DNA of 64,000 nt, taken from the UHGV virus genome UHGV-0209617. One strand, 5' to 3'. The translations under genes were made by a program, and so were the position numbers. This DNA comes from a virus. The notes under the pieces are model-generated. The model was not told where the DNA came from and did not search any database. It saw only the letters and a program-made list of their open reading frames with translations. Shown here one piece after another: positions 1 through 64,000 of the stretch. Every line of letters begins with the position of its first letter. The stretch's first letter is position 1.

Positions 1-9288: not shown

Positions 9289-9830
9289 GAAGCAGATGAT
9301 ATTGGTGTTAGTTGGTTCCAATGGCTCTGGAAAAAGTACTATTACCAAATTCTTTGATGTTGTTGGCGAATATACTAATGCTGATGATATTGTAGCAGCC
9401 ACTGGAATGGATAATCTTGCTGCAGCACGAATGGCTGATGAAAAATGTATTCTGCTATAAAAGAAAAACGGGATTTTACCTTTGAAACGGTACTATCTTC
9501 AGAGTATAAGTTTGATATATTAAATAAGGCTAAAGCAGAGGGTATTTTATTAAGTGTGTATTTGTATTGACCGTGAATCCCTACATAAATGTAGCTAGAG
9601 TGCAGATGCGTGTAGCTAATGGTGGTCATTTTGTGGAAAAAGATAAGATTTTATCAAGATACTATAAATCATTGACAAATATAAAGAAACTGTTAGAAAT
9701 ATGTGATATTATGCATGTTTATGATAATACCGTTACCCCAACGCGTATCATACGAAAGCATAAGGATGATATTTCTACTTTTGCTAGTGAAATATGGAGC
9801 GAAGAGCAGATTCTAAAACTTATGTATTAA
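9278..9830 (+). pseudogene. Zeta-toxin-like P-loop kinase, disrupted by two frameshifts
   Basis: Walker A VLVGSNGSGKST in frame 2 (ORF 9257-9460); middle segment EKRDFTFETVLSSEYKFDILNKAKAEG only in frame 1; C-terminal RVANGGHFVEKDKILSRYYKSL in frame 0 (ORF 9567-9830); together about 190 aa. Confidence 0.5.
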
Positions 9831-9872
9831 GATGGTTTATGTGTTTGTATTTGTGTAAAAATAAGTGAGGAT

Positions 9873-10142
9873 ATGATTTATCCATTTATGACATTGGAAG
9901 ATGATACAGAAATTACTAATTCTGAAATGCAGGCAAATGGTGAGGTAAAGGTGTATGTTGAAACACCAGATGAAAAGGATTGTTTCCATAGTATGATATG
10001 TTATCTTCCTGATTATCGTGTTGAAAAGGTAGAGGGGTATTCAGAAGAAGTGGAAAAGTATCTTGATTTTATTCGCAAGGCTGCGAATCTTATCCTTGAA
10101 TTTTCTCAGGAAGGTGGATTTAACCATGCCAAAGCTGTTTAA
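9873..10142 (+). CDS. Hypothetical small acidic protein
   Basis: 89 aa ORF, no motif recognised. Confidence 0.3.
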   Translation: MIYPFMTLEDDTEITNSEMQANGEVKVYVETPDEKDCFHSMICYLPDYRVEKVEGYSEEVEKYLDFIRKAANLILEFSQEGGFNHAKAV

Positions 10143-10470
10143 GATTGGTTGCCTCATATTCCAGATACATTAAGAAACATTATGCGTATTTTTAGCAATG
10201 GGGCAGAATAGGGCATAACGGGGCATTTTAGAGCATTTCAGGAAAGGAAAATGGCATGAATAAGATTTTGTTTATCTGCCACGGCAGCGTATAAGGATAG
10301 AGTCGATAAACCGCATGGCTACGGGACTTTTGCAACGGTTAAATGATATTCATATACTGAAAGCATACCGTTTATGCTGGGTCTTGTATATTCTATTGTG
10401 AAACGGTTACATTGAATTATTAAACGATACATATACATTAACGATTTAATCGTTAAATAATACCTTTGAG

Positions 10471-10496
10471 ACTCCCGGCTGTGCCTGGGAGTTTTT
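10471..10496 (+). terminator. Intrinsic terminator
   Basis: Hairpin ACTCCCGG..CCTGGGAGT followed by TTTTT. Confidence 0.5.
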
Positions 10497-10565
10497 CAAT
10501 ATAGGAGAAGGCGAATTTACTTCATAGGAAATGTTCTTATAGCTGTTGCCGTTGTACTATTGACT

Positions 10566-10574
10566 TGCTATAAT
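10566..10574 (+). promoter_or_regulatory. Extended -10 element (TGcTATAAT) upstream of Sel1/DUF6273-like gene
   Basis: TGCTATAAT at 10566-10574; only a weak -35 (TTGCCG) about 19 nt upstream. Confidence 0.3.
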
Positions 10575-10622
10575 TTAATAAATGACAATATTAATTTAAT
10601 GAAGATACGGAGATTTGAGCAT

Positions 10623-11441
10623 ATGGAAAAGAATCTTGATGAGGCTGTTAAATGGTTGCGTAAGGCAGCAGAGCTTGGGCATAAGGATGCAATGGTAAAG
10701 CTGGGCGAGCTACTCAGTGGTACAGAGGAGCCATTGACAAAACTATTGGAAAAATCATATATGGAAGGCTATGCAGATGGCAAAAATGGCAAGGCTAATA
10801 AATATTTCAAGGAAGCATATATTAAATCTACTATGGATAGAGCAGGTTTTGTTAATGTTAAGGTTGGAGATATAATCACATTTGGCAATTATTGGCAGGA
10901 TAAAGATAAGTCAGCTGGTAAGCAGCCAGTAGAGTGGCAGGTGCTTGATGTCAAGGATGGCAAGGCATTAGTTATTAGTAAATATGGTTTAATAAATCAT
11001 AAATATAATAAAGAATGGACGGATGTTACATGGGAAACATGTACCTTGAGAAAATGGCTGAATGATACCTTTATTAAGGATATTTTCTCCGCAGAGGAAA
11101 TGAAGGCTGTTATGTTATCAGATGTTAGTGCAGATAAAAATCCTAATTATAACACAAATCAGGGAAATGACACTAAGGATAAATTGTTCCTGCTGAGTAT
11201 AAAGGAAGTGGAGCAATATTTTGTTAGTGATGAAAAAAGACTGTGTAAGCCAACAGAATATGCAGTTAACAACGGAGCTTATGAGAATAACCGTGGGCAT
11301 AGTTGGTGGTGGCTACGCTCTGCTGGTGGCTATAGTAGCGATGCGGCGTATGTGGTCAGTTATGGCTGCGTCTACTACAGTGGCCGTAGTGTGTTCAGCG
11401 ACGATGGTTCTGTGCGCCCAGCTTTTTGGCTAAATCTTTAG
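10623..11441 (+). CDS. Sel1-like repeat plus DUF6273-like C-terminal domain protein
   Basis: ATG 10623 preceded by GGAG; N-terminus AVKWLRKAAELGHKDAMVKLGELL is Sel1/TPR-like; C-terminus WWWLRSAGGYSSDAAYVVSYGCVYYSGRSVFSDDGSVRPAFWL resembles DUF6273. Confidence 0.5.
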   Translation: MEKNLDEAVKWLRKAAELGHKDAMVKLGELLSGTEEPLTKLLEKSYMEGYADGKNGKANKYFKEAYIKSTMDRAGFVNVKVGDIITFGNYWQDKDKSAGKQPVEWQVLDVKDGKALVISKYGLINHKYNKEWTDVTWETCTLRKWLNDTFIKDIFSAEEMKAVMLSDVSADKNPNYNTNQGNDTKDKLFLLSIKEVEQYFVSDEKRLCKPTEYAVNNGAYENNRGHSWWWLRSAGGYSSDAAYVVSYGCVYYSGRSVFSDDGSVRPAFWLNL

Positions 11442-12350
11442 TCTAAAATCTTCAAATCTATGAATACGATAAGTGAAAAGTAGAAAAATAAAACAGGTAA
11501 TTTACCTGCGAAGCAGGGGTGAAATTTTTTAGGAGTATAGGCTGTGAAAAAAAGGTTAGCGAAACTTTTGTAAGCAGATTGCAGAATTTAAGTTTATCAG
11601 CCATAGAAAATCTGTATAGAGCCAATGATATATTTGTGCAGCGTGGCAATTTGAGTGCCTTGGAACTGACAGGCACTTTTAATGATAAATAGTAATGTTA
11701 AATAGCTGTATTATAAAGACAGCTAGAAACAATTTTTCAGCGGGGTAACATACTCAATAGGAAGCAAGAGTATGTTGCTCCGCTGATTTTTTAGTTTAGG
11801 TTGAGTATGTAGAACTGCTATTGGCAGGGGTGGGTATGTAGGGACAATGTGGTTCTGAAATAGTGAACATATCGAAGCTGAAAGGTACGTGGATATTGAG
11901 GTTAGGTAGATATGTTCAGTGCGAGCAGGTTGAATAGATATGAAAAGAAAATGCCCCAGACCGTGGTATTCCACTTCCTACAATAATTCAGTATGGCAGT
12001 GCCGTAACCGCTATTCAGCCGTGAAATGCAAGACCATGAATATCTATGACAAGCTGCTGTTTATGTCCTGCACGATGTGGCAAAGGACATACGGACAGCA
12101 ATAGTGGAATTCGCAGCAGATGTGGTCAGTGCTGACAGGCTGGCAGCCATTGAACGCTACATAGAGAACTTTGAAAGCATGAGTGCCTGGAAGATGCTTT
12201 CCAATGCAGATGACCTGTAATTCGTGATGAACATGGTTCTGGTCAAAACGGATAGGCGCATTGAGGTGATATGGTTGGACGGTGGTGTGGATGGATATGA
12301 AATTCCGAGGTATACACCGAAGGGGGGATAGAATGATTAGGTGTCTTTTT
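11442..12350. other. About 0.9 kb with no convincing gene; probable decayed coding remnants
   Basis: Only short, frame-switching ORFs; one 52-codon stretch (..VLHDVAKDIRTAIVEFAADVVSADRLAAIERYIENFESMSAWKML) looks protein-like but lacks a start. Confidence 0.3.
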
Positions 12351-12382
12351 AGCATTGTAAAAGTAATTACATTTACAATGCT
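12351..12382. repeat. 32 bp near-perfect palindrome, candidate operator
   Basis: AGCATTGTAAAAGTAATTACATTTACAATGCT has 11 bp perfect arms around a palindromic core; TTGTAAT and GTAATTACA recur at 12403-12425, overlapping the predicted -35. Confidence 0.7.
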
Positions 12383-12414
12383 AAAAAGATGTAGAAAATA
12401 TTTTGTAATAGGGA

Positions 12415-12443
12415 TTGTAATTACAGCTTAAATATGCTAAAAT
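12415..12443 (+). promoter_or_regulatory. Predicted sigma-A promoter of the RM operon
   Basis: -35 TTGTAA (12415-12420), 17 nt spacer, extended -10 TGcTAAAAT (12435-12443). Confidence 0.5.
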
Positions 12444-12688
12444 ATAAGATGAAAGACTATATGGAAATGGAGGAACTACAGTTGAGCGAAATGAAAAGAA
12501 AAATGCCTATGGAACATTTGAATATTGGTGAGTTCAACCGTGGGCAATCTTCAAAACTAATCCGTAACTTGGTGGAAAAAGATAATGCTGCATTTATACA
12601 AAAAAATGGGAAGCCAATAGCCGTTGTTATCTCCTATGAACGATACGAGAGACTGCTTGAGTCTGGCATTGATATCAATGAGTTCTGA
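12434..12688 (+). CDS. Phd/YefM-like small protein (antitoxin fold), putative regulator; start codon uncertain
   Basis: IGEFNRGQSSKLIRNLVEKDNAAFIQKNGKPIAVVISYERYERLLE matches the Phd/YefM pattern; no toxin gene follows; the listed ATG at 12434 overlaps the predicted -10, so the real start is probably TTG 12482 (GGAGG 8 nt upstream) or ATG 12491. Confidence 0.55.
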   Translation: MLKYKMKDYMEMEELQLSEMKRKMPMEHLNIGEFNRGQSSKLIRNLVEKDNAAFIQKNGKPIAVVISYERYERLLESGIDINEF

Positions 12689-12720
12689 GTATTCAAAACA
12701 TGATTAAGGAGGTAACGGAG

Positions 12721-14355
12721 ATGGTTGCGAAAAATTATGGTGTTGTTTACACACCGAATAGACTGGCTGAGTTCGCAGCAGAACTTTTATATAGAGAGGC
12801 AGCAGAAACTAATACAGAAATAAAGTCGGTATTGGATCCTGCGTGTGGCGAATGCGCATTGCTATGTGCTGCAAAGAAATATTTGAATGGTAATGTGAAA
12901 TATTTGGGAATTGATGTCGATAAAGAAGCAATAATGAATGTTGAGGATGATTTTGAAATTCTTTATAATGATTCAATTCTTCCGCGAAATGTAAAAAAAC
13001 AGACGGCAGAATATTGGAAGAGCAAGATGCCAGTAATATCTGCTATAATTGCAAATCCACCGTGGAGTTCCGAAAAAATATATGTGCGAGAAGAATTGCA
13101 GAGTGCCGGTTTCTCGTTGACCACAGGACAATATGATAGCTTTGTGCTATTTATTGAGTTGGCATATAATCTGCTTGATGATGGAGGATACTTTTCGTTT
13201 ATTATCCCCGATTCGTTATTTGATGCACAAAACGAAAAACTAAGAAGATTTTTGACTGAAAAGATGCAAATCAAAGTGATTGCCAGACTTGGAGAGAAGA
13301 TTTTTGAAGAAGTGAATAGAGCAACTACTGTTATTGTTTGCAGAAAAGAAAAGCCAGTCAAAGATTCTGTCACCCACTGTTTCAGACTTACTACGGAAGA
13401 AAGAAGAAAGTTTTTGAATTCGAATCAGAGTTTGTTAAACTTTTACAACGAAGATGTGCATGATGTGTTGCAGGGGCGATTTGCTGAAAACGCTGCCTGT
13501 AACTTTGACGTTGATACGCGCACTGATGAAGAGGCATTGTTGGCTAAAATTAAGAAGCAGTCTATAAGTTGGGAGGATATATTCATTTTTGGTCGAGGTG
13601 TTGAGATATCCAAAACAGGAAAGGTCGTATTTTGTCCTTCGTGTGGTTATGCCCAAGGGTATAAAAAATCACAAATGGCTGAAGGAAAAAAAGAATGTAC
13701 GAACTGTGGCAGTGAGATATCGGTTACTACGGCAAGTGTTCAAAATGTTATTTCACAAAGTCAAACGCCACAGACTGTTCAGATATATGTTGGAGAGAAT
13801 GTTCGGAGATATGGAATAACAGGAGAATGCTATATCAAACCCAACATTCCCGGAATCAATTATAAAAATCGTGCGATGTACAACCCACCAAAACTGTTGG
13901 TGAGAAAGACTGGACTTGGAATATATGCATCGATTGATTATACGGGAAGCATGACAAGTCAGGCTGTATATATTTTGAAATTTAAAAACAGTCAACATAA
14001 GGCTCCGTTGGAATATTATCTGGCATTGCTTAACTCACGAGTGGTCTACTATTTTTATTTGAAAGTATATGGAGAAAATGAATGGAAGTCCCATCCGTAC
14101 TTTACGAAACAGATTATTTATTCTCTGCCTATTAGAGAATATGAGGATAGTGAGTTAGATAAACAGATCATTAAAGTGGCATCGGAATTGGCGCATAAAT
14201 ATGAATATGTCAAGGATGTTCAGCTTGAGAAGTTGGTAATGAAAAAGTATGGTCTGTCAGAGACCGAAAGCAATATGGTTTATGGTGAGATGAATCGTCT
14301 GCCTGACTTGAGTGCGATTAACAATATGAAAGTTGAGGTGGAAGCGAATGTATAG
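12721..14355 (+). CDS. N6-adenine DNA methyltransferase, gamma class (Eco57I-like), with TaqI-like C-terminal target-recognition region and internal C4 zinc ribbon
   Basis: ATG 12721 with AAGGAGG 8 nt upstream; motifs GVVYTP, LDPACGECALL (AdoMet binding), IIANPPWSS (NPPW catalytic); internal CPSCGY..CTNCG. Confidence 0.85.
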   Translation: MVAKNYGVVYTPNRLAEFAAELLYREAAETNTEIKSVLDPACGECALLCAAKKYLNGNVKYLGIDVDKEAIMNVEDDFEILYNDSILPRNVKKQTAEYWKSKMPVISAIIANPPWSSEKIYVREELQSAGFSLTTGQYDSFVLFIELAYNLLDDGGYFSFIIPDSLFDAQNEKLRRFLTEKMQIKVIARLGEKIFEEVNRATTVIVCRKEKPVKDSVTHCFRLTTEERRKFLNSNQSLLNFYNEDVHDVLQGRFAENAACNFDVDTRTDEEALLAKIKKQSISWEDIFIFGRGVEISKTGKVVFCPSCGYAQGYKKSQMAEGKKECTNCGSEISVTTASVQNVISQSQTPQTVQIYVGENVRRYGITGECYIKPNIPGINYKNRAMYNPPKLLVRKTGLGIYASIDYTGSMTSQAVYILKFKNSQHKAPLEYYLALLNSRVVYYFYLKVYGENEWKSHPYFTKQIIYSLPIREYEDSELDKQIIKVASELAHKYEYVKDVQLEKLVMKKYGLSETESNMVYGEMNRLPDLSAINNMKVEVEANV

Positions 14356-15406
14356 ATATATAGGAAACAAATCAAAGCTGACTCCATACATTCTTGATAG
14401 GGTGGAACAGCTTATTGGAAAAACAGGAATTGTTGCTGACATTATGGCTGGAACAGGAACTGTGGCATTAGAATTGAGAAAAGCAGGTTATTCGGTTATC
14501 GCATCTGATGTAATGACCTATTCGTACCATCATTTGATGGTTAATCTTTGCTTAGATTCAGCTCCTTCTTTTTCTGGGCTTGTGAATCATGGAGCAATAG
14601 GCAAGAATGAGGTGGATGCATATGGTGCAATCCTGACTTATTTAAATTGCATTGAACCCAAAGAAGGTTTTTTCTTCAAGGAATTTTCTCCGGGTGGAAC
14701 ACCGCAGAATGGTTGCGACCCGAGAAAATATTTCACTACGGAAAATGCAAAGAAAATTGATGCGATTAGAGAAAAAATAAATGAGTGGATTGATAATGGA
14801 TATGTGAGCAAAGCTGAAGAATCGCTTTTAAAACATACTCTTATTATGGCAGTAAACGAGGTTGCCAATATATCTGGAACTTACGGATATTTTTTGGCTG
14901 ATTTCAAAAAGAATGCCAATGCACAGATTGATTTAAAACCTGTGGAATTTTGTTCTGTGAATTCAACTGGTCACATGGTAAAATTGGGATTTGCTGAAAA
15001 TTTAGCTGCAACAATTACAGTTGATTTGTGCTACATCGACCCTCCGTATATGAAGAGACAGTATGCTGCGAATTATCATATTCTGGAAACCATTGCACGA
15101 GGAGATTTCCCTGATGCTGTTGGTAAAAGTGGCTTGCGTGACTGGTGGGAGCAGCACTCTAAATTGTGTACCAAAACACGAGGATTACAATCGTTTGAAA
15201 AGATATTAGGTGATATGCATTGCCCGAAATTTCTGATTAGCTACAGTGAGGATGGTTTGTTTACGCTGGGGCAATTAGAAGAATGTTTTAGCAAGTTTGG
15301 AACTGTTGACGTTCAAGAAATTGATTACAATCGATTTAGAAGCAATGATAGCAAGTTGCCTAAAAAACTGAAGGAATATTTGATTTCTATAGAAAGGCAG
15401 GTATAA
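14348..15406 (+). CDS. DNA adenine methyltransferase, Dam-like (D12 class)
   Basis: ATG 14348 with AGGTGG upstream, overlapping the preceding stop by 8 nt; motifs RYIGNKSKL and DPPY. Confidence 0.8.
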   Translation: MYRYIGNKSKLTPYILDRVEQLIGKTGIVADIMAGTGTVALELRKAGYSVIASDVMTYSYHHLMVNLCLDSAPSFSGLVNHGAIGKNEVDAYGAILTYLNCIEPKEGFFFKEFSPGGTPQNGCDPRKYFTTENAKKIDAIREKINEWIDNGYVSKAEESLLKHTLIMAVNEVANISGTYGYFLADFKKNANAQIDLKPVEFCSVNSTGHMVKLGFAENLAATITVDLCYIDPPYMKRQYAANYHILETIARGDFPDAVGKSGLRDWWEQHSKLCTKTRGLQSFEKILGDMHCPKFLISYSEDGLFTLGQLEECFSKFGTVDVQEIDYNRFRSNDSKLPKKLKEYLISIERQV

Positions 15407-15410
15407 GTGA

Positions 15411-17081
15411 ATGGAGTGCATTGAAAGAATATTTTACAGAAAGATTAATCCTTCTGATTTCAAAAAGTTGTATGATATTGACAAACCAGAAGGTGGCGGT
15501 GGTCAGACATACTTGGAAGCCGCTGGTATTTCAAATGAAAAAATCGTTGATTTCCTTTCCTATGCGGAGGTTACAAACAGTCCTTTGCCAGATGAAACAA
15601 GGTCTGTTTATACATTCAATGCCTATGTTTTGGGCGATTCAAAGGGTAAATGTTCGTTTGTAGAATTTGCACCTCGCAAAGGAAGAAATAACTATCGTAT
15701 AAGCCGTCAGAACATGAAATATAAACATCCGGCATGGAGTTTGGATAATGGATTTCCCGAACCATCAAAAGGTGATGATGGCGAATACACATCTGCAGGC
15801 GATTTTGTGGGAATCATTGATAATCTTGTTATTCTTATCATAAGAACTACAAATCGGCGTTATTATGCAGGTTTTGTAAATATAGCGACAATGCCAGAGA
15901 ACTGGCCACACAATATTGGCTTAGAGGGCATTTTTAGTGGTGAACGCAGAGATGTACTAAAAATGGATGCGTATAAACTACAGTTTGTTAATGATGCCTG
16001 TAATCCATTCGGTGATTATGTCCCAACAATCGAAGAATGTAATCGAGCGACTACTGGTTGCAATGTGCTTTTGTACGGAGTTCCCGGAGCAGGAAAGAGT
16101 TGGACAATTGAACACGAATATTGTGCCGATGAAGGGTGTATGGAGCGATTGGTTTTCCATCCGGATTATATGTATTCGGATTTCGTTGGACAAATTTTGC
16201 CTGTAGTAAGGGACGATGACAAGGTTCGTTATGAGTTTACGCCGGGTCCGTTTACCAAATTATTAAAAAAAGCATATTGGAATACAGAACAGTCTTTTTA
16301 CCTTATAATAGAAGAAATAAATCGTGGTAATGCACCAGCGATATTCGGTGAAATATTTCAGCTTTTGGATAGAAAAGATGAAGACGAAATAGATGAAAAT
16401 AGGGAGATTCTCTACAAAAAAGGCACAAGTGAGTATGGAATAACAAATGCCAATATTGCACGAATCGTTTATGGCGATGAAAACCATAAGGTTCGAATTC
16501 CTGCAAATATGTCTATTTTGGGTACAATGAATACTTCTGACCAAAATGTTTTTACATTAGACACAGCATTTCAGAGAAGATGGATTATGAGAATGATTCC
16601 GAATTCATTTGATAACCATAAGTTCGCAGACAAGAAGATTTTGGATACTGATATTTCCTGGAGACAGTTCTGTGAAGCAATTAATGAGGAAATTTTGCGT
16701 AGAAACAACATCACATCTTCTGAGGATAAGCGACTTGGGGCATATTTTATCTCGGCTTCGGATTTGGAGATGAAACCAATCACAGACGGGATGAGCGAAA
16801 AAGAAAAAATCCAAGTGGAGCATAGCAACAGCAGATTTGCAGAAAAAGTATTGAAATATTTATGGGATGATGCTTTCAAATTTTCCCATCAAGATACATT
16901 TAACACAAGACAGTTTGGTAGTCTTGAAAAAGTTATCGAAGGCTTTATGAATCCTGCCAAGCCTAAAAATGAGCGTTTTCGTGTATTCAATGAGAACCTT
17001 CGTAAAATGATTTTGGATGGAGTAACAGCAGAATCAAACGAGGTTTCTGATGATGACAGCGAAGGCTCACAGGAATCTTAA
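15411..17081 (+). CDS. McrB-like GTPase subunit (LlaJI R1-like) with N-terminal DNA-recognition domain
   Basis: Walker A LLYGVPGAGKSW; McrB signature IIEEINRGNAPAIFGEIFQLLDR; TMNTSDQNVFTLDTAFQRRW; starts 4 nt after the second methyltransferase. Confidence 0.85.
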   Translation: MECIERIFYRKINPSDFKKLYDIDKPEGGGGQTYLEAAGISNEKIVDFLSYAEVTNSPLPDETRSVYTFNAYVLGDSKGKCSFVEFAPRKGRNNYRISRQNMKYKHPAWSLDNGFPEPSKGDDGEYTSAGDFVGIIDNLVILIIRTTNRRYYAGFVNIATMPENWPHNIGLEGIFSGERRDVLKMDAYKLQFVNDACNPFGDYVPTIEECNRATTGCNVLLYGVPGAGKSWTIEHEYCADEGCMERLVFHPDYMYSDFVGQILPVVRDDDKVRYEFTPGPFTKLLKKAYWNTEQSFYLIIEEINRGNAPAIFGEIFQLLDRKDEDEIDENREILYKKGTSEYGITNANIARIVYGDENHKVRIPANMSILGTMNTSDQNVFTLDTAFQRRWIMRMIPNSFDNHKFADKKILDTDISWRQFCEAINEEILRRNNITSSEDKRLGAYFISASDLEMKPITDGMSEKEKIQVEHSNSRFAEKVLKYLWDDAFKFSHQDTFNTRQFGSLEKVIEGFMNPAKPKNERFRVFNENLRKMILDGVTAESNEVSDDDSEGSQES

Positions 17082-17097
17082 AGCGAGGTGAGCGACA

Positions 17098-18378
17098 TTG
17101 GATTTAGGCTTAAACTTAAAAGTTAAATGTCATGTGAATAAAAATGGTGATGGCGATAGGTTTGTCGGGATTAAGGCTGATGCTAATCAAGCAATGGTCT
17201 ATTTTCCAATGGGGTATCGCCTGCCAGACAATGAAGAAGATATTAGGGATGATATTCTAAAATTGATTTCTGTATTAGCTGAGTTTACGGATTCAAAAGA
17301 CAAGGTATTGGCTATGCAGAAATTTGAAGCACCACAGTCTGTGAATTTTCCAATCAATGCCTATATGAATATTATCCGATACTATTTGGAACAACGTTCA
17401 TATTACACAGAAAAGGATCCTATTCTAAAGACGAGTGACAGAGGAAAAATCGACTTTGCAGCATCTTTGCGTAGAAATGTTAGCTTTTTTCAAGAAGATG
17501 GAACTCCGTTTTTTGATAAATATACAGTAAAAGGGTCAACTCCTAATGATAAAAATTTAATAACTATGATTCACAAATACTGTGTGCATGAAAGTTTTGC
17601 TCAGATGGGTTGGCTGTTTATGCCGGATGTCCCACAAGATCCACATATTGAACGAAACATTCCGCTTTTCCTCAGTGTACTGAAGAAAAAATTGGCAGTC
17701 ACGCATCTTGAAAAGGATATTCTGCTATTTGAAGCAATGATTTCTATGCTGGAATATTTGGATGAGAAAAGTGACGATAAACAATACTATTTTGGAACAG
17801 ATAGATTTGAATATGTGTGGGAAAAACTGATAGATGCAGTGTTTGGCATAAAAGAAAAGAATGATTATTTTCCACGAACCTCTTGGAAACTAAACTATGG
17901 TGACCAACGAAGAAATTATGCATTAGAGCCGGACACCATAATGCTTTGTAATGGAAAAATCTATGTCATTGATGCAAAGTATTATAGATACGGTGTAACC
18001 GGTACACCTTCGCATTTGCCGGAATCATCATCTATCAACAAGCAGATTACATATGGTGAGTACATATATAATCATAAGAAATTTAAGGATGTATATGGTG
18101 ATGATGTTCCTGTGTATAACGCATTCCTTATGCCGTATAACAAACAGGATAATCCATTTCATATCAATGAGTATTTCGCCAATATTGGTGAGGCTGATAG
18201 TGACTGGAAATATGGCAATCATAATTATGAACGGGTGCAAGGAATTGTAGTTGATATTCGTTTCTTGATGAACAATTACTATGGTTCGCACAAGAGTAAA
18301 ATTATTAAGATGGCGAAGCTCATCGAGGAAGCCCTGCAGGAAAATGCAGATACGCTTCCAGAAGAAAAGACTGAATAA
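17098..18378 (+). CDS. McrC-like PD-(D/E)xK nuclease subunit (LlaJI R2-like)
   Basis: TTG start with GAGGTG 7 nt upstream, 16 nt after the McrB-like gene; IYVIDAKYY matches the McrC-type nuclease motif. Confidence 0.7.
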   Translation: MDLGLNLKVKCHVNKNGDGDRFVGIKADANQAMVYFPMGYRLPDNEEDIRDDILKLISVLAEFTDSKDKVLAMQKFEAPQSVNFPINAYMNIIRYYLEQRSYYTEKDPILKTSDRGKIDFAASLRRNVSFFQEDGTPFFDKYTVKGSTPNDKNLITMIHKYCVHESFAQMGWLFMPDVPQDPHIERNIPLFLSVLKKKLAVTHLEKDILLFEAMISMLEYLDEKSDDKQYYFGTDRFEYVWEKLIDAVFGIKEKNDYFPRTSWKLNYGDQRRNYALEPDTIMLCNGKIYVIDAKYYRYGVTGTPSHLPESSSINKQITYGEYIYNHKKFKDVYGDDVPVYNAFLMPYNKQDNPFHINEYFANIGEADSDWKYGNHNYERVQGIVVDIRFLMNNYYGSHKSKIIKMAKLIEEALQENADTLPEEKTE

Positions 18379-18418
18379 AAAATCCGCAAGCAGTGATTAT
18401 GCTGTTTGCGGATTTTTT
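18377..18418. terminator. Bidirectional intrinsic terminator between convergent genes
   Basis: AAAAAATCCGCAAGCAG..CTGTTTGCGGATTTTTT, about 15 bp stem with one mismatch, A-run and T-run on either side. Confidence 0.6.
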
Positions 18419-19601
18419 ATTTGCCCTTTTGAACTTTGATGCGATGGGAACGTTGATTATTTGCGTTTCTACAGTTACTGCAACAATATTTATTTCTACT
18501 ATTGGATGTCTTTACTAAGAAATATTTATGGCAAGAAGGATTGGCACACTTTCTATATATTTCAGATCCGGGTTTCATGTAGAAAATAGAAAAATATAAT
18601 GCAGAAAGCAATGATGGTGCCTTCCACGACGGTTCCAGTGAATTGGGACTGTAGAAAGGTTTTATACTTCTGGTATTATGATTTATTTCCCCACTTAAAA
18701 CGAGTCGTGCGATAAGAGTAGCAGCCTCTTTTAATGGACTGTTAAATTTGCTGAAATCTGGACTACTATAGTATTCAATGCCGCCCTCGAAAGTTACAGC
18801 TTTTATTACACCAACAGAATGCATATAGTGAAACAGGAATTCAACCATTAGTCGGAGCTTCTTGGATTGAATATTGTTATTCTTGTAAGCAATAGTAACC
18901 TGGCGATACAGCGTATCATTAATTCCAGGATAATCGTATGTAAATGTTTCTCCGTTTGAAATATCATCATATTCATCAGCATTTAATTCATATGAAGGAG
19001 CATAAATCATGTCTTTTACGGTAATAGATTCTGTTTCAGAGGATTGCTGTAGTGAATCGATAGAGGCTTGATTTCTGATGCTATCATGAAATGGATGCCG
19101 ATAGGTTGAATAAGTAATTCGTGCAGTGCCATTAAGCGTAACTTGTGTCCCAAGAAGCAAATACAAAGTTAAATGTAGAATCTGTTCATAATCAAGTGAT
19201 GGTTTTTCCACTGCGGCCATAAGGAGAACTGTAGCCTTTATTCGATTCAAGACTTCTACAAGCGCTACTATATCAATTTCCGTTCCTTCGGGCGAAATAG
19301 GAAGTAGATAACCATGTTCCTCGAAAAAACCAAGGACCTTTTTTACATTGGTTGCCGGAAGCGATATCAGAGAACCGAGAACATTTTTATTTTGAAGTGA
19401 ACCGTGTGGAGTCGTTAAACATAAACCTCGGCTTCCGCTAAAGGCATAATTTATAATTTCATCATTCACGGGATAGACTGTTAATATTTTATGCGCCTGC
19501 CCGTCCGTCTTTAAGACTTCTTCTATTCTAAATGTACATTTTTTGCAACTCAAAGAAAAATAATCGTTGCTAAGATTGAAAAAATTGTCTAACTCAGTCA
19601 T
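18417..19601 (-). CDS. Hypothetical protein with C-terminal CGNR-type zinc finger
   Basis: 394 aa; C-terminus CANPSCHKYFLVKTSNSRNKYCCSNCRNANNQRSHR fits the CGNR zinc-finger pattern; N-terminal 330 aa unrecognised. Confidence 0.5.
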   Translation of the reverse strand: MTELDNFFNLSNDYFSLSCKKCTFRIEEVLKTDGQAHKILTVYPVNDEIINYAFSGSRGLCLTTPHGSLQNKNVLGSLISLPATNVKKVLGFFEEHGYLLPISPEGTEIDIVALVEVLNRIKATVLLMAAVEKPSLDYEQILHLTLYLLLGTQVTLNGTARITYSTYRHPFHDSIRNQASIDSLQQSSETESITVKDMIYAPSYELNADEYDDISNGETFTYDYPGINDTLYRQVTIAYKNNNIQSKKLRLMVEFLFHYMHSVGVIKAVTFEGGIEYYSSPDFSKFNSPLKEAATLIARLVLSGEINHNTRSIKPFYSPNSLEPSWKAPSLLSALYFSIFYMKPGSEIYRKCANPSCHKYFLVKTSNSRNKYCCSNCRNANNQRSHRIKVQKGK

Positions 19602-19639
19602 AAAAAACTACTCCATATTTCCTTGCCCCTCGTAGAAGG

Positions 19640-19800
19640 GTCTTTTTTTATGTCGAAAAGTAAGTGATTACATAAGTAATAATGTAATTATAACGCTTAC
19701 TATTGCTTGTTTCAAGCTAGTATAGTAATGAAATACACAGAAAGTAAGTGATTATATCAGAAATTTACTTACTATACTGAAATTCTTATACTTAAAGACA
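19640..19800. repeat. AT-rich repeat cluster at cargo/prophage boundary
   Basis: AGTAAGTGATTA at 19663 and 19745; CTTACTAT at 19707 and 19770; short inverted matches between them. Confidence 0.4.
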
Positions 19801-20035
19801 GTGAAGGACAACCAAACTTTATATACAGCGGAGGTGTTTTTCACATCCCTGTTTCAATGTTCATCGCCTGATCAGCGATGCCCAGAGCGGAGAAACGGAC
19901 ACAAGTAAATATCAGTCAACCCACTGGGACGGTTGGCCAGCTAAGAAATGAGGATTTCATTCTTATGGCCAATTATTATGGGAAGTTCAGTGTGGGTCCT
20001 CATTTCGGTTTTCAGACCGAAGGAGGGTCTACACG

Positions 20036-20545
20036 ATGGACAAATTTGAAAATCTACAGACAAGCAACGAGAAGCAGTATTACATTCCTTTGGAAGTAAC
20101 CGCAGAAACTATCAGAGATTTTGGCATCAACCCTAAAGATGTGGTATGGACGAGAATCGGGAACAAGCCTAAAAAGGTTGTTATGATTCCCGTAACCGAG
20201 GAGCAGTACAAAACATTTATGCGTCCTCTGTGGCGTGAGGACAAGCGTCAGCAAAGACAGGAGCCGATGGCATCGCTGGATAAGATGTACGAAAAAACCG
20301 AGTACGAAGCGGCTGATACCGACTCTGACCTTGAAGCGAATATTATGAAGAAAATGCTGATTGATGAGCTTCACAAGGCACTGGATGAACTGGAAGAAAT
20401 CGACCGCACCATTATGAAGATGTACAGCAATAACCATAGCGAAGCCGAAATCGGACAGACTATCGGTATGAGCCAGAAGGGTGTTAATAAACGTAAGCAC
20501 AAGGTGCTGCTGAAACTTAACACCAGATTGAAAGACTTCAGATAA
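20036..20545 (+). CDS. Sigma-70 family (region 4 HTH) regulator
   Basis: AAGGAGGG 9 nt upstream; C-terminal SEAEIGQTIGMSQKGVNKRKHKVLLKL is a sigma-70 region 4-type HTH. Confidence 0.6.
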   Translation: MDKFENLQTSNEKQYYIPLEVTAETIRDFGINPKDVVWTRIGNKPKKVVMIPVTEEQYKTFMRPLWREDKRQQRQEPMASLDKMYEKTEYEAADTDSDLEANIMKKMLIDELHKALDELEEIDRTIMKMYSNNHSEAEIGQTIGMSQKGVNKRKHKVLLKLNTRLKDFR

Positions 20546-20619
20546 GGGATAATACCCTGCCTGCTCTGCCACAGCATTATCCGGTGGAGCAGGTTTTTAT
20601 ATTGTTTTCAAAAAATAGT

Positions 20620-20665
20620 GGTTCTTAAAACAACCGTATATGTCCTTTCACTCTCAGAGGGGCAA
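20620..20665 (+). promoter_or_regulatory. Conserved bipartite element, copy 1 (candidate phage promoter or operator)
   Basis: GGTTCTTAAAAC, 9 nt, TGTCCTTTCACTCTCAGAGGGGCAA; second copy at 25564-25608 with the same spacing. Confidence 0.4.
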
Positions 20666-20864
20666 ACAAGGCACCTCGGAAAGGACGGTGTCAAACGATG
20701 ACAACCAGATGTAGAACAGGCACGAGGGGCTGCGGCAGTCAGGAACTCGACCGAGAGTTATCTGATGCGCTTATCGCAATCAGTGTCGTGTCAAAAAGAA
20801 TCGCTGACCGTATTACAGCAGTCAGCGGCAGAGAAAAAAAAGAATATGGAAGGAGGAAGCCTAA

Positions 20865-21227
20865 ATGGGAAAGATGAACGAGTTGTCTATGCTCACAGAG
20901 GAACTTCGCAAATGTGGTGAAACGCTTATCAGCATTTCAGAGGAATTGGCGGGTATGTTCAGCGGCTCTGCGGAAGAAAAGCAGCCTGTCAAAAAGAGTG
21001 CTGCTAAGAATAAAGCCGCCGAGGCGACGAAGCCAGAAGCGCCGAAGAAAAAGGCTCTCACGCTGGAAGATGTCCGTGCCGTGTGTGCAGACAAATCCCG
21101 CAGTGGTTTTACGGCAGAAGTCAAAGCAATCCTGAATAAGCACGGTGTGGAAAAGCTGTCGGAGGTTAATCCAGCAGAATATAAGGCACTGCTTGCTGAA
21201 GTGGAGGTGCTGGGAAATGCCGGATAA
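20865..21227 (+). CDS. Hypothetical phage protein (Lys/Ala-rich)
   Basis: 120 aa; strong GGAGG upstream; first gene of the replication module. Confidence 0.45.
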   Translation: MGKMNELSMLTEELRKCGETLISISEELAGMFSGSAEEKQPVKKSAAKNKAAEATKPEAPKKKALTLEDVRAVCADKSRSGFTAEVKAILNKHGVEKLSEVNPAEYKALLAEVEVLGNAG

Positions 21228-22389
21228 ACAGAAGGTGAATTGCACCGCAGGTGCAAGAGAGGCTGGCCTGGGCCACGCAGTTTTATCAGCATCATCCAGT
21301 CACCGCTGGCTTGCCTGCCCTCCTTCGGCTTTGCTTTGTGCGAAAGTCGGAGATACCATAAGCGAGTTTGCTATGCAGGGTACCGATGCCCACAGCCTTT
21401 GCGAACATAAGGTGAAAACAGCATTGGGGCAGCAGTCGAAAGACCCTACAGAGAATTTAACGTTCTTTGACGAGGAGATGGCAGACTGTTCCGATATGTA
21501 TGCTCAGTATGTGATGGAGCAGCTTGGGGCGGCAAAGGAAAAGTGCAAAGACCCAATCGTTCTGATTGAACAGCGTCTTGATTTTTCCAAGTGGGTACCG
21601 CAGGGGTTCGGCACCGGGGACTGTGTCATTGTAGCTGATGAAACGCTGACAATCATTGACATGAAATACGGAGTCGGGATTCTTGTTTACGCAGAGAAAA
21701 ATCCGCAAATGATGTGTTACGCATTGGGAGCTTTGGCGCTGTTTGATGGGATTTACGATATAACACAGGTATCAATGACAATCTTCCAGCCGCGAAGAGA
21801 CAATGTCAGCACATACACCATTTCTAAAGTAGAACTTCTGAAATGGGCGGATGAGGTGCTTGCTCCGACCGCACAGCTTGCAGCCAAGGGAGAAGGAGAA
21901 TACAAGGCCGGAGACCACTGCCAGTTCTGCAAGGTCAAAGCCAAGTGTCGCAAAAGAGCCGAATACAACCTGGAACTTGCCCGTTATGATTTTGAAATGC
22001 CTTCCACCCTTGAAGACGATGAGATTGAGGCCATTTTAGAAAAAGCAGACGCGCTGGTATCCTGGGCGGGCGATGTCAAGGAATATGCATTGCAGCAGGC
22101 AGTCAGCGGCAAGCAGTGGAAAGACTGGAAGATTGTCGAAGGACGCTCCAACAGGAAGTATGTAAATGAAACAGCCGTGGCAGATACGGTCAAGGATGCA
22201 GGTTATGACCCGTTTGAACATAAGGTTCTGGGGATTACCGCAATGACCAAACTACTCGGCAAGGCAAAATTTGAAGAATTGCTCTCCGGGTTTATTGAAA
22301 AAACACAGGGCAAGCCAACATTGGTACCTATGTCGGACAAACGTCCGGCAATGAATACAGCAGCTAACGATTTTAAGGAGGACAACTAA
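21217..22389 (+). CDS. PD-(D/E)xK nuclease family protein, DUF2800-like
   Basis: ATG 21217 (MPDKQKVN); N-terminal SASSSHRWLACPPSAL; sits upstream of DUF2815-like and polymerase A genes as in related phage replication modules. Confidence 0.65.
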   Translation: MPDKQKVNCTAGAREAGLGHAVLSASSSHRWLACPPSALLCAKVGDTISEFAMQGTDAHSLCEHKVKTALGQQSKDPTENLTFFDEEMADCSDMYAQYVMEQLGAAKEKCKDPIVLIEQRLDFSKWVPQGFGTGDCVIVADETLTIIDMKYGVGILVYAEKNPQMMCYALGALALFDGIYDITQVSMTIFQPRRDNVSTYTISKVELLKWADEVLAPTAQLAAKGEGEYKAGDHCQFCKVKAKCRKRAEYNLELARYDFEMPSTLEDDEIEAILEKADALVSWAGDVKEYALQQAVSGKQWKDWKIVEGRSNRKYVNETAVADTVKDAGYDPFEHKVLGITAMTKLLGKAKFEELLSGFIEKTQGKPTLVPMSDKRPAMNTAANDFKEDN

Positions 22390-22390
22390 T

Positions 22391-22957
22391 ATGTCAAAGA
22401 ATTACACAAATCCTACCAAGGTAATCACAGGAGTCAATACTCGTTGGTCTTACGCAAATGTGTGGGATCCGAAATCCATCAACGGCGGTGCACCGAAGTA
22501 CAGCGTGAGCCTTATCATTCCGAAGTCTGATACCGCAACGGTAAACAAGATAAAGGCAGCTATCCAGTCTGCTTATGAAGAGGGCGAATCCAAGCTGAAG
22601 GGCAATGGCAAGAGTGTACCTGCTCTTTCCATTATTAAGACCCCTCTTCGTGATGGTGATTTGGAGCGTCCGGATGATGTAGCGTATGCAGGCTGTTACT
22701 TCGTCAATGCCAACTCTGCAACTGCTCCCGGTATTGTTGACGCAGAACGTCAGCCGATTCTTGACCGCAGTGAGGTATACAGCGGTGTGTATGGCCGTGC
22801 ATCCATCAACTTCTATGCCTTCAATTCCAATGGGAATAAGGGTATCGCCTGCGGTCTTAATAACCTGCAGAAGATCCGTGATGGTGAGCCTCTTGGTGGA
22901 AAGAGCCGTGCCGAGGACGATTTTGCTACCGATGCAGATGAAGATTTTCTCGCATAA
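22391..22957 (+). CDS. DUF2815-like phage protein (putative ssDNA-binding)
   Basis: 188 aa between the DUF2800-like gene and the polymerase. Confidence 0.55.
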   Translation: MSKNYTNPTKVITGVNTRWSYANVWDPKSINGGAPKYSVSLIIPKSDTATVNKIKAAIQSAYEEGESKLKGNGKSVPALSIIKTPLRDGDLERPDDVAYAGCYFVNANSATAPGIVDAERQPILDRSEVYSGVYGRASINFYAFNSNGNKGIACGLNNLQKIRDGEPLGGKSRAEDDFATDADEDFLA

Positions 22958-23184
22958 GGAGGACGGCTTATTATGACAACCATTCAGAGTATGATGCTGT
23001 GTGTTTCGGTGCCGTGATGGGAACTTTCATTGCAGATGTGGGGTTTCTCATCAAGTGTGTCATTGACAAGCACAAGGAGAAAAAGAGTAAGAAAAAAGAA
23101 GAGTCTGCTGATAAGGCAGAGTAAATGACAGCGGGCGGCGTAGGTGTATTCTTCGCCGCCTTGCTTATATGAAGGAGTGACAAT

Positions 23185-25176
23185 ATGGGAAAAATACAAA
23201 CATTGTCCTTGGACTTGGAGACTTATTCTGATGTGGATTTGCAGAAGTGCGGGGTCTATAAATATGCCCAGTCTCCTAATTTTGAAATTCTGCTATTTGG
23301 TGTATCCGTAAATGGCGGTGCGGTTGTGGTCTATGACCTGGCACAGGGCGATACCGTGCCGATTGAAATTATCAAAGCACTGACCGATGAAACCGTAACC
23401 AAATGGGCATATAATGCGGCTTTCGAGAGAATCTGTTTGTCAGTGTGGCTGCAGAGAAACTACCCGGAATATTTTTGCAGTTACAGCATCAATGAGGATA
23501 CTGTCGGGGATTATCTGGATCCTTCTGCCTGGAAATGCTCCATGATATGGGCGGCATACATGGGACTGCCGTTATCCCTTGCGGGAGCCGGCACGGTGTT
23601 GGGATTGGAGGAACAGAAACTCAAGGAGGGCAAAGACCTTATAAGGTATTTCTGTGTTCCCTGCAAGCCGACCAAAGTGAACGGCGGCAGGACACGCAAT
23701 CTGCCGGAGCATGATATGGAGAAATGGAATACCTTCGTTTTATATAACAAGCGAGATGTGGAAGTGGAGACGTCCATACAGGACAAACTAAAAAAATTCC
23801 CTGTGCCGGATTTTGTGTGGGATGAGTACCACCTCGACCAGGAAATCAACGACCGTGGGATTGCTCTTGATATGGCGGTAGTGGAGAATGCCATTGCTTT
23901 TGATGCAAAATCCAAGGCGGAACTGGCAGAGAAAATGCAGGAACTGACTGACCTTGATAACCCAAACTCCGTGGTACAGATGAAGCAGTGGCTATTGGAT
24001 AACGGTTTGGAGATGGACAGCCTTGGAAAAAAGAAAGTAGCACAGGCGATAAAAACTGCTCCGAAGGAACTGGCGGAGGTTCTGCAGCTGCGACAACAAT
24101 TATCCAAGTCCTCCGTAAAAAAGTATCAGGCAATGCAGAATGCTGTCTGTGAGGATGGCAGAGCCAGAGGGATGTTTCAGTTTTACGGGGCAAACAGAAG
24201 CGGCAGATGGGCAGGCAGAATGATACAGCTGCAAAATCTGCCTCAGAACCATATGCCGGATTTGGAACAGGCACGAGGACTGGTGAAGTCTGGTAATTAC
24301 GCAGCGATGGAACTCTTATATGATGATATCCCCGATACTCTATCGCAGCTTATCCGCACTGCCTTTGTGCCGAGACCGGGTATGAAATTTGTCGTGGCGG
24401 ACTTCTCGGCAATTGAAGCAAGGGTGCTGTCGCATCTTGCAAAAGAAAACTGGCGAACAGAAGTCTTTGCAAATAACAGGGATATTTATTGTGCATCGGC
24501 ATCAGCCATGTTCGGTGTTCCTGTGGAAAAACATGGTGTCAACGGAAACCTCCGTCAAAAGGGCAAAATTGCTGAATTGGCTCTGGGCTACGGCGGTTCA
24601 GTCGGTGCTTTGAAAGCAATGGGTGCCATTGATATGGGACTTTCCGAAGAGGAATTACAGCCACTGGTGGATTCTTGGAGAGCCGCCAACCCTAACATTG
24701 TGAAGTTCTGGTGGGAGGTTGACCGATGTGTCAAGGAAACTGTGAAAAAGAGAGTGCCGACCGAAACGCATGGCATCCGTTTTATCTATCAGAGCGGGAT
24801 GCTTTTTATCAAGCTCCCTTCCGGCAGACAGCTTTCCTATGTGAAGCCTCGCATGGGAGAAAACCGTTTTGGCGGTGAGTCCGTAACCTATGAAGGTGTC
24901 GGAGGTACAAAGAAATGGGAACGCATCGAAAGTTATGGTCCAAAGTTTGTGGAAAATATCGTGCAGGCAATCAGCAGGGACATTTTGGCGCATTCCATGA
25001 GAACCTTGTCGCACTGCTTTATCTGCGGTCATGTGCATGATGAATTGATTATTGAGTGTAGTATGGGAGTTTCCCTTGATGCCGTGTGTGAACAGATGGG
25101 CAGGACTCCGGCCTGGATACCGGGTCTGCTTCTCCGTGCAGATGGGTACGAATGCAGCTTCTATAAAAAAGATTAA
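23185..25176 (+). CDS. Family A DNA polymerase (3'-5' exonuclease plus polymerase domains)
   Basis: Exonuclease motif LSLDLETYS; polymerase motif A VVADFSAIEARVLSHLA; motif B KIAELALGYGGSVGALKAM; motif C HVHDELIIE. Confidence 0.85.
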   Translation: MGKIQTLSLDLETYSDVDLQKCGVYKYAQSPNFEILLFGVSVNGGAVVVYDLAQGDTVPIEIIKALTDETVTKWAYNAAFERICLSVWLQRNYPEYFCSYSINEDTVGDYLDPSAWKCSMIWAAYMGLPLSLAGAGTVLGLEEQKLKEGKDLIRYFCVPCKPTKVNGGRTRNLPEHDMEKWNTFVLYNKRDVEVETSIQDKLKKFPVPDFVWDEYHLDQEINDRGIALDMAVVENAIAFDAKSKAELAEKMQELTDLDNPNSVVQMKQWLLDNGLEMDSLGKKKVAQAIKTAPKELAEVLQLRQQLSKSSVKKYQAMQNAVCEDGRARGMFQFYGANRSGRWAGRMIQLQNLPQNHMPDLEQARGLVKSGNYAAMELLYDDIPDTLSQLIRTAFVPRPGMKFVVADFSAIEARVLSHLAKENWRTEVFANNRDIYCASASAMFGVPVEKHGVNGNLRQKGKIAELALGYGGSVGALKAMGAIDMGLSEEELQPLVDSWRAANPNIVKFWWEVDRCVKETVKKRVPTETHGIRFIYQSGMLFIKLPSGRQLSYVKPRMGENRFGGESVTYEGVGGTKKWERIESYGPKFVENIVQAISRDILAHSMRTLSHCFICGHVHDELIIECSMGVSLDAVCEQMGRTPAWIPGLLLRADGYECSFYKKD

Positions 25177-25188
25177 AGCATAAAAAAT

Positions 25189-25214
25189 GGAGAGACGAAA
25201 TAAATCGTCTCTCC
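25189..25214. terminator. Hairpin after polymerase gene (possible terminator)
   Basis: GGAGAGACG, 8 nt loop, CGTCTCTCC (9 bp stem); A-run upstream but no clear T-run downstream. Confidence 0.35.
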
Positions 25215-25563
25215 TGAAAGTCCAATCGGTTTGAGCATCTGTGAGAGGCTTGATTGGTTCTGTCAAATCCCAAAATGCAAGGAGAGCCGGATTTCTCTGA
25301 CTCTCTCAAGTATGTATCCTTGAATACATACCCCAATTAGTGTCCATATTATACAGCTTCCGTTCGAAATATGCAAGACCTAAATGAAATTTTTCAAGGC
25401 AGACATTCGTGCTGATAAATCCGGATGAATGACGATTGCTGCTACTGCGGGATTGACGGATATTTTATAGTCATCTGTGATTTTCTCAAATTCTCGAATG
25501 AAGGCCTTTATTTCGGTTTTGGCATATGTAGCAATTTTAAGAGCAAAAAAAGATTAAAAATAC

Positions 25564-25608
25564 GGTTCTTAAAACGCAGGGTTTTGTCCTTTCACTATCA
25601 GAGGGCAA
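25564..25608 (+). promoter_or_regulatory. Conserved bipartite element, copy 2
   Basis: GGTTCTTAAAAC, 9 nt, TGTCCTTTCACTATCAGAGGGCAA, about 30 bp upstream of the Rha-like gene. Confidence 0.4.
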
Positions 25609-25638
25609 GACCCTACTTTTATGAAAGGCGGTATTTTT

Positions 25639-26304
25639 ATGAAAGAATTGATACCCAAAGACGAATACGGCATCTTTGCCGATGCACATGACACCGCAAG
25701 AGTAGACAGCTTGTTTGTAGCGGAGTTTTTTGAGAAGAACCATAAAGAGGTGCTGCGAGATATCCGCAAAATCACTGACCCCACATCCGGGTTAAGTGAA
25801 GAATTCCGACAGCGCAATTTTGCGCCGTCCTCATACACCAACAACCAGAATAAAAAGCAGCCGTGCTACTGCATGACTCGTGATGGATTCACAATGTTGG
25901 CAATGGGATATACCGGGCAAAAGGCAATGAAGTTCAAAGAACTGTACATTCACAGATTTAATGAGATGGATGCTTTTATTAAGAACCTGGTATCTGCAAG
26001 ACAGGAGTTTCCTCTTCTGACTGAAAATATCAAACTGCTCCATGACAAGCCGAAGCCTTACCACTTCAGCAATGAGTGCGATATGTTAAACCGCATCGTG
26101 CTTGGTATGACGGCAAAGCAGTTCAGACTTGCCAATAACATCGAAAAAGGCAAAAGTATCAGACCGTATCTGACCAAAGAACAAATTGAGATGCTGGAAA
26201 TCCTGCAGAAAGTTGATGTGGGTCTGCTCGTAGCATTCCCTGCTTACGAAGACAGAAAACGCCATCTTGAATGGTACAAAACCAAATTAGAGGAGGACAA
26301 ATAA
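25639..26304 (+). CDS. Rha family phage regulatory protein
   Basis: VDSLFVAEFFEKNHKEVLRDIRKI and CYCMTRDGFTMLAMGYTGQKAMKFKELYIHRFNEM resemble the Rha N-terminal domain. Confidence 0.65.
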   Translation: MKELIPKDEYGIFADAHDTARVDSLFVAEFFEKNHKEVLRDIRKITDPTSGLSEEFRQRNFAPSSYTNNQNKKQPCYCMTRDGFTMLAMGYTGQKAMKFKELYIHRFNEMDAFIKNLVSARQEFPLLTENIKLLHDKPKPYHFSNECDMLNRIVLGMTAKQFRLANNIEKGKSIRPYLTKEQIEMLEILQKVDVGLLVAFPAYEDRKRHLEWYKTKLEEDK

Positions 26305-26306
26305 AG

Positions 26307-26531
26307 ATGTTTTATGTGAAAGAACAGCTGAATGATGCGATGGAGGTTTCCATTGAAATTAACGATGAGAATGTATTCTGCCGCTGCCCGTCCTGCGGGT
26401 CTGAGGTACAGGTTGACCTGGCAAAGGTATTTTCCGATGGTGACGGTGATCTGTTTGGCACATCGGTACTTTGCGACAGCTGCAGCAGAAAAATGATGGG
26501 AGGAAAGCCTTGTGGGAGTGAACAGGTATAA
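26307..26531 (+). CDS. Small zinc-ribbon protein
   Basis: ATG 26307 with GAGGAGGA upstream; two CxxC pairs (CRCPSCG, CDSCS). Confidence 0.45.
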   Translation: MFYVKEQLNDAMEVSIEINDENVFCRCPSCGSEVQVDLAKVFSDGDGDLFGTSVLCDSCSRKMMGGKPCGSEQV

Positions 26532-26943
26532 CAGCGAGGGTTATCCTGCTCCGACCACCTATGTGGCACTCACTTCCATCGAAAAAGAAACGAAAGCGGC
26601 AAGAGCGTACAGACCGATTGTGTATGTATGCTCTCCGTTTTCCGGAGATATTGCCGGGAACATTGCAAATGCACGAAAGTACAGTCGATTTGCTGTAGAG
26701 CAGGGGTATATCCCCATTGCTCCGCATTTGCTGTTTCCGCAGTTTCTTAATGATAACGATTTAAGGTCACGTGAGCTGGGGCTTCATTTTGGAAATGTGC
26801 TGATGAGCCATTGCAGCGAGGTTTGGGTGTTCGGAGAAATTGTATCAGCCGGAATGGATGCTGAAATCAGGAGAGCCAAAAGAAAAAATTACAGGCTGCG
26901 CTACTTTGGCAGTGATTTGAAGGAGGTTACAGAAAATGCGTGA
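26512..26943 (+). CDS. DUF4406-like protein (nucleoside 2-deoxyribosyltransferase-like fold)
   Basis: GTG start after GGGAGGAAAG; pattern VYVCSPFSGD..IAPHLLFP..HCSEVWVFGE..AGMDAEIRRAK matches the family as remembered. Confidence 0.4.
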   Translation: MGVNRYNSEGYPAPTTYVALTSIEKETKAARAYRPIVYVCSPFSGDIAGNIANARKYSRFAVEQGYIPIAPHLLFPQFLNDNDLRSRELGLHFGNVLMSHCSEVWVFGEIVSAGMDAEIRRAKRKNYRLRYFGSDLKEVTENA

Positions 26944-29266
26944 TTTGAGTATTGCCTATGGGAACGGCAGGACGGCAAAATTCTGGTCGAATAAAACGAT
27001 TCGATTTGATGAATTATGTGACCGCCTGCGCAGTCCTATTTATACTTCGGAAACGGCAGAGGAATATCCGAAACTGCCCAAAGGTCAGCGTGATGATATC
27101 AAGGACAAAGGCGGATTTGTTGCCGGACATTTGCGTGATAACCGCAGACAGGCAAATAAAGTGGTGTGCCGTTCTATGTTGGTGTATGACCTTGACAGCA
27201 TCGAAGCAGAGTTTTTGAAGGACATCGGCAGCAAAATTTCCAACAAGGGATGCTATTACACTACCCACAGCCATACCCCGGAGCATCCGAGGGCGAGAAT
27301 GATTATTCCGGTCAGCCGTGATATGTCTCCGGATGAGTTCAATGCGGCTGCAAGATATTATGCCCAAGATAACGGCTTTATCAGTATGCTTGATCCGTGT
27401 TCGTTTTCTCCACATCAGCTGATGTATTGGCCGACCTGTTCGTCCAATGGAGAATACCTCTTTGACACAATAGACGGTGGCTGGCTTGACCCAGATACGA
27501 TTTTTGCGAAGCATCCTAATTGGAGAGATTGTTCGCTGCTTCCTACCACACCGAAGGAGAGTAAGGCATCCGACCATAATGTAAAACAGCAGAAAGACCC
27601 GCTTGAAAAAGAGGGGGTGGTCGGTCTGTTCAACCGTGTTTATTTCCCTATCAGCACGGCAATTGATGAGTTCCTTCAAGGTGTATATGAGCCGACCGCA
27701 GATACCTCCGGCAGATATGATTTTATCCCCGGCGAGGGTTCTGCGGGTGTTGTAATTTATGATGATAAATTCTCCTACAGCCACCATGCAACTGACCCTG
27801 CAGGCGGTAAACTGTGCAATGCCTTTGACCTTGTCCGCCTTCATAAATTCAGTGAGGACGATGAGAAAAAATCCTATAAGCAGATGTGCGAGTTTGCCAT
27901 GACCCTTGATAAAGTCAAACTGCAGGATCTTGAGGAAAAGAAACAAAGGGCAGCAGATGATTTTTCGGAGAATGCCAACTGGCAGACCAAACTTCGCTAT
28001 ATGCCAAGAAGCAAGTGCCTGGAAAACAGCGTGTGGAATCTGATGCTGATATTAAACAATGACCCGGATTTTGCAAATATTGCCTTCAATGAACTGGTAG
28101 GCAGAGTGCAGATTACGGGTGCCATTCCGTGGACAAGACCCAGTGACAATAAGTTCTGGAGGGATGCGGATACAGCACAGCTGAAGGCACTCATTGACAT
28201 TCGTTATGAAACTTTCTCAAGCAGAAACCATGATGTGGCTTTTACTAAGGTGGTTGAGGACAGACATTTCAATCCCCTTCGTGATTGGCTTGACGCATTG
28301 CCAGAATGGGATGGTGTGGTAAGGCTTGAAAATCTGTATATCGATTTTCTTGGTGCGAATAACACGGTATATGTTAAGGCTGCGACCAGAAAATCCTTTG
28401 TGGCGGCTGTAGCGAGAATTTACGAGCCGGGTACAAAGTTTGATTCGGTTGTTGTATTGGTGGGTCCGCAGGGCTGTGGTAAGTCTACGATTTTTGCAAG
28501 GATGGGAAATGAGTATTATTCCGACAGCTTGAATCTGACGGATATGAAGGACAAGAGCGGTGCGGAGAAACTGCAGGGATACTGGATTTTGGAACTAGGC
28601 GAACTGGCAGGACTCAAAAAAGCGGATGTTGAGGTAGTGAAAGCCTTTGTCAGCCGTACCGATGATATTTACCGCCCTTCCTATGGTAGAACGATTGAAA
28701 GCCACCCAAGGCAGTGCATTATTGTGGGGACAACAAACTCGGAGTCCGGCTTTCTGCGTGATATTACGGGAAACCGCAGATTCTGGCCTATTAAGGTCAC
28801 AGGTGTCAGCAAAAGAAAATCATGGGATATGACTGATGAAGAAGTCCTGCAAATGTGGGCGGAGGCAAAGTACCTGTATGGGCAGGGCGAGCCTTTGTAT
28901 CTGAATTCGCAGGAAAGCAGTGAAGCATTGAGCGAACAGATTGATGCAATGGAAAGCGATGAGCGCCAGGGCATAGTCGAGGAGTACTTAAATACACTTC
29001 TGCCGGATAACTGGAACAGCATGGATCTGTATGAGAGAAGGAATTTTCTGACAGACAGCGCTTCGGCAAAGGGTACGGTACAAAGAAAGACCGTAAGCAA
29101 TGCGGAAATATGGAGCGAGTGTTTTTGCAGAAACTTGTCCGACCTCAAGCCCTCTGACTCCTATGCGATAGCTGCCCTTATGACCAAAGTGGACGGTTGG
29201 CAGAGAACCGACAAAATCAGAAAGCTTGCCATCTATGGAAGGCAGAGGATTTACGAGAGGTTGTGA
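26936..29266 (+). CDS. Primase/helicase-like protein, VirE family (P-loop NTPase)
   Basis: 776 aa; Walker A VVLVGPQGCGKST in the C-terminal half; N-terminal half resembles phage/plasmid primase domains. Confidence 0.7.
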   Translation: MRDLSIAYGNGRTAKFWSNKTIRFDELCDRLRSPIYTSETAEEYPKLPKGQRDDIKDKGGFVAGHLRDNRRQANKVVCRSMLVYDLDSIEAEFLKDIGSKISNKGCYYTTHSHTPEHPRARMIIPVSRDMSPDEFNAAARYYAQDNGFISMLDPCSFSPHQLMYWPTCSSNGEYLFDTIDGGWLDPDTIFAKHPNWRDCSLLPTTPKESKASDHNVKQQKDPLEKEGVVGLFNRVYFPISTAIDEFLQGVYEPTADTSGRYDFIPGEGSAGVVIYDDKFSYSHHATDPAGGKLCNAFDLVRLHKFSEDDEKKSYKQMCEFAMTLDKVKLQDLEEKKQRAADDFSENANWQTKLRYMPRSKCLENSVWNLMLILNNDPDFANIAFNELVGRVQITGAIPWTRPSDNKFWRDADTAQLKALIDIRYETFSSRNHDVAFTKVVEDRHFNPLRDWLDALPEWDGVVRLENLYIDFLGANNTVYVKAATRKSFVAAVARIYEPGTKFDSVVVLVGPQGCGKSTIFARMGNEYYSDSLNLTDMKDKSGAEKLQGYWILELGELAGLKKADVEVVKAFVSRTDDIYRPSYGRTIESHPRQCIIVGTTNSESGFLRDITGNRRFWPIKVTGVSKRKSWDMTDEEVLQMWAEAKYLYGQGEPLYLNSQESSEALSEQIDAMESDERQGIVEEYLNTLLPDNWNSMDLYERRNFLTDSASAKGTVQRKTVSNAEIWSECFCRNLSDLKPSDSYAIAALMTKVDGWQRTDKIRKLAIYGRQRIYERL

Positions 29267-29487
29267 TTCTATCCTCTTGTGTTTCCAGCAGAAGTTGTGA
29301 ACCGTAAAAAAGCCATTAAAACAGGCACTTCCAAGCACCAACTGACACAAGTATCACAAGAATTTCTATATTAAATGAAATCTATTATATAGAGAATATC
29401 GTAAGCGTGTATACGCACATACACACGTATAGGATTTTTCCGAAACTGTTGTGTCAGTTGTGTCTTGTGAATTTTAGGAGGAATGGA

Positions 29488-29772
29488 ATGCGAGAAAAAA
29501 CGATTGAACAGAAACTTGTAACGGCAGTAAAAAAGCATGGCGGGATTTGTCCGAAGTTTGTATCTCCCGGCTTCGATGGAATGCCAGACCGTTTATTGCT
29601 TTTACCACATGGCAGGTTTGCCTTTGTGGAAGTCAAAGCACCGGGAGAAAAACCAAGACCACTGCAATTGGCAAGACACCGACTCCTTCACCGTTTGGGA
29701 CTTATGGTATATGTCCTGGACAGCGAAGGACAGATTGGGGGGATAATAGATGAAATTATCAATTCAATGTGA
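29488..29772 (+). CDS. VRR-NUC domain nuclease
   Basis: ATG 29488 with GGAGG upstream; GMPDRLLLLPHGRFAFVEVKAPGEKPRPLQ matches the VRR-NUC pattern. Confidence 0.55.
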   Translation: MREKTIEQKLVTAVKKHGGICPKFVSPGFDGMPDRLLLLPHGRFAFVEVKAPGEKPRPLQLARHRLLHRLGLMVYVLDSEGQIGGIIDEIINSM

Positions 29773-30259
29773 TTGGTGCGGGAAAGAATTTGTAAGAGAT
29801 TCTTCCAAATTGAAAGGTAAAAAGCATCACTTTTGTTGCAGACAGTGTCTTGCCGATTTTAGCAATAAGGCAAAGAATCCTAGTGGGTATGCCTCCTTGA
29901 AGGACTTTACAAATATCAGCAAAAATATGACACAGATTAATGAGCGTATGAATCCAAGCAGGATGATGAAGAAAACGAGAAAAAAACTGAGAGAGGCTCA
30001 TCTTGGAAAAGGAGAATGCACTGGGTATTCAAAAATCTACAGTAGGCTTGCACATCGTGTAATTGCAGAGAAAATGTTAGGCAGACCACTTAAACCAGAG
30101 GAAGTAGTGCATCACAGGGATGGAAACAGGTATAACAATATTCCAGAAAACTTGGTCGTGTTCCCTTCGGTTAGTGAGCATTCAAGATTTCATAACGAGT
30201 TTAGATGGTTTCTGCGAGAGTTGGAGAGATTGGAGATGGAGAATGTTGAAACGAAGTGA
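29750..30259 (+). CDS. HNH endonuclease
   Basis: N-terminal zinc-binding CDWCG..CCRQC; HNH core VVHHRDGNRYNNIPENLVVFPSVSEHSRFH. Confidence 0.7.
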   Translation: MKLSIQCDWCGKEFVRDSSKLKGKKHHFCCRQCLADFSNKAKNPSGYASLKDFTNISKNMTQINERMNPSRMMKKTRKKLREAHLGKGECTGYSKIYSRLAHRVIAEKMLGRPLKPEEVVHHRDGNRYNNIPENLVVFPSVSEHSRFHNEFRWFLRELERLEMENVETK

Positions 30260-31625
30260 CCTGCATTATTATCAATCATATTGTGTGGAATACATTAAGC
30301 AAAATCACACTGCTGCAGTTTTATTGGATTGTGGATTAGGAAAAACTTCAATAACTTTGACGGCTCTTGCCGATTTGCTGTTTGACAGCTTCGAGATTCA
30401 TAAGGTTTTGGTTATCGCACCTCTTCGAGTGGCTTCTGTAACATGGAGCGCGGAGATTGAAAAATGGGAGCATTTGAAAATTCTAAAGTATTCCGTGGCA
30501 GTGGGTACCGAAGCAGAAAGGCTGGCGGCACTGAATGCACAGGCAGATATTTATATCATAAACCGAGAAAACGTGCAGTGGCTGATTGAGAAAAGTGGTA
30601 TTCCCTTTGATTTTGATATGCTTGTTGTCGATGAACTGTCAAGTTTCAAGAACCACCAGTCCAAGCGATTCAAGGCACTGATGAAGGTAAGACCAAAAGT
30701 AAAAAGAGCCGTGGGTCTGACAGGTACTCCTTTCAGCAACGGTTTAATGGATTTATTCGCAGAATTTAAACTGCTGGATATGGGAGCAAGGCTTGGCAGA
30801 TTTATCGGTCAATACCGAAATGCCTACTTCTCCCCGGATAAGCGAAACGGTCAGATTATTTACAGTTATAAGCCACTGCCGGATGCTGAACAGCAGATTT
30901 ATGAGAAAATCTCCGATATTACGATTTCCATGAAATCCACGGACCATTTGAAAATGCCGGAGCTGATCAACACGCAGTATGAAGTGGTGCTTTCCAACAA
31001 GGAGCAGGAAAAGTACGAGGAGCTTAAAAAGGATCTGGTGCTGCAGCTTCCAAACGGAGAAATCACAGCCGCCAATGCTGCAAGTCTTACCGGAAAACTG
31101 TCACAGATGGCAAATGGTGCGGTGTATGGGGATGATGAGAAAGTTCTGGAGATACACGAAAAGAAGCTGGATGCTTTGGAGGATATCATTGAAGCCGCAA
31201 ATGGGAAACCGATACTGGTGGCATATTGGTTTAAGCACGATTTGGAACGCATCTGCAGACGGCTGGAGGAACTGAAGGTGGAGTATGCCAGAATATCTTC
31301 TCCCGGCAGTATCGAAATGTGGAACAGAGGTGAGTTTGCAGTAGGTCTTATCCATCCCGCATCAGCTGGTCACGGCTTGAATTTGCAGGCTGGAGGAAGT
31401 ACACTGATATGGTATGGCTTAACCTGGAGCCTTGAACTTTACCAGCAGACCAATGCGAGGCTCTATCGCCAGGGACAGAAGGATACGGTGGTCATTCAGC
31501 ACATCGTGGCTGAAGGCACCATTGATGAAAGAGTCCTTGCTGCTCTTGAAGCAAAGGATAAAACACAGTCAGCACTCATGGATGCCGTGAAAGCTGAACT
31601 TGGAGGTGATGGCTGTGTCGGATAA
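30243..31625 (+). CDS. SNF2/DEAD-like helicase
   Basis: ATG 30243 after GGAGATGGAGA; motif I LDCGLGKTSITL; motif II MLVVDELSSFKN; helicase C-terminal motifs. Confidence 0.8.
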   Translation: MLKRSDLHYYQSYCVEYIKQNHTAAVLLDCGLGKTSITLTALADLLFDSFEIHKVLVIAPLRVASVTWSAEIEKWEHLKILKYSVAVGTEAERLAALNAQADIYIINRENVQWLIEKSGIPFDFDMLVVDELSSFKNHQSKRFKALMKVRPKVKRAVGLTGTPFSNGLMDLFAEFKLLDMGARLGRFIGQYRNAYFSPDKRNGQIIYSYKPLPDAEQQIYEKISDITISMKSTDHLKMPELINTQYEVVLSNKEQEKYEELKKDLVLQLPNGEITAANAASLTGKLSQMANGAVYGDDEKVLEIHEKKLDALEDIIEAANGKPILVAYWFKHDLERICRRLEELKVEYARISSPGSIEMWNRGEFAVGLIHPASAGHGLNLQAGGSTLIWYGLTWSLELYQQTNARLYRQGQKDTVVIQHIVAEGTIDERVLAALEAKDKTQSALMDAVKAELGGDGCVG

Positions 31626-31839
31626 AGGTATAGAAAATCTCCGTAATGCTATCATCCTTCAGGCAGTAAATGATTTGAAGAGAGCGTACAGAAACCTAAA
31701 GAGGAATCCAGACAGCGTACAGCTGAAGGCTGCTGCAGAATACGAGGAGAGGTTCTTCAGTTCCAAATGGTACAAGACCCTTACCACGATTGATGGCAGT
31801 ATGGTGGTAGCCCATGTAAGAGAGGAGGCAGGCTTATGA
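31609..31839 (+). CDS. Hypothetical small protein
   Basis: Tightly packed between helicase and the next gene; no motif. Confidence 0.3.
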   Translation: MAVSDKGIENLRNAIILQAVNDLKRAYRNLKRNPDSVQLKAAAEYEERFFSSKWYKTLTTIDGSMVVAHVREEAGL

Positions 31840-32279
31840 CAGCAAAAGAATACTTGAGTCAGGCATTCCTGCTGAACGAACAGATAAACACAAAGCTTGA
31901 GCAGGTCAGTGCCTTGAGGCATCTTGCCACAAAGACCTGCACACCTATAAACGATATGCCGGGTTCTCCAACAAAGCGTGTTGATGGAATGGAGGAAACC
32001 ATAATCAAGATGGTTACCTTAGAGAATGAAATCAATGCAGACATCGATAAGCTGGTGGATTTGAAGGTTGAAATAACACGGCTCATCAACAAGGTGAGCA
32101 AGGTTGAATGCAGACTGCTCCTGGAGAAAAGATATCTCTGCATGGAAGCATGGGAGGTTATAGCAGCGGGGCTTAATTACAACCTGAGGTATATCCACAA
32201 ACTGCACAGCAAAGCATTATCTTCTTTTGATGAAGTCATGGCAGAATATAAAGTAGACACCAAAGGGCACTATTTGTGA
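31836..32279 (+). CDS. Putative phage late transcriptional activator (ArpU/DUF1492-like, sigma region 4-like)
   Basis: 147 aa; C-terminal RYLCMEAWEVIAAGLNYNLRYIHKLHSKAL is HTH-like; position just upstream of the packaging genes. Confidence 0.45.
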   Translation: MTAKEYLSQAFLLNEQINTKLEQVSALRHLATKTCTPINDMPGSPTKRVDGMEETIIKMVTLENEINADIDKLVDLKVEITRLINKVSKVECRLLLEKRYLCMEAWEVIAAGLNYNLRYIHKLHSKALSSFDEVMAEYKVDTKGHYL

Positions 32280-32382
32280 CTGCCAAACTATAGTATAATG
32301 TAAACTGTGAAAAGAATATAATCATAGAGCCATTGGAGAGCAATCTTCGATGGCTTTTCTTATGCCCGAAAGAGGTGAAGCC

Positions 32383-32754
32383 ATGCCAAGGAAACCAAAG
32401 CGTCCCTGCAGATACAGCGGATGCCCGAAGCTGACAGAAGGATACTATTGCGATGAACATCAGAAGCTAATGGACAGGCAGTACGATAAATACCGCCGCC
32501 CGGCTGAAGCCAAGAAAAGGTATGGCTATCAGTGGAGAAAGATAAGAGCTGCGGTACTGGCAAGAGAGCCGTTCTGTCTGGAGTGCCGAAAGGCTGGAAG
32601 AATAACCAAGGCCACAGAGGTGCATCATGCTGTGCCATTAGACCACGGCGGTACCAACGAGGATAGTAATTTGATACCGCTCTGCAAGCCGTGTCACTCC
32701 CGCATAACTGTGGAGATGGGGGATAGATGGCATAAGAAAAAGCTGCCCATATGA
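32383..32754 (+). CDS. HNH endonuclease (packaging-associated)
   Basis: ATG 32383 with AGAGGTGA upstream; HNH core EVHHAVPLDHGGTNEDSNLIPLCKPCHSRI. Confidence 0.7.
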   Translation: MPRKPKRPCRYSGCPKLTEGYYCDEHQKLMDRQYDKYRRPAEAKKRYGYQWRKIRAAVLAREPFCLECRKAGRITKATEVHHAVPLDHGGTNEDSNLIPLCKPCHSRITVEMGDRWHKKKLPI

Positions 32755-32835
32755 GCAGCTTAAAATAAATCGGAATGGCTTCCTGTGCGAGATAGAAAGA
32801 GCATTAAATCATTACCATCAATTCGATAGATGATA

Positions 32836-33117
32836 TTAAGCATCACCTAATACCTCGTTGCGTAATTCCTTGAATGAAGAATAACGTTTATACTTTTCCG
32901 GATTAGCTTTCATTGTATAGTATTCATTCATGGCATCGAGTGTTTCCGGATTAGGTACTGAACGCTTGATGTCGAAGGGAATGCGCTGTTCACGAACAGC
33001 CTGCCGAAGGAATATTGTGACAGCTGTAGTCAAATCCATACCAAGGTCTGAAAAAAGACTTTGTGCATTGAGCTTCAACTGAGGGTCTAATGCTATGTTT
33101 GTACTTACTTTAGCCAT
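32836..33117 (-). CDS. RelB/DinJ family antitoxin-like protein (orphan)
   Basis: ATG at 33117 with TAGGAGGTG upstream; MAKVSTNIALDPQLKLNAQSLFSDLGMDLTTAVTIFLRQAVREQRIPF is the RelB/DinJ ribbon-helix-helix signature; no toxin ORF in the 80 bp downstream. Confidence 0.65.
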   Translation of the reverse strand: MAKVSTNIALDPQLKLNAQSLFSDLGMDLTTAVTIFLRQAVREQRIPFDIKRSVPNPETLDAMNEYYTMKANPEKYKRYSSFKELRNEVLGDA

Positions 33118-33309
33118 ATCTATGCACCTCCTATTAAGGTTAATTGTAGCATAATATGTGCAAAAAGAAAGCATGACATGCGCATGATAAGCATAAAAAT
33201 AACGGGAGGGGGTGTCTGATTCTCTACAGATGTACAAATGTAGACCGGGGGGCTCCCTTCACGCGCAAAAAAGGCGATTTCAAAAGGGTAAAAGAAGGGA
33301 GGAGTTGGA

Positions 33310-33861
33310 TTGCCAACAAAATCCAACAACACCGGCGGCCGTGGAGGTAAAAGACTAGGTGCCGGACGCAAGAAAAAAGCACTGGCAGACAAGCTGGAAA
33401 CAAATAATCCAGGTGGCCGCCCGCTGGTGGTTTTAGACATACCAGAATTTGAAGGAATGGATATGCCACCGCCCAGGGAATTTCTATCCGCCCAGCAGCG
33501 TGATGGAAGTGACCTGCAAGCAAATGAGATATATGAGGAAACATGGGAGTGGCTGAAGAAAATCGGCATGGCAGGAAAGGTAAGCAAGCAGCTTCTTGAA
33601 CGCTATGCAATGTGCGCTGCCCGCTGGGTGCAGTGCGAGGAAATGACCAGCCGAATGGGTATGCTTTCTAAGCACCCTACAACGGGAAAACCTATCCCAA
33701 GTCCATTCATAAACATCGGGATAAACTACATGAATCAGGCTAACAGGCTGTGGGGAGAAATCTTCCAGCTTGTTAAGGAGAACTGCTCGACAGGCTATGA
33801 GGGAGCCAATCCAACAGACGATGTGATGGAGCGGCTGCTCAGAGCAAGGAGCGGAAGGTAA
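33310..33861 (+). CDS. Terminase small subunit (P27-like)
   Basis: TTG start after GGGAGGAG; Gly/Arg/Lys-rich N-terminus GGRGGKRLGAGRKKK; precedes the packaging region. Confidence 0.55.
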   Translation: MPTKSNNTGGRGGKRLGAGRKKKALADKLETNNPGGRPLVVLDIPEFEGMDMPPPREFLSAQQRDGSDLQANEIYEETWEWLKKIGMAGKVSKQLLERYAMCAARWVQCEEMTSRMGMLSKHPTTGKPIPSPFINIGINYMNQANRLWGEIFQLVKENCSTGYEGANPTDDVMERLLRARSGR

Positions 33862-33906
33862 TATGCTAGTGCAGAATTGTACTGGCTATTTTTTATGGAG
33901 GCAGCA

Positions 33907-35184
33907 ATGGCGAATACAGAACGATTTGAAAAAGTACATATAGACAAGCTGGTGCCCTATGCCAGAAATGCCAGGACACACAGCAAGGAGCAGGTCATGG
34001 AACTGAGAGCGTCCTTAAGGGAGTTCGGATTCGTTACTCCCGTCCTGGTAGATGAAAACTATACAATCCTCGCGGGGCACGGACGTGTCAGGGCTGCAAA
34101 GGAAGAAGGCATTACCGAGGTGCCATGTGTATTTGCGAACCAGCTGACGGATGCACAGAAGAAAGCCTATATCCTAGCAGATAACCGTCTTGCGCTTAAT
34201 GCGGGATGGGATAACGAGATGCTGGCAGTTGAACTGGCTGATCTGCAGGGCGAGGCTTTTGATATCGGCCTTTTGGGATTTGATGACAAGGAGCTGGAGA
34301 AGCTCCTTGGCAATAACGATGAGGCAGAGGATGATGATTTCGATGTTGATGCCGAACTTCAAAAACCATGCTTCAGCCGCCCAGGAGATATCTGGAAACT
34401 CGGCAGGCACAAGGTTATCTGTGGTGACAGCACTGACCCGAATGTTTACACTTCTCTTCTTGGAGATGTGAAAGTAAACCTAGTCTGCACTGACCCGCCG
34501 TATTTTGTAGCCTTCGAGAATAAATCAGGGAAAATCCAGAATGACAATCTGGGTGATGAGGAAGGATATAAATTCCTCAAATCCGCTATGGATAATTTCC
34601 ATAATGCTATGGCAAAGGATGCCAGCATTTATGTGTTTTATGCTACATCCAAAGCCAGGGTATTCCATGATGCTTTTGAGGATGCAGGGTTTAAGGTTGG
34701 AGCAGGACTTGTCTGGAAGAAGGATCGCCTGGTGCTGACCCGCACGGATTGGAAGTACATCCATGAGCCAATTATCTTCGGCTGGCGTAAGGACGGAAAG
34801 CATATCTGGTACGGAGATCAGAAGCAGACTACTGTATTTGAGTTTTCCCGTATCAAGGATTCTGGCAAGGATGGATACGGTCATCCTACCAGCAAGCCTG
34901 TACCTCTCATTGCTTATCTCATTAAGCAGTGCACCCAGACTAACGGTATTGTGCTGGATGGCTTCTTGGGTTCTGCCAGCACCCTTATTGCCTGTGAGCA
35001 GCTTGAAAGAAACTGTTATGGCGTAGAGCTTGAGCCGAAGTTCGTGGATGTGGCTGTAAACAGATACATCGCAGCCCATGATGGCTCCGCCCAGGATGTT
35101 GTCCTTATCCGAGATGGAAAAGAATACAGCTACGAAGAGTCCCAAGCGATGATGGAGGATAGTGCTGAAAATGACGAACAATAA
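33907..35184 (+). CDS. ParB-like nuclease domain fused to DNA methyltransferase (beta class, N4/N6)
   Basis: ATG 33907 with GGAGG upstream; ParB-like N-terminus ILAGHGRVRAAKEEG; methyltransferase motifs CTDPPY and GHPTSKP. Confidence 0.8.
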   Translation: MANTERFEKVHIDKLVPYARNARTHSKEQVMELRASLREFGFVTPVLVDENYTILAGHGRVRAAKEEGITEVPCVFANQLTDAQKKAYILADNRLALNAGWDNEMLAVELADLQGEAFDIGLLGFDDKELEKLLGNNDEAEDDDFDVDAELQKPCFSRPGDIWKLGRHKVICGDSTDPNVYTSLLGDVKVNLVCTDPPYFVAFENKSGKIQNDNLGDEEGYKFLKSAMDNFHNAMAKDASIYVFYATSKARVFHDAFEDAGFKVGAGLVWKKDRLVLTRTDWKYIHEPIIFGWRKDGKHIWYGDQKQTTVFEFSRIKDSGKDGYGHPTSKPVPLIAYLIKQCTQTNGIVLDGFLGSASTLIACEQLERNCYGVELEPKFVDVAVNRYIAAHDGSAQDVVLIRDGKEYSYEESQAMMEDSAENDEQ

Positions 35185-35261
35185 CGGAGTCGATACTTTA
35201 ATCGTTTAAAGTCGAGCCACTAGCTGGTGTGAAAGTCAAAGTATACAGTATCTTCTGCCCT

Positions 35262-35289
35262 AAGAGAGAAAAAGCCGCCCGCAGGCGGC
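35262..35289 (-). terminator. Intrinsic terminator for the minus-strand gene at 35304-35477
   Basis: GCCGCC..GGCGGC hairpin followed on the minus strand by TTTTTCTCTCT. Confidence 0.5.
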
Positions 35290-35303
35290 AGGGAGAAGAT
35301 GAG

Positions 35304-35477
35304 TTATTCTCCGTAGAGAATGAACTTCACATAAGCGGCACGGTCTTCCTCAATGAAGCATACCAGCTCGTAGTAGTGGCTTTCAAAGGCCAGCCGCTGT
35401 ACATAATTGGTATCAAGCATATTGGTCTTGCCGGTGTCCCTGATTGCCAGAATCTGTTCCTTGATTTTCTCTGTCAT
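35304..35477 (-). CDS. Small conserved phage protein (DUF5049-like)
   Basis: 57 aa from ATG 35477 with AAAGGAGG upstream (MTEKIKEQILAIRDTGKTNMLDTNYVQRLAF..); preferred over the overlapping plus-strand ORF 35229-35480. Confidence 0.45.
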   Translation of the reverse strand: MTEKIKEQILAIRDTGKTNMLDTNYVQRLAFESHYYELVCFIEEDRAAYVKFILYGE

Positions 35478-35653
35478 TGAAATGACCTCCTTTGTTTTTG
35501 GTATGTACATATATCACTCTAAAGAGGACAAATAGCAAGTCATTTCTTTGGAATATGTAATAAATATTTTTACAAAAAATATCTACAAAACCCTTGCTAT
35601 TACTGGCGTTTAGAGTGATTAATGTAGTACCGAAATTAAAGGAGGCAAACAAA

Positions 35654-36355
35654 ATGATTTACAAGCTGAAAATGGAAAACGGCACCCGCAAGGAGCTGGC
35701 AAAGGAAATCGGAAAGATTATCGCCCAGGAAGCAAAGTACATGGGAGTTCCAAGCTGCGGCTACAGGATCGGGGACATGGTCTTGGATAAGGATTGGAAC
35801 CTTGAGGTTCCGGATGGCATGGATGCGCGGGAGCTTCTGATGGCACTAACAGACCTTGGCTTCTACGAGCCGAAGGAAGAAATACCCGCAAAGACAGAAG
35901 AAGAGCCAACACAGGCGGCCACAGCCCCTCTTACGGGTCTTGTGGTAAAGATTCCGCTGAGTGCCATGACCACGGAAGCAATCATAAACCTTACGGATTT
36001 GCTTATCGCAAAGGACAAGCTGCTCTGCCACGCATTTGGCATAGAAAGCCTTGACCTTATCCGAAACGAGGAGAACATAGAGTTCAGATGGTTTGAAGGG
36101 ATGGATATCGGAGCGGAGGAAGCCAATGCTTACATGACCTTTATTTCCAAGCTCTGCGATTTGGCAAGAACCCTCAAGAGGGTAAACGGTAAGGAAAAAG
36201 AAGTGCCGAATGAGAAATACGCCTTCAGATGTTTCCTGCTGAGACTTGGCTTTGTCGGCAAGGAATACAAGGAGCAGAGAAAAATCCTTTTAAGTAAGCT
36301 CAGCGGTTCATCCGCATTCAGGGATGGGAGGAAAAAAGATGAAGTATCCGAATAA
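35654..36355 (+). CDS. Hypothetical protein sharing a ~40 aa C-terminal module with the amidoligase
   Basis: ATG 35654 with GGAGG upstream; C-terminus NEKYAFRCFLLRLGFVGKEYKEQRKILLSKLSGSSAFR aligns with amidoligase C-terminus [38 protein letters not shown]. Confidence 0.5.
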   Translation: MIYKLKMENGTRKELAKEIGKIIAQEAKYMGVPSCGYRIGDMVLDKDWNLEVPDGMDARELLMALTDLGFYEPKEEIPAKTEEEPTQAATAPLTGLVVKIPLSAMTTEAIINLTDLLIAKDKLLCHAFGIESLDLIRNEENIEFRWFEGMDIGAEEANAYMTFISKLCDLARTLKRVNGKEKEVPNEKYAFRCFLLRLGFVGKEYKEQRKILLSKLSGSSAFRDGRKKDEVSE

Positions 36356-36557
36356 GGAATTGCTGGAAAGTCTCAGAAAGGAATACCCAAATGGGTGCAG
36401 GGTGGAGCTGGTGCAGATGGATGATGCACAGGCACCGCCGCCCGGCACGAAGGGAACGGTAAAGCACGTGGATGATATCGGCACCATCCATATCAGCTGG
36501 GATACCGGCTCAGGACTTGGGGCGGTTTACGGTGAAGATATCATCAGAAAGGTCTAA
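36339..36557 (+). CDS. Small phage protein (DUF4314-like)
   Basis: 72 aa from ATG 36339 with GGGAGG upstream; pattern GTKGTVKHVDDIGTIHISWDTGSGL. Confidence 0.4.
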   Translation: MKYPNKELLESLRKEYPNGCRVELVQMDDAQAPPPGTKGTVKHVDDIGTIHISWDTGSGLGAVYGEDIIRKV

Positions 36558-36632
36558 TGGAAAGGCGGGGATAAAACCCCGCCAGCCCAGTAAAATAGTG
36601 TAAAAATAATCCATAAATCTCGCATAAATGAC

Positions 36633-36661
36633 TTGATAATAATACAGATGTACGGTAATAT
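36633..36661 (+). promoter_or_regulatory. Consensus-like sigma-A promoter, copy 1 of a duplicated ~48 bp element
   Basis: -35 TTGATA, 17 nt spacer, -10 TAATAT, then ACACACAAC(A/G)AAAGGG; near-identical copy at 38201-38229. Confidence 0.5.
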
Positions 36662-36710
36662 ACACACAACAAAAGGGAACACCCCACCAAGAGAAAGCGA
36701 GGAAAACAAA

Positions 36711-37598
36711 ATGGATTTAAGAGCACAGACCTTCGGAGTAGAGATTGAGATGACCGGCCTTACAAGAAACAGGGCCGCAAAGGTAATCGCCGCATACTTC
36801 GGAACGGAGGCAACCTACTTCGGAGGCGGATACGATGAGCACCACGCAAAGGACAGCAAGGGCAGAATCTGGAAGGCCATGAGCGATTCAAGCATCAGGG
36901 CAGAAAAGAAGGACGGCTCCTACGCAAGCGACCTTTACAAGACCGAGGTGGTAACCCCAATCCTCAGATACGAGGACATTGAAGACCTACAGGAAATCCT
37001 GAGAAAGCTCAGAAAGGCAGGGGCGATGGTAAACAGCAGCACAGGGATTCACATCCACATCGGAGCGGAGAATTTCACCCCGGCTACCCTTTGCAACCTT
37101 CTGAAGAACATCCGAAGCAAGGAGGACATTCTTTACAGAGCCATTCAGGTCAAGGAAAACCGCGCAAGGTACTGCAGAAAAACAAACCAGAAGCTCATCG
37201 AGATGATTGAGGCACACCGCCCCAAGACAAAGGAGCAGCTTGCAGACCTTTGGTATGCAGAAGCACCATACGGAAGAAACAGGCATTACAACGACAGCAG
37301 ATACCACGGACTTAACCTCCACGCATACTTCACTAAGGGAACGGTCGAGTTCAGGCTTTTCAACAGCACCCTCCACGCAGGCGAATTGAAAGCCTACATA
37401 CAGTTCTGCATGGCGGTTACAGCAAAGGCCATAAACACCAAGAAGGCAAGCGCGAAGCCAAGCATCAGCGACAACGAAAAATACACTTTCAGATGCTGGC
37501 TCCTCCGCCTGGGCCTTAACGGAGAAGAATTCAAGACCTGCAGAACCCACCTTTTGAAGCACCTCGAAGGAAACAGCGCCTGGAGGCACCTTTCCTAA
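36711..37598 (+). CDS. Amidoligase (Amidoligase_2 / glutamine synthetase-like)
   Basis: 295 aa from ATG 36711; motifs FGVEIEMTG, GIHIHIG, VEFRLFNSTLH. Confidence 0.6.
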   Translation: MDLRAQTFGVEIEMTGLTRNRAAKVIAAYFGTEATYFGGGYDEHHAKDSKGRIWKAMSDSSIRAEKKDGSYASDLYKTEVVTPILRYEDIEDLQEILRKLRKAGAMVNSSTGIHIHIGAENFTPATLCNLLKNIRSKEDILYRAIQVKENRARYCRKTNQKLIEMIEAHRPKTKEQLADLWYAEAPYGRNRHYNDSRYHGLNLHAYFTKGTVEFRLFNSTLHAGELKAYIQFCMAVTAKAINTKKASAKPSISDNEKYTFRCWLLRLGLNGEEFKTCRTHLLKHLEGNSAWRHLS

Positions 37599-37610
37599 AA
37601 CAAACCGGCC

Positions 37611-37643
37611 TACCAGCCCCGAAAGGGGCCTTTCGGTGGTAGA
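37611..37643 (+). other. GC-rich hairpin element after amidoligase gene
   Basis: CTACCAGCCCCGAAAGGGGCCTTTCGGTGGTAG; related element at 38467-38506; no U-tract. Confidence 0.35.
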
Positions 37644-37695
37644 AGCACCTAGCTTCTGAATAAACCGATTTGCTTTAGGAAGGGAGTCTTCAACA

Positions 37696-38154
37696 ATGAA
37701 AAGAAAAATCTATCTGGCCTACGGAAGCAACATGAGCCTTTTGCAGATGTACCACCGTTGCCCTGATGCAGAACCGATTGGCAAGGGCATCATCAAGGAT
37801 TACCGCCTGATGTTTAAGGGAAGTAAGAGTGGCAACTATGCGACCATCGAATACGAGGAAGGACGGCAGGTGCCTGTGGTAGCCTGGGCAATCAGTGAAA
37901 GGGATGAAAAATGCCTTGACCGCTATGAAGGATTTCCGAGCTTTTATGTGAAGGACACCATCGCATTTGAATATATCGGTGATCGCCCAGGAAGAAGGAT
38001 GAAGGATGAGGGCATGGTTTATGTGATGCCGCCAGATGAGACTGTTCTGGGGCTTCCAAGTGGTCACTACATGGATGTCCTTCTTGAAGGCTACCATCGC
38101 TTCGGATTTAATTCCAGAATCCTTTGGGAAGCCTACGAATACAGCGATGAGTGA
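37696..38154 (+). CDS. Gamma-glutamyl cyclotransferase-like protein (GGCT/AIG2 fold)
   Basis: N-terminal IYLAYGSNMSLLQM (YGSNM signature); 152 aa; directly follows the amidoligase. Confidence 0.6.
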   Translation: MKRKIYLAYGSNMSLLQMYHRCPDAEPIGKGIIKDYRLMFKGSKSGNYATIEYEEGRQVPVVAWAISERDEKCLDRYEGFPSFYVKDTIAFEYIGDRPGRRMKDEGMVYVMPPDETVLGLPSGHYMDVLLEGYHRFGFNSRILWEAYEYSDE

Positions 38155-38200
38155 GCCGATAAAGTATACAAAAATATCCTCCGAATGTGTGAAGTATAAC

Positions 38201-38229
38201 TTGATATAAGTACGAATGTACGGTAATAT
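38201..38229 (+). promoter_or_regulatory. Consensus-like sigma-A promoter, copy 2 of duplicated element
   Basis: -35 TTGATA, 17 nt spacer, -10 TAATAT; same downstream leader as copy 1. Confidence 0.5.
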
Positions 38230-38277
38230 ACACACAACGAAAGGGGAACAGCCCTAAAGCAAAAGGAGGAAACCACA

Positions 38278-38457
38278 ATGACAAAGAAGGAAAGCGCAAG
38301 GATTTTAGAGATTGCAAAGAAGTACATTTACGCAATCGAAGTGAGAGGGAGCCTTGAGATGATGCAGTCCGACAGCGATGACTTCATCGAAACCTCGGTC
38401 GGCAGCATCGAGGCAGCCCTTGAAGCGGCCTACAGAGCAGGCAAGGCCGCAAGATAA
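38278..38457 (+). CDS. Small hypothetical protein (59 aa, not in ORF track)
   Basis: ATG 38278 preceded by AAAAGGAGGAAA; MTKKESARILEIAKKYIYAIEVRGSLEMMQSDSDDFIETSVGSIEAALEAAYRAGKAAR; driven by promoter copy 2. Confidence 0.4.
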   Translation: MTKKESARILEIAKKYIYAIEVRGSLEMMQSDSDDFIETSVGSIEAALEAAYRAGKAAR

Positions 38458-38466
38458 CAAAGAAAA

Positions 38467-38506
38467 GCCGGAAGGACCTCGGAAGGGGGCCTTTTGGTCG
38501 TGGTAG
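38467..38506 (+). other. GC-rich hairpin element after small gene (relative of 37611-37643)
   Basis: GCCGGAAGGACCTCGGAAGGGGGCCTTTTGGTCGTGGTAG. Confidence 0.3.
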
Positions 38507-38578
38507 CATAAATAGACTTTACAAGTTCCCAACTACACCATGTTAAAGTATCGGCTCCGATGGGAGCTTCATATCTAA

Positions 38579-38600
38579 CCGCCTCTGGGCGGATTTTTTT
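38579..38600 (+). terminator. Short hairpin plus T-run just upstream of terminase large subunit
   Basis: CCGCC TCTG GGCGG followed by ATTTTTTT. Confidence 0.4.
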
Positions 38601-38619
38601 ATGTCTGGAAGTGAGAGAA

Positions 38620-40227
38620 ATGGCAATAAGGAAACTGAAAAAATACATACCGACAAAATTCATGTCTGAAGACAGCCATTATGATAAGGGGGCGGCTGAC
38701 TATGCCGTAGCATTTATTGAAGCCTTATGCCATACCAAGGGAACTTGGGCAGGTAAGCCTTTTGAGCTAATCGATTGGCAGGAACAGATTATTCGTGACC
38801 TTTTTGGTATCCTAAAGCCAAATGGATATAGGCAGTTTAATACAGCCTATGTTGAAATACCCAAAAAGCAAGGAAAATCTGAGCTGGCAGCGGCCGTTGC
38901 AATCCTTTTAACCTGCGGTGATGGTGAGGAACGTGCGGAGGTTTATGGCTGTGCTGCAGACCGGCAACAGGCATCCATTGTTTTTGATGTTGCTGCGGAT
39001 ATGGTCAGTATGTGTCCTGCTTTAGCCAAGCGCGTAAAAATACAGAAATCTATGAAGCGCATGATATATCTTCCTACGAACAGCTTCTACCAGGTGCTTT
39101 CGGCAGAGGCCTATTCAAAGCATGGCTTCAATATCCATGGTGTTATCTTTGATGAGCTTCATACCCAGCCAGACCGCAAGCTGTATGATGTAATGACCAA
39201 AGGCTCCGGCGATGCAAGAATGCAGCCGATGTATTTTAATATAACTACAGCAGGGACGGATACTCATTCCATATGCTACGAAATACATCAGAAGGCAAAG
39301 GATATTATTGCTGGGCGGAAGATTGATACAACCTTCTATCCTGTGATTTATGGTGCGGATGAAGGAGAGGATTGGACTTCTCCAGAAGTGTGGAAGAAGG
39401 CAAATCCGTCTCTTGGCATTACTGTTGGCATGGATAAGGTTGAAGTTGCTTGTGAGTCTGCAAGGCAGAATCCAGGGGAAGAAAATGCTTTTCGCCAACT
39501 TCGTCTTAACCAATGGGTAAAGCAGTCGGTTCGTTGGATGCCTATGGAAAAATGGGATGAGTGCAGCTTCAAAGTTAACCCTGATGACCTAGAAGGACGC
39601 GTATGCTATGGAGGTCTTGACCTATCCAGCACCACAGATATAACAGCCTTTGTATTGGTGTTTCCTCCGGAGGATGAGGAGGATAAATATCATATACTGC
39701 CTTATTTCTGGATACCGGAGGAAACAATGGATCTTCGTGTAAAGCGTGACCATGTGCCCTATGATATCTGGCATAAGCAGGGATTCCTTGAAACCACCGA
39801 AGGCAATGTAGTCCACTATGGCTACATCGAGAAATTCATTGAATCCCTCGGTGAAAAATATAATATCCGTGAGATTGCCTTTGATAGATGGGGTGCGACA
39901 CAGATGGTGCAGAATCTTGAGGGCATGGGATTTACTGTTGTTCCCTTTGGACAAGGTTACAAGGATATGAGTCCGCCAACCAAGGAGCTGATGAAGCTGA
40001 CCCTTGAAAAGAAACTGGCTCATGGCGGTCATCCAGTTCTGAGGTGGATGGCAGACAATATCTTCATCCGAAGGGATCCCGCTGGGAACATCAAGGCAGA
40101 CAAAGAAAAGTCCACAGAGAAGATTGACGGTGTCATAGCCACCATAATGGGGCTGGACAGAGCAATTCGCTGTGGATTGAATTCTGGAGATTCCGTTTAT
40201 GATGGGCGAGGAATTTTGTTAATATAA
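38620..40227 (+). CDS. Phage terminase large subunit
   Basis: 535 aa from ATG 38620; ATPase region AYVEIPKKQGKSELAAA and VIFDELH (Walker B-like); C-terminal nuclease half. Confidence 0.9.
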   Translation: MAIRKLKKYIPTKFMSEDSHYDKGAADYAVAFIEALCHTKGTWAGKPFELIDWQEQIIRDLFGILKPNGYRQFNTAYVEIPKKQGKSELAAAVAILLTCGDGEERAEVYGCAADRQQASIVFDVAADMVSMCPALAKRVKIQKSMKRMIYLPTNSFYQVLSAEAYSKHGFNIHGVIFDELHTQPDRKLYDVMTKGSGDARMQPMYFNITTAGTDTHSICYEIHQKAKDIIAGRKIDTTFYPVIYGADEGEDWTSPEVWKKANPSLGITVGMDKVEVACESARQNPGEENAFRQLRLNQWVKQSVRWMPMEKWDECSFKVNPDDLEGRVCYGGLDLSSTTDITAFVLVFPPEDEEDKYHILPYFWIPEETMDLRVKRDHVPYDIWHKQGFLETTEGNVVHYGYIEKFIESLGEKYNIREIAFDRWGATQMVQNLEGMGFTVVPFGQGYKDMSPPTKELMKLTLEKKLAHGGHPVLRWMADNIFIRRDPAGNIKADKEKSTEKIDGVIATIMGLDRAIRCGLNSGDSVYDGRGILLI

Positions 40228-40287
40228 ATTATAGGTTGAATATATCCTAGAGATGGTATATAATAGCCATGAAAGGAGATGATACCT

Positions 40288-40530
40288 ATGATGGTTGATA
40301 CTAATAATCTTGTTTCAATAACTGAGGCAAACCAGAATTTTTCAAAGGTCGCTCGTATGGTAGATGAGTCAGGTTCTGTTGTAATCCTAAAAAATAATGT
40401 ACCTAAATATTTAGTAGTTAATTTTGATGTGGCTGATAGCGTGGATTATACTTCAGATGAAGAGCTGCTCATGGTATCAGATAAATTTATGAAGAAAAAT
40501 AAAAAGGCGTATGAGGTATTGGCAAAATGA
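40288..40530 (+). CDS. phd: Phd/YefM family antitoxin
   Basis: ATG 40288 with AAAGGAG 9 nt upstream; VSITEANQNFSKVARMVDESGSVVILKNNVPKYLVV; stop overlaps the doc start (ATGA). Confidence 0.7.
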   Translation: MMVDTNNLVSITEANQNFSKVARMVDESGSVVILKNNVPKYLVVNFDVADSVDYTSDEELLMVSDKFMKKNKKAYEVLAK

Positions 40531-40901
40531 AGCGAATATCTAAACGTCAGGTATTATTGCTGCATAATAAGCTGATAGAGGAAAGTGGCGGCTCTGATGG
40601 TATCAGGGAAGATGGACTCTTGGAATCAGCTTTGAATGCGCCTTACCATGAGTTTGCAGGTTTTTCAAACTATCCCACGATAGAAGAAAAAGCTGCCAGG
40701 CTCGGTTATGGTATAATCAAGAACCATCCATTTGTTGATGGGAATAAAAGAATTGGTACCCATATTATGCTTCTGCTTTTGTATATCAATGGTGTTGAGT
40801 TGGTATATGAACAGGAGGAGCTGATAGACATAATTCTACAAGTTGCATCAGGACAAGCTGATTATGAAGAGTTATATGCTTGGGTTTTAGATCATGAATA
40901 A
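40527..40901 (+). CDS. doc: Doc (death-on-curing) toxin, Fic family
   Basis: Fic/Doc active-site motif HPFVDGNKRIG; 124 aa; coupled to upstream phd. Confidence 0.8.
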   Translation: MKRISKRQVLLLHNKLIEESGGSDGIREDGLLESALNAPYHEFAGFSNYPTIEEKAARLGYGIIKNHPFVDGNKRIGTHIMLLLLYINGVELVYEQEELIDIILQVASGQADYEELYAWVLDHE

Positions 40902-40946
40902 CAAGGGTGTTGCCGTAATGGTAACGCCTATTTTTATGGAGGAAAA

Positions 40947-42224
40947 ATGAATATATTTACAAAACTTTTCAAGTCGAGGGATAAGCCGACCAACTATCTG
41001 GGCGGTTTATCCTTTTTATTTGGTCAGACTGCAGCCGGTAAGCCGGTTAATGAGAAGTCTGCCATGCAGGTAACAGCAGTTTATGCCTGTGTCAGAATTT
41101 TGGCAGAATCCATAGCAGGGCTGCCGCTTCATGTGTATAGGTACAATTCGGGTGGCGGCAAGGAAATGGTGACAGACCATAATCTGTACCGCATCCTGCA
41201 TGATGAGCCTAATCCGGATATGACAAGCTTCATATTTAGGGAAACACTGATGAGCCATCTTCTCTTGTGGGGTAATGCCTATGCACAGATTATTCGTGAT
41301 CATGCTGGCAGGATGATAGGGCTGTATCCTTTACTTCCAGATAAGGTAGAGGTAGATAGGGACAGCAGCACCGGTGAAATCTTCTATACCTATACCAAAA
41401 GCACAGACGAAAATCCGAACTTCAAGCAGGGCGGACAGATAAGGCTTAACAAGAATGCTGTACTTCATATTCCAGGTCTTGGCTTTGATGGACTTGTAGG
41501 ATATAGTCCTATTGCCATGGCGAAAAATGCTGTAGGTATTGCTCTTGCCACCGAAGAATATGGTGCTACCTTCTTTGCTAACGGTGCAACACCGGGCGGT
41601 ATCTTAGAGCACCCTGGTGTGGTAAAAGACCCAGAACGTCTACGTCAGAGCTGGCAGAGTCAGTTTGGGCAGAAGAACAGCCACAGGGTAGCTGTGCTGG
41701 AAGAAGGCATGACCTTTCACCAGATGACCATACCGCCAGAAGAAGCACAGTTCCTGGAAACAAGGAAGTTTCAGATTGATGAGATTGCCCGTATTTTCAG
41801 GGTACCGCCACACATGGTAGGTGACCTTGAAAAATCCAGCTTCTCTAATATTGAGCAGCAGAGCCTTGAGTTTGTGAAATACACACTGAACCCTTGGGTT
41901 ATCCGCTGGGAGCAGGCCCTTCAGAAAGCACTCCTTACAGATAAGGAAAAGGGCGAGTATTTCGTAAAGTTCAACGTGGATGGACTTCTCCGTGGTGACT
42001 ACCAGAGCCGTATGAACGGCTACGCCATTGGGCGGCAGAATGGCTGGTTTTCAGCCAATGACATCAGGGAAATGGAGAACCTAAATCCAATACCTGATGA
42101 AGAAGGTGGAAATCTCTATCTTATTAATGGCAATATGACAAAATTAAAGGATGCTGGCCTTTTTGCCGGTCAGCAGAAAGGAAAAGAAAATGAAGAGAAA
42201 GTTTTGGAACTGGGTGCGAAATGA
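40947..42224 (+). CDS. Phage portal protein
   Basis: 425 aa; conserved QVTAVYACVRILAESIAGLPL, FIFRETLMSHLLLWGNAYAQII; position after terminase. Confidence 0.9.
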   Translation: MNIFTKLFKSRDKPTNYLGGLSFLFGQTAAGKPVNEKSAMQVTAVYACVRILAESIAGLPLHVYRYNSGGGKEMVTDHNLYRILHDEPNPDMTSFIFRETLMSHLLLWGNAYAQIIRDHAGRMIGLYPLLPDKVEVDRDSSTGEIFYTYTKSTDENPNFKQGGQIRLNKNAVLHIPGLGFDGLVGYSPIAMAKNAVGIALATEEYGATFFANGATPGGILEHPGVVKDPERLRQSWQSQFGQKNSHRVAVLEEGMTFHQMTIPPEEAQFLETRKFQIDEIARIFRVPPHMVGDLEKSSFSNIEQQSLEFVKYTLNPWVIRWEQALQKALLTDKEKGEYFVKFNVDGLLRGDYQSRMNGYAIGRQNGWFSANDIREMENLNPIPDEEGGNLYLINGNMTKLKDAGLFAGQQKGKENEEKVLELGAK

Positions 42225-42903
42225 TGAAACCCAGGAGCGTATTCTTATGTTAAACGGTCAGATTTCCGATGAGACCTGGTTTGGTGACGAGGTAACTCCG
42301 GGACTGTTTCGTGATGAGCTTAATGCTGGTGATGGTGATGTTACTGTATGGATTAACAGTCCAGGTGGTGACTGCTTTGCAGCCGCCCAGATTTACAATA
42401 TGCTTATGAATTACAAGGGCAATGTAAATGTAAAGATTGATGGTCTTGCAGCGTCAGCGGCTTCCGTCATTGCCATGGCAGGCACTACCGTAGAAATGAG
42501 TCCTGTGGCCATGATGATGATTCATAATCCTATGACAGCAGCTATCGGTGACAGCAGGGAAATGCAGAAAGCCATCGAGATGCTGAGTGAGGTTAAGGAA
42601 AGTATTATCAATGCCTATAACCTTAAATCTGGTATGTCCAGAAATAAGCTATCTAAACTGATGGATGCCGAAACTTGGATGAATGCCAAAAAGGCAGTGG
42701 AGCTAGGCCTAGCAGATAGTATCATGTTTTCAGATAAAGAAGCAGATGAAGATGATGAAAGGATAGAAGCTATGCTGTTTAGTCGGGCGGCGGTAAATAA
42801 CTCGCTGATGGATAAGCTCAGAAGCAAGTTTACAGAAAACAAAATTGAAAATAAAGTTGATGCAGGGCAGCTTCAAAAGAGGCTGTCTTTAATTATGCAC
42901 TGA
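42190..42903 (+). CDS. Prohead maturation protease (ClpP-like)
   Basis: ATG 42190 (MKRKFWNW) overlapping the portal 3' end; ClpP-like segment INSPGGDCFAAAQIYNMLMNYKGNVNVKIDGLAASAASVIAMAG. Confidence 0.8.
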   Translation: MKRKFWNWVRNDETQERILMLNGQISDETWFGDEVTPGLFRDELNAGDGDVTVWINSPGGDCFAAAQIYNMLMNYKGNVNVKIDGLAASAASVIAMAGTTVEMSPVAMMMIHNPMTAAIGDSREMQKAIEMLSEVKESIINAYNLKSGMSRNKLSKLMDAETWMNAKKAVELGLADSIMFSDKEADEDDERIEAMLFSRAAVNNSLMDKLRSKFTENKIENKVDAGQLQKRLSLIMH

Positions 42904-42916
42904 GGAGGAATTTACA

Positions 42917-44113
42917 ATGGATAAGATTACAGAACTTCGTGAAAAAAGAGTAAAGGCATGGGAGGATGCCAAGGCATTTCTTGATTCCCATACCGATGCA
43001 GATGGCAAGATGTCTGTTGAAGATGCAGCCGCCTATGACAAGATGGAAGCAGATATGGTGGAGCTGGGTAAGTCCATCGAGCGCTTTGAAAAGCAGGCGG
43101 CTATGGATAAGGCCATGGCTCAGCCTGTGGCAAAGCCTATAATGAATCAACCTACTAAGGATACTGCCGTAAAGATTGGCAGAGCTAGTGATGAGTATCG
43201 GGAAGCTATGCTGGCAGCTCTCCGTTCCAACTTTCAGAAGGTAAGCAATGTGCTTATGGAGGGAACTGACACAGCTGGCGGTTATCTTGTTCCTGTGGAA
43301 TATGACCGCCGCCTGGTGGATGTGCTGACTGAGGAGAACATTATGCGTGGCCTTGCTACCAAGATTACTACCTCTGGTGAGCACAAAATTAATATCGCAG
43401 CTACTAAGCCTGCTGCCTCCTGGATTGAGGAAGGGGCGGCTATCAGCTTTGGTGATGCAACCTTTGACCAGATCATGATGGATGCCTATAAGCTGCATAT
43501 CGCCATCAAGATTACCGAGGAGCTTCTTTATGATAATGCTTTTAATCTTGAAAGCTACATTATTGAGCAGTTTGGTAAGGCTATGGCAAATGCCGAGGAG
43601 GATGCCTTCTTAAATGGTGATGGTAAGGGTAAGCCTACCGGTCTTTTTCATGCTACCCTGGGCGGTCAGTATAACTGCACTACAGCAACTGCAAATATTT
43701 CAGCTGATGATGTGATTAACCTTATCTACACCTTGAAGCGACCATACCGCCGTAACGCTTCCTTCATTACTAATGACCAGACCATTGCGGCCCTTCGTAA
43801 GCTGAAGGACAATAATGGTGCGTATATCTGGCAGCCAGCACTTACAGCAGGTGAGCCTGACCGTATCTTTGGCTATGCCATTCATACCTCGCAGTTTGCA
43901 CCGGTGGCAGCTGCTGGAAAGCCTGTCATGTCTTTCGGTGATTACAGCTACTACAATATCGGTGATCGCGGTCCTCGTTCCCTGCAGCAGCTCCGTGAGC
44001 TCTTTGCGGGCAACGGCATGGTGGGTTATCTCATGAAGGAGCGTGTGGATGGCCGTCTGATTCTGCCGGAGGCAGTTCAGATTCTGAAAATGAAGGGGAC
44101 AGCCTCTTCTTGA
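42917..44113 (+). CDS. Major capsid protein (HK97-like)
   Basis: 398 aa; typical segments GTDTAGGYLVPVEYDRRLV, AFLNGDGKGKPTGLF; follows the protease. Confidence 0.85.
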   Translation: MDKITELREKRVKAWEDAKAFLDSHTDADGKMSVEDAAAYDKMEADMVELGKSIERFEKQAAMDKAMAQPVAKPIMNQPTKDTAVKIGRASDEYREAMLAALRSNFQKVSNVLMEGTDTAGGYLVPVEYDRRLVDVLTEENIMRGLATKITTSGEHKINIAATKPAASWIEEGAAISFGDATFDQIMMDAYKLHIAIKITEELLYDNAFNLESYIIEQFGKAMANAEEDAFLNGDGKGKPTGLFHATLGGQYNCTTATANISADDVINLIYTLKRPYRRNASFITNDQTIAALRKLKDNNGAYIWQPALTAGEPDRIFGYAIHTSQFAPVAAAGKPVMSFGDYSYYNIGDRGPRSLQQLRELFAGNGMVGYLMKERVDGRLILPEAVQILKMKGTASS

Positions 44114-44126
44114 TGGGGTGATGTAA

Positions 44127-44405
44127 ATGCTGGTAACACTTGAGGAAATGAAGAACTACCTACGGGTAGATTCGGAGGAGGACGATGTGCTTATTACCAG
44201 CCTTCTCATGACAGCGGAAAGCCTGTGCAGGGATATACTGAGGATTCAGGATGTGGCAGTCTTGGCGGATTCAGCTGAAACGCTAAAGACTGCCATTTTA
44301 TATGCTGTGAGCTATATGTATGAGCATAGGGAAGAGGCAGACCATAAGGAGCTGGTGCTTACCCTGCGCTCACTGCTGTTTGGTATAAGAGAGGAGCAGT
44401 TCTAA
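44127..44405 (+). CDS. Head-tail connector protein (gp6-like)
   Basis: MLVTLEEMKNYLRVDSEEDDVLITSLLMTAESLCRDIL is the typical N-terminus of this family. Confidence 0.6.
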   Translation: MLVTLEEMKNYLRVDSEEDDVLITSLLMTAESLCRDILRIQDVAVLADSAETLKTAILYAVSYMYEHREEADHKELVLTLRSLLFGIREEQF

Positions 44406-44719
44406 TGAGGGTTTCAAGGCTTGATAAAAGAGTCGGCATCTATAAGCCTGTGTCAGAAGCTGATGAGTATGGCGGCAGGAACGAGTCCTTTGAGCTGGAA
44501 TGTTACCGCTGGGCGGAGTTCCTGCGGCCTAACTTCTCCAGCCGTACCCTTGAAGGTGACGGAAGGGCGGAGATTATTACTCAGGGTATAAGGCTTAGAA
44601 ACACAGATGCTGAGACCGGATGGCAGGTTCATCACAAGGGTCACATCTATGAGGTGCTTCATGTTGATGAGTCAGCCAAGGGTGAAATAATCCTTACTAC
44701 ATCGGAGGTGAACCGCTGA
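44405..44719 (+). CDS. Head closure / head-tail adaptor protein
   Basis: 104 aa; size and position in head module; overlapping start/stop. Confidence 0.5.
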   Translation: MRVSRLDKRVGIYKPVSEADEYGGRNESFELECYRWAEFLRPNFSSRTLEGDGRAEIITQGIRLRNTDAETGWQVHHKGHIYEVLHVDESAKGEIILTTSEVNR

Positions 44720-45165
44720 TGGCCAGAAGTTTCTGGGTAAATACCAATAAGAGCCAGGCTATAAGCTCTGCTATACGGGATATAGATAAGTTTCAGGATA
44801 AGACACAGCGGAATATAAAGGATGCCATAGCAGACAGCACTAGAGCTGTAAAGGATGCGGCTGTATCAAGGGTCAGGGTGCATAGCGGTAAGCTTAAGAA
44901 ATCTATCGGTATGAAGCTGAGTGAAAAGGAAACCACAGGCTTTGTATCAGCCAATGCTCCCCATGCCCATCTGGTAGAGTTTGGGGTATCTGCTGCTCTC
45001 GTCATGCCGAAGAATAAGAAGGCCATAAAGATTGGTGACAGGCTAGTGCATCATGCCATTGTGCCTGAGCGAAAGGCCAAGCCTTTCATGAGGCCTGCTG
45101 CTGACAGTGAAAAAGCAAACCTTGAGAAAAGGATTGTGGAGGCGATAAAGGATGAGCGTCATTAA
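44719..45165 (+). CDS. HK97 gp10-like head-tail joining protein
   Basis: 148 aa; size and position; overlapping start/stop. Confidence 0.5.
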   Translation: MARSFWVNTNKSQAISSAIRDIDKFQDKTQRNIKDAIADSTRAVKDAAVSRVRVHSGKLKKSIGMKLSEKETTGFVSANAPHAHLVEFGVSAALVMPKNKKAIKIGDRLVHHAIVPERKAKPFMRPAADSEKANLEKRIVEAIKDERH

Positions 45166-45568
45166 GACCAGGGTTCCTATACTGGCTTTTCATAAGGCGG
45201 TATATAAGCTTTTGTCTGAAGGGCAGACCACATCCGTATATGATGATGTGCTGCCTAAATCAAAGCCGCCCTATGTGACAATAGGAGCCATAAACATAAA
45301 GCCCAACGGCAGCAAGGACAAAGCAATATATGATGCAAGCGTACAGCTTCATATATGGTCCAGCTACCAGGGCAAGCGTGAAATAAACAGTATCATGAAT
45401 GACATTTCTACAGTGCTCTCTTATGCGAAACTGAGCCTGGAGGATGGATTCCAGCTTATTTCACAGGATGTAGATTTCTATGAGGTCTATTCCGAGGAGG
45501 AATACGGCTATCATGGAGTAATAACAGTGATTGCAAGAATACAGGATATGGAGTGTGAAAGACTATGA
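45152..45568 (+). CDS. Tail completion / tail terminator-like protein
   Basis: 138 aa, position before the major tail protein. Confidence 0.4.
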   Translation: MSVIKTRVPILAFHKAVYKLLSEGQTTSVYDDVLPKSKPPYVTIGAINIKPNGSKDKAIYDASVQLHIWSSYQGKREINSIMNDISTVLSYAKLSLEDGFQLISQDVDFYEVYSEEEYGYHGVITVIARIQDMECERL

Positions 45569-46047
45569 GTACTACTTTAGATAACATTACCCTTCCGCAG
45601 AATCCAGATGTAAGTGCGGCAGAGGTAGGCAAGGATTTTCTTTTGTATATAAATACTGGGACTGAGGCAGTTCCTGAGTGGCAGATGATTGGCGGTCAGC
45701 GAAACAGCGGTCTTACCCGTCAGGCTGAAACTATTGATGTGTCCCACAAGACCAGTGGTGGCTGGAGTGCTACCAAGGCAGGTCTTCGCTCCTGGAGCAT
45801 CTCTCTTGATGGGCTGGTGCTTCTGCAGGACATCGGTGTCCGAGCAGTATCCCTTGCTTTTGAGGATGGCAAGGATGTTCATATCAAGCTGGAATATCCG
45901 GATAGCTCCTACCGAACCGGTTGGGCATCTGTGACAGAATTCAGCCTGGATAATCCGCATGATGGTGCGGCCACTATTTCTGGCACTTTATCTGGTAATG
46001 GTGCGCTTTCTGCACTTACAAAAGATAGTATTGGAGGTGGCATCTGA
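45565..46047 (+). CDS. Major tail protein
   Basis: 160 aa, Ser/Thr/Gly-rich, immediately upstream of chaperone and tape measure genes. Confidence 0.6.
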   Translation: MSTTLDNITLPQNPDVSAAEVGKDFLLYINTGTEAVPEWQMIGGQRNSGLTRQAETIDVSHKTSGGWSATKAGLRSWSISLDGLVLLQDIGVRAVSLAFEDGKDVHIKLEYPDSSYRTGWASVTEFSLDNPHDGAATISGTLSGNGALSALTKDSIGGGI

Positions 46048-46385
46048 TGATTAAGTCAGTGACTGTAACAATAAATGGAAAGCCTCAGAGCATGGCTTTC
46101 AACATCAAGCGTCTGGCAAGGTTTGAGCAGTATATCGGTAAGAGTCTGTTTTTTGTAATGAGTAGTGGCGGTATCCTAAAATCCATGGATATCAACTTTA
46201 CCGTAGCTGGCATTGCAACCGCCCTGGATAAGGAAATGACTATGGAGGAGGCAGCTGATCTGGTGCAGGCTCACTGCGATGGCGGCGGTCTTTTGGATGA
46301 CCTTAATGATGGCATCTACAGAGCTATCATTGCATCCGGTCTATTCGTGAAGAATGAGGATTCAGCCAGCCAGGGAAACGACTGA
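46047..46385 (+). CDS. Tail assembly chaperone (short product)
   Basis: 112 aa ORF between major tail and tape measure genes; contains a slippery heptamer near its 3' end. Confidence 0.55.
   Translation: MIKSVTVTINGKPQSMAFNIKRLARFEQYIGKSLFFVMSSGGILKSMDINFTVAGIATALDKEMTMEEAADLVQAHCDGGGLLDDLNDGIYRAIIASGLFVKNEDSASQGND
46373..46379 (+). other. Programmed -1 ribosomal frameshift slippery site (G GGA AAC)
   Basis: GGGAAAC read as G_GGA_AAC in the chaperone frame, 2 codons before its stop; the -1 frame is open from here to 46705. Confidence 0.5.
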
Positions 46386-46705
46386 ACTCCTTTGCTGAGT
46401 GGGTAGAGTATGCCGAAGGTTATGCTTACGGCATACTCGCACTTAAGCCAAGGGAGCTTGATGAAATAACGCCTGGAGAGTTTTATAAGATGCTGAAGGG
46501 CTACGAGGAACGGCAGGAAGTACACAATACTACCACAGCCTATTTCGTGACTAATCTTATGAACCTCTTTGGTAAATCACTTAAATCCAGTATGACAGTA
46601 GAGAAGCTCATGAAGCCGCTTCTCGGAACAAAGAAGAAATCCCCATCAGACAGGAAAGCTGATGAGGAATATCTACGGACATTATTCAACTTGGCGAAGA
46701 AGTAA
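46376..46705 (+). CDS. Tail assembly chaperone frameshift extension
   Basis: -1 frame ORF (..KRLNSFAEWVEYAEGYAYGILALKPRELDEITPGEFYKMLKGYEERQEV..) with no independent start or RBS; ORF 46490-46705 is its 3' part. Confidence 0.5.
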   Translation, partial: KRLNSFAEWVEYAEGYAYGILALKPRELDEITPGEFYKMLKGYEERQEVHNTTTAYFVTNLMNLFGKSLKSSMTVEKLMKPLLGTKKKSPSDRKADEEYLRTLFNLAKK

Positions 46706-46928
46706 TATCTTCTTTTGGTGGTGCAGGTTGTACGGTGGTTTTACGGATACCTTCGACAACCTGTTCTTTAGCATCCATAAGGGCTTCGTTTAACCCTTCG
46801 AGAATGGCTTCTGCAGGTGCAGATATTTTTTAACCCATAATTCTCGGCCTCCTTTATGGTAAGCACTGCTGATATAGATATTATGCTTGGTTAATTGTAG
46901 TAAGTCAACAAATTATGGAGGGATTAGT

Positions 46929-49900
46929 GTGTCGGTAATTTCAAATTTAATGGTTAAGATCGGTGCAGATTCCTCCGGTCTTAAAAAAGGGCTGGCAGAA
47001 GCCGGCAATCAGATAAAAACATCATTCAATACGGCGCCCGTTGAAGCATTCAGCACCCAGGTGGATGCTTCAAGGAAAACTGTCGAGGGTCTTATCGGAA
47101 AGATGAAAGGCTTTGCCGTTCTTGCTGCCGGCGGTTTTGGTATGACTGCCATGATTAAGGGCATTGCTGAAGCAGGAGATAACTCCTATCGCCTCGCACA
47201 GCGTATGCACATAACTGCAGCAGAGGCAGGTGCCTTATCCAGAATCATGAGCATAACGGGCGGTGATGTAAACTCCCTCTCCGGTGCCATGATGCGTCTA
47301 GATAAATCCTTTTCGTCTGCATCCACGGATGGAGAGCAGACAAGGGCAATCCTTGATGCGGTTGGAGTAAGCCTTACCAATCAGAAGGGACAGCTTCTTC
47401 CGATAAACGAACAGCTGAAGAACTTGGCGGCTGGATATAAGAAAGCAACGGATGCTGGCTACGGTCAGGAGTTTATCATGAACACCCTGGGCGTAAAGGG
47501 TATGGCTCTTGTATCTACCCTGGAGCAGTACAATGAGGCTGCTGAAGCTGCAGGAAAGGTAAAGACTGTAGGCCTTGACCCGAAGGCTATGCATGAGCTT
47601 AATATGCAGCTGAAGATCATGCAGATGGAAAGCGGTCAGATACAGAATGCCCTTGTGATGGGATTTGCACCCGTGGTGCAGGAGTTTCTGCCAGGAATTA
47701 TGACAGGGCTTCAGACAACGGCCTTATTCCTTCGTGAAAATAAGACTGAGATTGCTGCCCTTACCAAGGCGGCAGTTGAGTTCTACCTTACCATGAAGGC
47801 AATAAGCCTTGTTACTACAGCTGGTGCCAATGTACTGAATTTCTGGAAATCCATAAGCATGGCTGCCAAGGAAAGTGCGGTCGTTCAGGAAGCAGTATCA
47901 GCAGAACTTACAGCAAAGCAGATATCCCAGATAAACAAGGTGGTGGCAAAGTCCAATCAGGGCTATGCCAAGATGCAGGTTGATGCAATTAAGGCCGCCC
48001 AGAAGCAAGGGATGGCTTCTGAAGAAGCAAGGGCTAAGCTTGAAAAAGACCTGCTTGCAATTCAACTTGAGGCAGAAAAGACTGCAGCCTTCATAACAAG
48101 AAGCTTTACGGCACACTTTATGGAGGTAAATGCAGCGGCTAATGCCATGGCTGCGGGAACTGCTGAATCCATGACTGCTATGGGGGCGGCTGGGGTTAAG
48201 GCAACTACTGCCCAGACCATGGCAACAGCAGAGCTTACGGCAGCTCATGCAGCAGAAGGAGCTGCGGCATTAAGGGCTGGCGAGAGCAATGTGGCTGCCA
48301 GTGCTATGGCAACAAAGGCCACTGTATCACAGACTGTTGCAACAGGTGAGCTTACCGTTGCTACGGTAGCGTCTGGAAATGCTGCAGCCGTGGCAGGAGC
48401 AAAGACAGTTTCCTTTACAGCAGGGGCATTGAAGGGAATCAAGGCACTGCAGGCAGGAGTTCTTGCTCTGACTGGCGGCTGGCTTGGCCTTGCAGCTGCC
48501 ATTGCCTATGCCGGATACTGCCTTTATGAGTATCAGAGCGAGAAGATCGCAGAGGAAAAAGCACATACCTATACTGTTGATGGCCAGCAGTATGAAGAAA
48601 AGAATGGCTATTTCTATACCAAGGACAGGGTGAATCCTGATTGGGAGCCAAGCCCTTATGATGAGTTTGATGATACTGCCATCATCAAGGGCGGTGAGCT
48701 GGTAACAGACAATGACCTCAATGAAAAGCTACAGGCAGCATGGTGGGAACGCCATAAGGATGACCCGGATTATAAGGCACATCTTGAGCAGGAGGCTGCC
48801 GAGACAAAGATGCGTGAGGCAGACAGCAAGCTGGCCGAACTAATGCAGAACCTTAATGTAGGAACAGAAAGCGGCTCTAAGGCTCCAGTAAAGGAGCCTG
48901 TTACTTATGAGGTGGCTGTGCCAGTAGGTGAGGATGTTGTTGCGGCCGCTATGTATCATGTTGGAGAGTCCTGGGGTGAAAATACCTGCTCCATCTTTGC
49001 GTCCAAGATGCTGGAAGAGGCAGGTATAACAGGACTATCAGATCCAAACGGGGATAATATGGCAGCAAAAGCAGGAGCAGCCTATCACGATGTGAATGAT
49101 GGTTACCAGCCGAAAGCTGGTGATGTCATTGAGTGGGGCGGTCATGTCGGTATTTATGATGGAAATGGCGGATATATTGCATCCAACACAAAGACAGGAG
49201 TTCATCATGGCTCCATGGATGAAGCTGAAAGCTGGTTCGGACCGGTGCAGGGTTATATCAGCACAGCAGAGTACACTGGGAACAAGACGGTGCTCAAGAA
49301 CATGGATAGTGAAGCCAAGGCTGTGGAAGATGCCACCGCCAAGCTGAATAAGGCTAAAGAGGATGCCAAGAAATTATTCTCATCCATGGAATCCGAGATT
49401 CAGCGTGAGACAGGCACAGAATACAGCTATGGCATGAACCAGATTGAAGCCAATATCCGCAAAAAGCAGGTGGAAATTAATCAGCTGAAGGAGTCTGGGG
49501 TAGATACCGGTATGCTTGAAAAGGAGCTTCAGGACTATGAGACAGTGCTTAAATCCAAGATTATAGATAACTGGGAAAAAGCAAACGAGGAAATAAAGGG
49601 TTCTACCGCTGTAACCCTGGCAGAGGTAAAGAAAAACTACATCCAGGCAGCAGACGAAGAGTACAAGGTTACTCTTCAGAAGCTTGCCAGGGAGAGGGAG
49701 GAAAAGGAAAAAGAGCTGCTTCGGGATAAGGAGGATGCAGAAAGCCGCCTTGCTATAGATGAGTGGTATGCAGCTGAATCCTTGAAAGCTATGGAAACAA
49801 GGAATAAGAACATACGGGCAAGCTACAGCAAACTGATTTCAGATCTGGAAGAGACTGGTGATATAGATGCCCTGCAGGATTTTCTAGGTTCTAATGATGC

Positions 49901-50636
49901 GCAGGATATGATGTATCTTGAAGGACAGCAGAATCTTGCCAGAGCCTATGTGGATATTTGGAAGGAAGCCCATAAAACCACCGAGGATATGGTGGCTGAC
50001 CTTGCTGTAAGCGTCAACAGCTCAATGGCTGACAGCCTTAAAAGCTTCATTACTGGCTCAAAGACTGCAATGGATGTGGTGCATGACCTTGGCAGAACCA
50101 TCATGAACACAATAGCTGAAATCGTAGCCAAGAAAGCTGCCACCCAGATTGTTACCTCCATGTTTGGAGGATTCTTCAAGGATGGCGGTGAGCTGCCAGG
50201 ATTTGCTTCGGGAGGCTCTATTGCCGGCGGATATATCAGCGGTGCGGGGACGGGTAAAAGCGACAGCATAGTTGCGTATCTTGAGAGAAGCGGTCAGTTC
50301 GTAAGGCTCTCTGATGGAGAGTTCGTCATGACTGCCGAGGCTACAAGGAAGAACCGCCCAATGCTTGAAGCCATGAACGCAGGTGCCTATGCTAATGGTG
50401 GCTTCATAACAGCTCCGGGAGTAAGACCAGCCTATGCCGGTTCATATTCTGTTGGAAGCAATCAGCCGGCTGGTGGTGTCATAGTAAACATTACAAATAA
50501 CTCCGACAGCAGGGTTGAAGCAAGACAGGCAGGATTTGACTCGCAGGCCCAGCGTTATATTTTGGATATTGTGATAGACGGAGCACAGAGAAATGTAAAC
50601 GGTTTTGGAAATAATCTTAAAGCAGTGATGGGGTGA
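46929..50636 (+). CDS. Tail tape measure protein with embedded CHAP/NlpC-P60-like peptidase domain
   Basis: GTG 46929 with GGAGGG 5 nt upstream; long Ala/Gln-rich helical regions; Cys/His segment WGENTCSIFASKML..GDVIEWGGHVGIYDG around 48950-49270. Confidence 0.85.
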   Translation: MSVISNLMVKIGADSSGLKKGLAEAGNQIKTSFNTAPVEAFSTQVDASRKTVEGLIGKMKGFAVLAAGGFGMTAMIKGIAEAGDNSYRLAQRMHITAAEAGALSRIMSITGGDVNSLSGAMMRLDKSFSSASTDGEQTRAILDAVGVSLTNQKGQLLPINEQLKNLAAGYKKATDAGYGQEFIMNTLGVKGMALVSTLEQYNEAAEAAGKVKTVGLDPKAMHELNMQLKIMQMESGQIQNALVMGFAPVVQEFLPGIMTGLQTTALFLRENKTEIAALTKAAVEFYLTMKAISLVTTAGANVLNFWKSISMAAKESAVVQEAVSAELTAKQISQINKVVAKSNQGYAKMQVDAIKAAQKQGMASEEARAKLEKDLLAIQLEAEKTAAFITRSFTAHFMEVNAAANAMAAGTAESMTAMGAAGVKATTAQTMATAELTAAHAAEGAAALRAGESNVAASAMATKATVSQTVATGELTVATVASGNAAAVAGAKTVSFTAGALKGIKALQAGVLALTGGWLGLAAAIAYAGYCLYEYQSEKIAEEKAHTYTVDGQQYEEKNGYFYTKDRVNPDWEPSPYDEFDDTAIIKGGELVTDNDLNEKLQAAWWERHKDDPDYKAHLEQEAAETKMREADSKLAELMQNLNVGTESGSKAPVKEPVTYEVAVPVGEDVVAAAMYHVGESWGENTCSIFASKMLEEAGITGLSDPNGDNMAAKAGAAYHDVNDGYQPKAGDVIEWGGHVGIYDGNGGYIASNTKTGVHHGSMDEAESWFGPVQGYISTAEYTGNKTVLKNMDSEAKAVEDATAKLNKAKEDAKKLFSSMESEIQRETGTEYSYGMNQIEANIRKKQVEINQLKESGVDTGMLEKELQDYETVLKSKIIDNWEKANEEIKGSTAVTLAEVKKNYIQAADEEYKVTLQKLAREREEKEKELLRDKEDAESRLAIDEWYAAESLKAMETRNKNIRASYSKLISDLEETGDIDALQDFLGSNDAQDMMYLEGQQNLARAYVDIWKEAHKTTEDMVADLAVSVNSSMADSLKSFITGSKTAMDVVHDLGRTIMNTIAEIVAKKAATQIVTSMFGGFFKDGGELPGFASGGSIAGGYISGAGTGKSDSIVAYLERSGQFVRLSDGEFVMTAEATRKNRPMLEAMNAGAYANGGFITAPGVRPAYAGSYSVGSNQPAGGVIVNITNNSDSRVEARQAGFDSQAQRYILDIVIDGAQRNVNGFGNNLKAVMG

Positions 50637-50640
50637 TTGT

Positions 50641-51000
50641 ATGCTTGTTTTTCCGGATATTGAACCTAATATATCCTCTGCCAATGGCTGCGGAGACAGC
50701 TATAAGATGTCTATAAAAGACAGTACCGTTTCAACGGTGACAGATGGAAACTATAAAATGACCAGACCACGCACGACCAGGATGCTGGCTGCGTGGTCTT
50801 TTTCCTGGGTGGCCTTATCTGAGGATGAGTTCAGGAAAATAGAGGACTTCTTCCGAAAGGTGGGTACCTTCCAGAAGTTCCTCTTTAATAATCCCATGGA
50901 TGGCAAGGAATACACTGTGAGATTTTCCGAGCCACTTACAGATTGGCAGTATGTTCATCCCTATGGCTGGCAGGGAAAGCTCAGTTTTGAGGAGGTGTAA
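50641..51000 (+). CDS. Tail protein (hypothetical)
   Basis: 119 aa immediately after tape measure gene. Confidence 0.4.
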   Translation: MLVFPDIEPNISSANGCGDSYKMSIKDSTVSTVTDGNYKMTRPRTTRMLAAWSFSWVALSEDEFRKIEDFFRKVGTFQKFLFNNPMDGKEYTVRFSEPLTDWQYVHPYGWQGKLSFEEV

Positions 51001-51003
51001 GCC

Positions 51004-51588
51004 ATGCAGGTATGGTCACAGGCGGCAACCCTTGAAAAGAACAGCCTATCTTCGGATACACCGTTTCTTCTTCTGGTTGAGGTCATATCCAAGGAGATGT
51101 CAGAGCCGATATATCTGGTCAGAAATACAGAGAATATCGTATGGCGTGGAAAGGAATGGACGGCCTTTCCCATAGAGGTGGAATCATCCTCCGAGGATGG
51201 AAAGACAATACCGTACATAAACATCAAGGTCAGCAACTGCGGAGGCATGATAGGTGCCTACCTTCAAAGGTATAACGGCCTTGTGGATTCCGAGATAAGG
51301 ATTTATGTGGTACTTGCTAGCAATCTGCGATCTGAGTCAGCTGAGTTTGAGCTGGACTTTCTTATAACCGAGGCAAAGTACACCGAGGACTGGATAACCT
51401 TTGTCCTGGGGGCAAGTGCAGAGCTGGTATCAAGATTTCCCACATTCCGCTATAACAAGAATTTCTGTCCTTTTATCTGCGGAGATGTGCGGTGCGGCTA
51501 TGTGGGAAATGAAAGCTGTGTTAATACCCTGGATTCATGTAAGATTCCAGGAAGATTTGGCGGGGAGCCAGGGATGGTGAGTGCATGA
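51004..51588 (+). CDS. Tail protein, DUF1833-like
   Basis: 194 aa; position between tape measure and gpK-like peptidase, as in lambda-like tail modules. Confidence 0.45.
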   Translation: MQVWSQAATLEKNSLSSDTPFLLLVEVISKEMSEPIYLVRNTENIVWRGKEWTAFPIEVESSSEDGKTIPYINIKVSNCGGMIGAYLQRYNGLVDSEIRIYVVLASNLRSESAEFELDFLITEAKYTEDWITFVLGASAELVSRFPTFRYNKNFCPFICGDVRCGYVGNESCVNTLDSCKIPGRFGGEPGMVSA

Positions 51589-51968
51589 TGTACAGTGATT
51601 TGATTGGTGTGCCATTTGAAGATGGCGGCAGGAACAAAAATGGTATGGACTGCTGGGGTCTTGTGATGGAGTGCTTTTTCCGTAAGGGAATAGTTCTGCC
51701 GGAATATGGTATATCTGCAGAGGAGCTTCTAAGAATTTCAGACAAAATGGCATCTGAAGAATCCAAATGGGAAAAGCTCACTGAACCGACAGACGGATGC
51801 CTTGTGCTTATCCGCACTGCTGAAGGTGCATGGGCAAACCATGTGGGAATCTATATCGGGGATGGCAGGTTCATCCATGCATATCCCGCAGCAGGGGTAT
51901 GCATTTCTAAAATCTCTCGCTGGAAGAGTCACATTGTAGGTTTTTATTATCCGAAGGAGGGCGGCTGA
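51585..51968 (+). CDS. NlpC/P60 family tail peptidase (gpK-like)
   Basis: Catalytic Cys GMDCWGLV and His ANHVGIYIGDGRFIHA. Confidence 0.7.
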   Translation: MMYSDLIGVPFEDGGRNKNGMDCWGLVMECFFRKGIVLPEYGISAEELLRISDKMASEESKWEKLTEPTDGCLVLIRTAEGAWANHVGIYIGDGRFIHAYPAAGVCISKISRWKSHIVGFYYPKEGG

Positions 51969-54900
51969 TGGTAAAGGTCATAATAATTGAAAATCCATTC
52001 GAGCCGCATATCCATGATGCATATGAGGTTCTATATACCGGTAAATCCTTGGAAAGCTACACATCCCTTGAAAGCAGGGATGTGTTCATCAACGGTCATA
52101 AGGCTGAAGATATAGCTATTCCAGCAGACGAGGACTGTATCATTTCCATTCCACACATAGCAGGAGGCGGTGTAGGAAAGATTCTAGGCTTTGTGGCTAT
52201 GGTAGCACTTACTGTGGTTACAGGTGGTATTGCTGCTAATGGTCTTACTGGCTTTCTTGGGCTTACCGTAAAGGGAGCGACCCTTGCCAGCTGTCTTATC
52301 TCAGGCGCTGTGATGTATCTGGGCGGCAGGCTCATAAATGCAGTGTTTCCGCAGGGGGCAGCTACCCAAAGTATTGGAGGATACAGCGAAGGACAGAAGA
52401 CTCAGACCTATGGCTGGGATCTTCCGACAGTAGCAACAAGAGAAGGCGGCATCATAGGAGAAACCTATGGCACCTGCATTCCACAGCCCCAGCTCTTGGA
52501 GGAGCACGTTGAAACAATCGGTGGAAAGCAGTACCTTAATCTTCTATATTGCGGCGGTTATGGTGAAGTGGACAACATAACGGATATGCGGATTGATTCT
52601 ACTCCCATTGACTGCTTTTCAAATGTACAGATAGAAAAGAGGTTTGGCACCAATGACCAGAAGCCAATCTCCTTCTTTGACGATACTCCGACCGACCAGG
52701 GCGTGAGCCTTCTATTAGACCTCAATAAGCCAATCATCCGTACCACGGATTCCATCAAGGCATCAGCTCTTGAGGTAACTTTGGAGTGGCCTAATGGACT
52801 ATACCATCTGAACAATGATGGCAACTATGAAAGTGCCAGCATCGTATGCAGGATAGATTACAGGCTTCGCGGGGATGAAGCATGGATTTACCATAATTCC
52901 TATACGGTCAGCAACTCATCAGCGGATGCCTTCAGGCGTTCCTTCAAGTGGAAGGTATCAAAGGCAGGGCAGTATGATGTAAAGCTGGTGCTTACAACAA
53001 AGCCATCTGGCTCAAGGTATATGACCTACACCAGCTGGTCTATCCTGACCTCATATAATTCTGGCATTTACAGCAGGCCCAATAAGGTGCTTATTGGCCT
53101 TCGCATCCTGGCAACGAATCAGCTGTCGGGCGGAGTTCCTAACCTTACCTGGAAACAGACACGAAGCAGGGTGTATGTCTATAATCCGCATCTTAAATGC
53201 TATGAGATTAAGCCTGCCGACAATCCAATCTGGGCGGCATATGATATCCTTCATGGCTGCAGGTATCTGAAGAATATCAACACAGGAAGCTTTGAGTATG
53301 TGGTGGACGGATGTGCTCATGAGAGACTTGATGCCTATTACGATGAGTGGCTAAGTGCAGCAGCTTATGCTGATGAAGAAATAGTAAACCATGATGGCGA
53401 AAAGGAAAGACGCTTCAAGTTTGATGCGTTCTATGATACCGCCCAGAAACGCTATGATGCAGCAGTCAAGGCTGCGGCAGTAGGACACAGTAACATAATA
53501 ATCCATGGCTGTAACTACGGCATCACAGTGGATAGGCCGGGTATCATAACCCAGGTGTTCAGCGAAGGGAGAACCACAAAATCCTCTGTGATAGGCTCAT
53601 TCTTAAGCAGGAGCGAAAGAGCCAGGTCTGTAGAGATTACCTATAATGATGAAAACAATGACTACAAGAATACTCAGTTCACCCTGAGAAGTGCCTTGTA
53701 TGACAGGGATATGGAGCAGGATAATACCGCTCAGCTTACTCTCTTTGGTGTGAGCCGAAGAAGCCAGGCATACCGTGAGGGTATCATGGCCCTGGCTGCA
53801 TCAGAAAGACAGCTACAGACAATCGAGCTATCTACGGACATAAATGGCATTACGGCAGAATACGGGGATATCGTTGGTTACTCACACAGTATCAGCAGAA
53901 TTGGCATCGCATCCGGCAGGATCGTAAGTGCCACTAAAAACACAGTGAAGCTGGATAAGAGCGTAACCATGGATGAGGGCAGAACCTATGAAATCTATCT
54001 TCAGACACGGAAGGATGAGCTTATACATAGGCTGGTCAAGACCGAGGAGGGCACAACTGACCTTCTTACTGTGATGCTGCCGTTTGACACTGCTGTATCT
54101 GAATACGACTGCTATTCCTTTGGTGAGGCTGAAAGGGCAGTAAAGCCTTTCCGCATTGTGGGAGCAGAGCGTGACGGAGATTTTCTGGTGAAGCTGAAGC
54201 TCATAGAATATGACGAGGCAGTCTATGCTACCGAAATGGACTATAGTAAATATCCAAGGATTGACTACACATCATCCGATAGCTTTACCACAGATAACAT
54301 AACCCTTACGGAAGATACCTATGTGCAAAAAGACGGTACTGTGGTATCTGCTATAGATATCGAGTGGGAAAGCCAGTCGGTGTATCAGTCCTCCTTGGAT
54401 GGCTACAGCGTTGAGATAACGGATATGGAGACTGATACCACAGAGGAGTTCATCGTAAGCGGTCTGTCTTACAGATACTCTGGGGTAAAGGCAGGAAATA
54501 CCTATAAGGTAAGGGTGCGGCCTGTGGTTCATGGCAACCGCATCAACGGAAGGTCAGCATCCATAACCATCACGGGAAAGGTTACGCCACCAGGGGATGT
54601 GGCTTATATGTCACTTGTAGAGGTGGATGGCAAAATCCTCGTAACAATCCAGCAGGTGGCAGAGCCGGATATTGACCACTATGAGCTTAGGCTTGGCAGC
54701 AGCTGGGATAATTCCTTTAAGGTATGTGATTTTTCAGGAAGTCCTGTAACTGTCCAGCCAAGTATGAACGGCACCTGCACATACTTTGTAAAGGCAGTGG
54801 ATACCTCTGGTAATAAGTCGGAAAATGCCTGCAGGCAGATCATAAACATCAGCAGCATCACGGCAAACAATGTAATCCTTGAAAGAAACTTTGATATTCA

Positions 54901-55660
54901 TGACTTTGCTGACTGGGACAATTTTTATGAGCATAGGGGAGCTTTGCTGATGGCAAGCAGAGAAAGAATCACTGACTTTGAGTATTTCTGGGAAATCTTC
55001 GACCAGCTTACCTATCTTGATGGTTCGGTGTATCTTCCGCTTATTGATTTAGGGGAAAACATCATAGATACTGACTGCTACTACATAGACAGCAAGGGAA
55101 TCATCCATCAGCAGAATCTACGGCGCATAAGGGATTTTAAGTATTTTTCCGAGCTATTCGAGAAGGATGACCGCCTTGCGGCTCCCGTATCCCTGGACAG
55201 TACATTCTTAAGGATTGCCATTGATGGTGATAACAGCAGTGATGTACTGAAGGCAGTGGAGTATCGGACAAGCATTGATGGATATACCTTCAGCAATTGG
55301 ATAGCCGCATCCCAGACAGCCTTCAAGGGAAGGTTCGTGCAGATAAGGATTAATCTCAGCAGCATATCCGGTCATACCCAAGGATACATTAAATCAGTAT
55401 GTGTCAGCATAGATGTGCCAGATACGGAGGTAATCCTTGAAAATGTACTCCTTAATGCGGGAGATAACTACATTCGGTATAATCACCGCTTCATGGAAAA
55501 GCCATCCTCGGTTGCCGTTTTTACGGCAGATGATAACGGCATGGCTGCAACATGGCAGATTACGGATTATGACAGGGATGGAGTACACCTTACCATATTC
55601 AATGCAAAAGGTGAAAGCTGTAGTGGTAAATTAATAAGAGCCATGGTTCGTGGCTACTAA
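51968..55660 (+). CDS. Tail host-specificity protein (gpI/gpJ-like fusion)
   Basis: 1230 aa; Gly-rich hydrophobic N-terminus like gpI; long beta-rich body; follows gpK-like gene. Confidence 0.7.
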   Translation: MVKVIIIENPFEPHIHDAYEVLYTGKSLESYTSLESRDVFINGHKAEDIAIPADEDCIISIPHIAGGGVGKILGFVAMVALTVVTGGIAANGLTGFLGLTVKGATLASCLISGAVMYLGGRLINAVFPQGAATQSIGGYSEGQKTQTYGWDLPTVATREGGIIGETYGTCIPQPQLLEEHVETIGGKQYLNLLYCGGYGEVDNITDMRIDSTPIDCFSNVQIEKRFGTNDQKPISFFDDTPTDQGVSLLLDLNKPIIRTTDSIKASALEVTLEWPNGLYHLNNDGNYESASIVCRIDYRLRGDEAWIYHNSYTVSNSSADAFRRSFKWKVSKAGQYDVKLVLTTKPSGSRYMTYTSWSILTSYNSGIYSRPNKVLIGLRILATNQLSGGVPNLTWKQTRSRVYVYNPHLKCYEIKPADNPIWAAYDILHGCRYLKNINTGSFEYVVDGCAHERLDAYYDEWLSAAAYADEEIVNHDGEKERRFKFDAFYDTAQKRYDAAVKAAAVGHSNIIIHGCNYGITVDRPGIITQVFSEGRTTKSSVIGSFLSRSERARSVEITYNDENNDYKNTQFTLRSALYDRDMEQDNTAQLTLFGVSRRSQAYREGIMALAASERQLQTIELSTDINGITAEYGDIVGYSHSISRIGIASGRIVSATKNTVKLDKSVTMDEGRTYEIYLQTRKDELIHRLVKTEEGTTDLLTVMLPFDTAVSEYDCYSFGEAERAVKPFRIVGAERDGDFLVKLKLIEYDEAVYATEMDYSKYPRIDYTSSDSFTTDNITLTEDTYVQKDGTVVSAIDIEWESQSVYQSSLDGYSVEITDMETDTTEEFIVSGLSYRYSGVKAGNTYKVRVRPVVHGNRINGRSASITITGKVTPPGDVAYMSLVEVDGKILVTIQQVAEPDIDHYELRLGSSWDNSFKVCDFSGSPVTVQPSMNGTCTYFVKAVDTSGNKSENACRQIINISSITANNVILERNFDIHDFADWDNFYEHRGALLMASRERITDFEYFWEIFDQLTYLDGSVYLPLIDLGENIIDTDCYYIDSKGIIHQQNLRRIRDFKYFSELFEKDDRLAAPVSLDSTFLRIAIDGDNSSDVLKAVEYRTSIDGYTFSNWIAASQTAFKGRFVQIRINLSSISGHTQGYIKSVCVSIDVPDTEVILENVLLNAGDNYIRYNHRFMEKPSSVAVFTADDNGMAATWQITDYDRDGVHLTIFNAKGESCSGKLIRAMVRGY

Positions 55661-55674
55661 GGAGGTAGAGATGA

Positions 55675-58029
55675 ATGATAAAGTTTTACGATAGCATGGG
55701 AGCCGCCCAGGGCATATCCGTCCTGTCGGACCTGGTGGATGCCTGTGACTTCTGGCAAAATGGCAAAGAGATTAAGTCGGGCAGTATTGCAAGAAGCTCA
55801 ACGGACAGCCTTATTTATGCTGAGTGCATTGCAGGAGGCATAACAGGTGATGCAGAACCCATCTGGGGGATAACAGATGGAACAGAGATAAACGATGGCA
55901 GCGTTAAATGGAAGGTGCATGATTTAAGAAAGGCACTTACTGCAGAAACGACTGACAGGTTCTCAGTTCCAAGGAAAATAAACGGCATAGAATTTGATGG
56001 CAGCAAGGATATAATCCTTCCGGCAGATTCCGTAGACGAGTCCACCTACATTGCAAAGGGACTGAAGGTTGGCGGTTTCTCTGGGAAGGATTTATTTATT
56101 TCCAGCGGTACGGCAAAGGTCAATGGCCGTACTGTAAACTTTGATGGTGGCAGCATTGAATTAGGGGAAAGGGAAACAGCCCTTGTTCATGTCACGGCAG
56201 AGGGGAAGCTGGGCAAGCGAAAGGCGGCATATCCAACGGAGTGGATTGATGACAATACCATTGGCTTTTGGATTTTCAACAAGACAATAGCTGGTGATGC
56301 CGTGCCTAACATTGCTGTTGGAAAGTCAGCTGTAGCACAGAAAAATGACTTCATTCCATACGGTGGCATTACATCGGTTGATGGTTGGGCGGATTATTCC
56401 CTGCAGACTGATGTGGCAACAGGTTATTTTGAGCTTCAGAATAACCTTGGCTTTATGACGGGTGTTGTGCCATTTGAGTACAACATCCTTATAACACCAG
56501 ATAAGATTGATGGCTCTACAGACTTCATTTTCAATTATGCAGGAAATGTTACGACCATATACATCAACAGCAACGGCCTTCTTTACTGCGGTGGTCAGAA
56601 CACTGGCTATATCTGCGAGACAGGGAGAACCTTCTTCCTGACCTATCAGTATGATGGCAGGATTGCCTATGTGTATATTGACGGAAGGCTTGTATTCCAG
56701 GTTACAGTAAATATCTCTCTTTCTCTGAATACCAGCCAGAACACAAGAATTGGCTGTGCCTATGATAAGTCGGATATGTTTCCGGCCACATTCCATTTCG
56801 TGGAGATCAGAAAAGCAATCCGTAAGCCGGAGGAGATTGCACATATATCAAATGAACTGCTTTTGCCATGCTTCTATGAAAAGGGCAGTTCTACTTATCC
56901 TGTCATTCCATCTGAGTATACCAATTATGCCGAGTGGAAATTCGATGATGAGACACCGGATACTTTGAAGGAAACCAACGGTATCAATAGCGGTGTGGTC
57001 GGCAGTACTGTTACTCCCACACAGGAAGAAAGCCAGCTTGGACTTGGCAAGGCTATGCGTTTTACGGGAGCCAATACCTGCTATATGAGTATCGGCACCA
57101 TTACAATCCCAGAGGAGTTTACCATCATAGCTGTAGCTAATCCATTCCAGCTCACTGGACTGAACCGAATCTTTGGCAACAAGATTGGTGCAAGCCAAAC
57201 CTTCATGTTCTGCTCCTCACAGGATGGAACGCTTGGAGTGTCATTTTACACGGGAAATCAGAACAGCAACTCATGGATTAACTCTGGCCTTAAGCCGAAT
57301 GTGGGAATGGAAAACTTCATTGCTCTTAGGACTACCGCCAAGAATCACTATTTTAGAGTGAACAGGGAAACGGCAGTAAGGCAAAATGCTTATTGGAGAA
57401 AGCCGGTATCTACAGAATTTGCCATAGGTGCCTGCTATGACAATAACTATCCATTCAAGGGTACATTAGCCTATCTGCTCTTTGTGCCTAGAGCCTTGAC
57501 TGATGCAGAAATAGAGGAAATGTATGACTGCCTTATGGTAAAGGGCAGGAAGAACATCATTGATGATATGGTTCCCGCAGATGCCGCAGTTGTTGCCATG
57601 GCAAGGGCTGATGGGGAGTCTGTCATTGAGTATAACGATGCTGACTACAAGTTCGGCAGGCGAGAAGGCGCGGTTGGCGGCAATAGGAAGGTGTTCCTTG
57701 GCTATAAGTATTTCTCTGGCACATCGGTATTATCATGGGATAACCCATTCGGGACAAGCAGAGTGAAACGATACTTCACATGGGCATCTGATGCCAAGGG
57801 TACCAATGAGATTGAAGCCATGAAGATGGTCTATGTGTATAACACTGGCTGGGGAGGTCTGTGGCCATTCTCGGATTCTGACACAGGAAACGATGATATG
57901 AAGATTACCTGTTATGTTAGCACCGTCTATGGAGGTGTTGCTCTATACAACGGAGCATGGAAATCCTCTGGCTATATTGGCTGCTATGTGGAGGTAATGG
58001 AAGATTATACGGGGGTTGATGGCAGATGA
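55675..58029 (+). CDS. Tail fibre / receptor-binding protein (putative)
   Basis: 784 aa; last large gene of the tail module. Confidence 0.5.
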   Translation: MIKFYDSMGAAQGISVLSDLVDACDFWQNGKEIKSGSIARSSTDSLIYAECIAGGITGDAEPIWGITDGTEINDGSVKWKVHDLRKALTAETTDRFSVPRKINGIEFDGSKDIILPADSVDESTYIAKGLKVGGFSGKDLFISSGTAKVNGRTVNFDGGSIELGERETALVHVTAEGKLGKRKAAYPTEWIDDNTIGFWIFNKTIAGDAVPNIAVGKSAVAQKNDFIPYGGITSVDGWADYSLQTDVATGYFELQNNLGFMTGVVPFEYNILITPDKIDGSTDFIFNYAGNVTTIYINSNGLLYCGGQNTGYICETGRTFFLTYQYDGRIAYVYIDGRLVFQVTVNISLSLNTSQNTRIGCAYDKSDMFPATFHFVEIRKAIRKPEEIAHISNELLLPCFYEKGSSTYPVIPSEYTNYAEWKFDDETPDTLKETNGINSGVVGSTVTPTQEESQLGLGKAMRFTGANTCYMSIGTITIPEEFTIIAVANPFQLTGLNRIFGNKIGASQTFMFCSSQDGTLGVSFYTGNQNSNSWINSGLKPNVGMENFIALRTTAKNHYFRVNRETAVRQNAYWRKPVSTEFAIGACYDNNYPFKGTLAYLLFVPRALTDAEIEEMYDCLMVKGRKNIIDDMVPADAAVVAMARADGESVIEYNDADYKFGRREGAVGGNRKVFLGYKYFSGTSVLSWDNPFGTSRVKRYFTWASDAKGTNEIEAMKMVYVYNTGWGGLWPFSDSDTGNDDMKITCYVSTVYGGVALYNGAWKSSGYIGCYVEVMEDYTGVDGR

Positions 58030-58259
58030 TGTATTACAACAGAAAAACAGGAGACTTGAGCAGTGTTCCACCATGGGGCGCTGCTTTTTTACTGCCCAAA
58101 ATCAGGAAGGCAAGATTTCCAGATTGGGAAGAAGTGGATGATGGCTTTGTTCCAAAGAATAAGAAGGTTGAGCTATCTGAGCCTGAAACCAGCAAGGCTG
58201 ACATCGAGCTTGCTGAGGCTTTAATAGAAATCTACAGCATATTGGAGGAGAGAAAATGA
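58026..58259 (+). CDS. Hypothetical small phage protein
   Basis: 77 aa, overlapping starts/stops with neighbours. Confidence 0.3.
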   Translation: MMYYNRKTGDLSSVPPWGAAFLLPKIRKARFPDWEEVDDGFVPKNKKVELSEPETSKADIELAEALIEIYSILEERK

Positions 58260-58414
58260 AGATTTACAAGTACAAGGCAAAGGCCTACGCAGTGCTGGTA
58301 AAGGCAGGAAGGTACATACTGTCTGAAGATCAGAGGGAGAACAAGAAGCAGGAGCTTGTACCAGAGGAGTATGCAGATCTTGTGGCAGAGATTCTTCTTG
58401 GAGGCGATAGCTGA
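58256..58414 (+). CDS. XkdX-like small phage protein (52 aa, not in ORF track)
   Basis: ATG 58256 overlaps the preceding stop; MKIYKYKAKAYAVLVKAGRYILSEDQRENKKQELVPEEYADLVAEILLGGDS; stop at 58412-58414 overlaps the next start. Confidence 0.4.
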   Translation: MKIYKYKAKAYAVLVKAGRYILSEDQRENKKQELVPEEYADLVAEILLGGDS

Positions 58415-58782
58415 TGGATGAGAGGGATGTAGTCATGCTTTACATCCAGGTTGGTGGTGCGTTACTTGTCAGTGCCATCACAGGCGTAATGGGTGCTCTG
58501 GTACGTGAGGTATGGGCGCTTAGAAAGGAACGACAGGAAAAAGCCATAGAGGAAGAAGCTGAACGGGGAAAACGCAGAAAGGCATTAAAGGCACTCTTGA
58601 AGTTTCAGCTTCATCGCTCCTGGCAGTATCACACCAGCAATGGCTTCATGCCAGCCAACGAGATGAGCCTTCAGACAGAGCTGTATGAGGCTTATCACGA
58701 TATGGGAGGTAACGGCACCGGGACAAAGCTCTATAACGAGATGATGGAGCTGCCACATATCAAGCACACGGAGGTAAAGTAA
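58414..58782 (+). CDS. Hypothetical membrane protein (one predicted transmembrane helix), lysis-module associated
   Basis: Hydrophobic N-terminus LYIQVGGALLVSAITGVMGALV; precedes the holin. Confidence 0.35.
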   Translation: MDERDVVMLYIQVGGALLVSAITGVMGALVREVWALRKERQEKAIEEEAERGKRRKALKALLKFQLHRSWQYHTSNGFMPANEMSLQTELYEAYHDMGGNGTGTKLYNEMMELPHIKHTEVK

Positions 58783-59087
58783 TGAAGAACTTAATAGTAC
58801 AGTTTTCTGCATGGGCGCAGGCCAACTGGCTTGCGCTTGTTATTTTTATGATTTTTTCCATGATGGCATTCCTGTGCATGGTCATGGGAAGCTGGCTTTA
58901 TGGCTACTGGTCAAATGCTCTCTGCGGCACGAAGTTTGAACTTGGTAGCTGCTGGCAGGGAATCACTGTTGTTATCACGGGCCTTGGCGGTGTTGCAGCA
59001 CTGGCCAAGGCTGCATGGACCAAGTATTCAACGGACAGCCAGTATAACAGCATGATGGGGAGTCATCCATACGAAAGGGGTAAGTGA
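58782..59087 (+). CDS. Holin (putative)
   Basis: 101 aa with 2-3 hydrophobic helices; immediately upstream of and overlapping the endolysin start. Confidence 0.5.
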   Translation: MKNLIVQFSAWAQANWLALVIFMIFSMMAFLCMVMGSWLYGYWSNALCGTKFELGSCWQGITVVITGLGGVAALAKAAWTKYSTDSQYNSMMGSHPYERGK

Positions 59088-59659
59088 TTATGATTAAGGG
59101 TATTGATGTATCGGAGAACAACGGCACTGTAGATTGGCAGGCAGTAAAGAATGCCGGGATTGAGTTTGCTATTGTAAGAAGCTCCTATGGTAAGACGGGA
59201 GTGGATGAGAAGTTCCTGGAAAATGTAAATGGTGCTCATGCAGTGGGGCTGAAGGTTGGTGCTTACCATTATGGCTATGGCCTGACTCCGGCTGATGCAG
59301 TGCTTGAAGCAAGGAACTGCCGTGAGGTAATTGATGAGGCAGGAGTGCTTCTGGAGCTTCCTGTTTTCTATGACATGGAAGATGCTGATGGCTATAAAGA
59401 AAGACACGGATTTTGGTTTGACCCAGAGAATGCCACAGGTATCTGCAGGGCATTCCTGGATAACATTGGCCTGAACTGTGGTGTATACGCATCATACAGC
59501 TGGCTTTGTGATTTGATTGACTGGCGCAGTCTCGGCTGCTCAGTCTGGAACGCAGAATGGGGAGGTAGCGATGATATTGAAGGATATATGTGGCAGTTTA
59601 CGGAAAAGCTTTATATCTCTGGTAAGCAGTTTGATGGAAACTATCTCTACAACTGGTAA
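59084..59659 (+). CDS. Endolysin, glycoside hydrolase family 25 muramidase
   Basis: N-terminal KGIDVSENNGTVDWQAVKNAGIEFAIVRSSYGKTGVDEKF and GAYHYG match the GH25 pattern. Confidence 0.8.
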   Translation: MIMIKGIDVSENNGTVDWQAVKNAGIEFAIVRSSYGKTGVDEKFLENVNGAHAVGLKVGAYHYGYGLTPADAVLEARNCREVIDEAGVLLELPVFYDMEDADGYKERHGFWFDPENATGICRAFLDNIGLNCGVYASYSWLCDLIDWRSLGCSVWNAEWGGSDDIEGYMWQFTEKLYISGKQFDGNYLYNW

Positions 59660-59673
59660 GGCGGTGATGGGGC

Positions 59674-60093
59674 ATGAGAAAATCATTCTGGTTTGTGCTG
59701 CTGTTATTGCTCTTGTGTGTGCCGCAGCTTTCCTTTGCTGCAGAGAGGACATACCAAGTGACGGAGACAGAGCTGACGAGGTTAGAACAGAACTTGACGG
59801 AGCTATCCGAAATGAACAGCAAGCAATCAATGAACTTAGAACAGCAGAAGATACAGCTTCAGAACTCGGATTTGCAGTTGAAGCAGGCCGAAGAGAAGTA
59901 CAGTCTGCTATCCAGTCAAATGAAGAACTTGGAGAAGGAAATGCTAGAGCAGCAGGACTCATTAGAGAATGCCAGGAAATCCTTCGAACAGTTCGCCAAA
60001 GAGGAACAATTGAAGAGAGATAAGCTGAAGCGTGAAAAGAATATAGGATACTGGCTTGCAGGGATACTAGCTGTAGTATGTATTGCCAGATAA
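59674..60093 (+). CDS. Signal-peptide coiled-coil protein with C-terminal transmembrane anchor
   Basis: MRKSFWFVLLLLLLCVPQLSFA signal peptide; Gln/Glu/Lys-rich coiled coil; C-terminal IGYWLAGILAVVCIA. Confidence 0.4.
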   Translation: MRKSFWFVLLLLLLCVPQLSFAAERTYQVTETELTRLEQNLTELSEMNSKQSMNLEQQKIQLQNSDLQLKQAEEKYSLLSSQMKNLEKEMLEQQDSLENARKSFEQFAKEEQLKRDKLKREKNIGYWLAGILAVVCIAR

Positions 60094-60100
60094 GTGAAAA

Positions 60101-60140
60101 GCCCGATGTGGAGAAAAAATTTCTCTGCATCGGGCTTTTT
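60101..60140 (+). terminator. Intrinsic terminator after lysis module
   Basis: GCCCGATG..CATCGGGC hairpin followed by TTTTT. Confidence 0.6.
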
Positions 60141-60285
60141 CAGTTATTGGTCATATACATAACGAGTAGCAAACGGCGCTAATAAACGTGCGTATATAAA
60201 TTATAAAATAAGCACGAATGTTAAAATTATCTTTACAACTGTGCTTATTTAATTTATAATATAAGCACGGTTGGAGGTGATTGCC

Positions 60286-60867
60286 ATGAATGACATTGAA
60301 AAGCTTGTTGATGAGTCAGGAATGATTACAACTAGAGATATAGTGAAAAATAATCAGTCAAAAGTAGAATTTTACAATTACCTGAGAAAAAATGATTTTG
60401 AACAAGTATCGCGTGGTATATATGCTTCTAAGGATGCGTGGGTAGACCCATTATTGATTGCGCATATGAGATGTCCTAAAGCGGTGATCTCTCATGATGT
60501 GGCACTTCATTATTATGGCTTGGTTGATAGAGAGCCTTCAGCTCCAACGCTTACTATTTATTCTGGATACAACACAAGCAGGTTAAAAGAAGCAGGGTAC
60601 AAGGTGTTTTTCGTGAAGAAGGAATACCTTGATGCTGGCAAAGAAGAGGTTGTAAATTTTGATGGCAACATCATTCCTATGTATAACCTTGAAAGAACGA
60701 TGTGTGACCTTGTCAGAAACAGAAGCAGCTTTGAGATTCAAGATTTCAATGCAGCTATAAAAGCGTATGCCAGAAAAAAGGAAAAGAATCTTACAAGGCT
60801 ATTTGAATATGCGAAAATGCTTAGGGTGGAAAAATTGATGCGGTCATATATGGAGGTGCTTTTGTAA
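60286..60867 (+). CDS. abiEi: AbiEi-like antitoxin/transcriptional regulator
   Basis: ATG 60286 with GGAGGTGA 5 nt upstream; ~190 aa directly upstream of a nucleotidyltransferase-fold toxin gene; called from size, position and fold resemblance. Confidence 0.65.
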   Translation: MNDIEKLVDESGMITTRDIVKNNQSKVEFYNYLRKNDFEQVSRGIYASKDAWVDPLLIAHMRCPKAVISHDVALHYYGLVDREPSAPTLTIYSGYNTSRLKEAGYKVFFVKKEYLDAGKEEVVNFDGNIIPMYNLERTMCDLVRNRSSFEIQDFNAAIKAYARKKEKNLTRLFEYAKMLRVEKLMRSYMEVLL

Positions 60868-61721
60868 TGATCTTATCAGCTGCACAGGCAAGAGGCAGGA
60901 TTAAGAATATTGTGGCAAAAAATGGTGCGGACCCAAGACTGCTTATGAGAATTTATATGATGGAGAGATTTTTGGAACGAGTATCCCTTTCTGCATACAA
61001 GGATAATTTCATCATTAAGGGCGGAATGCTTATAACATCATTGGTTGGTATTTCCATGCGGTCAACTATGGATATTGACACAACTGTAAAAGGCCAGGAT
61101 GTAAGCATGGAAAATGCACAGCGTATTGTTAAAGAAATTGCTGACATTCAGATTGATGATGGGGTTTCTTTTGTGATTAAAGATGTAGAAAACATAATGG
61201 ATGAGATGGAATATCCAGGAATCAAATTTCACTTGGAAGTGTTATTAGACAAAATGGTTACGCCAATAAAGATTGATGTTTCTACGGGCGATGCAATTAC
61301 ACCCAGAGCGATTGAATATAATTACAAGCTTATGCTTGAAGATAGAGAAATCGGGCTGTGGAGCTATAATCTGGAAACAATCCTTGGGGAAAAATTACAG
61401 ACGATACTTGTACGTGAACGTGCAAACACCAGAATGAGAGATTTCTATGATATATGTGTATTGGTAGAAATGTATGACAGTAAGATAAATACTGTCAATT
61501 TCAAAGCAGCATATGAGGCGACCTGTAGAAAAAGAGGGTCATTACACTTATTTGGTAATGAAGGAAAAATACTGGATATAATAGCTGGTGAAAGTAAAAT
61601 GATTGATAGATGGACAAATTATCAGAAGAAGTTTTCTTATGCATCTGATATCAGTTTTGAGAAAGCTATTCAGTGTGCAAAGGGGTTAATTTCATTCTTG
61701 AAAAATAGTACCGGAAAATAA
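60867..61721 (+). CDS. abiEii: AbiEii-like nucleotidyltransferase toxin
   Basis: 284 aa; resembles AbiEii/AbiGii as remembered; start overlaps the AbiEi stop. Confidence 0.7.
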   Translation: MILSAAQARGRIKNIVAKNGADPRLLMRIYMMERFLERVSLSAYKDNFIIKGGMLITSLVGISMRSTMDIDTTVKGQDVSMENAQRIVKEIADIQIDDGVSFVIKDVENIMDEMEYPGIKFHLEVLLDKMVTPIKIDVSTGDAITPRAIEYNYKLMLEDREIGLWSYNLETILGEKLQTILVRERANTRMRDFYDICVLVEMYDSKINTVNFKAAYEATCRKRGSLHLFGNEGKILDIIAGESKMIDRWTNYQKKFSYASDISFEKAIQCAKGLISFLKNSTGK

Positions 61722-61754
61722 TATGTCAGCTTAATAGTATATGGAAATGTACGT

Positions 61755-61793
61755 CCCTATGTGGAACTTGAGGTTCTGCATAGGGTATTTTTT
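61755..61793 (+). terminator. Intrinsic terminator after AbiEii
   Basis: CCCTATG..CATAGGG hairpin followed by TATTTTTT. Confidence 0.55.
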
Positions 61794-61949
61794 GTTATCG
61801 CTGGTTCTAAAAATGGTTCTTGTTGTCCTTGTACTGTTGAGGTGAAGAATCATGACGGATTTCCGTTCAAAGAGTGCATTTCTGTCATGGGACTGTTAAA
61901 GGGGTTCGATTTGCCCTGATTTGCCGCATATAAGTAGGAGGGATGCATC

Positions 61950-62327
61950 ATGACAGAAGTAGAGAAGAAAAGAATAAAGGAGCTTCATTATCAGGGGCTG
62001 GGATATCGGAAGATTGCTGCCGAACTTGGCATGTCCCCTAATACTGTGAAATATGTAACCAAGAATCTGGTAGCTACGGATAATCATACCTGCAGGAACT
62101 GCGGCATCAAAGTTTTACAGACAGCAGGACGCAAGGAGAAGAAGTTCTGTTCAGATAAATGCCGTATGGATTGGTGGAACAGCCATCTCGATACTGTTAA
62201 TCGCAAGGGATATAAGACCTTTACCTGTAAATGCTGCAGTAAGGAATTCATGGCTTATGCCAGGACAGGCAGGAAATACTGCAGCCGGGAATGTTATTTC
62301 AAGGCTAGATATGGAGGTGCAAGATGA
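61950..62327 (+). CDS. HTH (sigma region 4-like) plus Cys-rich zinc-finger regulator of recombination module
   Basis: N-terminal KRIKELHYQGLGYRKIAAELGMSPNTVKY; C-terminal cysteine pairs CRNCG, CSDKC, CKCC, CSREC. Confidence 0.5.
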   Translation: MTEVEKKRIKELHYQGLGYRKIAAELGMSPNTVKYVTKNLVATDNHTCRNCGIKVLQTAGRKEKKFCSDKCRMDWWNSHLDTVNRKGYKTFTCKCCSKEFMAYARTGRKYCSRECYFKARYGGAR

Positions 62328-62515
62328 GTACGCCGTTGAATGAAAAGTACACACTTAGTATAAAGGAATCCGCCAAGTATTTCGGTATTGGCATGAAAAG
62401 GCTGCGGCGGCTTGCAGAAGAACATATGGACACCTTTGCTATCCGCTGTGGCAACAAGTATCTCATCATCCGCACTGAGTTTGAAGCCTTTCTGAAGGAT
62501 TCAGAAGAAATATAG
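62324..62515 (+). CDS. xis: Excisionase-like HTH protein
   Basis: 63 aa; LSIKESAKYFGIGMKRLRRLAEE is a MerR/Xis-type HTH; directly upstream of the integrase. Confidence 0.5.
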   Translation: MSTPLNEKYTLSIKESAKYFGIGMKRLRRLAEEHMDTFAIRCGNKYLIIRTEFEAFLKDSEEI

Positions 62516-62583
62516 CTTATATGCCAAATAGTAGTTGAATAATATCGCAAACAGAGTGATATATAGTGTCGGAGGTGATGAGC

Positions 62584-62808
62584 ATGCAGAAATCAGATCT
62601 TGGGGAACGGGAATACCTTAGCAAGAAGTATACTGCCGTCTTCTTCGGACTCAGTCCCAGGCGGCTTGAGCGATTCCTCAAAGCAGATGACTATGATTTT
62701 GTTGTGTATTATAAGAAAAGAACACTGATATTAAGGGAGGCCTTCAACAGATATCTCTGGAGGAATCCTGATGTAAGGGAGATGTTGAAACGTGGCAAGA
62801 CGAGGTGA
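62584..62808 (+). CDS. Second excisionase-like HTH protein
   Basis: ATG 62584 with GGAGG 8 nt upstream; YTAVFFGLSPRRLERFLK; 3' end overlaps the integrase start. Confidence 0.45.
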   Translation: MQKSDLGEREYLSKKYTAVFFGLSPRRLERFLKADDYDFVVYYKKRTLILREAFNRYLWRNPDVREMLKRGKTR

Positions 62809-64000
62809 AGTAAGAAGGGATTCAAGGAACAGGCTGTTAAGGATAGGTGAATCCCAGCGTAAAGATGGCAAGTACATGTTCAAATACCATGTGGATGGCA
62901 GACCGTATTTCGTCACCAGCTGGAGACTGCTGCCTTCAGATAGGCAGCCAAAAGGTACAAAGCCTACCCTTTCACTGAGGGAATTGGAAAAGAAGGTAGG
63001 AAGGGAAATCGACCTGCAGATGAGCCTTGAACTCAGGAACTGCACGGTTAAGGATTTGGTTGAGCGGTATTTGGCTACCAGGATTAATGCAAAGCCGAAT
63101 ACCAAGATGGGGTATAATACTGTAAAGAATGTACTGGAAAGTGAGCCCTTTTATCATAGGAAGATAAAAACAATCAAGGTATCTGATGCAAAGATATTCC
63201 TCATCAAGTTGCAGGAAAATGGCAGGAAGGCCAGCACGGTGAAATGCATCAGAGGGGTTCTCCGCCCGGCTTTTCAGATGGCTGTAGATGATGATATGCT
63301 GGTCAAGAATCCTTTTGCTTTCGAGCTGGCAGGTGTCCTGGTAAATGACTCAGTCACAAGGGAGGCTGTCAGCAGGAGGGAAATGAAAAAGTTCTTGCAG
63401 TTTGTCAGGAACGATGATTGCTACTGCAAATACTATGAGGCAGTACATATACTGTTCCATACGGGAATGCGAATATCTGAATTCTGCGGTCTGACGATAA
63501 ATGACCTTGATATGGAGAACAGAATCATAGATATAAACCATCAGCTGGTGCGTGTGGGAATGAAGCTGATAATACAGACCACAAAGACCAACGCAGGCAC
63601 CAGAAGGATTCCGATGTCTGAGGATGTATATGAAATGTTCAAGAGCATATTGGCTAACAGGCCAACAGGCATAGATGAGAAAGCCGTTGATGGGTATAAG
63701 GGGTTCCTCTACCTTGATAATGCCGGACTGCCACTTGTGGCAATGCACTGGTCAAACAGGTTCAGGCATATGGTCGGGCGCTACAATGACATTTACAAAG
63801 AACAGATGCCTAAAATCACTCCTCACGTCTGCCGCCATACCTACTGCAGCAACATGGCAAAATCGGGAATGCATCCAAAGATCCTGCAGTACCTTATGGG
63901 GCATTCGGACATTGGTGTGACGCTCAATACATATACCCACTTAGGGCTTGAGGACGCCCAGGGCGAGATGGACAGACTGAAGGATGCCCAACAGGAGATT
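62792..64000 (+). CDS. int: Tyrosine recombinase/integrase, Tn916-family-like (3' end beyond window)
   Basis: Open frame from GTG 62792 to the window edge; N-terminus RRDSRNRLLRIGESQRKDGKYMFKY resembles Tn916 Int as recalled; catalytic region HVCRHTY and LMGHSDIGVTLNTYTHL. Confidence 0.8.
   Translation, partial: MARRGEVRRDSRNRLLRIGESQRKDGKYMFKYHVDGRPYFVTSWRLLPSDRQPKGTKPTLSLRELEKKVGREIDLQMSLELRNCTVKDLVERYLATRINAKPNTKMGYNTVKNVLESEPFYHRKIKTIKVSDAKIFLIKLQENGRKASTVKCIRGVLRPAFQMAVDDDMLVKNPFAFELAGVLVNDSVTREAVSRREMKKFLQFVRNDDCYCKYYEAVHILFHTGMRISEFCGLTINDLDMENRIIDINHQLVRVGMKLIIQTTKTNAGTRRIPMSEDVYEMFKSILANRPTGIDEKAVDGYKGFLYLDNAGLPLVAMHWSNRFRHMVGRYNDIYKEQMPKITPHVCRHTYCSNMAKSGMHPKILQYLMGHSDIGVTLNTYTHLGLEDAQGEMDRLKDAQQEI

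Follow-up and report, generated by a model that had tools for sequence, protein, structure and literature searches.

A Phd/YefM-fold protein as the probable controller of a phage-borne LlaJI-type restriction-modification operon

What is a small protein with the fold of an antitoxin doing at the head of a restriction-modification (RM) operon? The question is raised by UHGV-0209617, a 64-kb stretch of viral DNA (the window), which carries a phage-borne LlaJI-type RM operon of five genes at 12344-18378. Within a Phi1207.3-like (pro)phage, the cassette occupies the accessory/early region. The preliminary description had listed a Phd/YefM-like gene followed by a four-gene RM operon, and every element of it was found in place.

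The four enzyme genes are on the plus strand. M1 (12721-14355; ribosome-binding site (RBS) AAGGAGG at 12706-12712, alternative ATG at 12700) encodes a gamma-class N6-adenine DNA methyltransferase with a TaqI_C-like target-recognition domain (N6_Mtase, E = 2.6e-20; Eco57I, 1.1e-16; TaqI_C, 5e-14; MTase_II models of PADLOC also match). M2 (14348-15406, or from 14333 in a longer call) encodes a D12-class (Dam-like) N6-adenine DNA methyltransferase (MethyltransfD12, 3.5e-27; MTase_II, 2e-67). Directly downstream of these two genes are R1 (15411-17081), encoding a McrB-like AAA+ NTPase subunit, and R2 (17098-18378), encoding a LlaJI-family (McrC-like) endonuclease subunit. All four overlap or are closely spaced: the ATG of M2 at 14348 overlaps the stop codon of M1 (8 nt), 4 nt separate M2 from R1, and the 16 nt between R1 and R2 contain an RBS. 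M1 and M2 would presumably methylate adenines, one per strand of an asymmetric site, and R1 (motor and recognition domain) together with the R2 nuclease would, by homology, restrict unmodified DNA.

These enzymes group with LlaJI, as had been proposed. R2 is 49.8% identical to R2.LlaJI of pNP40 across 96% of its length and 53.6% identical to homologs from L. plantarum plasmids, and it matches PF09563 (RE_LlaJI, E = 2.1e-28) and the PADLOC model REase_II (1.6e-138). The motor of R1 (residues 212-534) is 57% identical to R1.LlaJI, and R1 matches AAA_5 (1.5e-11), McrB NF008457 (2e-16), REase_II (1e-117) and McrB structures (1e-18); the PADLOC Type II REase models used for both subunits are REBASE-derived. 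The N-terminal 211 residues of R1 are unrelated to the N-terminus of R1.LlaJI. Profile search gave no PDB match for this domain, and its AF2 model (pLDDT 39) is unusable. The region of about 210 residues is presumed to be a family-specific DNA-recognition domain; the N-terminal domain of LlaJI.R1 of H. pylori is a site-specific DNA-binding domain and B3-like (PMC12707154).

LlaJI of Lactococcus lactis pNP40 (O'Driscoll et al. 2004-2006; PMC1459862) has the same operon order (M-M-R1-R2), a McrB-like R1 NTPase, a PF09563 R2 nuclease and a unique R1 N-terminus that is presumed to read the site. The proposed match to the LlaJI architecture holds for operon order, R1 and R2; the methyltransferase chemistry differs, being m6A here (two N6-adenine enzymes) and 5mC in the archetype (two 5mC enzymes). 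UHGV-0209617 also adds a Phd-fold leader gene and operators; the pNP40 locus has neither such a leader nor a GTAATTAC operator. According to PMC11779793, citing O'Driscoll 2005, archetypal LlaJI is regulated epigenetically via GACGC/GCGTC sites in its own promoter.

The cassette shares its phage backbone and cargo site with SpyI of S. pyogenes prophage Phi1207.3/Phi10394.4 (PMC4260502). The shared order is methyltransferase, AAA_5 R1, LlaJI-family R2 and a convergent CGNR gene, then DNA polymerase, primase and terminase. SpyI differs in having a single C5 methyltransferase and no reported Phd-like leader (PMC4260502), and none of the Streptococcus phages matched the small protein. The convergent gene (18417-19601, minus strand, 394 aa) has a C-terminal CGNR zinc finger, the zf-CGNR match being weak (1.4e-3), and is the same gene as orf15 of Phi1207.3 (PMC4260502). 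Its homologs are found immediately 3' of R2 in 13 of the 17 LlaJI-type loci of species genomes, in none of the 45 Type I loci, and in most of the 79 viral LlaJI-type loci. No operator was found upstream of it. It is either a phage backbone gene or an accessory component of LlaJI-type cassettes. A sigma-70 region 4 protein is also among the regulators neighbouring the cassette.

The candidate controller is encoded by the first gene (12482-12688, plus strand, 68 aa), which has no second copy in the window. The longest open reading frame spans 12434-12688 and begins with an ATG at 12434. The real start is probably the TTG at 12482, preceded by an RBS (GGAGG, 12469-12473), because most homologs have 68 residues and the ATG lies upstream of the -10 element. 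The protein matches TIGR01552 above the cutoff (24.5 against 20.8 bits) and PF02604 just under it (E = 1.7e-6, 28.1 bits; gathering cutoff 29.8). Its AF2 model (pLDDT 89) has a beta-alpha-beta-beta-alpha core, and every one of the top 47 Foldseek matches in the PDB is a Phd/YefM-fold antitoxin, with Phd N-domain-operator complexes among them. TM-scores reach 0.78 and are high only against truncated N-domains; E-values are modest (5e-3), yet the matches are unanimous. Profile searches gave no helix-turn-helix (HTH) match.

Phd (phage P1) and YefM antitoxins have the same N-terminal dimerisation and DNA-binding fold and palindromic operators at their own promoters, but they also have a toxin-binding C-terminal region and a toxin gene. 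The small gene has neither, and RM enzymes follow it. The Pfam match stops at profile position 50 of 74 with 8 residues remaining, and in most of the 33 aligned family members the chain stops a few residues past the last helix, about 10 at most. The protein and its family thus consist of the fold and about eight residues, with no toxin-binding extension. As noted at the outset, a toxin partner is missing too: no toxin-sized ORF follows the small gene in 102 loci. In UHGV-0209617 and in most of the 102 + 24 loci, a methyltransferase gene or hsdM comes next. A toxin-antitoxin (TA) system is therefore rejected, there being neither the tail nor the toxin-sized ORF. The nearest bona fide TA relatives are about 41% identical and belong to RelB-like/RelE pairs of Gordonia phages. 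The first gene appears to encode a dimeric, presumably DNA-binding protein with the Phd/YefM N-terminal fold, which has lost the toxin-neutralising tail or never had it.

There are 541 homologs, mostly of 68 or 75 residues. The family is narrow and spread among Bacillota, Actinomycetota and phages, on backbones that include phages, ICE-like elements with ParAB, chromosomes of Bacillus, Lactococcus and Clostridium, and a Corynebacterium phage-plasmid. In species genomes (n = 80 loci) the small gene heads Type I hsdM-S-R operons in 45 cases and LlaJI-type operons in 17, while 6 loci run into contig ends; on viral contigs (n = 24) the figures are 10 Type I and 11 LlaJI-type. The LlaJI-type operons behind it carry four different methyltransferase sets, and regulators 77-79% identical to that of UHGV-0209617 head different RM types. 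In one locus (L033) the gene stands directly before R1-R2, and no methyltransferase is present. A few members are followed by non-RM genes (AAA and S8 protease; TMPK-like and radical SAM; WYL, DUF6361 and PLD).

When UHGV-0209617 is compared by blastn with unrelated Type I or LlaJI-type loci, homology is confined to 12346-12689. It is bounded on the left by the distal palindrome and on the right by exactly the stop codon of the small gene. Judged by these boundaries, operator, promoter and regulator gene form a portable module of about 340 bp. The module is not the only occupant of its position. Among 56 informative viral LlaJI-type cassettes, the leader slot holds a Phd-like protein in 11, HTH_17 in 16, a Cro/Xre HTH protein in 7 and Mrr_N in 3. 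The Phd-like protein is missing from about 80% of the LlaJI-type cassettes found on viral contigs; the enzyme system can therefore do without it.

Upstream of the small gene, a 32-bp palindrome had been described at 12351-12382. It is real (15 of 16 pairs) and extends to a near-perfect palindrome of 46 bp, the putative distal operator, at 12344-12389 (25-nt arms, 96% complementary), with the core GTAATTAC at 12363-12370 and the flanks TTGTAAA/TTTACAA. It is not a general repeat: it is unique in the window, with 0.01 chance matches expected. The same sequence occurs at the same position in L005, L011, L033, L034 and others; in L001 the left arm is degenerate. The putative proximal operator (12403-12425, plus strand) reads TTGTAAT-N5-TTGTAATTACA, with its core GTAATTAC at 12417-12424. 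A sigma-A-type promoter is predicted at 12415-12443 on the plus strand: -35 TTGTAA (12415-12420), a 17-bp spacer and an extended -10 TGcTAAAAT (12435-12443), with 9 of 12 consensus matches plus the TG. Transcription of the operon would start near 12450. The repeats had been thought to overlap the predicted -35; this is true only of the second, proximal copy, while some 50 bp separate the large palindrome from the -35 downstream of it. The core TGTAATTACA is reminiscent of TGTACA, the core of yefM-yoeB operators.

This arrangement recurs in the family. GTAATTAC (at most one mismatch) is found in 67 of 81 distinct upstream regions, compared with 11% of 4501 background windows; the other 14 lack the core. 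Typically, an upstream region combines a palindrome in the distal position with a proximal copy, and the TTGTAA half of that copy is the -35. Promoter-like pairs number 57 across 83 upstream regions, with TTGTAA as the -35 in 34 of the 57 and TGn in 44; in 27 the -35 shares bases with a GTAATTAC core or adjoins one. Operator positions are fixed across loci. Core spacings are mostly 54 or 42 bp, and the 54 bp (centre to centre) of UHGV-0209617 is the commonest value. Divergent subfamilies have other palindromic 8-mers at the same positions (TTCATGAA in L015, ATCATGAT in L017), a co-variation seen in few loci, against a background rate of 4-6% for such repeated palindromes.

It had been suggested that the Phd-like protein stands in for a classical C protein, and the comparison of sequences supports this: no toxin is found, the toxin-binding tail is absent, the gene keeps its place at the head of Type I and LlaJI-type RM operons in many species, a conserved GTAATTAC operator accompanies it and overlaps its -35, and HTH regulators occupy the same position in related cassettes. 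At the sequence level the hallmarks of a controller are present, namely a small co-oriented gene in the RM operon and paired upstream palindromic sites with the proximal one at the -35. We consider it likely that the protein regulates its own gene and with it the whole RM operon, probably by repression, and is carried on a portable operator-promoter-regulator cassette. Since this cassette fronts many Type I and LlaJI-type restriction systems, the protein is most likely a new kind of RM controller. No paper on Phd/YefM-fold RM controllers was found in the literature.

C proteins (C.PvuII, C.AhdI, C.Esp1396I; PMC12707154) are likewise small, dimeric, DNA-binding and encoded within the RM operon (dimer and binding are predictions here), with paired palindromic sites upstream of their own gene, the proximal one overlapping the -35, and a presumed role in establishment and homeostasis. 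However, they have an Xre-type HTH, stand before the R gene, and activate and then repress, whereas the small protein has the Phd/YefM fold, its gene precedes the whole M-M-R-R (or hsdM-S-R) set, and repression is expected. RptR (PMC12255303, NAR 2025) offers another parallel. According to that report, RptR is a small homodimeric regulator, the first gene of Type I RM/defence-island operons, and binds short palindromes (TAGCTA) repeated in its own promoter, with protein and site kept across many genomes of Gammaproteobacteria; the report does not mention Phd/YefM, and that RptR is an HTH protein is suggested by the discussion and the works cited there, not by an explicit result. The present family differs in its Phd/YefM fold, its GTAATTAC core, its hosts (Bacillota, Actinomycetota and phages) and its association also with LlaJI-type systems. 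Membership in the RptR family is rejected, as the fold search gave only Phd/YefM antitoxins and the operator core is GTAATTAC, not TAGCTA.

Might the protein both activate and repress, as classical C proteins do? A distal dimer would then activate a weak promoter at low dose and the proximal site would repress at high dose, giving a delayed, bounded burst. The stronger distal and weaker promoter-proximal sites resemble the O_L/O_R C-boxes (PMC12707154), and the distal site might serve for activation, as its counterpart does for C proteins. Both the -10 (TAAAAT) and the -35 (TTGTAA) of UHGV-0209617 are imperfect, and the Bacillus-type Type I clade has just one site, placed about 20 bp upstream of the -35, where activators typically sit. 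Many family promoters, however, are near consensus (TTGTAA-17-TGnTATAAT), so activation should not be needed. With the regulator as first gene of the entire M-M-R-R operon, activation would give no delay of R relative to M, and to our knowledge all characterised Phd/YefM-fold antitoxins are autorepressors. A dual mode is thus unlikely.

Control at the level of protein is less likely still. Here the small protein would neutralise R1/R2 (HsdR elsewhere) by direct binding, as in a TA-like addiction module. Its fold and the RefSeq annotation as a type II antitoxin are in keeping with this, as are the behaviour of RM systems as addiction modules (PMC3874152) and the gene in L033 directly before R1-R2. 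But the extension with which Phd and YefM bind toxins is absent, a conserved operator accompanies the gene, and sister cassettes swap in HTH DNA-binding proteins rather than inhibitors. The downstream partners of 77-79% identical proteins (Type I HsdMSR; LlaJI-type enzymes with four methyltransferase sets) are so diverse that specific neutralisation is improbable. Hardest to credit is a housekeeping regulator of the phage or mobile element, or a decayed TA remnant, lying beside an RM cargo site and exerting no control over it. The Phi1207.3-like accessory/early region with its zf-CGNR gene and sigma-70 region 4 protein would suit this, as would the non-RM genes at a few loci. The RM association nevertheless holds across phages, ICE-like elements, chromosomes and a phage-plasmid; the gap to the first RM gene ranges from -64 to +48 nt, with no promoter-sized spacer apparent at the junctions examined. 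The end of DNA homology at the stop codon and the conservation of 541 homologs, with no toxin partner in 102 loci, also argue against it.

For the repressing controller, the following course may be proposed. The small protein would bind two GTAATTAC-core palindromes ahead of its gene, the high-symmetry distal site and the proximal site at the -35, and binding at the latter would govern a single promoter from which the whole operon is transcribed. When phage DNA enters a naive cell, no regulator is present and the operon would fire. Accumulating protein would fill the distal site and then, cooperatively, the proximal site, which is phased with it at 54 bp (about five helical turns). The -35 would be occluded and M and R held at a low steady level, negative autoregulation being the most likely mode. 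Recombination would have placed the cassette of about 340 bp before Type I, LlaJI-type and a few other defence operons.

A broader reading is put forward only tentatively, as a possibility with the odds against it: the toxin-free Phd/YefM fold may be a widespread portable controller of defence operons, perhaps proteolytically labile, with cross-silencing between cassettes. If this is true, phages and ICEs of Bacillota and Actinomycetota use one module of about 340 bp to drive their Type I, LlaJI-type and other defence cargo. The regulator, maybe labile like its antitoxin relatives, would allow a burst of RM expression in a naive cell and re-induction by stress or infection. While C proteins are subject to lethal cross-activation, here a resident cassette would be able, through the shared GTAATTAC operator, to shut off a newly arriving one, which would amount to cross-immunity.

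In the region 12344-18378 of the window, the analysis recovered all the parts named in the preliminary description: a small gene, four enzyme genes and a palindrome. The small ORF (12434-12688, +) matches PhdYeFM_antitox (PF02604) with E=1.7e-6 and 28.1 bits (cutoff 29.8), and NCBIfam TIGR01552 with 24.5 bits (cutoff 20.8). Because the ATG at 12434 precedes the predicted -10 element (ending at 12443), and most homologs are 68 aa long with a start codon preceded by GGAGG, the true start is probably the TTG at 12482. The four enzyme genes follow on the same strand (+): M1 (12700/12721-14355; N6_Mtase, Eco57I and TaqI_C domains), M2 (14333/14348-15406; D12-class methyltransferase), R1 (15411-17081; AAA_5 domain, McrB match) and R2 (17098-18378; RE_LlaJI, PF09563, 2e-28). 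Their junctions are tight. The M1 stop codon is overlapped by the ATG of M2, the M2-R1 gap is 4 nt, and the 16-nt gap between R1 and R2 contains a ribosome-binding site.

The proposed grouping of the restriction subunits with LlaJI holds. R2 is 49.8% identical to R2.LlaJI of the lactococcal plasmid pNP40 over 96% of its length. The motor of R1 (residues 212-534) is 57% identical to R1.LlaJI and its N-terminal ~210 aa are unrelated, a pattern already reported among R1 homologs (PMC1459862). For this N-terminal domain, a profile search against PDB gave no match and AF2 on an 8-sequence alignment gave a pLDDT of 39. R1 and R2 also match REBASE-derived PADLOC REase_II models (1e-117 and 1.6e-138). 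While the LlaJI archetype has two 5mC methyltransferases, both methyltransferases in the window are N6-adenine enzymes. The R1 and R2 identities, together with these methyltransferases, indicate that the system is LlaJI-type by architecture and R1/R2 homology, with a different predicted modification chemistry.

The small protein belongs to a narrow family: 86 clusters (50% identity) were found at E<=1e-3 among 1.84 billion representatives. At 90% identity there are 541 small-protein clusters, most of them from gut Bacillota. An alignment of 33 diverse members has a ~55-residue core (NIxxFxRGQxSKI...KNGKPxAVxISYERYxRL..G.DI), and the majority of members stop a few residues past the last helix. 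The AF2 model, of high confidence (pLDDT 89), has a beta-alpha-beta-beta-alpha topology. In Foldseek searches against PDB, all 47 of the top 47 matches are Phd/YefM-fold antitoxins, including an operator-bound Phd N-terminal domain and YefM-DNA complexes, with TM-scores of 0.7-0.78 against truncated N-domains only. The Pfam match likewise ends at profile position 50 of 74. From the alignment, the model, the structural matches and the end of the Pfam match, the small protein is predicted to correspond to the part of an antitoxin that dimerises and binds DNA, the toxin-binding tail being absent. Among genuine toxin-antitoxin systems, the closest to the family come from Gordonia phages, where RelB-like antitoxins (e.g., MH536818.1, 29029-29208; about 41% identity, E around 2e-4) are paired with RelE-like toxins. 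Such pairs may point to the origin of this RM leader, which has no toxin.

Relatives of the small protein precede a variety of RM operons. Close relatives are followed by LlaJI-type operons with either the window's methyltransferases or N4/N6 and C5 methyltransferases. A 48%-identical member is followed by Type I hsdM-S-R with an overlapping start, a 39%-identical member by an HSDR_N_2/N6_Mtase/Eco57I enzyme, and a 26%-identical member by two methyltransferases opposite an McrBC-like pair. A 46%-identical member, with the GTAATTAC palindrome, lies before an AAA ATPase and S8 subtilase (protease) pair (L019, 6082-10072), which we take to resemble the IetAS defence system. One genome per species was scanned with a closer alignment (A2), the alignment of 33 diverse members (A1) being too divergent. 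Among the 80 loci, classed by ORFs and BLAST and checked with Pfam, 45 have Type I operons, 17 LlaJI-type operons and 2 methyltransferase fragments, and 6 are at contig ends. The other 10 include decayed hsdM followed by resistance genes or IS, RhuM, WYL with DUF6361 and PLD, TMPK-like with B12-radical-SAM (two loci), and unknown genes. The gap from the small gene to the next gene ranges from -64 to +48 nt, and no toxin-sized ORF follows the small gene in any locus examined. Regulators 77-79% identical to that of the window can precede either RM type, Type I or LlaJI-type, depending on the species.

Several of these loci are of interest on their own. In L105 (NZ_CP008945.1, Corynebacterium atypicum phiCATYP2070I, 390-6872) and L015/L016, which are of high-GC Actinomycetota type, the Phd-like gene overlaps a Type I hsdM and an HTH/ImmA pair follows. 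In RefSeq, the leader directly before hsdM-S-R on a Corynebacterium phage-plasmid is named 'type II toxin-antitoxin system antitoxin', probably a systematic misannotation. In L033 (6998-11370), the Phd-like leader is followed directly by R1 and R2 without methyltransferase genes, with a GmrSD-family gene divergent upstream and a zf-CGNR gene downstream; the cassette may here have become modification-dependent (Type IV-like). In two species (L065, 7268-9270; L100, 2248-4255), the leader is followed by genes for a P-loop protein like thymidylate kinase and for a B12-binding radical SAM enzyme, which may form a DNA/nucleotide modification or defence system. In L101/L102 (6514-10451), only ~50 aa from the N-terminus of hsdM remain behind the regulator cassette, and genes for an MFS transporter, APH and an aminoglycoside nucleotidyltransferase come next. 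Here resistance genes appear to have replaced the RM operon downstream of the regulator's promoter.

The palindrome upstream of the small gene exists as described, except that it is 46 bp long (12344-12389, 96% complementarity) and not 32 bp. It is not a general repeat, since it occurs once in the window with 0.01 chance matches expected. The overlap of its repeats with the -35 element applies to a partial second copy, TTGTAAT-N5-TTGTAATTACA at 12403-12425, which overlaps the promoter-like TTGTAA-17-TGcTAAAAT at 12415-12443. In 247-bp upstream regions, the GTAATTAC core (<=1 mismatch) is present in 67 of 81 distinct regions vs. 11% of 4501 background windows drawn from the same loci. Typically a distal site, AAAAGTAATTAC(T/A)TTTACAA, is located ~120 nt before the start codon, and a proximal site, TTGTAATTACAA, has the -35 hexamer as its left half, followed by a 17-bp spacer and TGnTATAAT. 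A promoter pair of this form is found in 57 of 83 upstream regions; of these 57, 34 have TTGTAA as the -35 and 44 have TGn, and in 27 there is overlap between the core and the -35. The commonest core-to-core spacing is 54 bp (the window's value), the next 42 bp, and the rest are mostly multiples of 6. A Bacillus-type Type I clade has one site only, placed ~20 bp before a TTGAAA -35. In divergent subfamilies, the two-site layout is retained with a changed 8-mer: TTCATGAA at -127 and -67 in L015, and ATCATGAT at -125, -101 and -65 in L017. Repeated palindromic 8-mers occur in just 4-6% of background 200-bp windows. These few cases are suggestive of co-variation between protein and operator.

When 11800-13400 of the window was compared by blastn with three Type I loci (L028, L034 and L040) and a LlaJI-type locus with other methyltransferases (L005), the alignment was confined to 12346/12354-12683/12689 in all four. 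This stretch starts at the left edge of the distal palindrome and ends at the stop codon of the small gene. By these limits, operator, promoter and regulator behave as a single recombining unit of ~340 bp.

The position held by the small gene is filled differently in other LlaJI-type cassettes. An R2 homolog is present on 79 viral contigs, 56 of which had enough upstream sequence to judge. In those 56, the leader is Phd-like in 11, HTH_17 (PF12728, down to 7.6e-18) in 16, Cro/C1 or Xre HTH (HTH_26, HTH_3) in 7 and an Mrr_N winged helix in 3, and nothing recognisable was found in 19. LlaJI of pNP40 has neither leader nor operator. No unannotated Phd-like ORF or operator was found there: the best E-value for such an ORF was 0.18, and the one operator-like site, with 1 mismatch, is attributable to chance. 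The pNP40 LlaJI promoter carries GACGC/GCGTC, consistent with epigenetic control as outlined in the published account (PMC11779793). A Treponema relative also has no leader. An L. plantarum plasmid relative (CP140141.1, 2579-7739; R2 53.6% identical) has an HTH gene and an Eco57I-type methyltransferase divergently on the opposite strand; its 86-aa protein directly before R1, without family match, may be another regulator type. This distribution of Phd-like, HTH and Mrr_N leaders and leaderless cassettes indicates that the slot is an interchangeable position for small DNA-binding proteins. This is expected of a regulator and not of an enzyme subunit or inhibitor.

It is likely that the small protein would bind the GTAATTAC operators and in this way autoregulate the whole operon. 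Repression is the somewhat favoured mode, because the proximal site is the -35 itself, because many promoters of the family are near-consensus, and because Phd/YefM antitoxins are themselves autorepressors. A scheme like that of C proteins, activation and then repression, seems unlikely. It is quite improbable that the small protein acts at the protein level as an antitoxin, since it has no tail, its partners are diverse and HTH proteins replace it. The classical toxin-antitoxin and 'remnant antitoxin' readings were rejected on the missing tail, partner diversity and operator conservation. That the small gene is a mere neighbour of RM cargo is more improbable still, as the association spans different backbones and the homology boundary falls at the small-gene module. 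Autoregulation by the small protein is the reading preferred here.

The window is, by its gene content, a (pro)phage. PHROGs at 21-51 kb include exonuclease, DNA polymerase, primase-helicase, ParB-methyltransferase, large terminase, portal, major head protein and tape measure. The order of RM cassette, convergent CGNR-zinc-finger gene, replication and packaging is shared with the S. pyogenes conjugative prophage Phi1207.3, whose gene order and LlaJI-like SpyI cassette are published (PMC4260502). Near-identical cassettes (96-97% protein identity) exist on IMG/VR viral contigs of 37-57 kb. Megablast against GenBank phages revealed no close relative: the cassette was unmatched, and the phage structural genes aligned only in patches at about 70-76%. 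The cassette has 37% GC vs. 46% for the phage core, as expected for cargo. The left part of the window, like the cassette, is AT-rich (35% GC), so the leftmost 18 kb resemble accessory or cargo DNA. Neither Pfam nor PHROGs matched the ORFs at 2601-8690. A DUF6273 and Sel1 protein (10560-11441, +) is encoded just upstream of the cassette.

The gene convergent to R2 (18417-19601, -), orf15 of Phi1207.3, encodes 394 aa with a weakly matching CGNR zinc finger at the C-terminus. Homologs (30-94% identity) are found at this position in 13 of the 17 LlaJI-type species loci and in most of the 79 viral ones, vs. none of the 45 Type I loci. The gene belongs either to the backbone of this phage family or to the cassette, as its fifth component. 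Co-regulation by the operator of the small gene was rejected, a GTAATTAC-like site being present in 2 of 12 upstream regions, the background rate. A ParB-like N-terminal domain fused to a DNA methyltransferase (33877-35184, +; PHROG 498, 5.6e-168) has its counterpart in orf32 of Phi1207.3. This phage orphan enzyme probably serves anti-restriction self-methylation. An AbiEii nucleotidyltransferase toxin (60867-61721, +; PF08843, 2.8e-37) is abutted by the stop of a 198-aa ORF (region 60271-61721, +), probably the AbiEi antitoxin. Together they would give this element a second defence system.

A 2025 EcoSal review of RM regulators covers promoter methylation, methyltransferase-fused repressors, antisense RNA and HTH C proteins, and lists no fold other than HTH among dedicated regulator proteins (PMC12707154). 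The nearest described counterpart of the small protein is RptR, a small regulator that leads Type I RM operons of Gammaproteobacteria and binds TAGCTA (NAR 2025, PMC12255303); the discussion and references of that paper suggest a helix-turn-helix protein. No description of a Phd/YefM-fold RM controller was found in literature searches on Phd/YefM antitoxins and RM, and a search of PADLOC models did not find the small protein. The review listing, the comparison with RptR and these two negatives argue that the small protein would be a dedicated RM controller of a new fold class with broad distribution, the evidence being computational throughout.

These results point to a further class of RM controllers built on an antitoxin fold, serving Type I and McrBC-like LlaJI-type systems and common in gut and soil Bacillota and their phages. 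For annotation, hundreds of 'orphan type II antitoxins' encoded beside hsdM or a methyltransferase probably act as RM regulators. The predicted operator (GTAATTAC core) and promoter would be usable in experiments and in the engineering of restriction barriers, in Clostridia and Lachnospiraceae that are hard to transform. The replacement of Phd-like, HTH_17, Cro/Xre and Mrr_N proteins in one operon slot is a clean example of non-orthologous regulator displacement, and it is relevant to the question of how mobile defence cargo stays non-toxic while it is being transferred.

Follow-up and report, generated by a model that had tools for sequence, protein, structure and literature searches.

The 64,000-nt stretch of DNA analysed here (the window) contains, in the same orientation, two predicted DNA methyltransferase genes and the genes of McrBC-like restriction subunits. 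An earlier note on this DNA pointed to four cysteines within the first of the methyltransferases, which might form a zinc ribbon and contribute either to DNA recognition or to the interaction with the McrBC-like subunits. The locus raises the question of whether these cysteines form a true metal-binding module and, if so, what such a module would do in an enzyme of this class. The window is a prophage, carrying DUF2800, PolA, VapE, SNF2, terminase, portal, capsid and tail genes.

The M1 methyltransferase and its operon

The M1 gene (12721..14355, + strand) encodes a protein of 544 aa. Its reading frame is open across 12700..14355 (+), and an upstream ATG at 12700 would yield a protein of 551 aa. 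The ATG at 12721 is likely the true start and was preferred over that at 12700, because a GGAGG sequence is found 8 nt upstream of it, i.e., at the right spacing, and because 544 aa matches the modal length of the homologues. The residue numbers given for M1 are those of the 551-aa open reading frame, and 7 must be subtracted to obtain those of the 544-aa protein.

M1 matches three Pfam profiles well above their cut-offs: N6_Mtase (E = 2.6e-20, residues 2-225; 73.4 bits, cut-off 20.4), Eco57I (E = 1.1e-16; 61.9 bits, cut-off 25.3) and TaqI_C (PF12950; E = 5.1e-14; 53 bits, cut-off 26.5). The latter covers part of the target-recognition domain (residues 361-478; 13780..14133, +). The translation contains the AdoMet-binding motif I, DPACGEC (residues 46-52; 12835..12855, +), followed by the catalytic motif IV, NPPW (residues 119-122; 13054..13065, +). 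In an alignment of 50 family sequences (38% mean column identity), D46 and G50 of motif I and the four residues N119, P120, P121 and W122 of motif IV are invariant. The order of these elements, i.e., motif I, motif IV and a C-terminal recognition domain, places M1 in the gamma class, and by this class assignment its predicted activity is the methylation of adenine at N6. An AlphaFold2 (AF2) model built from a 40-sequence alignment (mean pLDDT 85.6, pTM 0.80) had M.BseCI, CamA and M.TaqI as its top Foldseek matches (E from 3e-24 to 1e-18), and BrxX/PglX was also among the closest solved structures. The motif order, the TaqI_C match and the Foldseek results all agree with the previous description of M1 as a gamma-class enzyme with a TaqI-like recognition region.

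M1 is the second gene of a five-gene operon. The first one is a small open reading frame (12482..12688, +; maximal frame from 12434, likely start at about 12482-12491) that resembles Phd/YefM proteins, its match to the Pfam PhdYeFM_antitox profile (E = 1.7e-6) being under the curated cut-off. A homologous small gene is found at the same position in other loci (L001-L003, L023-L029 and L046), and it may serve to control or regulate the operon. M2 (14348..15406, +) encodes a D12-class (alpha) N6-adenine methyltransferase (MethyltransfD12, E = 3.5e-27), and its ATG overlaps the stop codon of M1 (ATGTATAG). R1 (15411..17081, +) encodes a McrB-like AAA+ subunit (AAA_5, E = 1.5e-11; NCBIfam McrB, E = 2.2e-16), and R2 (17098..18378, +) encodes an LlaJI-type, McrC-like nuclease subunit that matches RE_LlaJI (PF09563; E = 2.1e-28; 100 bits, cut-off 23.6) and, over its full length, the PADLOC REase_II model PDLC03549 (E = 1.6e-138). 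M1 has thus McrBC-like neighbours, as the R1 and R2 matches confirm. The same operon arrangement is found in Acutalibacter muris and many other Bacillota.

The N-terminal part of R1 (15411-16040, +) appears to be a B3-like DNA-binding domain according to AF2 and Foldseek. Its model, calculated from an alignment without locus-derived sequences, has a pLDDT of 86.9 and a predicted B3-like fold, and its top eleven Foldseek matches were BfiI, UbaLAI and plant B3 domains, with marginal E values from 1e-3 to 5e-2.

The gene order recalls that of the LlaJI system, known from the lactococcal plasmid pNP40 and from a homologue in Helicobacter pylori, in which four genes (M1-M2-R1-R2) encode two methyltransferases, a McrB-like NTPase whose N-terminal domain reads the sequence (R1) and a nuclease (R2) (PMC1459862). 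Both operons share the M1-M2-R1-R2 order, the two methyltransferase genes of the window being co-oriented, and the N-terminal domain of H. pylori LlaJI.R1 is reported to be B3-like, as in R1 here (cited in PMC7680126). However, the LlaJI methyltransferases are 5-methylcytosine enzymes (PMC1459862), whereas M1 and M2 of the window are gamma-class and D12-class N6-adenine enzymes, and LlaJI itself has no equivalent of an M1 with a ribbon.

Five viral contigs of IMG/VR encode an M1 that is 98% identical to that of the window. A nucleotide search of the PLSDB plasmids and GenBank phages with the operon gave no match, and neither did a protein search of phages.

The four-cysteine motif of M1

The motif has the form CPSC-x17-CTNC (13633..13707, +; about 13621-13725 with its flanking strands) and comprises C312, C315, C333 and C336, whose codons are located at 13633-35, 13642-44, 13696-98 and 13705-07. 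The spacing of about 18 aa noticed before is close to the actual one, since C315 and C333 are separated by 17 residues, and CPSCGY and CTNCG by 15.

It had been proposed that a lack of conservation of the cysteines in orthologues would argue against a ribbon. In fact, all four are present in 312 of 312 distinct sequences that span the full family region, including members with as little as 22-35% identity to M1. They are found in the 121 close homologues (at least 61% identity) without exception, in all of 86 genomic loci, and even in haloarchaeal fusions of about 1090 aa that are 22-25% identical to M1. When M1 was aligned with 150 representatives of 50%-identity clusters, 145-147 of the 151 rows showed the four cysteines; the rows lacking an aligned cysteine correspond to gaps in fragments and to one misaligned fragment, and every representative that covers the ribbon carries them, down to about 31% identity. 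In a few family members, one of the two knuckles is CxC instead of CxxC. The 50-sequence alignment has only 34 invariant columns, which include NPPW and the four cysteines, and eight invariant sites (R299, G300, E302, G307 and the four cysteines) fall within a single stretch of 42 residues. Judged by the alignment, few parts of the enzyme are under as strong a constraint as the ribbon and the loop that precedes it.

Structure prediction, which had been suggested as a check, provided a confident two-knuckle beta structure. The pLDDT is 93-95 over residues 311-340, and the model shows strands at 308-311, 330-332 and 339-341 and a helix at 323-328, so that the chain runs as strand, knuckle, short helix, strand, knuckle and strand. 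Profile searches point in the same direction. The segment gives sub-threshold matches to about 20 zinc-ribbon families of Pfam, and no curated zinc-ribbon profile scores above its threshold for M1, the best one being Zn_Ribbon_1 (23.9 bits, cut-off 25); a distant family member reaches 24.3 bits against Zn_ribbon_RPB9 (cut-off 25.2). Short zinc ribbons commonly score under profile thresholds. A sequence search of the PDB with the ribbon yielded, as its sole and weak matches, small zinc-ribbon proteins. Like the generic Cys4 ribbons (Zn_Ribbon_1, Zn_ribbon_RPB9, TFIIB-type), the M1 segment has two CxxC knuckles on beta-hairpins within some 25-35 residues, but, whereas those form terminal modules, it is inserted within an enzyme domain.

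The invariant cysteines, the AF2 ribbon and the sub-threshold matches lend weight to the reading of the motif as a probable zinc ribbon, and C312, C315, C333 and C336 would then bind zinc. A chance occurrence of the cysteines, or one unrelated to metal (disulfides or a degenerate relic, for instance), is extremely improbable: the Pfam scores under their cut-offs would fit it, but the cysteines are as strictly kept as the catalytic NPPW, a degree of conservation that chance cannot explain, just 282 of 200,000 shuffles of M1 produced a CxxC-x8-40-CxxC pattern (p ~ 0.0014), the knuckle geometry is confidently predicted, and structural disulfides are unlikely in cytoplasmic proteins of anaerobes.

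The insertion had been called unusual, and this holds in the sense that it is absent from every solved relative; within its own family, on the other hand, it is a hallmark shared by many bacterial and archaeal enzymes. A HMMER search of 1.84 billion cluster representatives retrieved 257 clusters at E ≤ 1e-30, and among the best 150 of these every one that covers the region carries the ribbon. The bacterial hosts belong to Bacillota, Spirochaetota, Actinomycetota, Bacteroidota, Acidobacteriota, Chloroflexota, CPR bacteria, Alphaproteobacteria and Enterobacteriaceae, and the archaeal ones to DPANN and halophilic archaea. This presence across bacteria and archaea rules out a lineage-specific ribbon.

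The databases do not reflect this module. The precomputed Pfam annotation of the homologues comprises N6_Mtase, Eco57I and TaqI_C only; NCBIfam and PADLOC contain no full-length M1 model, matching just the catalytic half; and the ribbon was not found in any Pfam or NCBIfam methyltransferase model. We found no description of it for such methyltransferases in the searchable open-access literature, and no named REBASE enzyme or recognition sequence was identified for any family member. Thus, the ribbon seems to characterise a large enzyme family without having been curated.

Position of the ribbon in the recognition domain

CamA from Clostridioides difficile, M.BseCI and M.TaqI resemble M1 in having two domains, NPPW/NPPY catalysis and the TaqI_C fold. 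The profile match between M1 and CamA spans both the catalytic and the recognition domains, and that with M.BseCI consists of two separate stretches, the catalytic domain and the C-terminal part of the recognition domain. CamA, M.BseCI, M.TaqI and PglX all lack the four-cysteine motif in the aligned region. The solved Type IIG/IIL and related enzymes (7lo5, BpuSI 3s1s and PglX) match the catalytic domain of M1 only, and none of them matches the ribbon. CamA also differs from M1 in its context, since it is an orphan enzyme and M1 is a member of a restriction operon.

Directly before the ribbon there is a conserved loop, RGVEISKTG (13594..13620, +), which contains the invariant R299, G300, E302 and G307 and which seems to be the equivalent of a DNA-contacting loop of CamA. 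Both HMMER and hhalign place G307 of M1 on G347 of CamA, aligning RGVEISK-x-G307-x-V309 with ISF-Q346-G-I-I349-TG, and the comparison of the M1 family with CamA by hhalign has an overall probability of 90.5%. The sequence identity of M1 to CamA, M.BseCI and M.TaqI is only 15-18%, and that in the alignment with CamA about 20%. In the structure of CamA bound to DNA, both loop residues contact bases in the major groove, Gln346 through a hydrogen bond with adenine A3 and Ile349 by packing against the A3:T3 pair (PMC8187626). A register in which G300, instead of G307, falls on CamA G347 is conceivable from the motifs and would shift the loop equivalence by seven residues; in either register the first knuckle lies within about 12 residues of the CamA-equivalent loop.

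The first cysteine, C312, is located three residues past V309. From there on, residues 312-361 of M1, which form the ribbon and its tail, take the place of about 20 residues of CamA (352-374), which has GIITGCDKAFILSKDDVKLNLVDDKFLK where M1 has the ribbon, and the alignments rejoin at VGENVRRY of M1, equivalent to KSKNINKY of CamA. The earlier note had located the ribbon between the catalytic domain and the recognition region; it does lie after NPPW and before the TaqI_C match, but within the recognition domain and not in a linker. It thus constitutes an insertion in that domain, directly behind its first conserved loop, whose likely counterpart reads DNA in CamA, the nearest relative that has been well studied.

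The ribbon has a net charge of +0.11 per residue, compared with +0.013 for the rest of the protein, and 88% of 205 distinct ribbons are more positive than the remainder of their proteins, although the positive charge is modest. A contribution of the ribbon to DNA binding or recognition, the first of the two roles put forward previously, is plausible, its basis being the homology mapping onto CamA and this positive net charge.

Partner genes and the proposed role of the ribbon

The M1-M2 pair is nearly constant among the 86 loci, and the restriction partner varies. In 79 loci, which come from different phyla and also from archaea, the gene right behind M1 is a homologue of M2, and 3 of the remaining 7 are cut by the end of the contig or locus before or just after the end of M1. 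The LlaJI-type R1 and R2 are the partners in this window and in its closer relatives. In the loci L020-L035 a convergent gene encodes a protein of about 420 aa that has the N-terminal 200 residues of R1 fused to a NOV_C PD-(D/E)XK domain. In others, e.g., L081, L086 and the Roseobacter plasmid pROLI18 (L087), a convergent gene encodes a protein of about 350-400 aa with the R1-type N-terminal domain and an HNH motif.

The ribbon is also found away from M2. The Type IIG-like fusions of L006, L088 and L089 carry it with neither M2 nor McrB/McrC nearby, and L067 encodes an apparent orphan M1 that has the ribbon and lacks M2 and McrB/McrC. The place of M2 is taken in L062 by a DPPW methyltransferase of 239 aa that is unrelated to it. 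Some of the ribbon-bearing members, among them those of L088 and L089, are MmeI-like Type IIG/IIL single chains of 970-1094 aa with MmeI_N, MmeI_Mtase, Eco57I and TaqI_C signatures; unlike these fusions, the M1 protein of the window has no nuclease domain.

Taking the conservation and the position of the module together with these contexts, we consider it reasonably likely that the ribbon of M1 serves a structural purpose, as a zinc module bracing one of the loops by which the recognition domain contacts DNA. M1 would protect one strand, and a second methyltransferase the other, within a prophage-borne restriction-modification operon of the LlaJI (McrBC-like) type, and its zinc ribbon would be built into the N-terminal part of the TaqI-like recognition domain, where CamA has a short helical connector. 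The tetrahedral zinc site would make the invariant loop R299-G300-x-E302-x4-G307 rigid and set its orientation, and the basic surface of the ribbon might rest on the DNA backbone beside the recognition site. In this scheme, zinc binding by the ribbon, its proximity to DNA and any part that it takes in specificity are what we infer.

A broader proposal, which we regard as unlikely, is that the ribbon domain represents a distinct, undescribed class of recognition domain, in which the zinc module and the invariant R-G-x-E loop would read part of the target or enforce the choice of strand. According to it, the ribbon-bearing M1 and the D12-class M2 would form an ancient, portable cassette for asymmetric sites, repeatedly joined by B3-like readers on three nuclease engines (a McrBC-type motor, PD-(D/E)XK and HNH).

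The ribbon could also go beyond a structural brace, reading bases directly and setting the specificity. It adjoins the loop equivalent to the base-reading loop of CamA, it is positively charged, and its inter-knuckle loop differs by clade, being AQGY[KS]KxQ in one and WxPxP[RK] in another. This loop tracks the phylogeny, however, and within the close clade its conservation does not exceed that of the remaining protein; its differences between clades suit specificity tuning and plain drift alike. In CamA and M.TaqI, moreover, most of the base contacts are made by later loops of the recognition domain (PMC8187626). A base-reading ribbon seems to us rather improbable.

We give a similarly low probability to a ribbon that mediates an M1-M2 heterodimer, i.e., a single complex methylating both strands of an asymmetric site. 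The constant position of M2 behind M1 would suit such a complex, and the overlap of the two genes at ATGTATAG suggests translational coupling and stoichiometric production. Nevertheless, the fusions of L006, L088 and L089 and the orphan of L067 carry the ribbon without M2, and in L062 it coexists with the unrelated DPPW enzyme; this demonstrates that the ribbon is not strictly tied to M2, and no result places it at an interface.

The second role suggested previously, an interaction with the McrBC-like subunits, fares worse. A ribbon that docks R1/R2 and couples modification to restriction could account for the fact that M1 shares its operon with an AAA_5 protein, both here and in some 25 related loci, a RE_LlaJI gene being recognisable as well in many of these. 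But the same ribbon accompanies single-chain nucleases that combine the B3-like domain with NOV_C or HNH, it is found in the Type IIG-like fusions and in the orphan, and neither the cysteines nor the loop before them vary in any of the partner contexts. Since the ribbon is present with and without McrBC partners, it is no adaptation to McrBC-like subunits. The distribution largely refutes the docking idea, which we consider very unlikely. A ribbon strictly tied to a McrBC-like partner is ruled out by the ribbon-bearing enzymes without McrB/McrC genes.

The earlier observation is real and its description was largely right, its significance being different from the one proposed. The finding is an incremental refinement that does not overturn the current understanding of these enzymes. 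Among the solved relatives matched here, no metal site aligns at this position of the recognition domain, and the structure of a family member bound to DNA would reveal whether zinc modules join in target recognition by methyltransferases. Annotators could use the ribbon plus the RGxExxKxG loop as a simple diagnostic signature of a large family that Pfam and NCBIfam label just as 'N-6 DNA methylase' and that deserves its own profile. One conserved methyltransferase pair combined with three restriction engines that share a B3-like reader is a clear case of modular exchange, and the systems built on the ribbon-bearing M1 and M2 are a potential source of new Type IIS-like specificities.

Prophage setting and flanking genes

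The window is a prophage. Between 20000 and 58000 it encodes a DUF2800/PD-(D/E)XK protein, a family A DNA polymerase, a VapE-like primase, an SNF2 helicase, a large terminase, a portal, a major capsid protein, and tail proteins, and the restriction-modification operon forms a cargo module at the left side of the prophage. A near-identical gamma-class methyltransferase (M1) was found in five IMG/VR contigs, four at 98% (L090-L092 and L096) and one at 89% (L093), and none of the 50,697 GenBank phage records contained an M1 relative.

The operon is flanked on the plus strand by two small paralogous proteins with signal-peptide-like N-termini (7390-8016 and 8118-8690) and by a Sel1/DUF6273 protein (10560-11441), and on the minus strand by a 394-aa protein (18417-19601) with a weak CGNR zinc-finger match at its C-terminus.

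Expression of the methyltransferase pair

A small Phd/YefM antitoxin-like ORF (12434-12688, plus strand) lies directly 5' of M1, a position that is kept in several related operons (L001-L003, L023-L029, and L046). This ORF may be a controller of the operon and not an antitoxin. The M1 stop codon overlaps the start codon of the D12-class methyltransferase gene (M2) at 14348-14355 (ATGTATAG), and a Shine-Dalgarno sequence (GAGGTGGA) is within the M1 coding sequence, suggesting that the two methyltransferases are translationally coupled.

Other arrangements and the reader domain

In a Dehalococcoidia MAG (L062), the second methyltransferase is exchanged: the ribbon-bearing M1 is followed, instead of by a D12-class M2, by a 239-aa DPPW (MT-A70-like) methyltransferase (L062:9651-10367), then by an McrB-like gene and, further downstream, by an ORF (12159-13478) that occupies the McrC position. 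A Natrinema plasmid (L088:3225-6509) and a Halorientalis plasmid (L089:3231-6506) each encode a methyltransferase of about 1090 aa that carries the M1-type ribbon and an RGVELNKAG loop and is followed by genes for a PD-(D/E)XK nuclease and a helicase; these gene sets may be an uncharacterised archaeal defence arrangement.

Approximately the first 200 residues of the McrB-like subunit R1 (15411-16040) form a predicted B3-like DNA-binding domain. Besides the window, this domain occurs in L020-L035, L053, L061, L066, L081, L086, and L087, and in other lineages it is fused with a NOV_C PD-(D/E)XK nuclease or with an HNH nuclease. The pair of ribbon-bearing M1 and D12-class M2 adjoins the B3-like domain protein in each of these arrangements, so that a single reader domain is joined to three nuclease engines.

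What the first reader, a model, noticed from the sequence alone, without database searches (positions are those of the whole stretch)
18417..19601. CGNR zinc-finger protein with an unrecognised N-terminal domain, convergent on the RM operon
The C-terminal CGNR-type zinc finger is normally attached to other N-terminal domains; here the 330 aa N-terminal region is unrecognised. Its position next to an RM operon and a prophage boundary makes a defence or regulatory role plausible.
Basis: inference. Interest (0 to 1): 0.4.

Follow-up and report, generated by a model that had tools for sequence, protein, structure and literature searches.

The report
Zinc-finger partner gene of LlaJI restriction cassettes
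This gene encodes an uncharacterised zinc-finger protein that almost always travels with one type of restriction-modification (anti-virus) gene cassette carried by prophages of gut Firmicutes, so it is probably that cassette's own DNA-binding regulator, a partner nobody has described.

Summary
Bases 18417-19601 (-) hold an intact 394-aa gene. Its C-terminus has a conserved four-cysteine CGNR-type zinc finger. Its first ~345 residues match nothing in Pfam, NCBIfam, PADLOC or the PDB. It converges on a LlaJI-type (McrBC-like) restriction-modification (R-M) operon across a bidirectional terminator.

The main finding is that the gene belongs to that R-M cassette, not to the phage core:
- A LlaJI-type endonuclease sits next to it in 64 of 76 genome and reference-phage loci.
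- 78 of 80 endonuclease-seeded viral contigs carry it.
- Among sister phages, 10 have both genes, 42 have neither and none has only one.
- Homology with cassette-free sisters breaks at 12334 and 19846, which encloses the gene and its promoter.
- Its divergence tracks the endonuclease (rho 0.78), not phage genes (~0.27).

Phased TTACT-core repeats flank its promoter in 68 of 101 loci, and the finger tail is strongly basic. This points to an autoregulated DNA-binding regulator. The target and signal are unknown.

The studied prototype LlaJI on plasmid pNP40 works without this gene, and pNP40's closest relatives keep decayed remnants. The protein is therefore dispensable for cutting itself.

Rating: new variant of a known kind, moderate interest.

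The parts
12334..19846 (.). Variable cargo cassette: LlaJI-type R-M operon plus the CGNR gene and its promoter
   Evidence: blastn against sister phages that lack the cassette (L180, L182, L191, L197, L200). Homology ends at 12333 on the left (L182, L191) and resumes at ~19837-19848 on the right, running to 25177.
12350..12384 (.). Perfect 12-nt-arm palindrome (TAGCATTGTAAA...TTTACAATGCTA) at the left edge of the cassette; candidate operator or terminator
   Evidence: Read directly from the sequence; function not tested.
12415..12443 (+). Candidate promoter of the R-M operon (TTGTAA-17-TAAAAT), overlapped by a GTAATTAC box
   Evidence: Read from the sequence. GTAATYAC sites lie at 12363 and 12417. 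This is inference only.
12434..12688 (+). Small first gene of the R-M operon, Phd/YefM-like; the true start is probably downstream of 12434
   Evidence: Pfam PhdYeFM_antitox E 1.7e-6, below the cut-off. Other cassettes have HTH_17 or HTH_26 genes at this position.
12700..14355 (+). DNA methyltransferase (N6_Mtase / Eco57I / TaqI_C)
   Evidence: Pfam.
14333..15406 (+). D12-class N6-adenine DNA methyltransferase
   Evidence: Pfam E 3.5e-27.
15411..17081 (+). McrB-like AAA+ subunit (counterpart of R1.LlaJI)
   Evidence: Pfam AAA_5 E 1.5e-11. Homologues are present in 73 of 85 CGNR-seeded loci.
17098..18378 (+). LlaJI-family restriction endonuclease (counterpart of R2.LlaJI)
   Evidence: Pfam RE_LlaJI E 2.1e-28. 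About 50% identical to pNP40 R2.LlaJI.
18379..18416 (.). Bidirectional intrinsic terminator between the endonuclease and the CGNR gene
   Evidence: The 18372-18425 hairpin folds at -29.7 kcal/mol on (+) and -22.2 on (-), z-scores -9.2 and -7.3, with U-runs on both sides.
18417..19601 (-). The finding: a 394-aa protein. Residues 1-~228 form an acidic novel domain, ~229-345 a helix/beta-hairpin region, and 346-394 a CGNR-type zinc finger with a basic helix
19657..19670 (.). Operator-like repeat copy 1 (AAAGTAAGTGATTA), just downstream of the -10 of the CGNR promoter
   Evidence: only two exact copies in 64 kb. Conserved in L006.
19687..19715 (-). Promoter of the CGNR gene (TTGAAA-17-TATAAT, 11 of 12 matches)
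   Evidence: conserved in L006.
19741..19754 (.). Operator-like repeat copy 2, 84 bp from copy 1 and upstream of the -35; an inverted ACTTACT half-site lies next to it
19847..20035 (+). Conserved phage sequence upstream of the sigma-like early gene; it begins exactly where the cassette ends
20036..20545 (+). Phage sigma-like early gene (sigma-70 region 4), divergent from the CGNR gene; a core phage gene, not part of the cassette
   Evidence: Pfam Sigma70_r4_2 E 2e-6. A divergent homologue lies beside CGNR in 55 of 67 loci. It is also present in sister phages that lack the cassette.

Best explanation
The gene is the conserved fifth gene of a LlaJI-type (McrBC-like) restriction-modification cassette. 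That cassette occupies a defence-cargo slot in Heliusvirales / Phi1207.3-like prophages of Bacillota.

Shown: the protein is gained, lost and diversified together with the restriction subunits (the AAA+ R1 and the LlaJI R2). The methyltransferases and the phage backbone change independently of it.

Inferred: it is a two-part, autoregulated DNA-binding regulator.
- The basic C-terminal CGNR zinc finger would bind phased TTACT-core repeats that bracket its own sigma-70 promoter. These sit 42 or 84 bp apart, one upstream of the -35 and one just downstream of the -10.
- The acidic N-terminal domain of novel fold would be a sensing or protein-contact module.
- Because its operators lie at the junction between the cassette and the phage's sigma-led early operon, and not at the R-M promoter, the most likely job is control of transcription at that junction. 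This would cover its own level and traffic between the constitutively expressed cassette and the silent phage early genes. It would adapt the restriction cassette to life inside a prophage.

It is not needed for cutting or methylation as such.
For: Cassette membership.
- A LlaJI endonuclease lies 0-130 bp downstream and convergent in 64 of 76 CGNR-seeded loci with enough flank.
- 78 of 80 endonuclease-seeded IMG/VR loci carry CGNR; the other 2 end within 1.2 kb of the endonuclease.
- All 7 endonuclease-positive reference phages have it.
- Among sister phages with 67-91% identical DUF2800 and at least 4 kb of flank, 10 have both genes, 42 have neither and 0 are discordant.
- The homology breakpoints at 12333/19847 enclose the gene and its promoter.
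- Pairwise-distance correlation is 0.78 for CGNR~RE and 0.65 for CGNR~AAA, against 0.26-0.27 for the sigma-like gene, DUF2800 and PolA.
- The same slot in sister phages holds type I R-M, ABC-3C and AAA_13 systems.

DNA-binding regulator.
- The four-Cys finger is invariant.
- The finger tail has net charge +11.
- The gene has a strong promoter of its own, flanked by two exact 14-mers 84 bp apart.
- [ACG]TTACT occurs 2.2 times per 260 nt upstream of the gene in 101 non-redundant loci. The figure is 0.56 at R-M promoters and 0.44 in background. Spacings peak at 42-43 and 84-85 bp.

Dispensable for restriction.
- pNP40 LlaJI works with four genes (PMC1459862).
- pNP40's endonuclease is nested among CGNR-linked ones, and its closest plasmid relatives keep truncated CGNR remnants.

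Tie to the junction. The divergent pair of sigma-like gene and CGNR is kept in all rearranged layouts.
Against: - No binding has been shown. The repeats could be bound by another factor.
- The shuffled control for the motif was mononucleotide only. The comparison with R-M promoters and background is the sturdier control.
- The motif is not enriched at the R-M operon promoter, so direct control of the restriction genes is unsupported.
- Cassettes already carry a small HTH or Phd-like first gene that could be the controller.
- A 394-aa protein with a large conserved domain of novel fold is more than a simple repressor needs.
- Three loci keep an intact gene even though the R-M operon there is transcribed away from the sigma-like gene (L021, L026, L057). 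Simple insulation therefore cannot be the whole story.
- Much of the co-occurrence comes from one related phage lineage, so the loci are not independent.
- A few divergent members sit beside other defence genes instead: a GmrSD-like protein, and an AAA + S8 protease pair.
Confidence: 0.5

Rival explanations
1. The protein is a working part of the defence itself rather than a regulator. It could be a sensor or guard bound to the McrB/McrC-like complex that reacts to phage anti-restriction factors, as PrrC does within the EcoprrI cassette. It could also be an extra targeting subunit, with the zinc finger holding DNA or RNA.
For: - Co-divergence is strongest with the endonuclease (0.78) and the ATPase (0.65), stronger than plain linkage to neighbours on the other side.
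- The large conserved N-terminal domain has a novel fold and a very acidic 186-228 segment that could mimic DNA or contact partners.
- Divergent members sit next to other defence genes.
Against: - The prototype LlaJI restricts phage without it (PMC1459862).
- It is a separate transcription unit on the opposite strand with its own promoter and terminator.
- The conserved residues are mostly hydrophobic, with no clear catalytic motif. R250-x7-H258 does not fit the HEPN Rx4-6H motif.
- There is no PADLOC hit.
Confidence: 0.17
2. It is the controller of the restriction genes, the functional equivalent of a C protein. It would delay or tune R1/R2 expression when the prophage enters an unmethylated host.
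For: - It is linked to the R genes rather than to any particular methyltransferase type.
- In L021, L026 and L057 it lies upstream of the R-M operon and points the same way, the classical controller position.
- In the window, two GTAATTAC boxes at the R-M promoter resemble the GTAATCAC core of its own repeats.
Against: - The family-wide TTACT motif is not enriched upstream of R-M operons: 0.56 versus 0.44 in background.
- The usual orientation is convergent, behind a terminator.
- A small HTH or Phd-like gene already heads the operon.
- Plasmid-borne relatives face the same establishment problem, yet they have lost the gene.
- The GTAATYAC excess in the window is weak: 9 matches against 2.8 expected, reached by 1 of 100 shuffles.
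Confidence: 0.15
3. It is the prophage's lysogeny repressor, a CI analogue that silences the divergent sigma-led early operon. On this view the R-M cassette is just neighbouring cargo.
For: - It is the only leftward gene in a long rightward array.
- It is divergent from the early sigma-like gene in 55 of 67 loci, and that pair is kept through inversions.
- Truncated copies occur where the sigma-like gene is missing.
- No other repressor is annotated in related phages.
Against: - 42 sister phages with the same early region and adequate flank lack it entirely. In its place they carry type I R-M, ABC-3C or AAA_13 operons, not another regulator.
- The closest reference relative, NatCom_9291, has the sigma-like gene but no CGNR.
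- The gene and its operators lie inside the swapped cassette.
- It co-diverges with the endonuclease, not with phage genes.
Confidence: 0.06

Closest known systems
LlaJI restriction-modification system of Lactococcus lactis plasmid pNP40 (O'Driscoll et al. 2006, PMC1459862)
   Same: It has a McrB-like AAA+ subunit and a LlaJI-family PD-(D/E)XK subunit, preceded by two methyltransferases, all co-oriented. The window endonuclease is about 50% identical to R2.LlaJI.
   Different: The prototype has four genes and no CGNR gene. The window cassette uses N6-adenine-type methyltransferases instead of two m5C enzymes. It also has a small Phd-like first gene and the convergent CGNR gene.
ABATE-CGNR proteins (DUF1470; Jann_2411, PDB 3H0N, PMC2954205)
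   Same: Both have a C-terminal treble-clef four-Cys finger followed by a basic helix. The family profile aligns to 3H0N residues 146-186. Both are presumed to bind DNA.
   Different: Those proteins are about 190 aa with an N-terminal ABATE domain. Here no ABATE domain is detected by Pfam or by fold search, and about 345 unrelated residues precede the finger.
SpyI cassette of Streptococcus pyogenes prophage Phi1207.3 (orf12-15) and module A of Clostridioides difficile Tn6164 (Orf4-6)
   Same: Both show the same layout of AAA ATPase, LlaJI endonuclease and a convergent CGNR protein, followed by a sigma-like gene.
   Different: In those papers the gene is only listed in annotation tables as a zinc-finger protein. 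No link to the R-M system was drawn. The proteins are 26-28% identical to the window protein.
R-M controller (C) proteins and defence-island regulators such as BrxR and CapW
   Same: Each is a cassette-borne, probably autoregulated DNA-binding protein with repeated operators at its own promoter. BrxR and CapW also pair a DNA-binding part with a sensor part (comparison from general knowledge).
   Different: The window protein has no HTH and no WYL domain. It is far larger than a C protein, is usually convergent with the operon rather than leading it, and shows no operator motif at the R-M promoter.

Membership tests
zf-CGNR (Pfam PF11706) | Four zinc-binding cysteines in a treble-clef spacing | tested here: met
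   C352-x4-C357-x15-C373-x3-C377 is invariant in 31- and 43-sequence alignments.
zf-CGNR (Pfam PF11706) | Score at or above Pfam's gathering cut-off (24 bits) | tested here: inconclusive
   The window protein scores 18.8 bits, E 0.0014. Homologues P0083, P0097, P0099, P0105 and others score 25.6-30.1 bits. All 43 members match at E<=1.
zf-CGNR (Pfam PF11706) | C-G-N-R signature after the third cysteine | tested here: not met
   It reads C-R-N-A in the window. In the family it varies (CRNA, CGNA, CCNR, CANS). Only the C and the N are kept.
ABATE-CGNR (DUF1470, PF07336 + PF11706) | N-terminal ABATE domain | tested here: not met
PHROG 30403 | Full-length profile match | tested here: met
   E 1.5e-43, residues 32-389 against profile positions 29-392 of 397; the family has no known function.
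LlaJI-type R-M system (the cassette) | McrB-like AAA+ subunit and LlaJI-family nuclease subunit, adjacent and co-oriented | tested here: met
   AAA_5 at 15411-17081 and RE_LlaJI at 17098-18378.
LlaJI-type R-M system (the cassette) | Two m5C methyltransferases, one per strand of an asymmetric site | tested here: not met
   The window has N6_Mtase/Eco57I/TaqI_C and D12-class N6A enzymes. Other cassettes have C5, N4/N6 or gamma-type enzymes.
LlaJI-type R-M system (the cassette) | Restriction of unmethylated DNA, GTP-dependent | not testable with these tools
   Needs phage plating and biochemistry.
R-M controller (C) protein | Small Xre-type HTH protein upstream of, and co-transcribed with, the restriction gene, with C-boxes at that promoter | tested here: not met
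   There is no HTH. The protein is 394 aa and convergent behind a terminator. Its motif is not enriched at R-M promoters.
Phage lysogeny repressor (CI-like) | Present in related temperate phages as part of the core switch | tested here: not met
   Absent from 42 sister phages with the same early region and from NatCom_9291.
HEPN nuclease | Rx4-6H catalytic motif in a four-helix bundle | tested here: not met

The most novel reading that the evidence does not exclude
The protein is a new kind of defence-cassette component. Its novel-fold N-terminal domain would sense an infection cue, such as a phage anti-restriction factor or the state of the McrBC-like complex. Its zinc finger would then switch transcription at the cassette-prophage junction, or trigger a backup response. 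That would make phage-borne LlaJI systems five-gene systems wired to the prophage's sigma-led early programme.
Probability: 0.15. Interest if true: 0.75.

Novelty: new variant of a known kind. Interest (0 to 1): 0.5.

Why it matters
LlaJI-type systems are treated as four-gene R-M systems. That view rests on one plasmid copy, which this survey suggests is a derived, trimmed version. In the widespread gut prophages where these systems mostly live, a fifth gene of unknown fold is nearly always attached.

If it is a regulator at the boundary between a defence cassette and the phage's early operon, it would show how a prophage keeps a constitutively active weapon next to genes that must stay silent. 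It would also give the CGNR zinc-finger family its first concrete biological context.

The work also maps a defined defence-cargo slot in Heliusvirales-like prophages (12334-19846 here). Sister phages fill it with type I R-M, ABC-3C and AAA_13 systems.

Tried and rejected
- NCBIfam and PADLOC scans of the protein found nothing.
- A PDB sequence search with the family profile matched only the finger region, weakly.
- The idea that residues ~229-345 are a hidden ABATE domain got no support.
- The CI-like repressor reading looked attractive from the divergent pairing with the sigma-like gene and from CGNR decay where that gene is missing. It was rejected once sister phages were compared.
- A link between the gene's repeats and the R-M promoter through GTAATYAC boxes is weak in the window and absent family-wide.
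- tblastn with the sigma-like protein was too insensitive to survey phages, giving 4 hits. DUF2800 alone was too widespread, at 1710 records.
- Pfam on ten ORFs left of 12.4 kb gave nothing.
- Literature searches for CGNR together with restriction or LlaJI found only annotation-table mentions.

Full report
**1. What is there**

The minus-strand ORF 18417-19601 is exactly as reported: 394 aa, ATG start, GGAG about 11 nt upstream. It is a real, intact gene.
- A search of 5.8 billion proteins found 220 homologues. The closest are 93% identical over the full length, and almost all are 390-420 aa.
- An exhaustive profile search of 1.84 billion cluster representatives found 890 clusters at E<=1e-3 and 222 at E<=1e-30, again nearly all full length.

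The C-terminus (residues 350-387) matches Pfam zf-CGNR at only 18.8 bits, below the cut-off of 24. All 43 aligned family members hit that model, and several pass the cut-off. The four ligands C352, C357, C373 and C377 are invariant. The literal CGNR signature is not kept; it reads CRNA here.

Nothing recognises residues 1-~345.
- Pfam, NCBIfam and PADLOC give no hit.
- PDB sequences match only at the finger.
- The ABATE domain that normally precedes CGNR fingers (PMC2954205) was not found.
- The one whole-length match is PHROG 30403, of unknown function.

The protein is bipolar. The N-terminal part is acidic, with residues 186-228 carrying net charge -9. The finger tail carries +11.

**2. Surroundings in the window**

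Upstream on the plus strand runs a contiguous operon, 12434-18378:
- a small Phd-like gene;
- an N6_Mtase/Eco57I/TaqI_C methyltransferase;
- a D12-class N6A methyltransferase;
- an AAA_5 (McrB-like) protein;
- an RE_LlaJI endonuclease.

This is a LlaJI-type R-M system (PMC1459862). The 38 bp between the endonuclease and the CGNR gene fold into a strong hairpin on both strands, a bidirectional terminator.

On the other side, a 435-bp spacer separates the gene from a divergent sigma-70-region-4 protein. That protein is followed by a DUF2800 / DUF2815-type / PolA replication module. This layout is typical of Ca. Heliusvirales and Phi1207.3-like temperate phages.

**3. Is the neighbour relation conserved?**

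I fetched 80 genome loci and 5 reference-phage loci that encode a homologue and searched their ORFs with profiles seeded from the window proteins.
- A LlaJI endonuclease homologue is present in 77 of 85 loci and the AAA partner in 73 of 85.
- In 64 of 76 loci with at least 1.5 kb downstream, the endonuclease is convergent with a gap of -11 to 127 bp, median 48.
- This holds down to 26-28% protein identity (Streptococcus phages Phi1207.3 and phiD12). It also holds in C. difficile Tn6164 (PMC3485107).
- A sigma-like gene lies divergently upstream in 55 of 67 loci with enough flank.

At this stage two readings were open. The gene could be a phage switch repressor with an R-M cassette parked next to it, or it could be a component of the R-M cassette.

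**4. The test that separates them**

- Seeding from the endonuclease: 78 of 80 IMG/VR viral loci carry the CGNR gene. The other two end 164 and 1120 bp after the endonuclease. 70 of them have the full-length gene in the convergent-adjacent position. All 7 reference phages with the endonuclease have it.
- Seeding from the phage backbone, using the window's DUF2800 protein (sister phages 67-91% identical): with at least 4 kb of upstream flank, 10 loci have both endonuclease and CGNR, 42 have neither and none has one alone. The 42 show about two dozen different gene patterns in that slot.
- The closest reference relative, NatCom_9291, has the sigma-like gene and other cargo, but neither the endonuclease nor CGNR.
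- At the DNA level, homology between the window and cassette-free sisters stops at 12333 and resumes at ~19847. The swapped block, 12334-19846, therefore contains the operon, the CGNR gene, its promoter and its repeats.
- Pairwise protein distances of CGNR correlate with those of the endonuclease (Spearman 0.78, n=65) and the ATPase (0.65). Correlation with the sigma-like gene, DUF2800 and PolA is only 0.26-0.27.
- In sister phages the same slot holds type I R-M genes, two ABC-3C systems and an AAA_13 protein. It is a defence hotspot, and the genes next to the sigma-like gene there are defence genes, not regulators.

I conclude with high confidence that the gene belongs to the LlaJI-type cassette. 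The methyltransferases vary among cassettes (C5, N4/N6, gamma-type N6A), while the ATPase, the endonuclease and CGNR stay together.

**5. Is it needed for restriction?**

Apparently not.
- The prototype LlaJI on pNP40 has four genes and restricts phage in vivo (PMC1459862). No CGNR remnant is detectable there.
- The pNP40 endonuclease is not an outlier. It is 70% identical to endonucleases on Lactobacillaceae plasmids and 62% identical to a CGNR-linked prophage copy. The median among CGNR-linked copies is 52%.
- Those Lactobacillaceae plasmids keep a truncated C-terminal half (189 aa) or only the finger of the CGNR gene, still convergent with the endonuclease.
- In genomes, four loci with truncated CGNR all keep the R-M genes but lack the sigma-like gene.

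The pattern suggests that the five-gene, prophage-borne form is ancestral for this clade. The fifth gene seems to decay once the cassette leaves the prophage setting.

**6. What the protein probably does**

The gene has its own strong promoter (TTGAAA-17-TATAAT, 11 of 12). Two exact copies of AAAGTAAGTGATTA lie 84 bp apart. One sits just downstream of the -10 and the other upstream of the -35. They are the only exact copies in the 64-kb window, and both are kept in an 84%-identical relative.

Across 101 non-redundant upstream regions:
- repeated 7-mers with a TTACT core are strongly over-represented;
- the hexamer [ACG]TTACT occurs 2.2 times per 260 nt, and 68 loci have at least two copies;
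- the same hexamer occurs 0.56 times upstream of R-M operons and 0.44 times in background;
- sites cluster near 60-79 and 140-199 nt before the start codon;
- same-orientation spacings peak at 42-43 and 84-85 bp, that is four and eight helical turns.

A conserved motif core fits the fact that the finger and its basic helix are the best-conserved part of the protein. I therefore favour an autoregulated DNA-binding regulator whose known sites lie at the cassette-phage junction.

The divergent pair of sigma-like gene and CGNR is preserved through inversions (L043, L046, L070, L083 versus Phi1207.3). That hints at interplay with the early operon.

What it senses, and whether it also acts on the restriction genes or the early operon, is not shown. 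The main caveats are these:
- no binding data exist;
- the cassettes already have a small HTH or Phd-like first gene;
- three loci keep the gene although the operon there points away from the sigma-like gene;
- the loci are phylogenetically related.

**7. Comparison with what is known, and novelty**

The finger places the protein in the CGNR superfamily, but it is not an ABATE-CGNR protein. The cassette is LlaJI-type but differs from the prototype in its methyltransferases and in having this gene. The protein is not a C protein, not a WYL regulator and not a CI-like repressor (see the membership table).

The library searched holds only annotation-table mentions of the gene next to LlaJI genes, in Phi1207.3 and Tn6164. 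I found no statement of a conserved association. I rate it a new variant of a known kind and of moderate interest. It is a robust comparative-genomic link with an unproven mechanism and a domain of unknown fold.

Noticed in passing
window 12334-19846 and sister loci L180-L251: A defined defence-cargo slot in these prophages is bounded by conserved sequence at 11953-12333 and from 19847 onward. Sister phages fill it with type I R-M (HsdM/S/R), ABC-3C systems (CTD6, CTD11 effectors), an AAA_13 protein and other unannotated operons.
   Followed up: partly
L087 (pNP40), L086 and L088 (Lactobacillaceae plasmids): The experimentally studied four-gene LlaJI appears to be a derived form. Its closest plasmid relatives retain a 189-aa C-terminal half, or only the finger, of the CGNR gene, convergent with the endonuclease.
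   Followed up: yes
window 12700-15406: This LlaJI-type cassette uses two N6-adenine-type methyltransferases instead of the prototype's two m5C enzymes. Across cassettes the methyltransferases are swapped freely while the restriction subunits stay. R1 specificity must therefore change with them; this was not examined.
   Followed up: no
window 12350-12443: A perfect 12-nt-arm palindrome flanked by T/A runs and two GTAATTAC boxes lie around a candidate R-M promoter. The first gene of the operon is Phd/YefM-like rather than an HTH controller, and its annotated start at 12434 is probably too early.
   Followed up: partly
window 19847-19935: A block upstream of the sigma-like gene is more conserved than its surroundings and contains a CATCGC...GCGATG hairpin. 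The short ORF 19878-20099 over it is not conserved as protein in L006, so this is probably a regulatory DNA or RNA element of the phage early region.
   Followed up: partly
L078 11538-12695; L069 6001-10838; L077 11400-13541: The most divergent family members lack LlaJI genes. They sit next to a GmrSD_N (DUF262) protein, an AAA + subtilase S8 + SMC-like trio, or a 714-aa protein with no Pfam hit plus DUF4268.
   Followed up: partly
many loci, e.g. L060 10500-11867: A RumA/TrmA-type uracil-5 RNA methyltransferase gene lies just beyond the R-M cassette in 24 loci. This suggests that these prophages integrate at or in that host gene. Large serine recombinases occur nearby in some loci.
   Followed up: partly
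window 3000-12000: This stretch has low G+C (0.29-0.39, against ~0.47 for the phage body). Its ORFs have no Pfam hit, except a DUF6273/Sel1 protein at 10560-11441. A near-identical viral contig seems to start near window ~9900, so a prophage end may lie there.
   Followed up: partly
loci such as L058 8133-8915: A Bro-N + KilAC antirepressor gene directly follows the sigma-like gene in many of these prophages. No conventional repressor is annotated in the related reference phages.
   Followed up: no

Follow-up and report, generated by a model that had tools for sequence, protein, structure and literature searches.

Predicted divergent promoters and conserved operator-like repeats beside the CGNR zinc-finger gene of a prophage-borne LlaJI-type restriction cassette

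Introduction

The cI-PRM/OR-PR-cro segment of lambda is the divergent promoter-operator region, also termed the immunity or 'switch' region, of a temperate phage. Another kind of regulator is provided by the C proteins of type II restriction-modification (R-M) systems. These small proteins have a helix-turn-helix fold, and their genes precede the endonuclease gene and share its transcript.

The canonical LlaJI system of the Lactococcus plasmid pNP40 is a four-gene, 6.2-kb operon that functions without a CGNR gene (PMC1459862). In the Streptococcus (S. pyogenes) phage phi1207.3 (AY657002.1), orf12 to orf15 encode a SpyI methylase, an AAA R1 subunit, a LlaJI-like R2 subunit, and the CGNR protein Orf15 (PMC4260502). 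The phi1207.3 paper annotates Orf15 and is silent on its spacer (PMC4260502). The CGNR fold has been proposed to be that of a DNA-binding transcription regulator (PMC2954205), and the literature searched contains no characterised DNA target for the family.

Here we describe a repeat-rich spacer at positions 19640–19880 of a viral sequence from UHGV virus genome UHGV-0209617. We refer to the whole 64-kb stretch that was analysed (64,000 nucleotides) as the window; it is identical to ENA ERZ28638444 scaffold_39. The spacer is a candidate promoter-operator region that accompanies a CGNR gene and a LlaJI-type R-M cassette within a prophage.

Results

Organisation of the locus and comparison with described systems

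The spacer is AT-rich (26–32% GC) and constitutes the intergenic region between a leftward gene, a 394-aa minus-strand ORF, and a rightward early operon whose first coding gene is a plus-strand sigma-like ORF (Table 1). The 394-aa protein itself had no match in Pfam, NCBIfam, or PADLOC and reached only E ~0.7 in a PDB sequence search; its assignment as a CGNR zinc-finger protein comes from homologues and a fold search. To its left, the R-M operon contains the domains that define LlaJI-type systems (PF02384/PF07669/PF12950, PF02086, PF07728, and PF09563) and matches the PADLOC REase_II and MTase_II models.

Like LlaJI of pNP40, this operon combines two methyltransferases, a McrB-like AAA R1 subunit, and a RE_LlaJI R2 subunit in one transcription unit. 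It differs from the plasmid system in that a fifth gene, the convergent CGNR gene, is attached and is preceded by a conserved motif of its own, a configuration found here and in approximately 75 of the 80 genomes sampled. A closer counterpart is phi1207.3, in which methylase, R1, R2, and a convergent CGNR gene that diverges from the next gene follow one another in the same order and orientations. The upstream spacer of phi1207.3 likewise has GTAAT/ATTAC-type repeats, with the motif AGTAAT rather than AGTAAG. The phi1207.3 CGNR protein is only 28% identical to the one described here, and that phage differs further in having a C5 methylase and serine recombinases.

A comparison with C proteins and their C-boxes reveals a shared layout, in that a putative DNA-binding protein is encoded within an R-M cassette and repeated palindromic sites precede its own gene, which would permit autoregulation and timing. 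Unlike a C protein, the CGNR protein has 394 aa and a zinc finger, its gene is convergent with R2 with a terminator between the two, and the motif is absent before the R-M operon. Fold, size, and orientation all mismatch, which places the CGNR protein outside the C-protein family.

Several features are reminiscent of the lambda switch. Transcription of the candidate regulator gene runs away from the early operon, a short AT-rich spacer has two predicted back-to-back promoters, and repeated, partly palindromic sites lie over –10 and –35 elements, with a second site whole helical turns away. The candidate regulator is an ABATE-like/CGNR zinc-finger protein of 394 aa rather than a helix-turn-helix protein. 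Moreover, 45 of 55 related viral contigs are missing the R-M cassette that includes this gene and its sites, and the spacer is therefore not the core immunity region of the lineage.

The rightward operon runs from a DUF2800 RNA motif through the sigma-like gene to replication genes, with DUF2800, an Enc34-type SSB, and a family-A DNA polymerase coming after the sigma-like gene in that order. The RNA motif lies upstream of the DUF2800 gene (21145–22389), as the family definition requires, and is placed alike relative to the CGNR gene in three other loci (L023, L036, and L053); only its first part (19849–19880) falls within the spacer. A small ORF at 19878–20099 overlaps the RNA match and was rejected as a gene. 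At the other end of the spacer, a terminator-like hairpin of –4.9 kcal/mol corresponds to hairpins of –9 to –15 kcal/mol with other stem sequences in L023, L036, L027, L040, and L048. A terminator scan of 19300–20200 returned none, and the hairpin in the window can be discerned solely by comparing relatives.

Table 1. Features of the element and its attachment sites. Positions are those of the window unless a locus is named; identity is the mean identity to the window across 12 relatives.
Feature	Position	Strand	Description	Mean identity
Low-molecular-weight phosphatase (LMW-PTP) gene, displaced 5' fragment	10188–10286	+	promoter region, ATG at 10238, codons MNKILFICHG; marks left junction	
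attL core	10277–10286		…TTGTTTATC TGCCACGGCA GCGTATAAGG…	
Low-GC (37%) cargo arm	10287–19848	+	DUF6273 gene, PhdYeFM-like antitoxin, LlaJI-type R-M cassette, CGNR gene, spacer	
LlaJI-type R-M operon	12700–18378	+	Pfam, PADLOC	
N6-adenine methyltransferases, two	12700–14355, 14333–15406		R-M operon	
AAA_5 R1 subunit	15411–17081		R-M operon	
RE_LlaJI R2 subunit	17098–18378		R-M operon	
Bidirectional terminator-like hairpin	18379–18416	.	A-run, GC stem, T-run; between convergent R2 and CGNR genes; read from sequence	
CGNR zinc-finger protein, 394 aa	18417–19601	–	candidate regulator	
Terminator-like hairpin and T-run	19625–19652	+	between CGNR ribosome-binding site and repeats; weak here	
Proximal motif block	19657–19680	+	AAAGTAAGTGATTA and degenerate second copy ATAAGTAAT	75%
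Predicted leftward CGNR promoter	19687–19715	–	TTGAAA, 17 nt, TATAAT	
Leftward –10	19692–19687	–	TATAAT	88%
Leftward –35	19715–19710	–	TTGAAA	76%
Distal motif block	19741–19776	+	AGTAAGT (19743–19749), 17 nt, ACTTACT (19767–19773)	84%
Predicted rightward promoter	19764–19792	+	TTTACT (19764–19769), 17 nt, TATACT	
Rightward –10	19787–19792	+	TATACT	81%
Spacer stretches between blocks				33–35%
DUF2800 RNA motif (Rfam RF02960)	19849–20002	+	early-operon leader; 81.8 bits vs gathering 60.2, E 2e-14	
Sigma-70 region-4-like protein, 169 aa	20036–20545	+	first coding gene of rightward operon; Pfam, NCBIfam	
Tn916-type excisionase (Xis)	62324–62515	+	PF09035, TIGR01764	
Tn916-type tyrosine integrase	62792–64000, runs to window-equivalent 64057	+	PF02920 and PF00589, 421 aa in L010	
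attR core	L010 12739–12748 (window-equivalent 64688–64697)		…CTTTTCGTA TGCCACGGCA ATATTTGCCG…	
attB core	L019 2128–2137		…TTGTTTATC TGCCACGGCA ATATTTGCCG…	
Predicted joined attP			…CTTTTCGTATGCCACGGCAGCGTATAAGG…	
Predicted joined attB			…TTGTTTATCTGCCACGGCAATATTTGCCG…	

Repeats and predicted promoters within the spacer

The original prediction reported direct repeats and short inverted matches in the spacer, and both kinds are present. AGTAAGTGATTA occurs twice (starting at 19659 and 19743), as does CTTACTAT (19696–19703 and 19768–19775), and a repeat finder identified an exact 14-nt direct repeat, AAAGTAAGTGATTA, at 19657–19670 and 19741–19754, an offset of 84 bp. Several inverted matches were found, among them one of 16 nt that is 88% complementary (19719–19734 with 19763–19778) and the perfect 7-nt pair with a 17-nt spacer that makes up the distal block. 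The hexamer AGTAAG/CTTACT, with copies at 19659, 19696, 19743, and 19768, underlies every repeat word that had been noted.

We compared these repeats with 2000 dinucleotide-preserving shuffles of 19640–19880. Six of the 2000 shuffles produced an exact direct repeat of 12 nt or longer, and none produced one of 14 nt or longer; four AGTAAG/CTTACT copies were likewise never reached (0/2000), the shuffle mean being 0.25. Across the 64-kb window the hexamer occurs 26 times in total, or 0.1 per 241 nt, which is about the expectation for a hexamer, and no other 241-nt stretch of the window has four copies. The repeats claimed for this spacer are real: they exceed chance in the shuffles and are conserved in relatives.

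Consensus scanning revealed a leftward promoter upstream of the CGNR gene that fits 11 of 12 consensus positions and a rightward promoter that fits 9 of 12. The motif copies are interleaved with these predicted elements. An inverted CTTACT (19696–19701) lies between the –35 and –10 elements of the leftward promoter, the proximal block sits in the CGNR 5' leader just downstream of the leftward –10, and the right arm of the distal inverted repeat extends into the rightward –35. The 84-bp direct repeat is itself partly –10-like (TATAAT-CACTTAC and TGTAAT-CACTTAC), and a duplicated promoter core could therefore explain some of the repetition.

Conservation of the spacer among relatives

We aligned the spacers of 13 loci in which the CGNR proteins are 37–100% identical to that of the window, the 12 relatives (37–83% identity) coming from genome records of Enterococcus, Longibaculum, Dorea, BVAB1, and Selenomonas. 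The distal block is the most conserved spacer element as a block, and its ACTTAC is invariant in all 13 sequences. As read from the alignment, A2 and T6 of the rightward –10 are unchanged in every row. Conservation shows that the spacer holds two predicted back-to-back promoters together with at least four copies of the AGTAAGT/ACTTACT motif. The predicted promoters face outward, with both –10 elements and the leftward –35 conserved, and the repeated sites overlap promoter elements and are conserved above background. From these sequence features, the spacer is very probably a conserved promoter-operator region of the cassette.

Genome contexts were collected for three diverged homologues (80%, 64%, and 49% identity) and for 80 species-representative genomes. 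Among 67 non-redundant upstream regions, AGTAAG was found in 29 (5 expected) and TAGTAAG in 24 (2 expected). In many genomes the arrangement AGTAAG-N19-CTTACT recurs at approximately –172 to –142 relative to the CGNR start codon, and direct repeats in several loci are spaced by approximately 42, 84, and 124 bp, which are near-integral numbers of helical turns. Many distant genomes have only looser GTAA(G/T)-type repeats.

The motif travels with the CGNR gene

In nearly all contexts (approximately 75 of the 80 genomes sampled) the CGNR gene faces R2 and R1 in convergent orientation, and a sigma-like ORF diverges from it in 48 of the 67 non-redundant loci, several of the others being contigs that end early. 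We then considered the 55 viral contigs that have a close relative of the DUF2800 gene with sufficient sequence upstream of it. The motif was found upstream of the DUF2800 gene in none of the 45 related contigs that lack a CGNR gene. R2 accompanies the CGNR gene in all 10 contigs that have one. Four of these 10, the ones with close CGNR homologues, contain the motif, and the six with distant homologues (32–38% identity) lack the strict form. One locus (L027) retains the motif though the neighbouring gene is neither sigma-like nor DUF2800. The absence of the motif from the 45 CGNR-less phages and its retention in L027 indicate that it travels with the CGNR gene and not with the early genes. The motif was also found only once in the 64-kb window, in the spacer, despite the 26 copies of the bare hexamer, and is therefore not a general phage promoter element.

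These associations are compatible with more than one binder, as the CGNR gene always co-occurs with R1 and R2 and association cannot single out the CGNR protein. The copies could be operators for another protein, whether a phage repressor or activator encoded elsewhere or a host factor, with the CGNR protein serving some other role in restriction. The sigma-like protein and a helix-turn-helix/zinc-ribbon protein at 61950–62327 are candidates. DNA binding by the CGNR protein is only predicted, the sigma-like gene is the divergent neighbour in the majority of loci (48/67), and the distal block lies over the rightward –35 and holds the –35-like TTTACT. We regard this explanation as unlikely, because the motif is absent in 45 of 45 CGNR-less phages, many of them with a sigma-like gene, and is kept in two loci with no sigma-like neighbour (L027 and L029).

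A second explanation is that the LlaJI-type R-M system itself recognises the motif, whose promoter location would let methylation state or R1 binding set expression. Precedent comes from pNP40, where the LlaJI promoter has two LlaJI sites that served in gel-shift probes (PMC1459862). The motif lacks symmetry and occurs in both orientations, and the cassette encodes two adenine methyltransferases, as an asymmetric site would need. Against this, the motif precedes the CGNR gene rather than the R-M operon, and none was found in the window upstream of the methyltransferase genes or the R-M operon. Specificity should shift along with the methyltransferases, yet the motif is conserved in loci with C5-cytosine methyltransferases (L027 and L030) even though AGTAAGTGAT is cytosine-free on one strand. 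Its hexamer is also about as frequent in the window as expected (26 in 64 kb). We consider a recognition-site role quite improbable.

It is more improbable still that the repeats are functionless, being either chance low-complexity matches or the scar of a passive duplication where two modules meet. Short matches are common in AT-rich DNA, the repeat finder itself cautions that two-copy families often arise by chance, and a GC seam lies close by, but the shuffle tests contradict a chance origin and the blocks are 75–88% identical in relatives while their flanks drift to 33–35%.

Prophage ends and the attachment site

The spacer had been placed at the left edge of the prophage and proposed as the attachment-site region of a Tn916-family integrase. 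The family assignment of the integrase is borne out by its PF02920 and PF00589 domains and by a Tn916-type Xis gene upstream of it. (An 80-aa ORF at 62566–62808 gave no match on look-up, and its start codon is probably miscalled.) The placement is wrong: the end of the prophage lies 9.4 kb further left, and the sigma-like gene at 20036, taken to be the first phage gene, is not the first gene of the element.

Two additional contigs allowed the ends to be located. One (L010) extends the window 8.3 kb to the right and is identical to it over a 12051-base overlap; the other (L019) was found through the LMW-PTP cluster representative P0001. Past the end of the integrase at 64057, L010 contains an LMW-PTP gene approximately 600 bp on, followed by ordinary host genes. 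The 10-bp core TGCCACGGCA is present 688 bp past the end of the window inside this intact gene, and its sole exact copy within the window is the attL core. Positions 10188–10286 of the window are 96% identical to L019 2039–2137, which continues into an intact LMW-PTP gene, whereas beyond TGCCACGGCA at 10286 the window switches to DNA unrelated to L019. The LMW-PTP proteins of L010 and L019 are 99% identical over 97% of their length, their first ten codons and upstream sequences differ, and the two genes turn identical at TGCCACGGCA.

Further contigs point to the same junction. The window, L003, L004, and L196 have unlike left flanks (3–4 versions, that of L004 being a third version of the LMW-PTP 5' end), each of which joins GCGTATAAGG right after the core. 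NatCom_9291, a related Ca. Heliusvirales phage with [Clostridium] innocuum as its host, has a left arm that starts with an LMW-PTP 5' fragment and the same TGCCACGGCA core. Comparison of these contigs shows that the element ends at TGCCACGGCA in the 5' end of the LMW-PTP gene, 9.4 kb to the left of the spacer. The cores at 10277–10286 and 64688–64697 therefore delimit a prophage of approximately 54.4 kb, from 10287 to approximately 64687, that encloses 19640–19880. As read from the alignments, integration is into LMW-PTP codons 8–11, the element supplying a predicted replacement promoter and 5' end.

The LMW-PTP 5' end appears to be a hot spot with tandem elements. We also considered a tandem-element model in which the cassette is a separate island sharing the attachment site, and rejected it for want of a third core copy and of another integrase gene within 10287–19848. 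IMG/VR and JGI metagenome contigs yielded no match to the predicted attP junction GTATGCCACGGCAGCGTATAAGG, a result that does not count against the junction, and the left end of the element had no match in IMG/VR. The last metagenome scan yielded one additional tandem junction.

Searches around the spacer were consistent with its internal position. Comparison with the sequence past the integrase, the check that the original prediction proposed, gave no matching repeat for the spacer, an outcome that the prediction itself had named as refuting its attachment-site reading. Exact seeds of at least 10 nt shared between positions 1–21000 of the window and the 1 kb past the integrase comprised only chance-level matches near the spacer and one meaningful match, TGCCACGGCA at 10277. 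Allowing up to 2 mismatches, the core is absent from 19132–20566, and the spacer motifs are absent from the 330 bp inside attL and the 650 bp inside attR. Both sides of 19640–19880 are constant in every contig read, with flank variation beginning at 10286/10287, and are also paired in many unrelated genomes.

The low-GC cargo arm contrasts with a phage core of 46% GC. Among the contigs read, all those encoding the CGNR protein have this arm's cassette and the CGNR gene adjoining the phage early genes; NatCom_9291 lacks the cassette, and its similarity to the window starts at 19848. The AT-richness of the spacer and the GC step at approximately 19800–19850 mark where the low-GC cassette meets the phage core rather than a prophage end.

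The element resembles Tn916 in having an integrase and excisionase of the same family, and it is unlike Tn916 in being site-specific at a 10-bp core within a gene and in supplying that gene with a new 5' end. The spacer has nothing in common with the integrase-proximal end and lies 9.4 kb away from the junction. Although the Tn916-type integrase has an arm-binding N-terminal domain and the spacer is AT-rich and repeat-rich like the ends of Tn916, with GC rising here, there is next to no probability that the spacer is attL or a set of arm-type sites, given that the real junctions are base-precise elsewhere, that core copies are absent near the spacer and its motifs are missing inside both ends, and that the same spacer is found in dozens of genomes, always beside the CGNR gene, including phages with other recombinases such as the serine recombinases of phi1207.3. 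The spacer is almost certainly not an attachment site.

Discussion

Our analysis suggests that the spacer, which lies inside the prophage, is probably a pair of divergent promoters with operators, for which the CGNR protein is the candidate binder, and that it would serve both autoregulation and gating of the early operon. The least secure part of this reading is the identity of the binder. Judged from sequence, the chances are about even that the CGNR protein binds the motif blocks, DNA binding by CGNR proteins being itself a prediction.

If the neighbouring CGNR protein uses the motif copies as operators, the two groups of sites may have distinct roles. The proximal group, comprising direct copies at 19659 and 19673 and the inverted copy at 19696, would bracket the –10 element and the start of the CGNR promoter, a placement that suits autorepression. 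The distal inverted repeat, lying over the rightward –35, would allow the CGNR protein to gate the promoter that feeds the early operon, from which transcription would start approximately 50 nt before the DUF2800 RNA leader. The 84-bp offset between the groups corresponds to 8 helical turns and could let them cooperate, possibly by looping between phased sites.

An operator array for early regulation had been offered in the original prediction as an alternative to an attachment site. The part of that proposal that stands is the presence of conserved repeats over predicted divergent promoters; the array is tied to the CGNR gene and LlaJI cassette, not to the early genes.

A more specific proposal can be made only tentatively. 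The ABATE-like/CGNR protein may be an uncharacterised fifth LlaJI component that binds AGTAAGT-N17-ACTTACT and, where the cassette resides in a phi1207.3-like/Heliusvirales-like phage, takes over the promoter of the DUF2800-RNA/sigma-like early operon, although we think this doubtful as a whole. The element is ordinary in kind and its regulator modestly new. The gene order was already visible in the annotation of phi1207.3, and the spacer motif and the breadth of the CGNR-LlaJI association are undiscussed in the literature searched.

These results correct the prophage boundary by 9.4 kb and assign the R-M cassette, the antitoxin-like gene, and the DUF6273 gene to the phage as cargo. They show that the CGNR protein accompanies LlaJI-type restriction genes almost constantly in Bacillota, and a testable operator motif and promoter pair are now proposed for a CGNR zinc-finger protein. 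Were the fifth-component proposal true, a mobile defence cassette would come with a switch of its own, tying restriction to early transcription in the phage. If the CGNR protein controls the rightward promoter, the defence cassette would be linked to the early transcription of a widespread gut-phage lineage.

Elements flanking the spacer

Immediately to the right of the spacer, which separates the leftward CGNR gene from the rightward early operon, lies a match to the DUF2800 RNA motif (RF02960, 81.8 bits). A 73-aa open reading frame in the window and a 59-aa coding sequence annotated at this place in phage NatCom_9291 both coincide with the RNA match, so neither is likely to be a real gene. 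A plus-strand hairpin with a T-run, antisense to the CGNR leader, is weak in the window and strong in relatives, where its stem sequences differ. This hairpin may keep read-through of the restriction-modification operon from reaching the rightward promoter.

Coordinates of the features described (eq., window-equivalent position beyond the right end; L010, the same sequence running past that end)
Feature	Window	Other sequences
DNA left of attL	1-10187	
Most notable part of this DNA	1069-2269	
Displaced LMW-PTP 5′ part and core	10188-10286	
DUF6273 and Sel1 gene	10560-11441	
CGNR and R1/R2 arrangement	15411-19601	loci L023-L114
Hairpin and T-run	19625-19652	
DUF2800 RNA match	19849-20002	
73-aa open reading frame	19878-20099	
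AbiEi/AbiEii pair	60271-61721	
125-aa protein gene	61950-62327	
Integrase-proximal arm to core	64058-64697 (eq.)	L010 12109-12748
Duplication, hairpins and tandem repeat	64139-64479 (eq.)	L010 12190-12530
Second element with Tn916-type integrase		L003 (reverse complement 1-520); L019 1-2137; L196 516-900
Apparently non-phage part of NatCom_9291		L018 1-1436

A CGNR gene accompanies LlaJI-type cassettes

Among 80 species-representative genomes, nearly all have the gene for the 394-aa CGNR zinc-finger protein in convergent orientation to the LlaJI-type subunit genes R1 (AAA) and R2 (RE_LlaJI), and this arrangement holds with N6-adenine as well as C5-cytosine methyltransferases. The CGNR gene appears to be a fifth component of LlaJI-type cassettes that has gone unrecognised.

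Upstream of xis, we observe a gene for a 125-aa protein with an N-terminal HTH_38 domain and two zinc-ribbon-like CxxC…(F/Y)CSxxC motifs similar to the C-terminal end of the CGNR protein. The lysis genes and the xis/int module flank a low-GC (37%) island made up of an AbiEi/AbiEii toxin-antitoxin (abortive infection) pair.

Integration within an LMW-PTP gene

The core TGCCACGGCA, at codons 8-11 of a low-molecular-weight phosphatase (LMW-PTP) gene, is the prophage insertion point. A diverged replacement promoter and LMW-PTP 5′ end come from the prophage's integrase-proximal arm, and after insertion the N-terminus MSKSILFVCHG... replaces MNKILFICHG...

Within this arm, an imperfect duplication of ~200 bp lies between the integrase and LMW-PTP genes. 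Hairpins (TTCACCCC…GGGGTGAA) recur within the duplication and are followed by a tandem GTCTACTATTC GTCTACTATCC. The other element, on contig L019, is laid out in the same way, and its hairpin sequence co-varies (TGCACCCCC…GGGGGGTGCA). These repeats and hairpins may serve the integrase and Xis as arm-type or accessory sites.

Variable and shared occupancy at the left end

The first gene inside attL, encoding DUF6273 and Sel1 domains, sits in a variable patch. Contig L002 has additional genes to its left, a DUF8245/Sel1 gene and two further open reading frames. Contig L003 contains a diverged partial duplicate of window 10188-11925.

DNA left of attL has a GC content of 34.5%, versus 43% in the right-hand host flank, and includes a fragment of a TerL nuclease as well as a portal open reading frame that is truncated (163 aa, matching Pfam positions 2-107 of 321). 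This DNA is probably what is left of a different mobile element, not part of the core host genome.

A second, distinct element with its own Tn916-type integrase directly adjoins the left side of the same LMW-PTP 5′ fragment. About 1.4 kb of the NatCom_9291 GenBank record (PV036421.1) is apparently non-phage: left of the core, it appears to hold the integrase of a neighbouring element together with the LMW-PTP 5′ fragment that was displaced. The second element is single in L019 and stands in tandem with this prophage in contigs L003 and L196. The LMW-PTP locus appears to be a hot spot for integration that is occupied in tandem.

Follow-up and report, generated by a model that had tools for sequence, protein, structure and literature searches.

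Introduction

The closest described counterparts of the locus analysed here are the DinJ-YafQ toxin-antitoxin (TA) modules of Escherichia coli (4Q2U, 4ML0) and Vibrio cholerae (9LEW), with which it shares the antitoxin family (TIGR02384, PF04221). RelB/DinJ homologues are also carried by temperate Firmicute phages as part of DinJ-YafQ or RelB-RelE pairs, as in Streptococcus phage Javan639, where the pair sits among accessory genes between those for a methyltransferase and a SAM synthetase, and in Monoglobales phage CHVD 5762 (Ca. Heliusvirales). In the deposited phages with DinJ homologues the adjacent YafQ or RelE toxin is intact, and these homologues are 36-48% identical to the protein described below.

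Antitoxin-like proteins without a partner toxin have been described too. Dmd of phage T4 acts against RnlA and LsoA. The phage orphan antitoxin-like enzyme AdfN has been shown experimentally to counter DarTG1, and the experimental evidence for anti-addiction is limited (PMC11825919). In Klebsiella, degrading TA pairs are one source of orphan antitoxins, for which anti-addiction and regulatory roles have been discussed (PMC7192599).

The stretch of DNA analysed here (the window, 64,000 nucleotides of the virus genome UHGV-0209617) carries a RelB/DinJ-type gene that a reading made from the sequence alone had taken for an orphan. We conclude that this gene is almost certainly the surviving antitoxin of a RelB/DinJ-YafQ type II cassette whose toxin gene has undergone an internal deletion. 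The locus represents a known TA family in a decayed state, not a new kind of system, and the decay took an ordinary form. As in DinJ-YafQ, the partner toxin of its relatives belongs to Pfam YafQ_toxin, the antitoxin gene comes first and the two genes overlap; the direct sequence match between DinJ chains and the window antitoxin is weak (E 0.002), with low identity to E. coli DinJ. Unlike a working DinJ-YafQ pair, the window cassette lacks toxin codons 5-67 and is phage-borne, not chromosomal. Like the anti-addiction orphans proposed to neutralise an incoming toxin (PMC7192599, PMC11825919), the antitoxin remains in its original context after toxin loss, whereas, in contrast to the chromosomal orphans of Klebsiella, it resides on a phage, its deletion is mapped to the base and intact sibling cassettes have been identified in other samples. 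It also resembles AdfN and Dmd in being a phage protein, related to or acting like an antitoxin, that has no partner toxin; those two are proteins of lytic phages for which experiments have demonstrated the disarming of host TA defence, whereas the window gene is a lysogen-style accessory gene from the phage's own cassette, known by its sequence.

Results

The antitoxin gene is intact and conserved

The antitoxin gene occupies positions 32836..33117 on the minus strand and is intact, with 93 codons and a TAA stop (32836-32838), its ATG lying at 33115-33117. The sequence-only reading had identified it as a RelB/DinJ antitoxin encoded on the opposite strand inside the packaging region, and both family and setting proved right. 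The ORF is exact at these coordinates, and residues 1-88 of its protein match positions 1-84/85 of the NCBIfam profile TIGR02384 RelB_DinJ with 62.3 bits (E 3.7e-17; cut-off 45.65 bits), while Pfam PF04221 RelB gives 32.8 bits, above its cut-off of 22.4 bits. The protein is identical to NCBI DAM45451.1, 'addiction module antitoxin [Caudoviricetes sp.]'. The gene is flanked by two phage backbone genes, a convergent HNH endonuclease gene (32350..32754, plus strand; PF01844, E 2.2e-12) and the divergent small terminase gene terS (33310..33861, plus strand; PF05119 Terminase_4); the large terminase gene lies at 38560-40227. The strong ribosome-binding site reported earlier was likewise borne out: a Shine-Dalgarno sequence, GGAGGTG (33125..33131, minus strand), stands 7 nt before the ATG and is identical in three related cassettes (L002, L104 and L102).

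An AlphaFold model of the monomer (mean pLDDT 72) places helices at residues 12-24 and 29-44, which would form the ribbon-helix-helix part, and at 57-71 and 82-91, which would form the C-terminal part, behind an unstructured N-terminus. The ribbon-helix-helix strand arises only in the dimer and is absent from the monomer model. The top PDB match found by Foldseek, a weak one, was V. cholerae DinJ as seen in its complex with YafQ (9lew; prob 0.93, E 0.028); a further weak match was the RelB DNA-binding domain 2k29 (E 3). Model and matches agree, weakly, with a DNA-binding ribbon-helix-helix domain and a toxin-binding extension C-terminal to it. All residues invariant in a 47-sequence family alignment are kept, including P55, N56, A62, E65, P73, Y76, Y79 and F82 of the C-terminal half, and dN/dS between the window antitoxin and its relatives from intact cassettes is 0.05-0.08. 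Among the 15 close variants listed, differences fall almost entirely at residues 49-87, presumed to be the toxin-binding part, and residues 1-48 are near-invariant, with rare singletons only (e.g. P0127, P0128, P0133).

A YafQ remnant with a 189-bp internal deletion follows the antitoxin

The orphan status proposed earlier rested on there being no toxin gene downstream. This holds in that no intact toxin gene is present, but the 81 bp that separate the stop codons of the antitoxin and HNH genes hold the remnant of a YafQ-family toxin gene (32760..32843, minus strand), recognised by its translation, by a toxin profile, by Pfam and by alignment to the closely related cassette L002. The remnant comprises 27 codons and a stop, MLNI followed by IYRIDGNDLMLFLSRTGSHSDLF, and its translation, MLNIIYRIDGNDLMLFLSRTGSHSDLF, corresponds to toxin codons 1-4 and 68-90, that is, the first 4 and the last 23. 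Its ATG (32841-32843) overlaps the antitoxin stop in the 8-nt ATGCTTAA (32836-32843), and the intact pairs of relatives have the same overlap. In a search of all six-frame ORFs of the window with a profile built from 35 full-length toxins of the window-cassette family, the remnant matched positions 67-90/91 (E 2.8e-10), and Pfam YafQ_toxin matched it at positions 66-87/88 (E 3e-4). The 35-toxin profile detected no second YafQ-like toxin in any frame of the 64-kb window.

Comparison with close relatives settles the origin of this segment, as the 81 bp do align to their toxin gene. Alignment of the window with L002, its closest relative, shows a single clean in-frame gap of 189 bp, or 63 codons, and pairwise and multiple DNA alignments with L002, L104, L102 and L103 place the junction, at which toxin codons 5-67 are missing, between 32831..32832 (minus strand). 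No microhomology is evident at the junction in these alignments, and both flanking ATC codons are retained. Among the lost codons are those aligned with the central catalytic region of E. coli YafQ (...YRDH...FRECHIQPDW...), and the lost region holds most of the RNase active site. The remnant cannot form the toxin fold or work as a toxin. A functional type II module requires an intact toxin gene immediately 3' of the antitoxin and transcribed together with it; in the window this is absent, with 27 of 90 codons remaining, and in relatives L002-L008 and L100-L104 it is present. The short downstream toxin gene that had been named as evidence against an orphan therefore exists formally, as a short ORF, but it is a remnant without the catalytic core. 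The implied picture of a stand-alone phage antitoxin, by contrast, has to be replaced: the locus is a RelB-YafQ cassette minus toxin codons 5-67, and sibling phages have both genes intact at this position.

The cassette is a self-contained unit of temperate phages

Intact pairs of RelB (93 aa) and YafQ (90 aa, PF15738) lie between terS and the HNH gene, on the opposite strand, in L002, L003-L008 and L104, and their antitoxins are 95% (L002) and 72% (L003-L008) identical to that of the window. The L002 toxin (6275-6547) scores 118 bits against Pfam YafQ_toxin. The HNH neighbour is common to L002-L016 and L104, and the terS neighbour is also found in related loci. In a cassette-less relative, PV036426 (Ca. 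Heliusvirales), the HNH and terS genes are separated by only ~140 bp, indicating that the cassette is an insertion; the sequence just 5' of terS is common to PV036426 and the window. A further copy, in L102 (2727-3273) and L103, adjoins a 1661-aa ORF rather than HNH or terS, with an antitoxin ~92% identical to that of the window and a canonical toxin motif. Homology to these copies starts ~150 nt 5' of the antitoxin ATG and stops sharply just past a terminator hairpin. The presence of the cassette in this unrelated context argues for a discrete mobile unit, and the sharp end of homology after the hairpin suggests that it moves as a unit of ~0.7-0.8 kb. The cassette is best explained as self-contained, with its own promoter, antitoxin, overlapping toxin and terminator, and as an accessory unit of a family of gut Firmicute temperate phages.

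The last codons and the stop of the HNH gene (window 32729-32761) fall inside the terminator hairpin of the TA cassette, which is also found in the non-phage cassette copy. The HNH C-terminus in the window-related phages appears to be partly cassette-derived.

Expression signals are retained, with an operator-like motif

A promoter-/operator-like region is predicted at 33143..33185 (minus strand) from a consensus scan and an alignment of family promoters. The scan identified a good extended -10, TGCTACAAT (33143-33151), without a convincing -35, for which most relatives have TTGACA, as well as an alternative promoter, ATGTCA-17-TATTAT (33151-33179), both on the minus strand. On the same strand, the antitoxin's own promoter region contains a single perfect copy of the 8-bp palindrome ATGCGCAT (33178-33185). 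Across 35 non-redundant family promoters, ATGCGCAT-like 8-mers were found 24 times, versus 0.28 in shuffles, an approximately 80-fold over-representation; judged on sequence, such sites are likely to be the operator of this antitoxin family. No long palindromic operator (arms of at least 6) is present in the window promoter, which has only the 8-bp ATGCGCAT and half-site-like repeats. At its other end, the cassette ends in a terminator-like hairpin (32740..32761), which on the minus strand reads AAGCTGCTCATATGGGCAGCTT and then a T-run, with the HNH stop (32752-32754) in its loop; this hairpin is intact in the window and conserved in the non-phage cassette copies L102 and L103. An Rfam scan of 32300-33900 gave only sub-threshold chance matches (OmrA-B, 25 bits versus 40; Qrr), hence no RNA antitoxin or known RNA.

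The antitoxin gene and terS share a 192-bp intergenic region, which raises the question of whether the protein has been domesticated as a transcription factor, that is, a ribbon-helix-helix protein kept as a repressor of other phage or host genes, such as the terS late operon. The near-invariance of the N-terminal 48 residues among the 15 listed close variants would fit such a role, and the acquisition of regulatory roles by orphan antitoxins has been proposed (PMC7192599). We nevertheless consider it very unlikely: the rest of the 64-kb window shows no enrichment of ATGCRCAT sites (9 found versus 6.8 expected), giving no sign of a wider regulon, and the sole perfect site lies in the antitoxin's own promoter region. 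Moreover, the conservation of the sequence 5' of terS in the cassette-less phage indicates that terS control is independent of the cassette.

Two further elements were noted between the antitoxin promoter and terS. The first is a nested hairpin at 33203-33262 (plus strand), with an outer stem of the GGGAGGGGG...CCCCCUCCC type around TCTACA-N10-TGTAGA, which is 100% identical between the window and L002 and whose folding energy is not significant (z -1.7). A similar nested stem, made of different bases, lies 5' of the cassette in the non-phage context of L102. This hairpin may be a candidate cassette boundary, an insulator/terminator or a packaging-site element. The second is a perfect 8-nt inverted repeat, CTCCCTTC (33253-33260) and GAAGGGAG (33294-33301), through which the terS ribosome-binding site (AAGAAGGGAGG) could base-pair with sequence further upstream, making translational control of terS possible.

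The deletion allele belongs to a recent and widespread phage clone

At least 24 indexed contigs, from many human gut metagenome samples, encode precisely this antitoxin protein. A 119-kb scaffold, ERZ28638444 scaffold_39, is 100% identical to the window across the 12.3 kb compared. Among independent metagenome contigs chosen by exact antitoxin protein identity and fetched, 10 of 10 carry an identical 60-nt junction and are 99.7-100% identical to the window, compared over 5 to 12.3 kb. That the 189-bp gap is a mis-assembly or sequencing error over a toxin gene that is really intact can be dismissed for practical purposes, as 10 contigs that come from different samples and assemblers (ENA and Logan assemblies, one of the samples being Hadza) share the same junction. 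In IMG/VR, exact matching of the junction gave no hit, and a 20-mer junction match in a JGI metagenome (L099) was rejected as a chance match, the contig containing no antitoxin.

The near-identity of the carriers points to one recent, widespread phage clone. Since the deletion is recent, the intact antitoxin of the window phage is uninformative on selection after toxin loss. These observations bear on the possibility that the antitoxin is a neutral relic, its toxin having been lost recently and the antitoxin itself not having decayed yet, perhaps expressed and invisible to selection. Carriers and window differ by no more than 0.3% over 5-12 kb, a divergence that leaves no time for decay; on the other side, the toxin-less phage clone is widespread. 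We regard a neutral relic as a real possibility that we nonetheless doubt, for reasons that also come from the wider family.

Toxin loss recurs across the antitoxin family

Our survey covered 80 species-level genome loci with a homologous antitoxin. An adjacent intact YafQ was found at ~32 of the 80 loci, and the remainder showed toxin defects of many independent kinds, including nonsense mutations (L077, L087), a frameshift (L054), internal deletions (L024, L093), truncations (L097, L098) and absence of the toxin (L036, L096). At least 10 independent toxin defects were counted across the genome loci, whereas the antitoxin was disrupted in L090 only, where the toxin is disrupted too. Because the loci were found via the antitoxin, this asymmetry is partly a matter of ascertainment. 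The decay of a TA pair can viably start only with the loss of its toxin. The far more frequent damage to toxin genes than to antitoxin genes in this family is consistent with a neutral relic, being expected if the toxin goes first, whatever the later use of the antitoxin, and the K. pneumoniae survey likewise traces some orphan antitoxins to TA pairs undergoing degradation (PMC7192599).

A parallel case is provided by a chromosomal homologue of the cassette in Atopobium/Lancefieldella (e.g. L047, L. parvula DNF00906, 3001-3330; ~35 other loci, L037-L089), whose antitoxin is 68% identical to that of the window and represents a different, chromosomal lineage. Two independent toxin deletions, internal or terminal and each with its own fixed junction, are found there: type A, in 29 genomes, keeps ~4 N-terminal and 11 C-terminal codons, and type B, in 7 genomes, keeps 17-18 N-terminal codons; in 7 genomes the pair is intact. 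The orphan antitoxins are intact in 36 of 36 loci, with pairwise dN/dS of 0.05 and 0.04, compared with 0.06 for the intact loci. Among their variable codons, 24 are synonymous-only versus 9 amino-acid-changing (binomial p 2e-10 versus neutrality), and diversity is 0.049 at third and 0.005 at first plus second codon positions, against 0.029 in what is left of the dead toxin. This purifying selection shows that orphan antitoxins of the RelB-YafQ family can persist under selection long after toxin loss; what is being selected may be some activity besides the neutralisation of toxin, such as regulation. It also speaks against a neutral relic, since in Atopobium/Lancefieldella time has elapsed since the loss and all 36 orphans are nevertheless intact, at dN/dS 0.04-0.05.

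One further locus differs in its downstream gene. On a [Ruminococcus] torques contig (L095, 1824-2364), an antitoxin homologue of 97 aa, 68% identical, is followed by an ORF that is not YafQ and that resembles, by eye only, a HicB-type antitoxin (MNTLEEYMKLPYPIEITPDKDEGGYVASHPDLKGC...). This may represent partner swapping or a neighbouring TA locus.

Sibling toxin alleles are potential targets of the surviving antitoxin

Toxins 93-97% identical to that of L002 are found on many contigs of public assemblies. The sibling toxins P0135-P0141 and P0255-P0272, which share at least 93% mutual identity, are polymorphic at two C-terminal positions, R/C/H at one and H/Y at the other, that align to R83 and H87 of E. 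coli YafQ; in the relatives' toxins the C-terminal RTG[ST]H..LF aligns to R83/H87/F91, the catalytic residues of E. coli YafQ. Some sibling toxins carry the canonical C-terminal motif SRTGSH (e.g. P0136, P0138-P0141, P0261-P0266), and the commonest alleles carry SRTGSY, SCTGSY or SHTGSY (P0255 on 23 contigs, P0256 on 13 and P0269 on 13). Tyrosine at the second polymorphic position resembles the RelE active site. These non-canonical alleles may encode attenuated toxins or have a RelE-like Tyr active site; a reading of the L002-type SCTGSY as inactivating was judged too strong in view of this similarity to RelE. At the two polymorphic positions the window remnant keeps R and H, indicating that the deletion arose on a canonical background, independently of those substitutions. 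The canonical toxin P0140 lies on contig L102, where its partner antitoxin is 92% identical to that of the window. Since close toxin alleles, some of them canonical, circulate in public assemblies, potential targets in trans exist.

As a whole, the best explanation, which we hold to be probable, is that of a toxin-deleted cassette whose antitoxin is still expressed, autoregulated and able to neutralise a cognate YafQ in trans. An intact RelB-YafQ cassette underwent the 189-bp in-frame deletion of toxin codons 5-67, leaving the antitoxin and the 27-codon remnant. In the lysogen, the antitoxin would still be made from its own promoter and, by way of the N-terminal ribbon-helix-helix domain, would keep that promoter repressed at ATGCGCAT-like sites. 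The unchanged C-terminal half would continue to wrap around and neutralise same-subfamily YafQ toxins provided in trans, for example from sibling phages or further elements with an intact cassette, and the lysogen or phage would gain immunity to addiction or abortive killing. That this trans-neutralisation is a selected present-day role, not a leftover capacity, is close to an even call in our judgement, leaning slightly against. We think it rather unlikely that the toxin-less cassette is a selected 'immunity-only' allele against the YafQ of sibling phages and elements, which lets its carrier evade addiction, exclusion or abortive killing by them and spares it the cost of a toxin of its own; if it were, the recurrent toxin deletions, the selection on Atopobium antitoxins and the polymorphism of the toxin active site would all be outcomes of one conflict.

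A different target is conceivable, the antitoxin being kept to disarm a chromosomal RelE/YafQ abortive-infection system of the host during infection. AdfN against DarTG1 is a precedent for phage orphan antitoxin-like proteins (PMC11825919), and YafQ/RelB cassettes of the same subfamily often occur in the chromosomes of gut Firmicutes and Atopobium. Nonetheless, the opposite-strand position and the gene's own housekeeping-type promoter and terminator suggest an accessory gene expressed in the lysogen, not one of the early lytic genes, and the antitoxin's parent cassette came with a toxin. Since the specificity of type II antitoxins rarely extends beyond toxins closely akin to their own partner, sibling cassettes are a more plausible target than an arbitrary host system. 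We therefore consider counter-defence unlikely, and favour the toxin-deleted cassette with an antitoxin that would act on YafQ toxins of its own subfamily.

The locus provides a base-resolved case of the decay of a phage-borne type II TA cassette, in which an internal deletion first removes the toxin and leaves the antitoxin, with all its expression signals, in place. If the antitoxin protects against sibling cassettes, it would be a natural case of the long-proposed and thinly documented anti-addiction role, among competing gut temperate phages, and the target toxin alleles would already be identified in public metagenome assemblies.

Other features of the window

Outside the phage-like block, the window carries an AAA_5 (McrB-like) ATPase gene followed by a LlaJI-type restriction endonuclease gene (15411-18378), which are probably a host restriction system. 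A 394-aa ORF at 18417-19601 (minus strand) was considered as an integrase and rejected, having no integrase domain by Pfam. Between terS and the large terminase gene, an Amidoligase_2 gene (236 bits) is followed by a GGACT/AIG2-like gamma-glutamyl cyclotransferase gene (36633-38154); DUF4314 and DUF5049 genes share this accessory block of the packaging module, which is conserved in L002 and L009-L012. Directly 3' of terS in all related loci, and in the window at 33877-35184, domain matches identify a gene in which a ParB N-terminal domain (ParB_N) is fused to an N6/N4 DNA methyltransferase.
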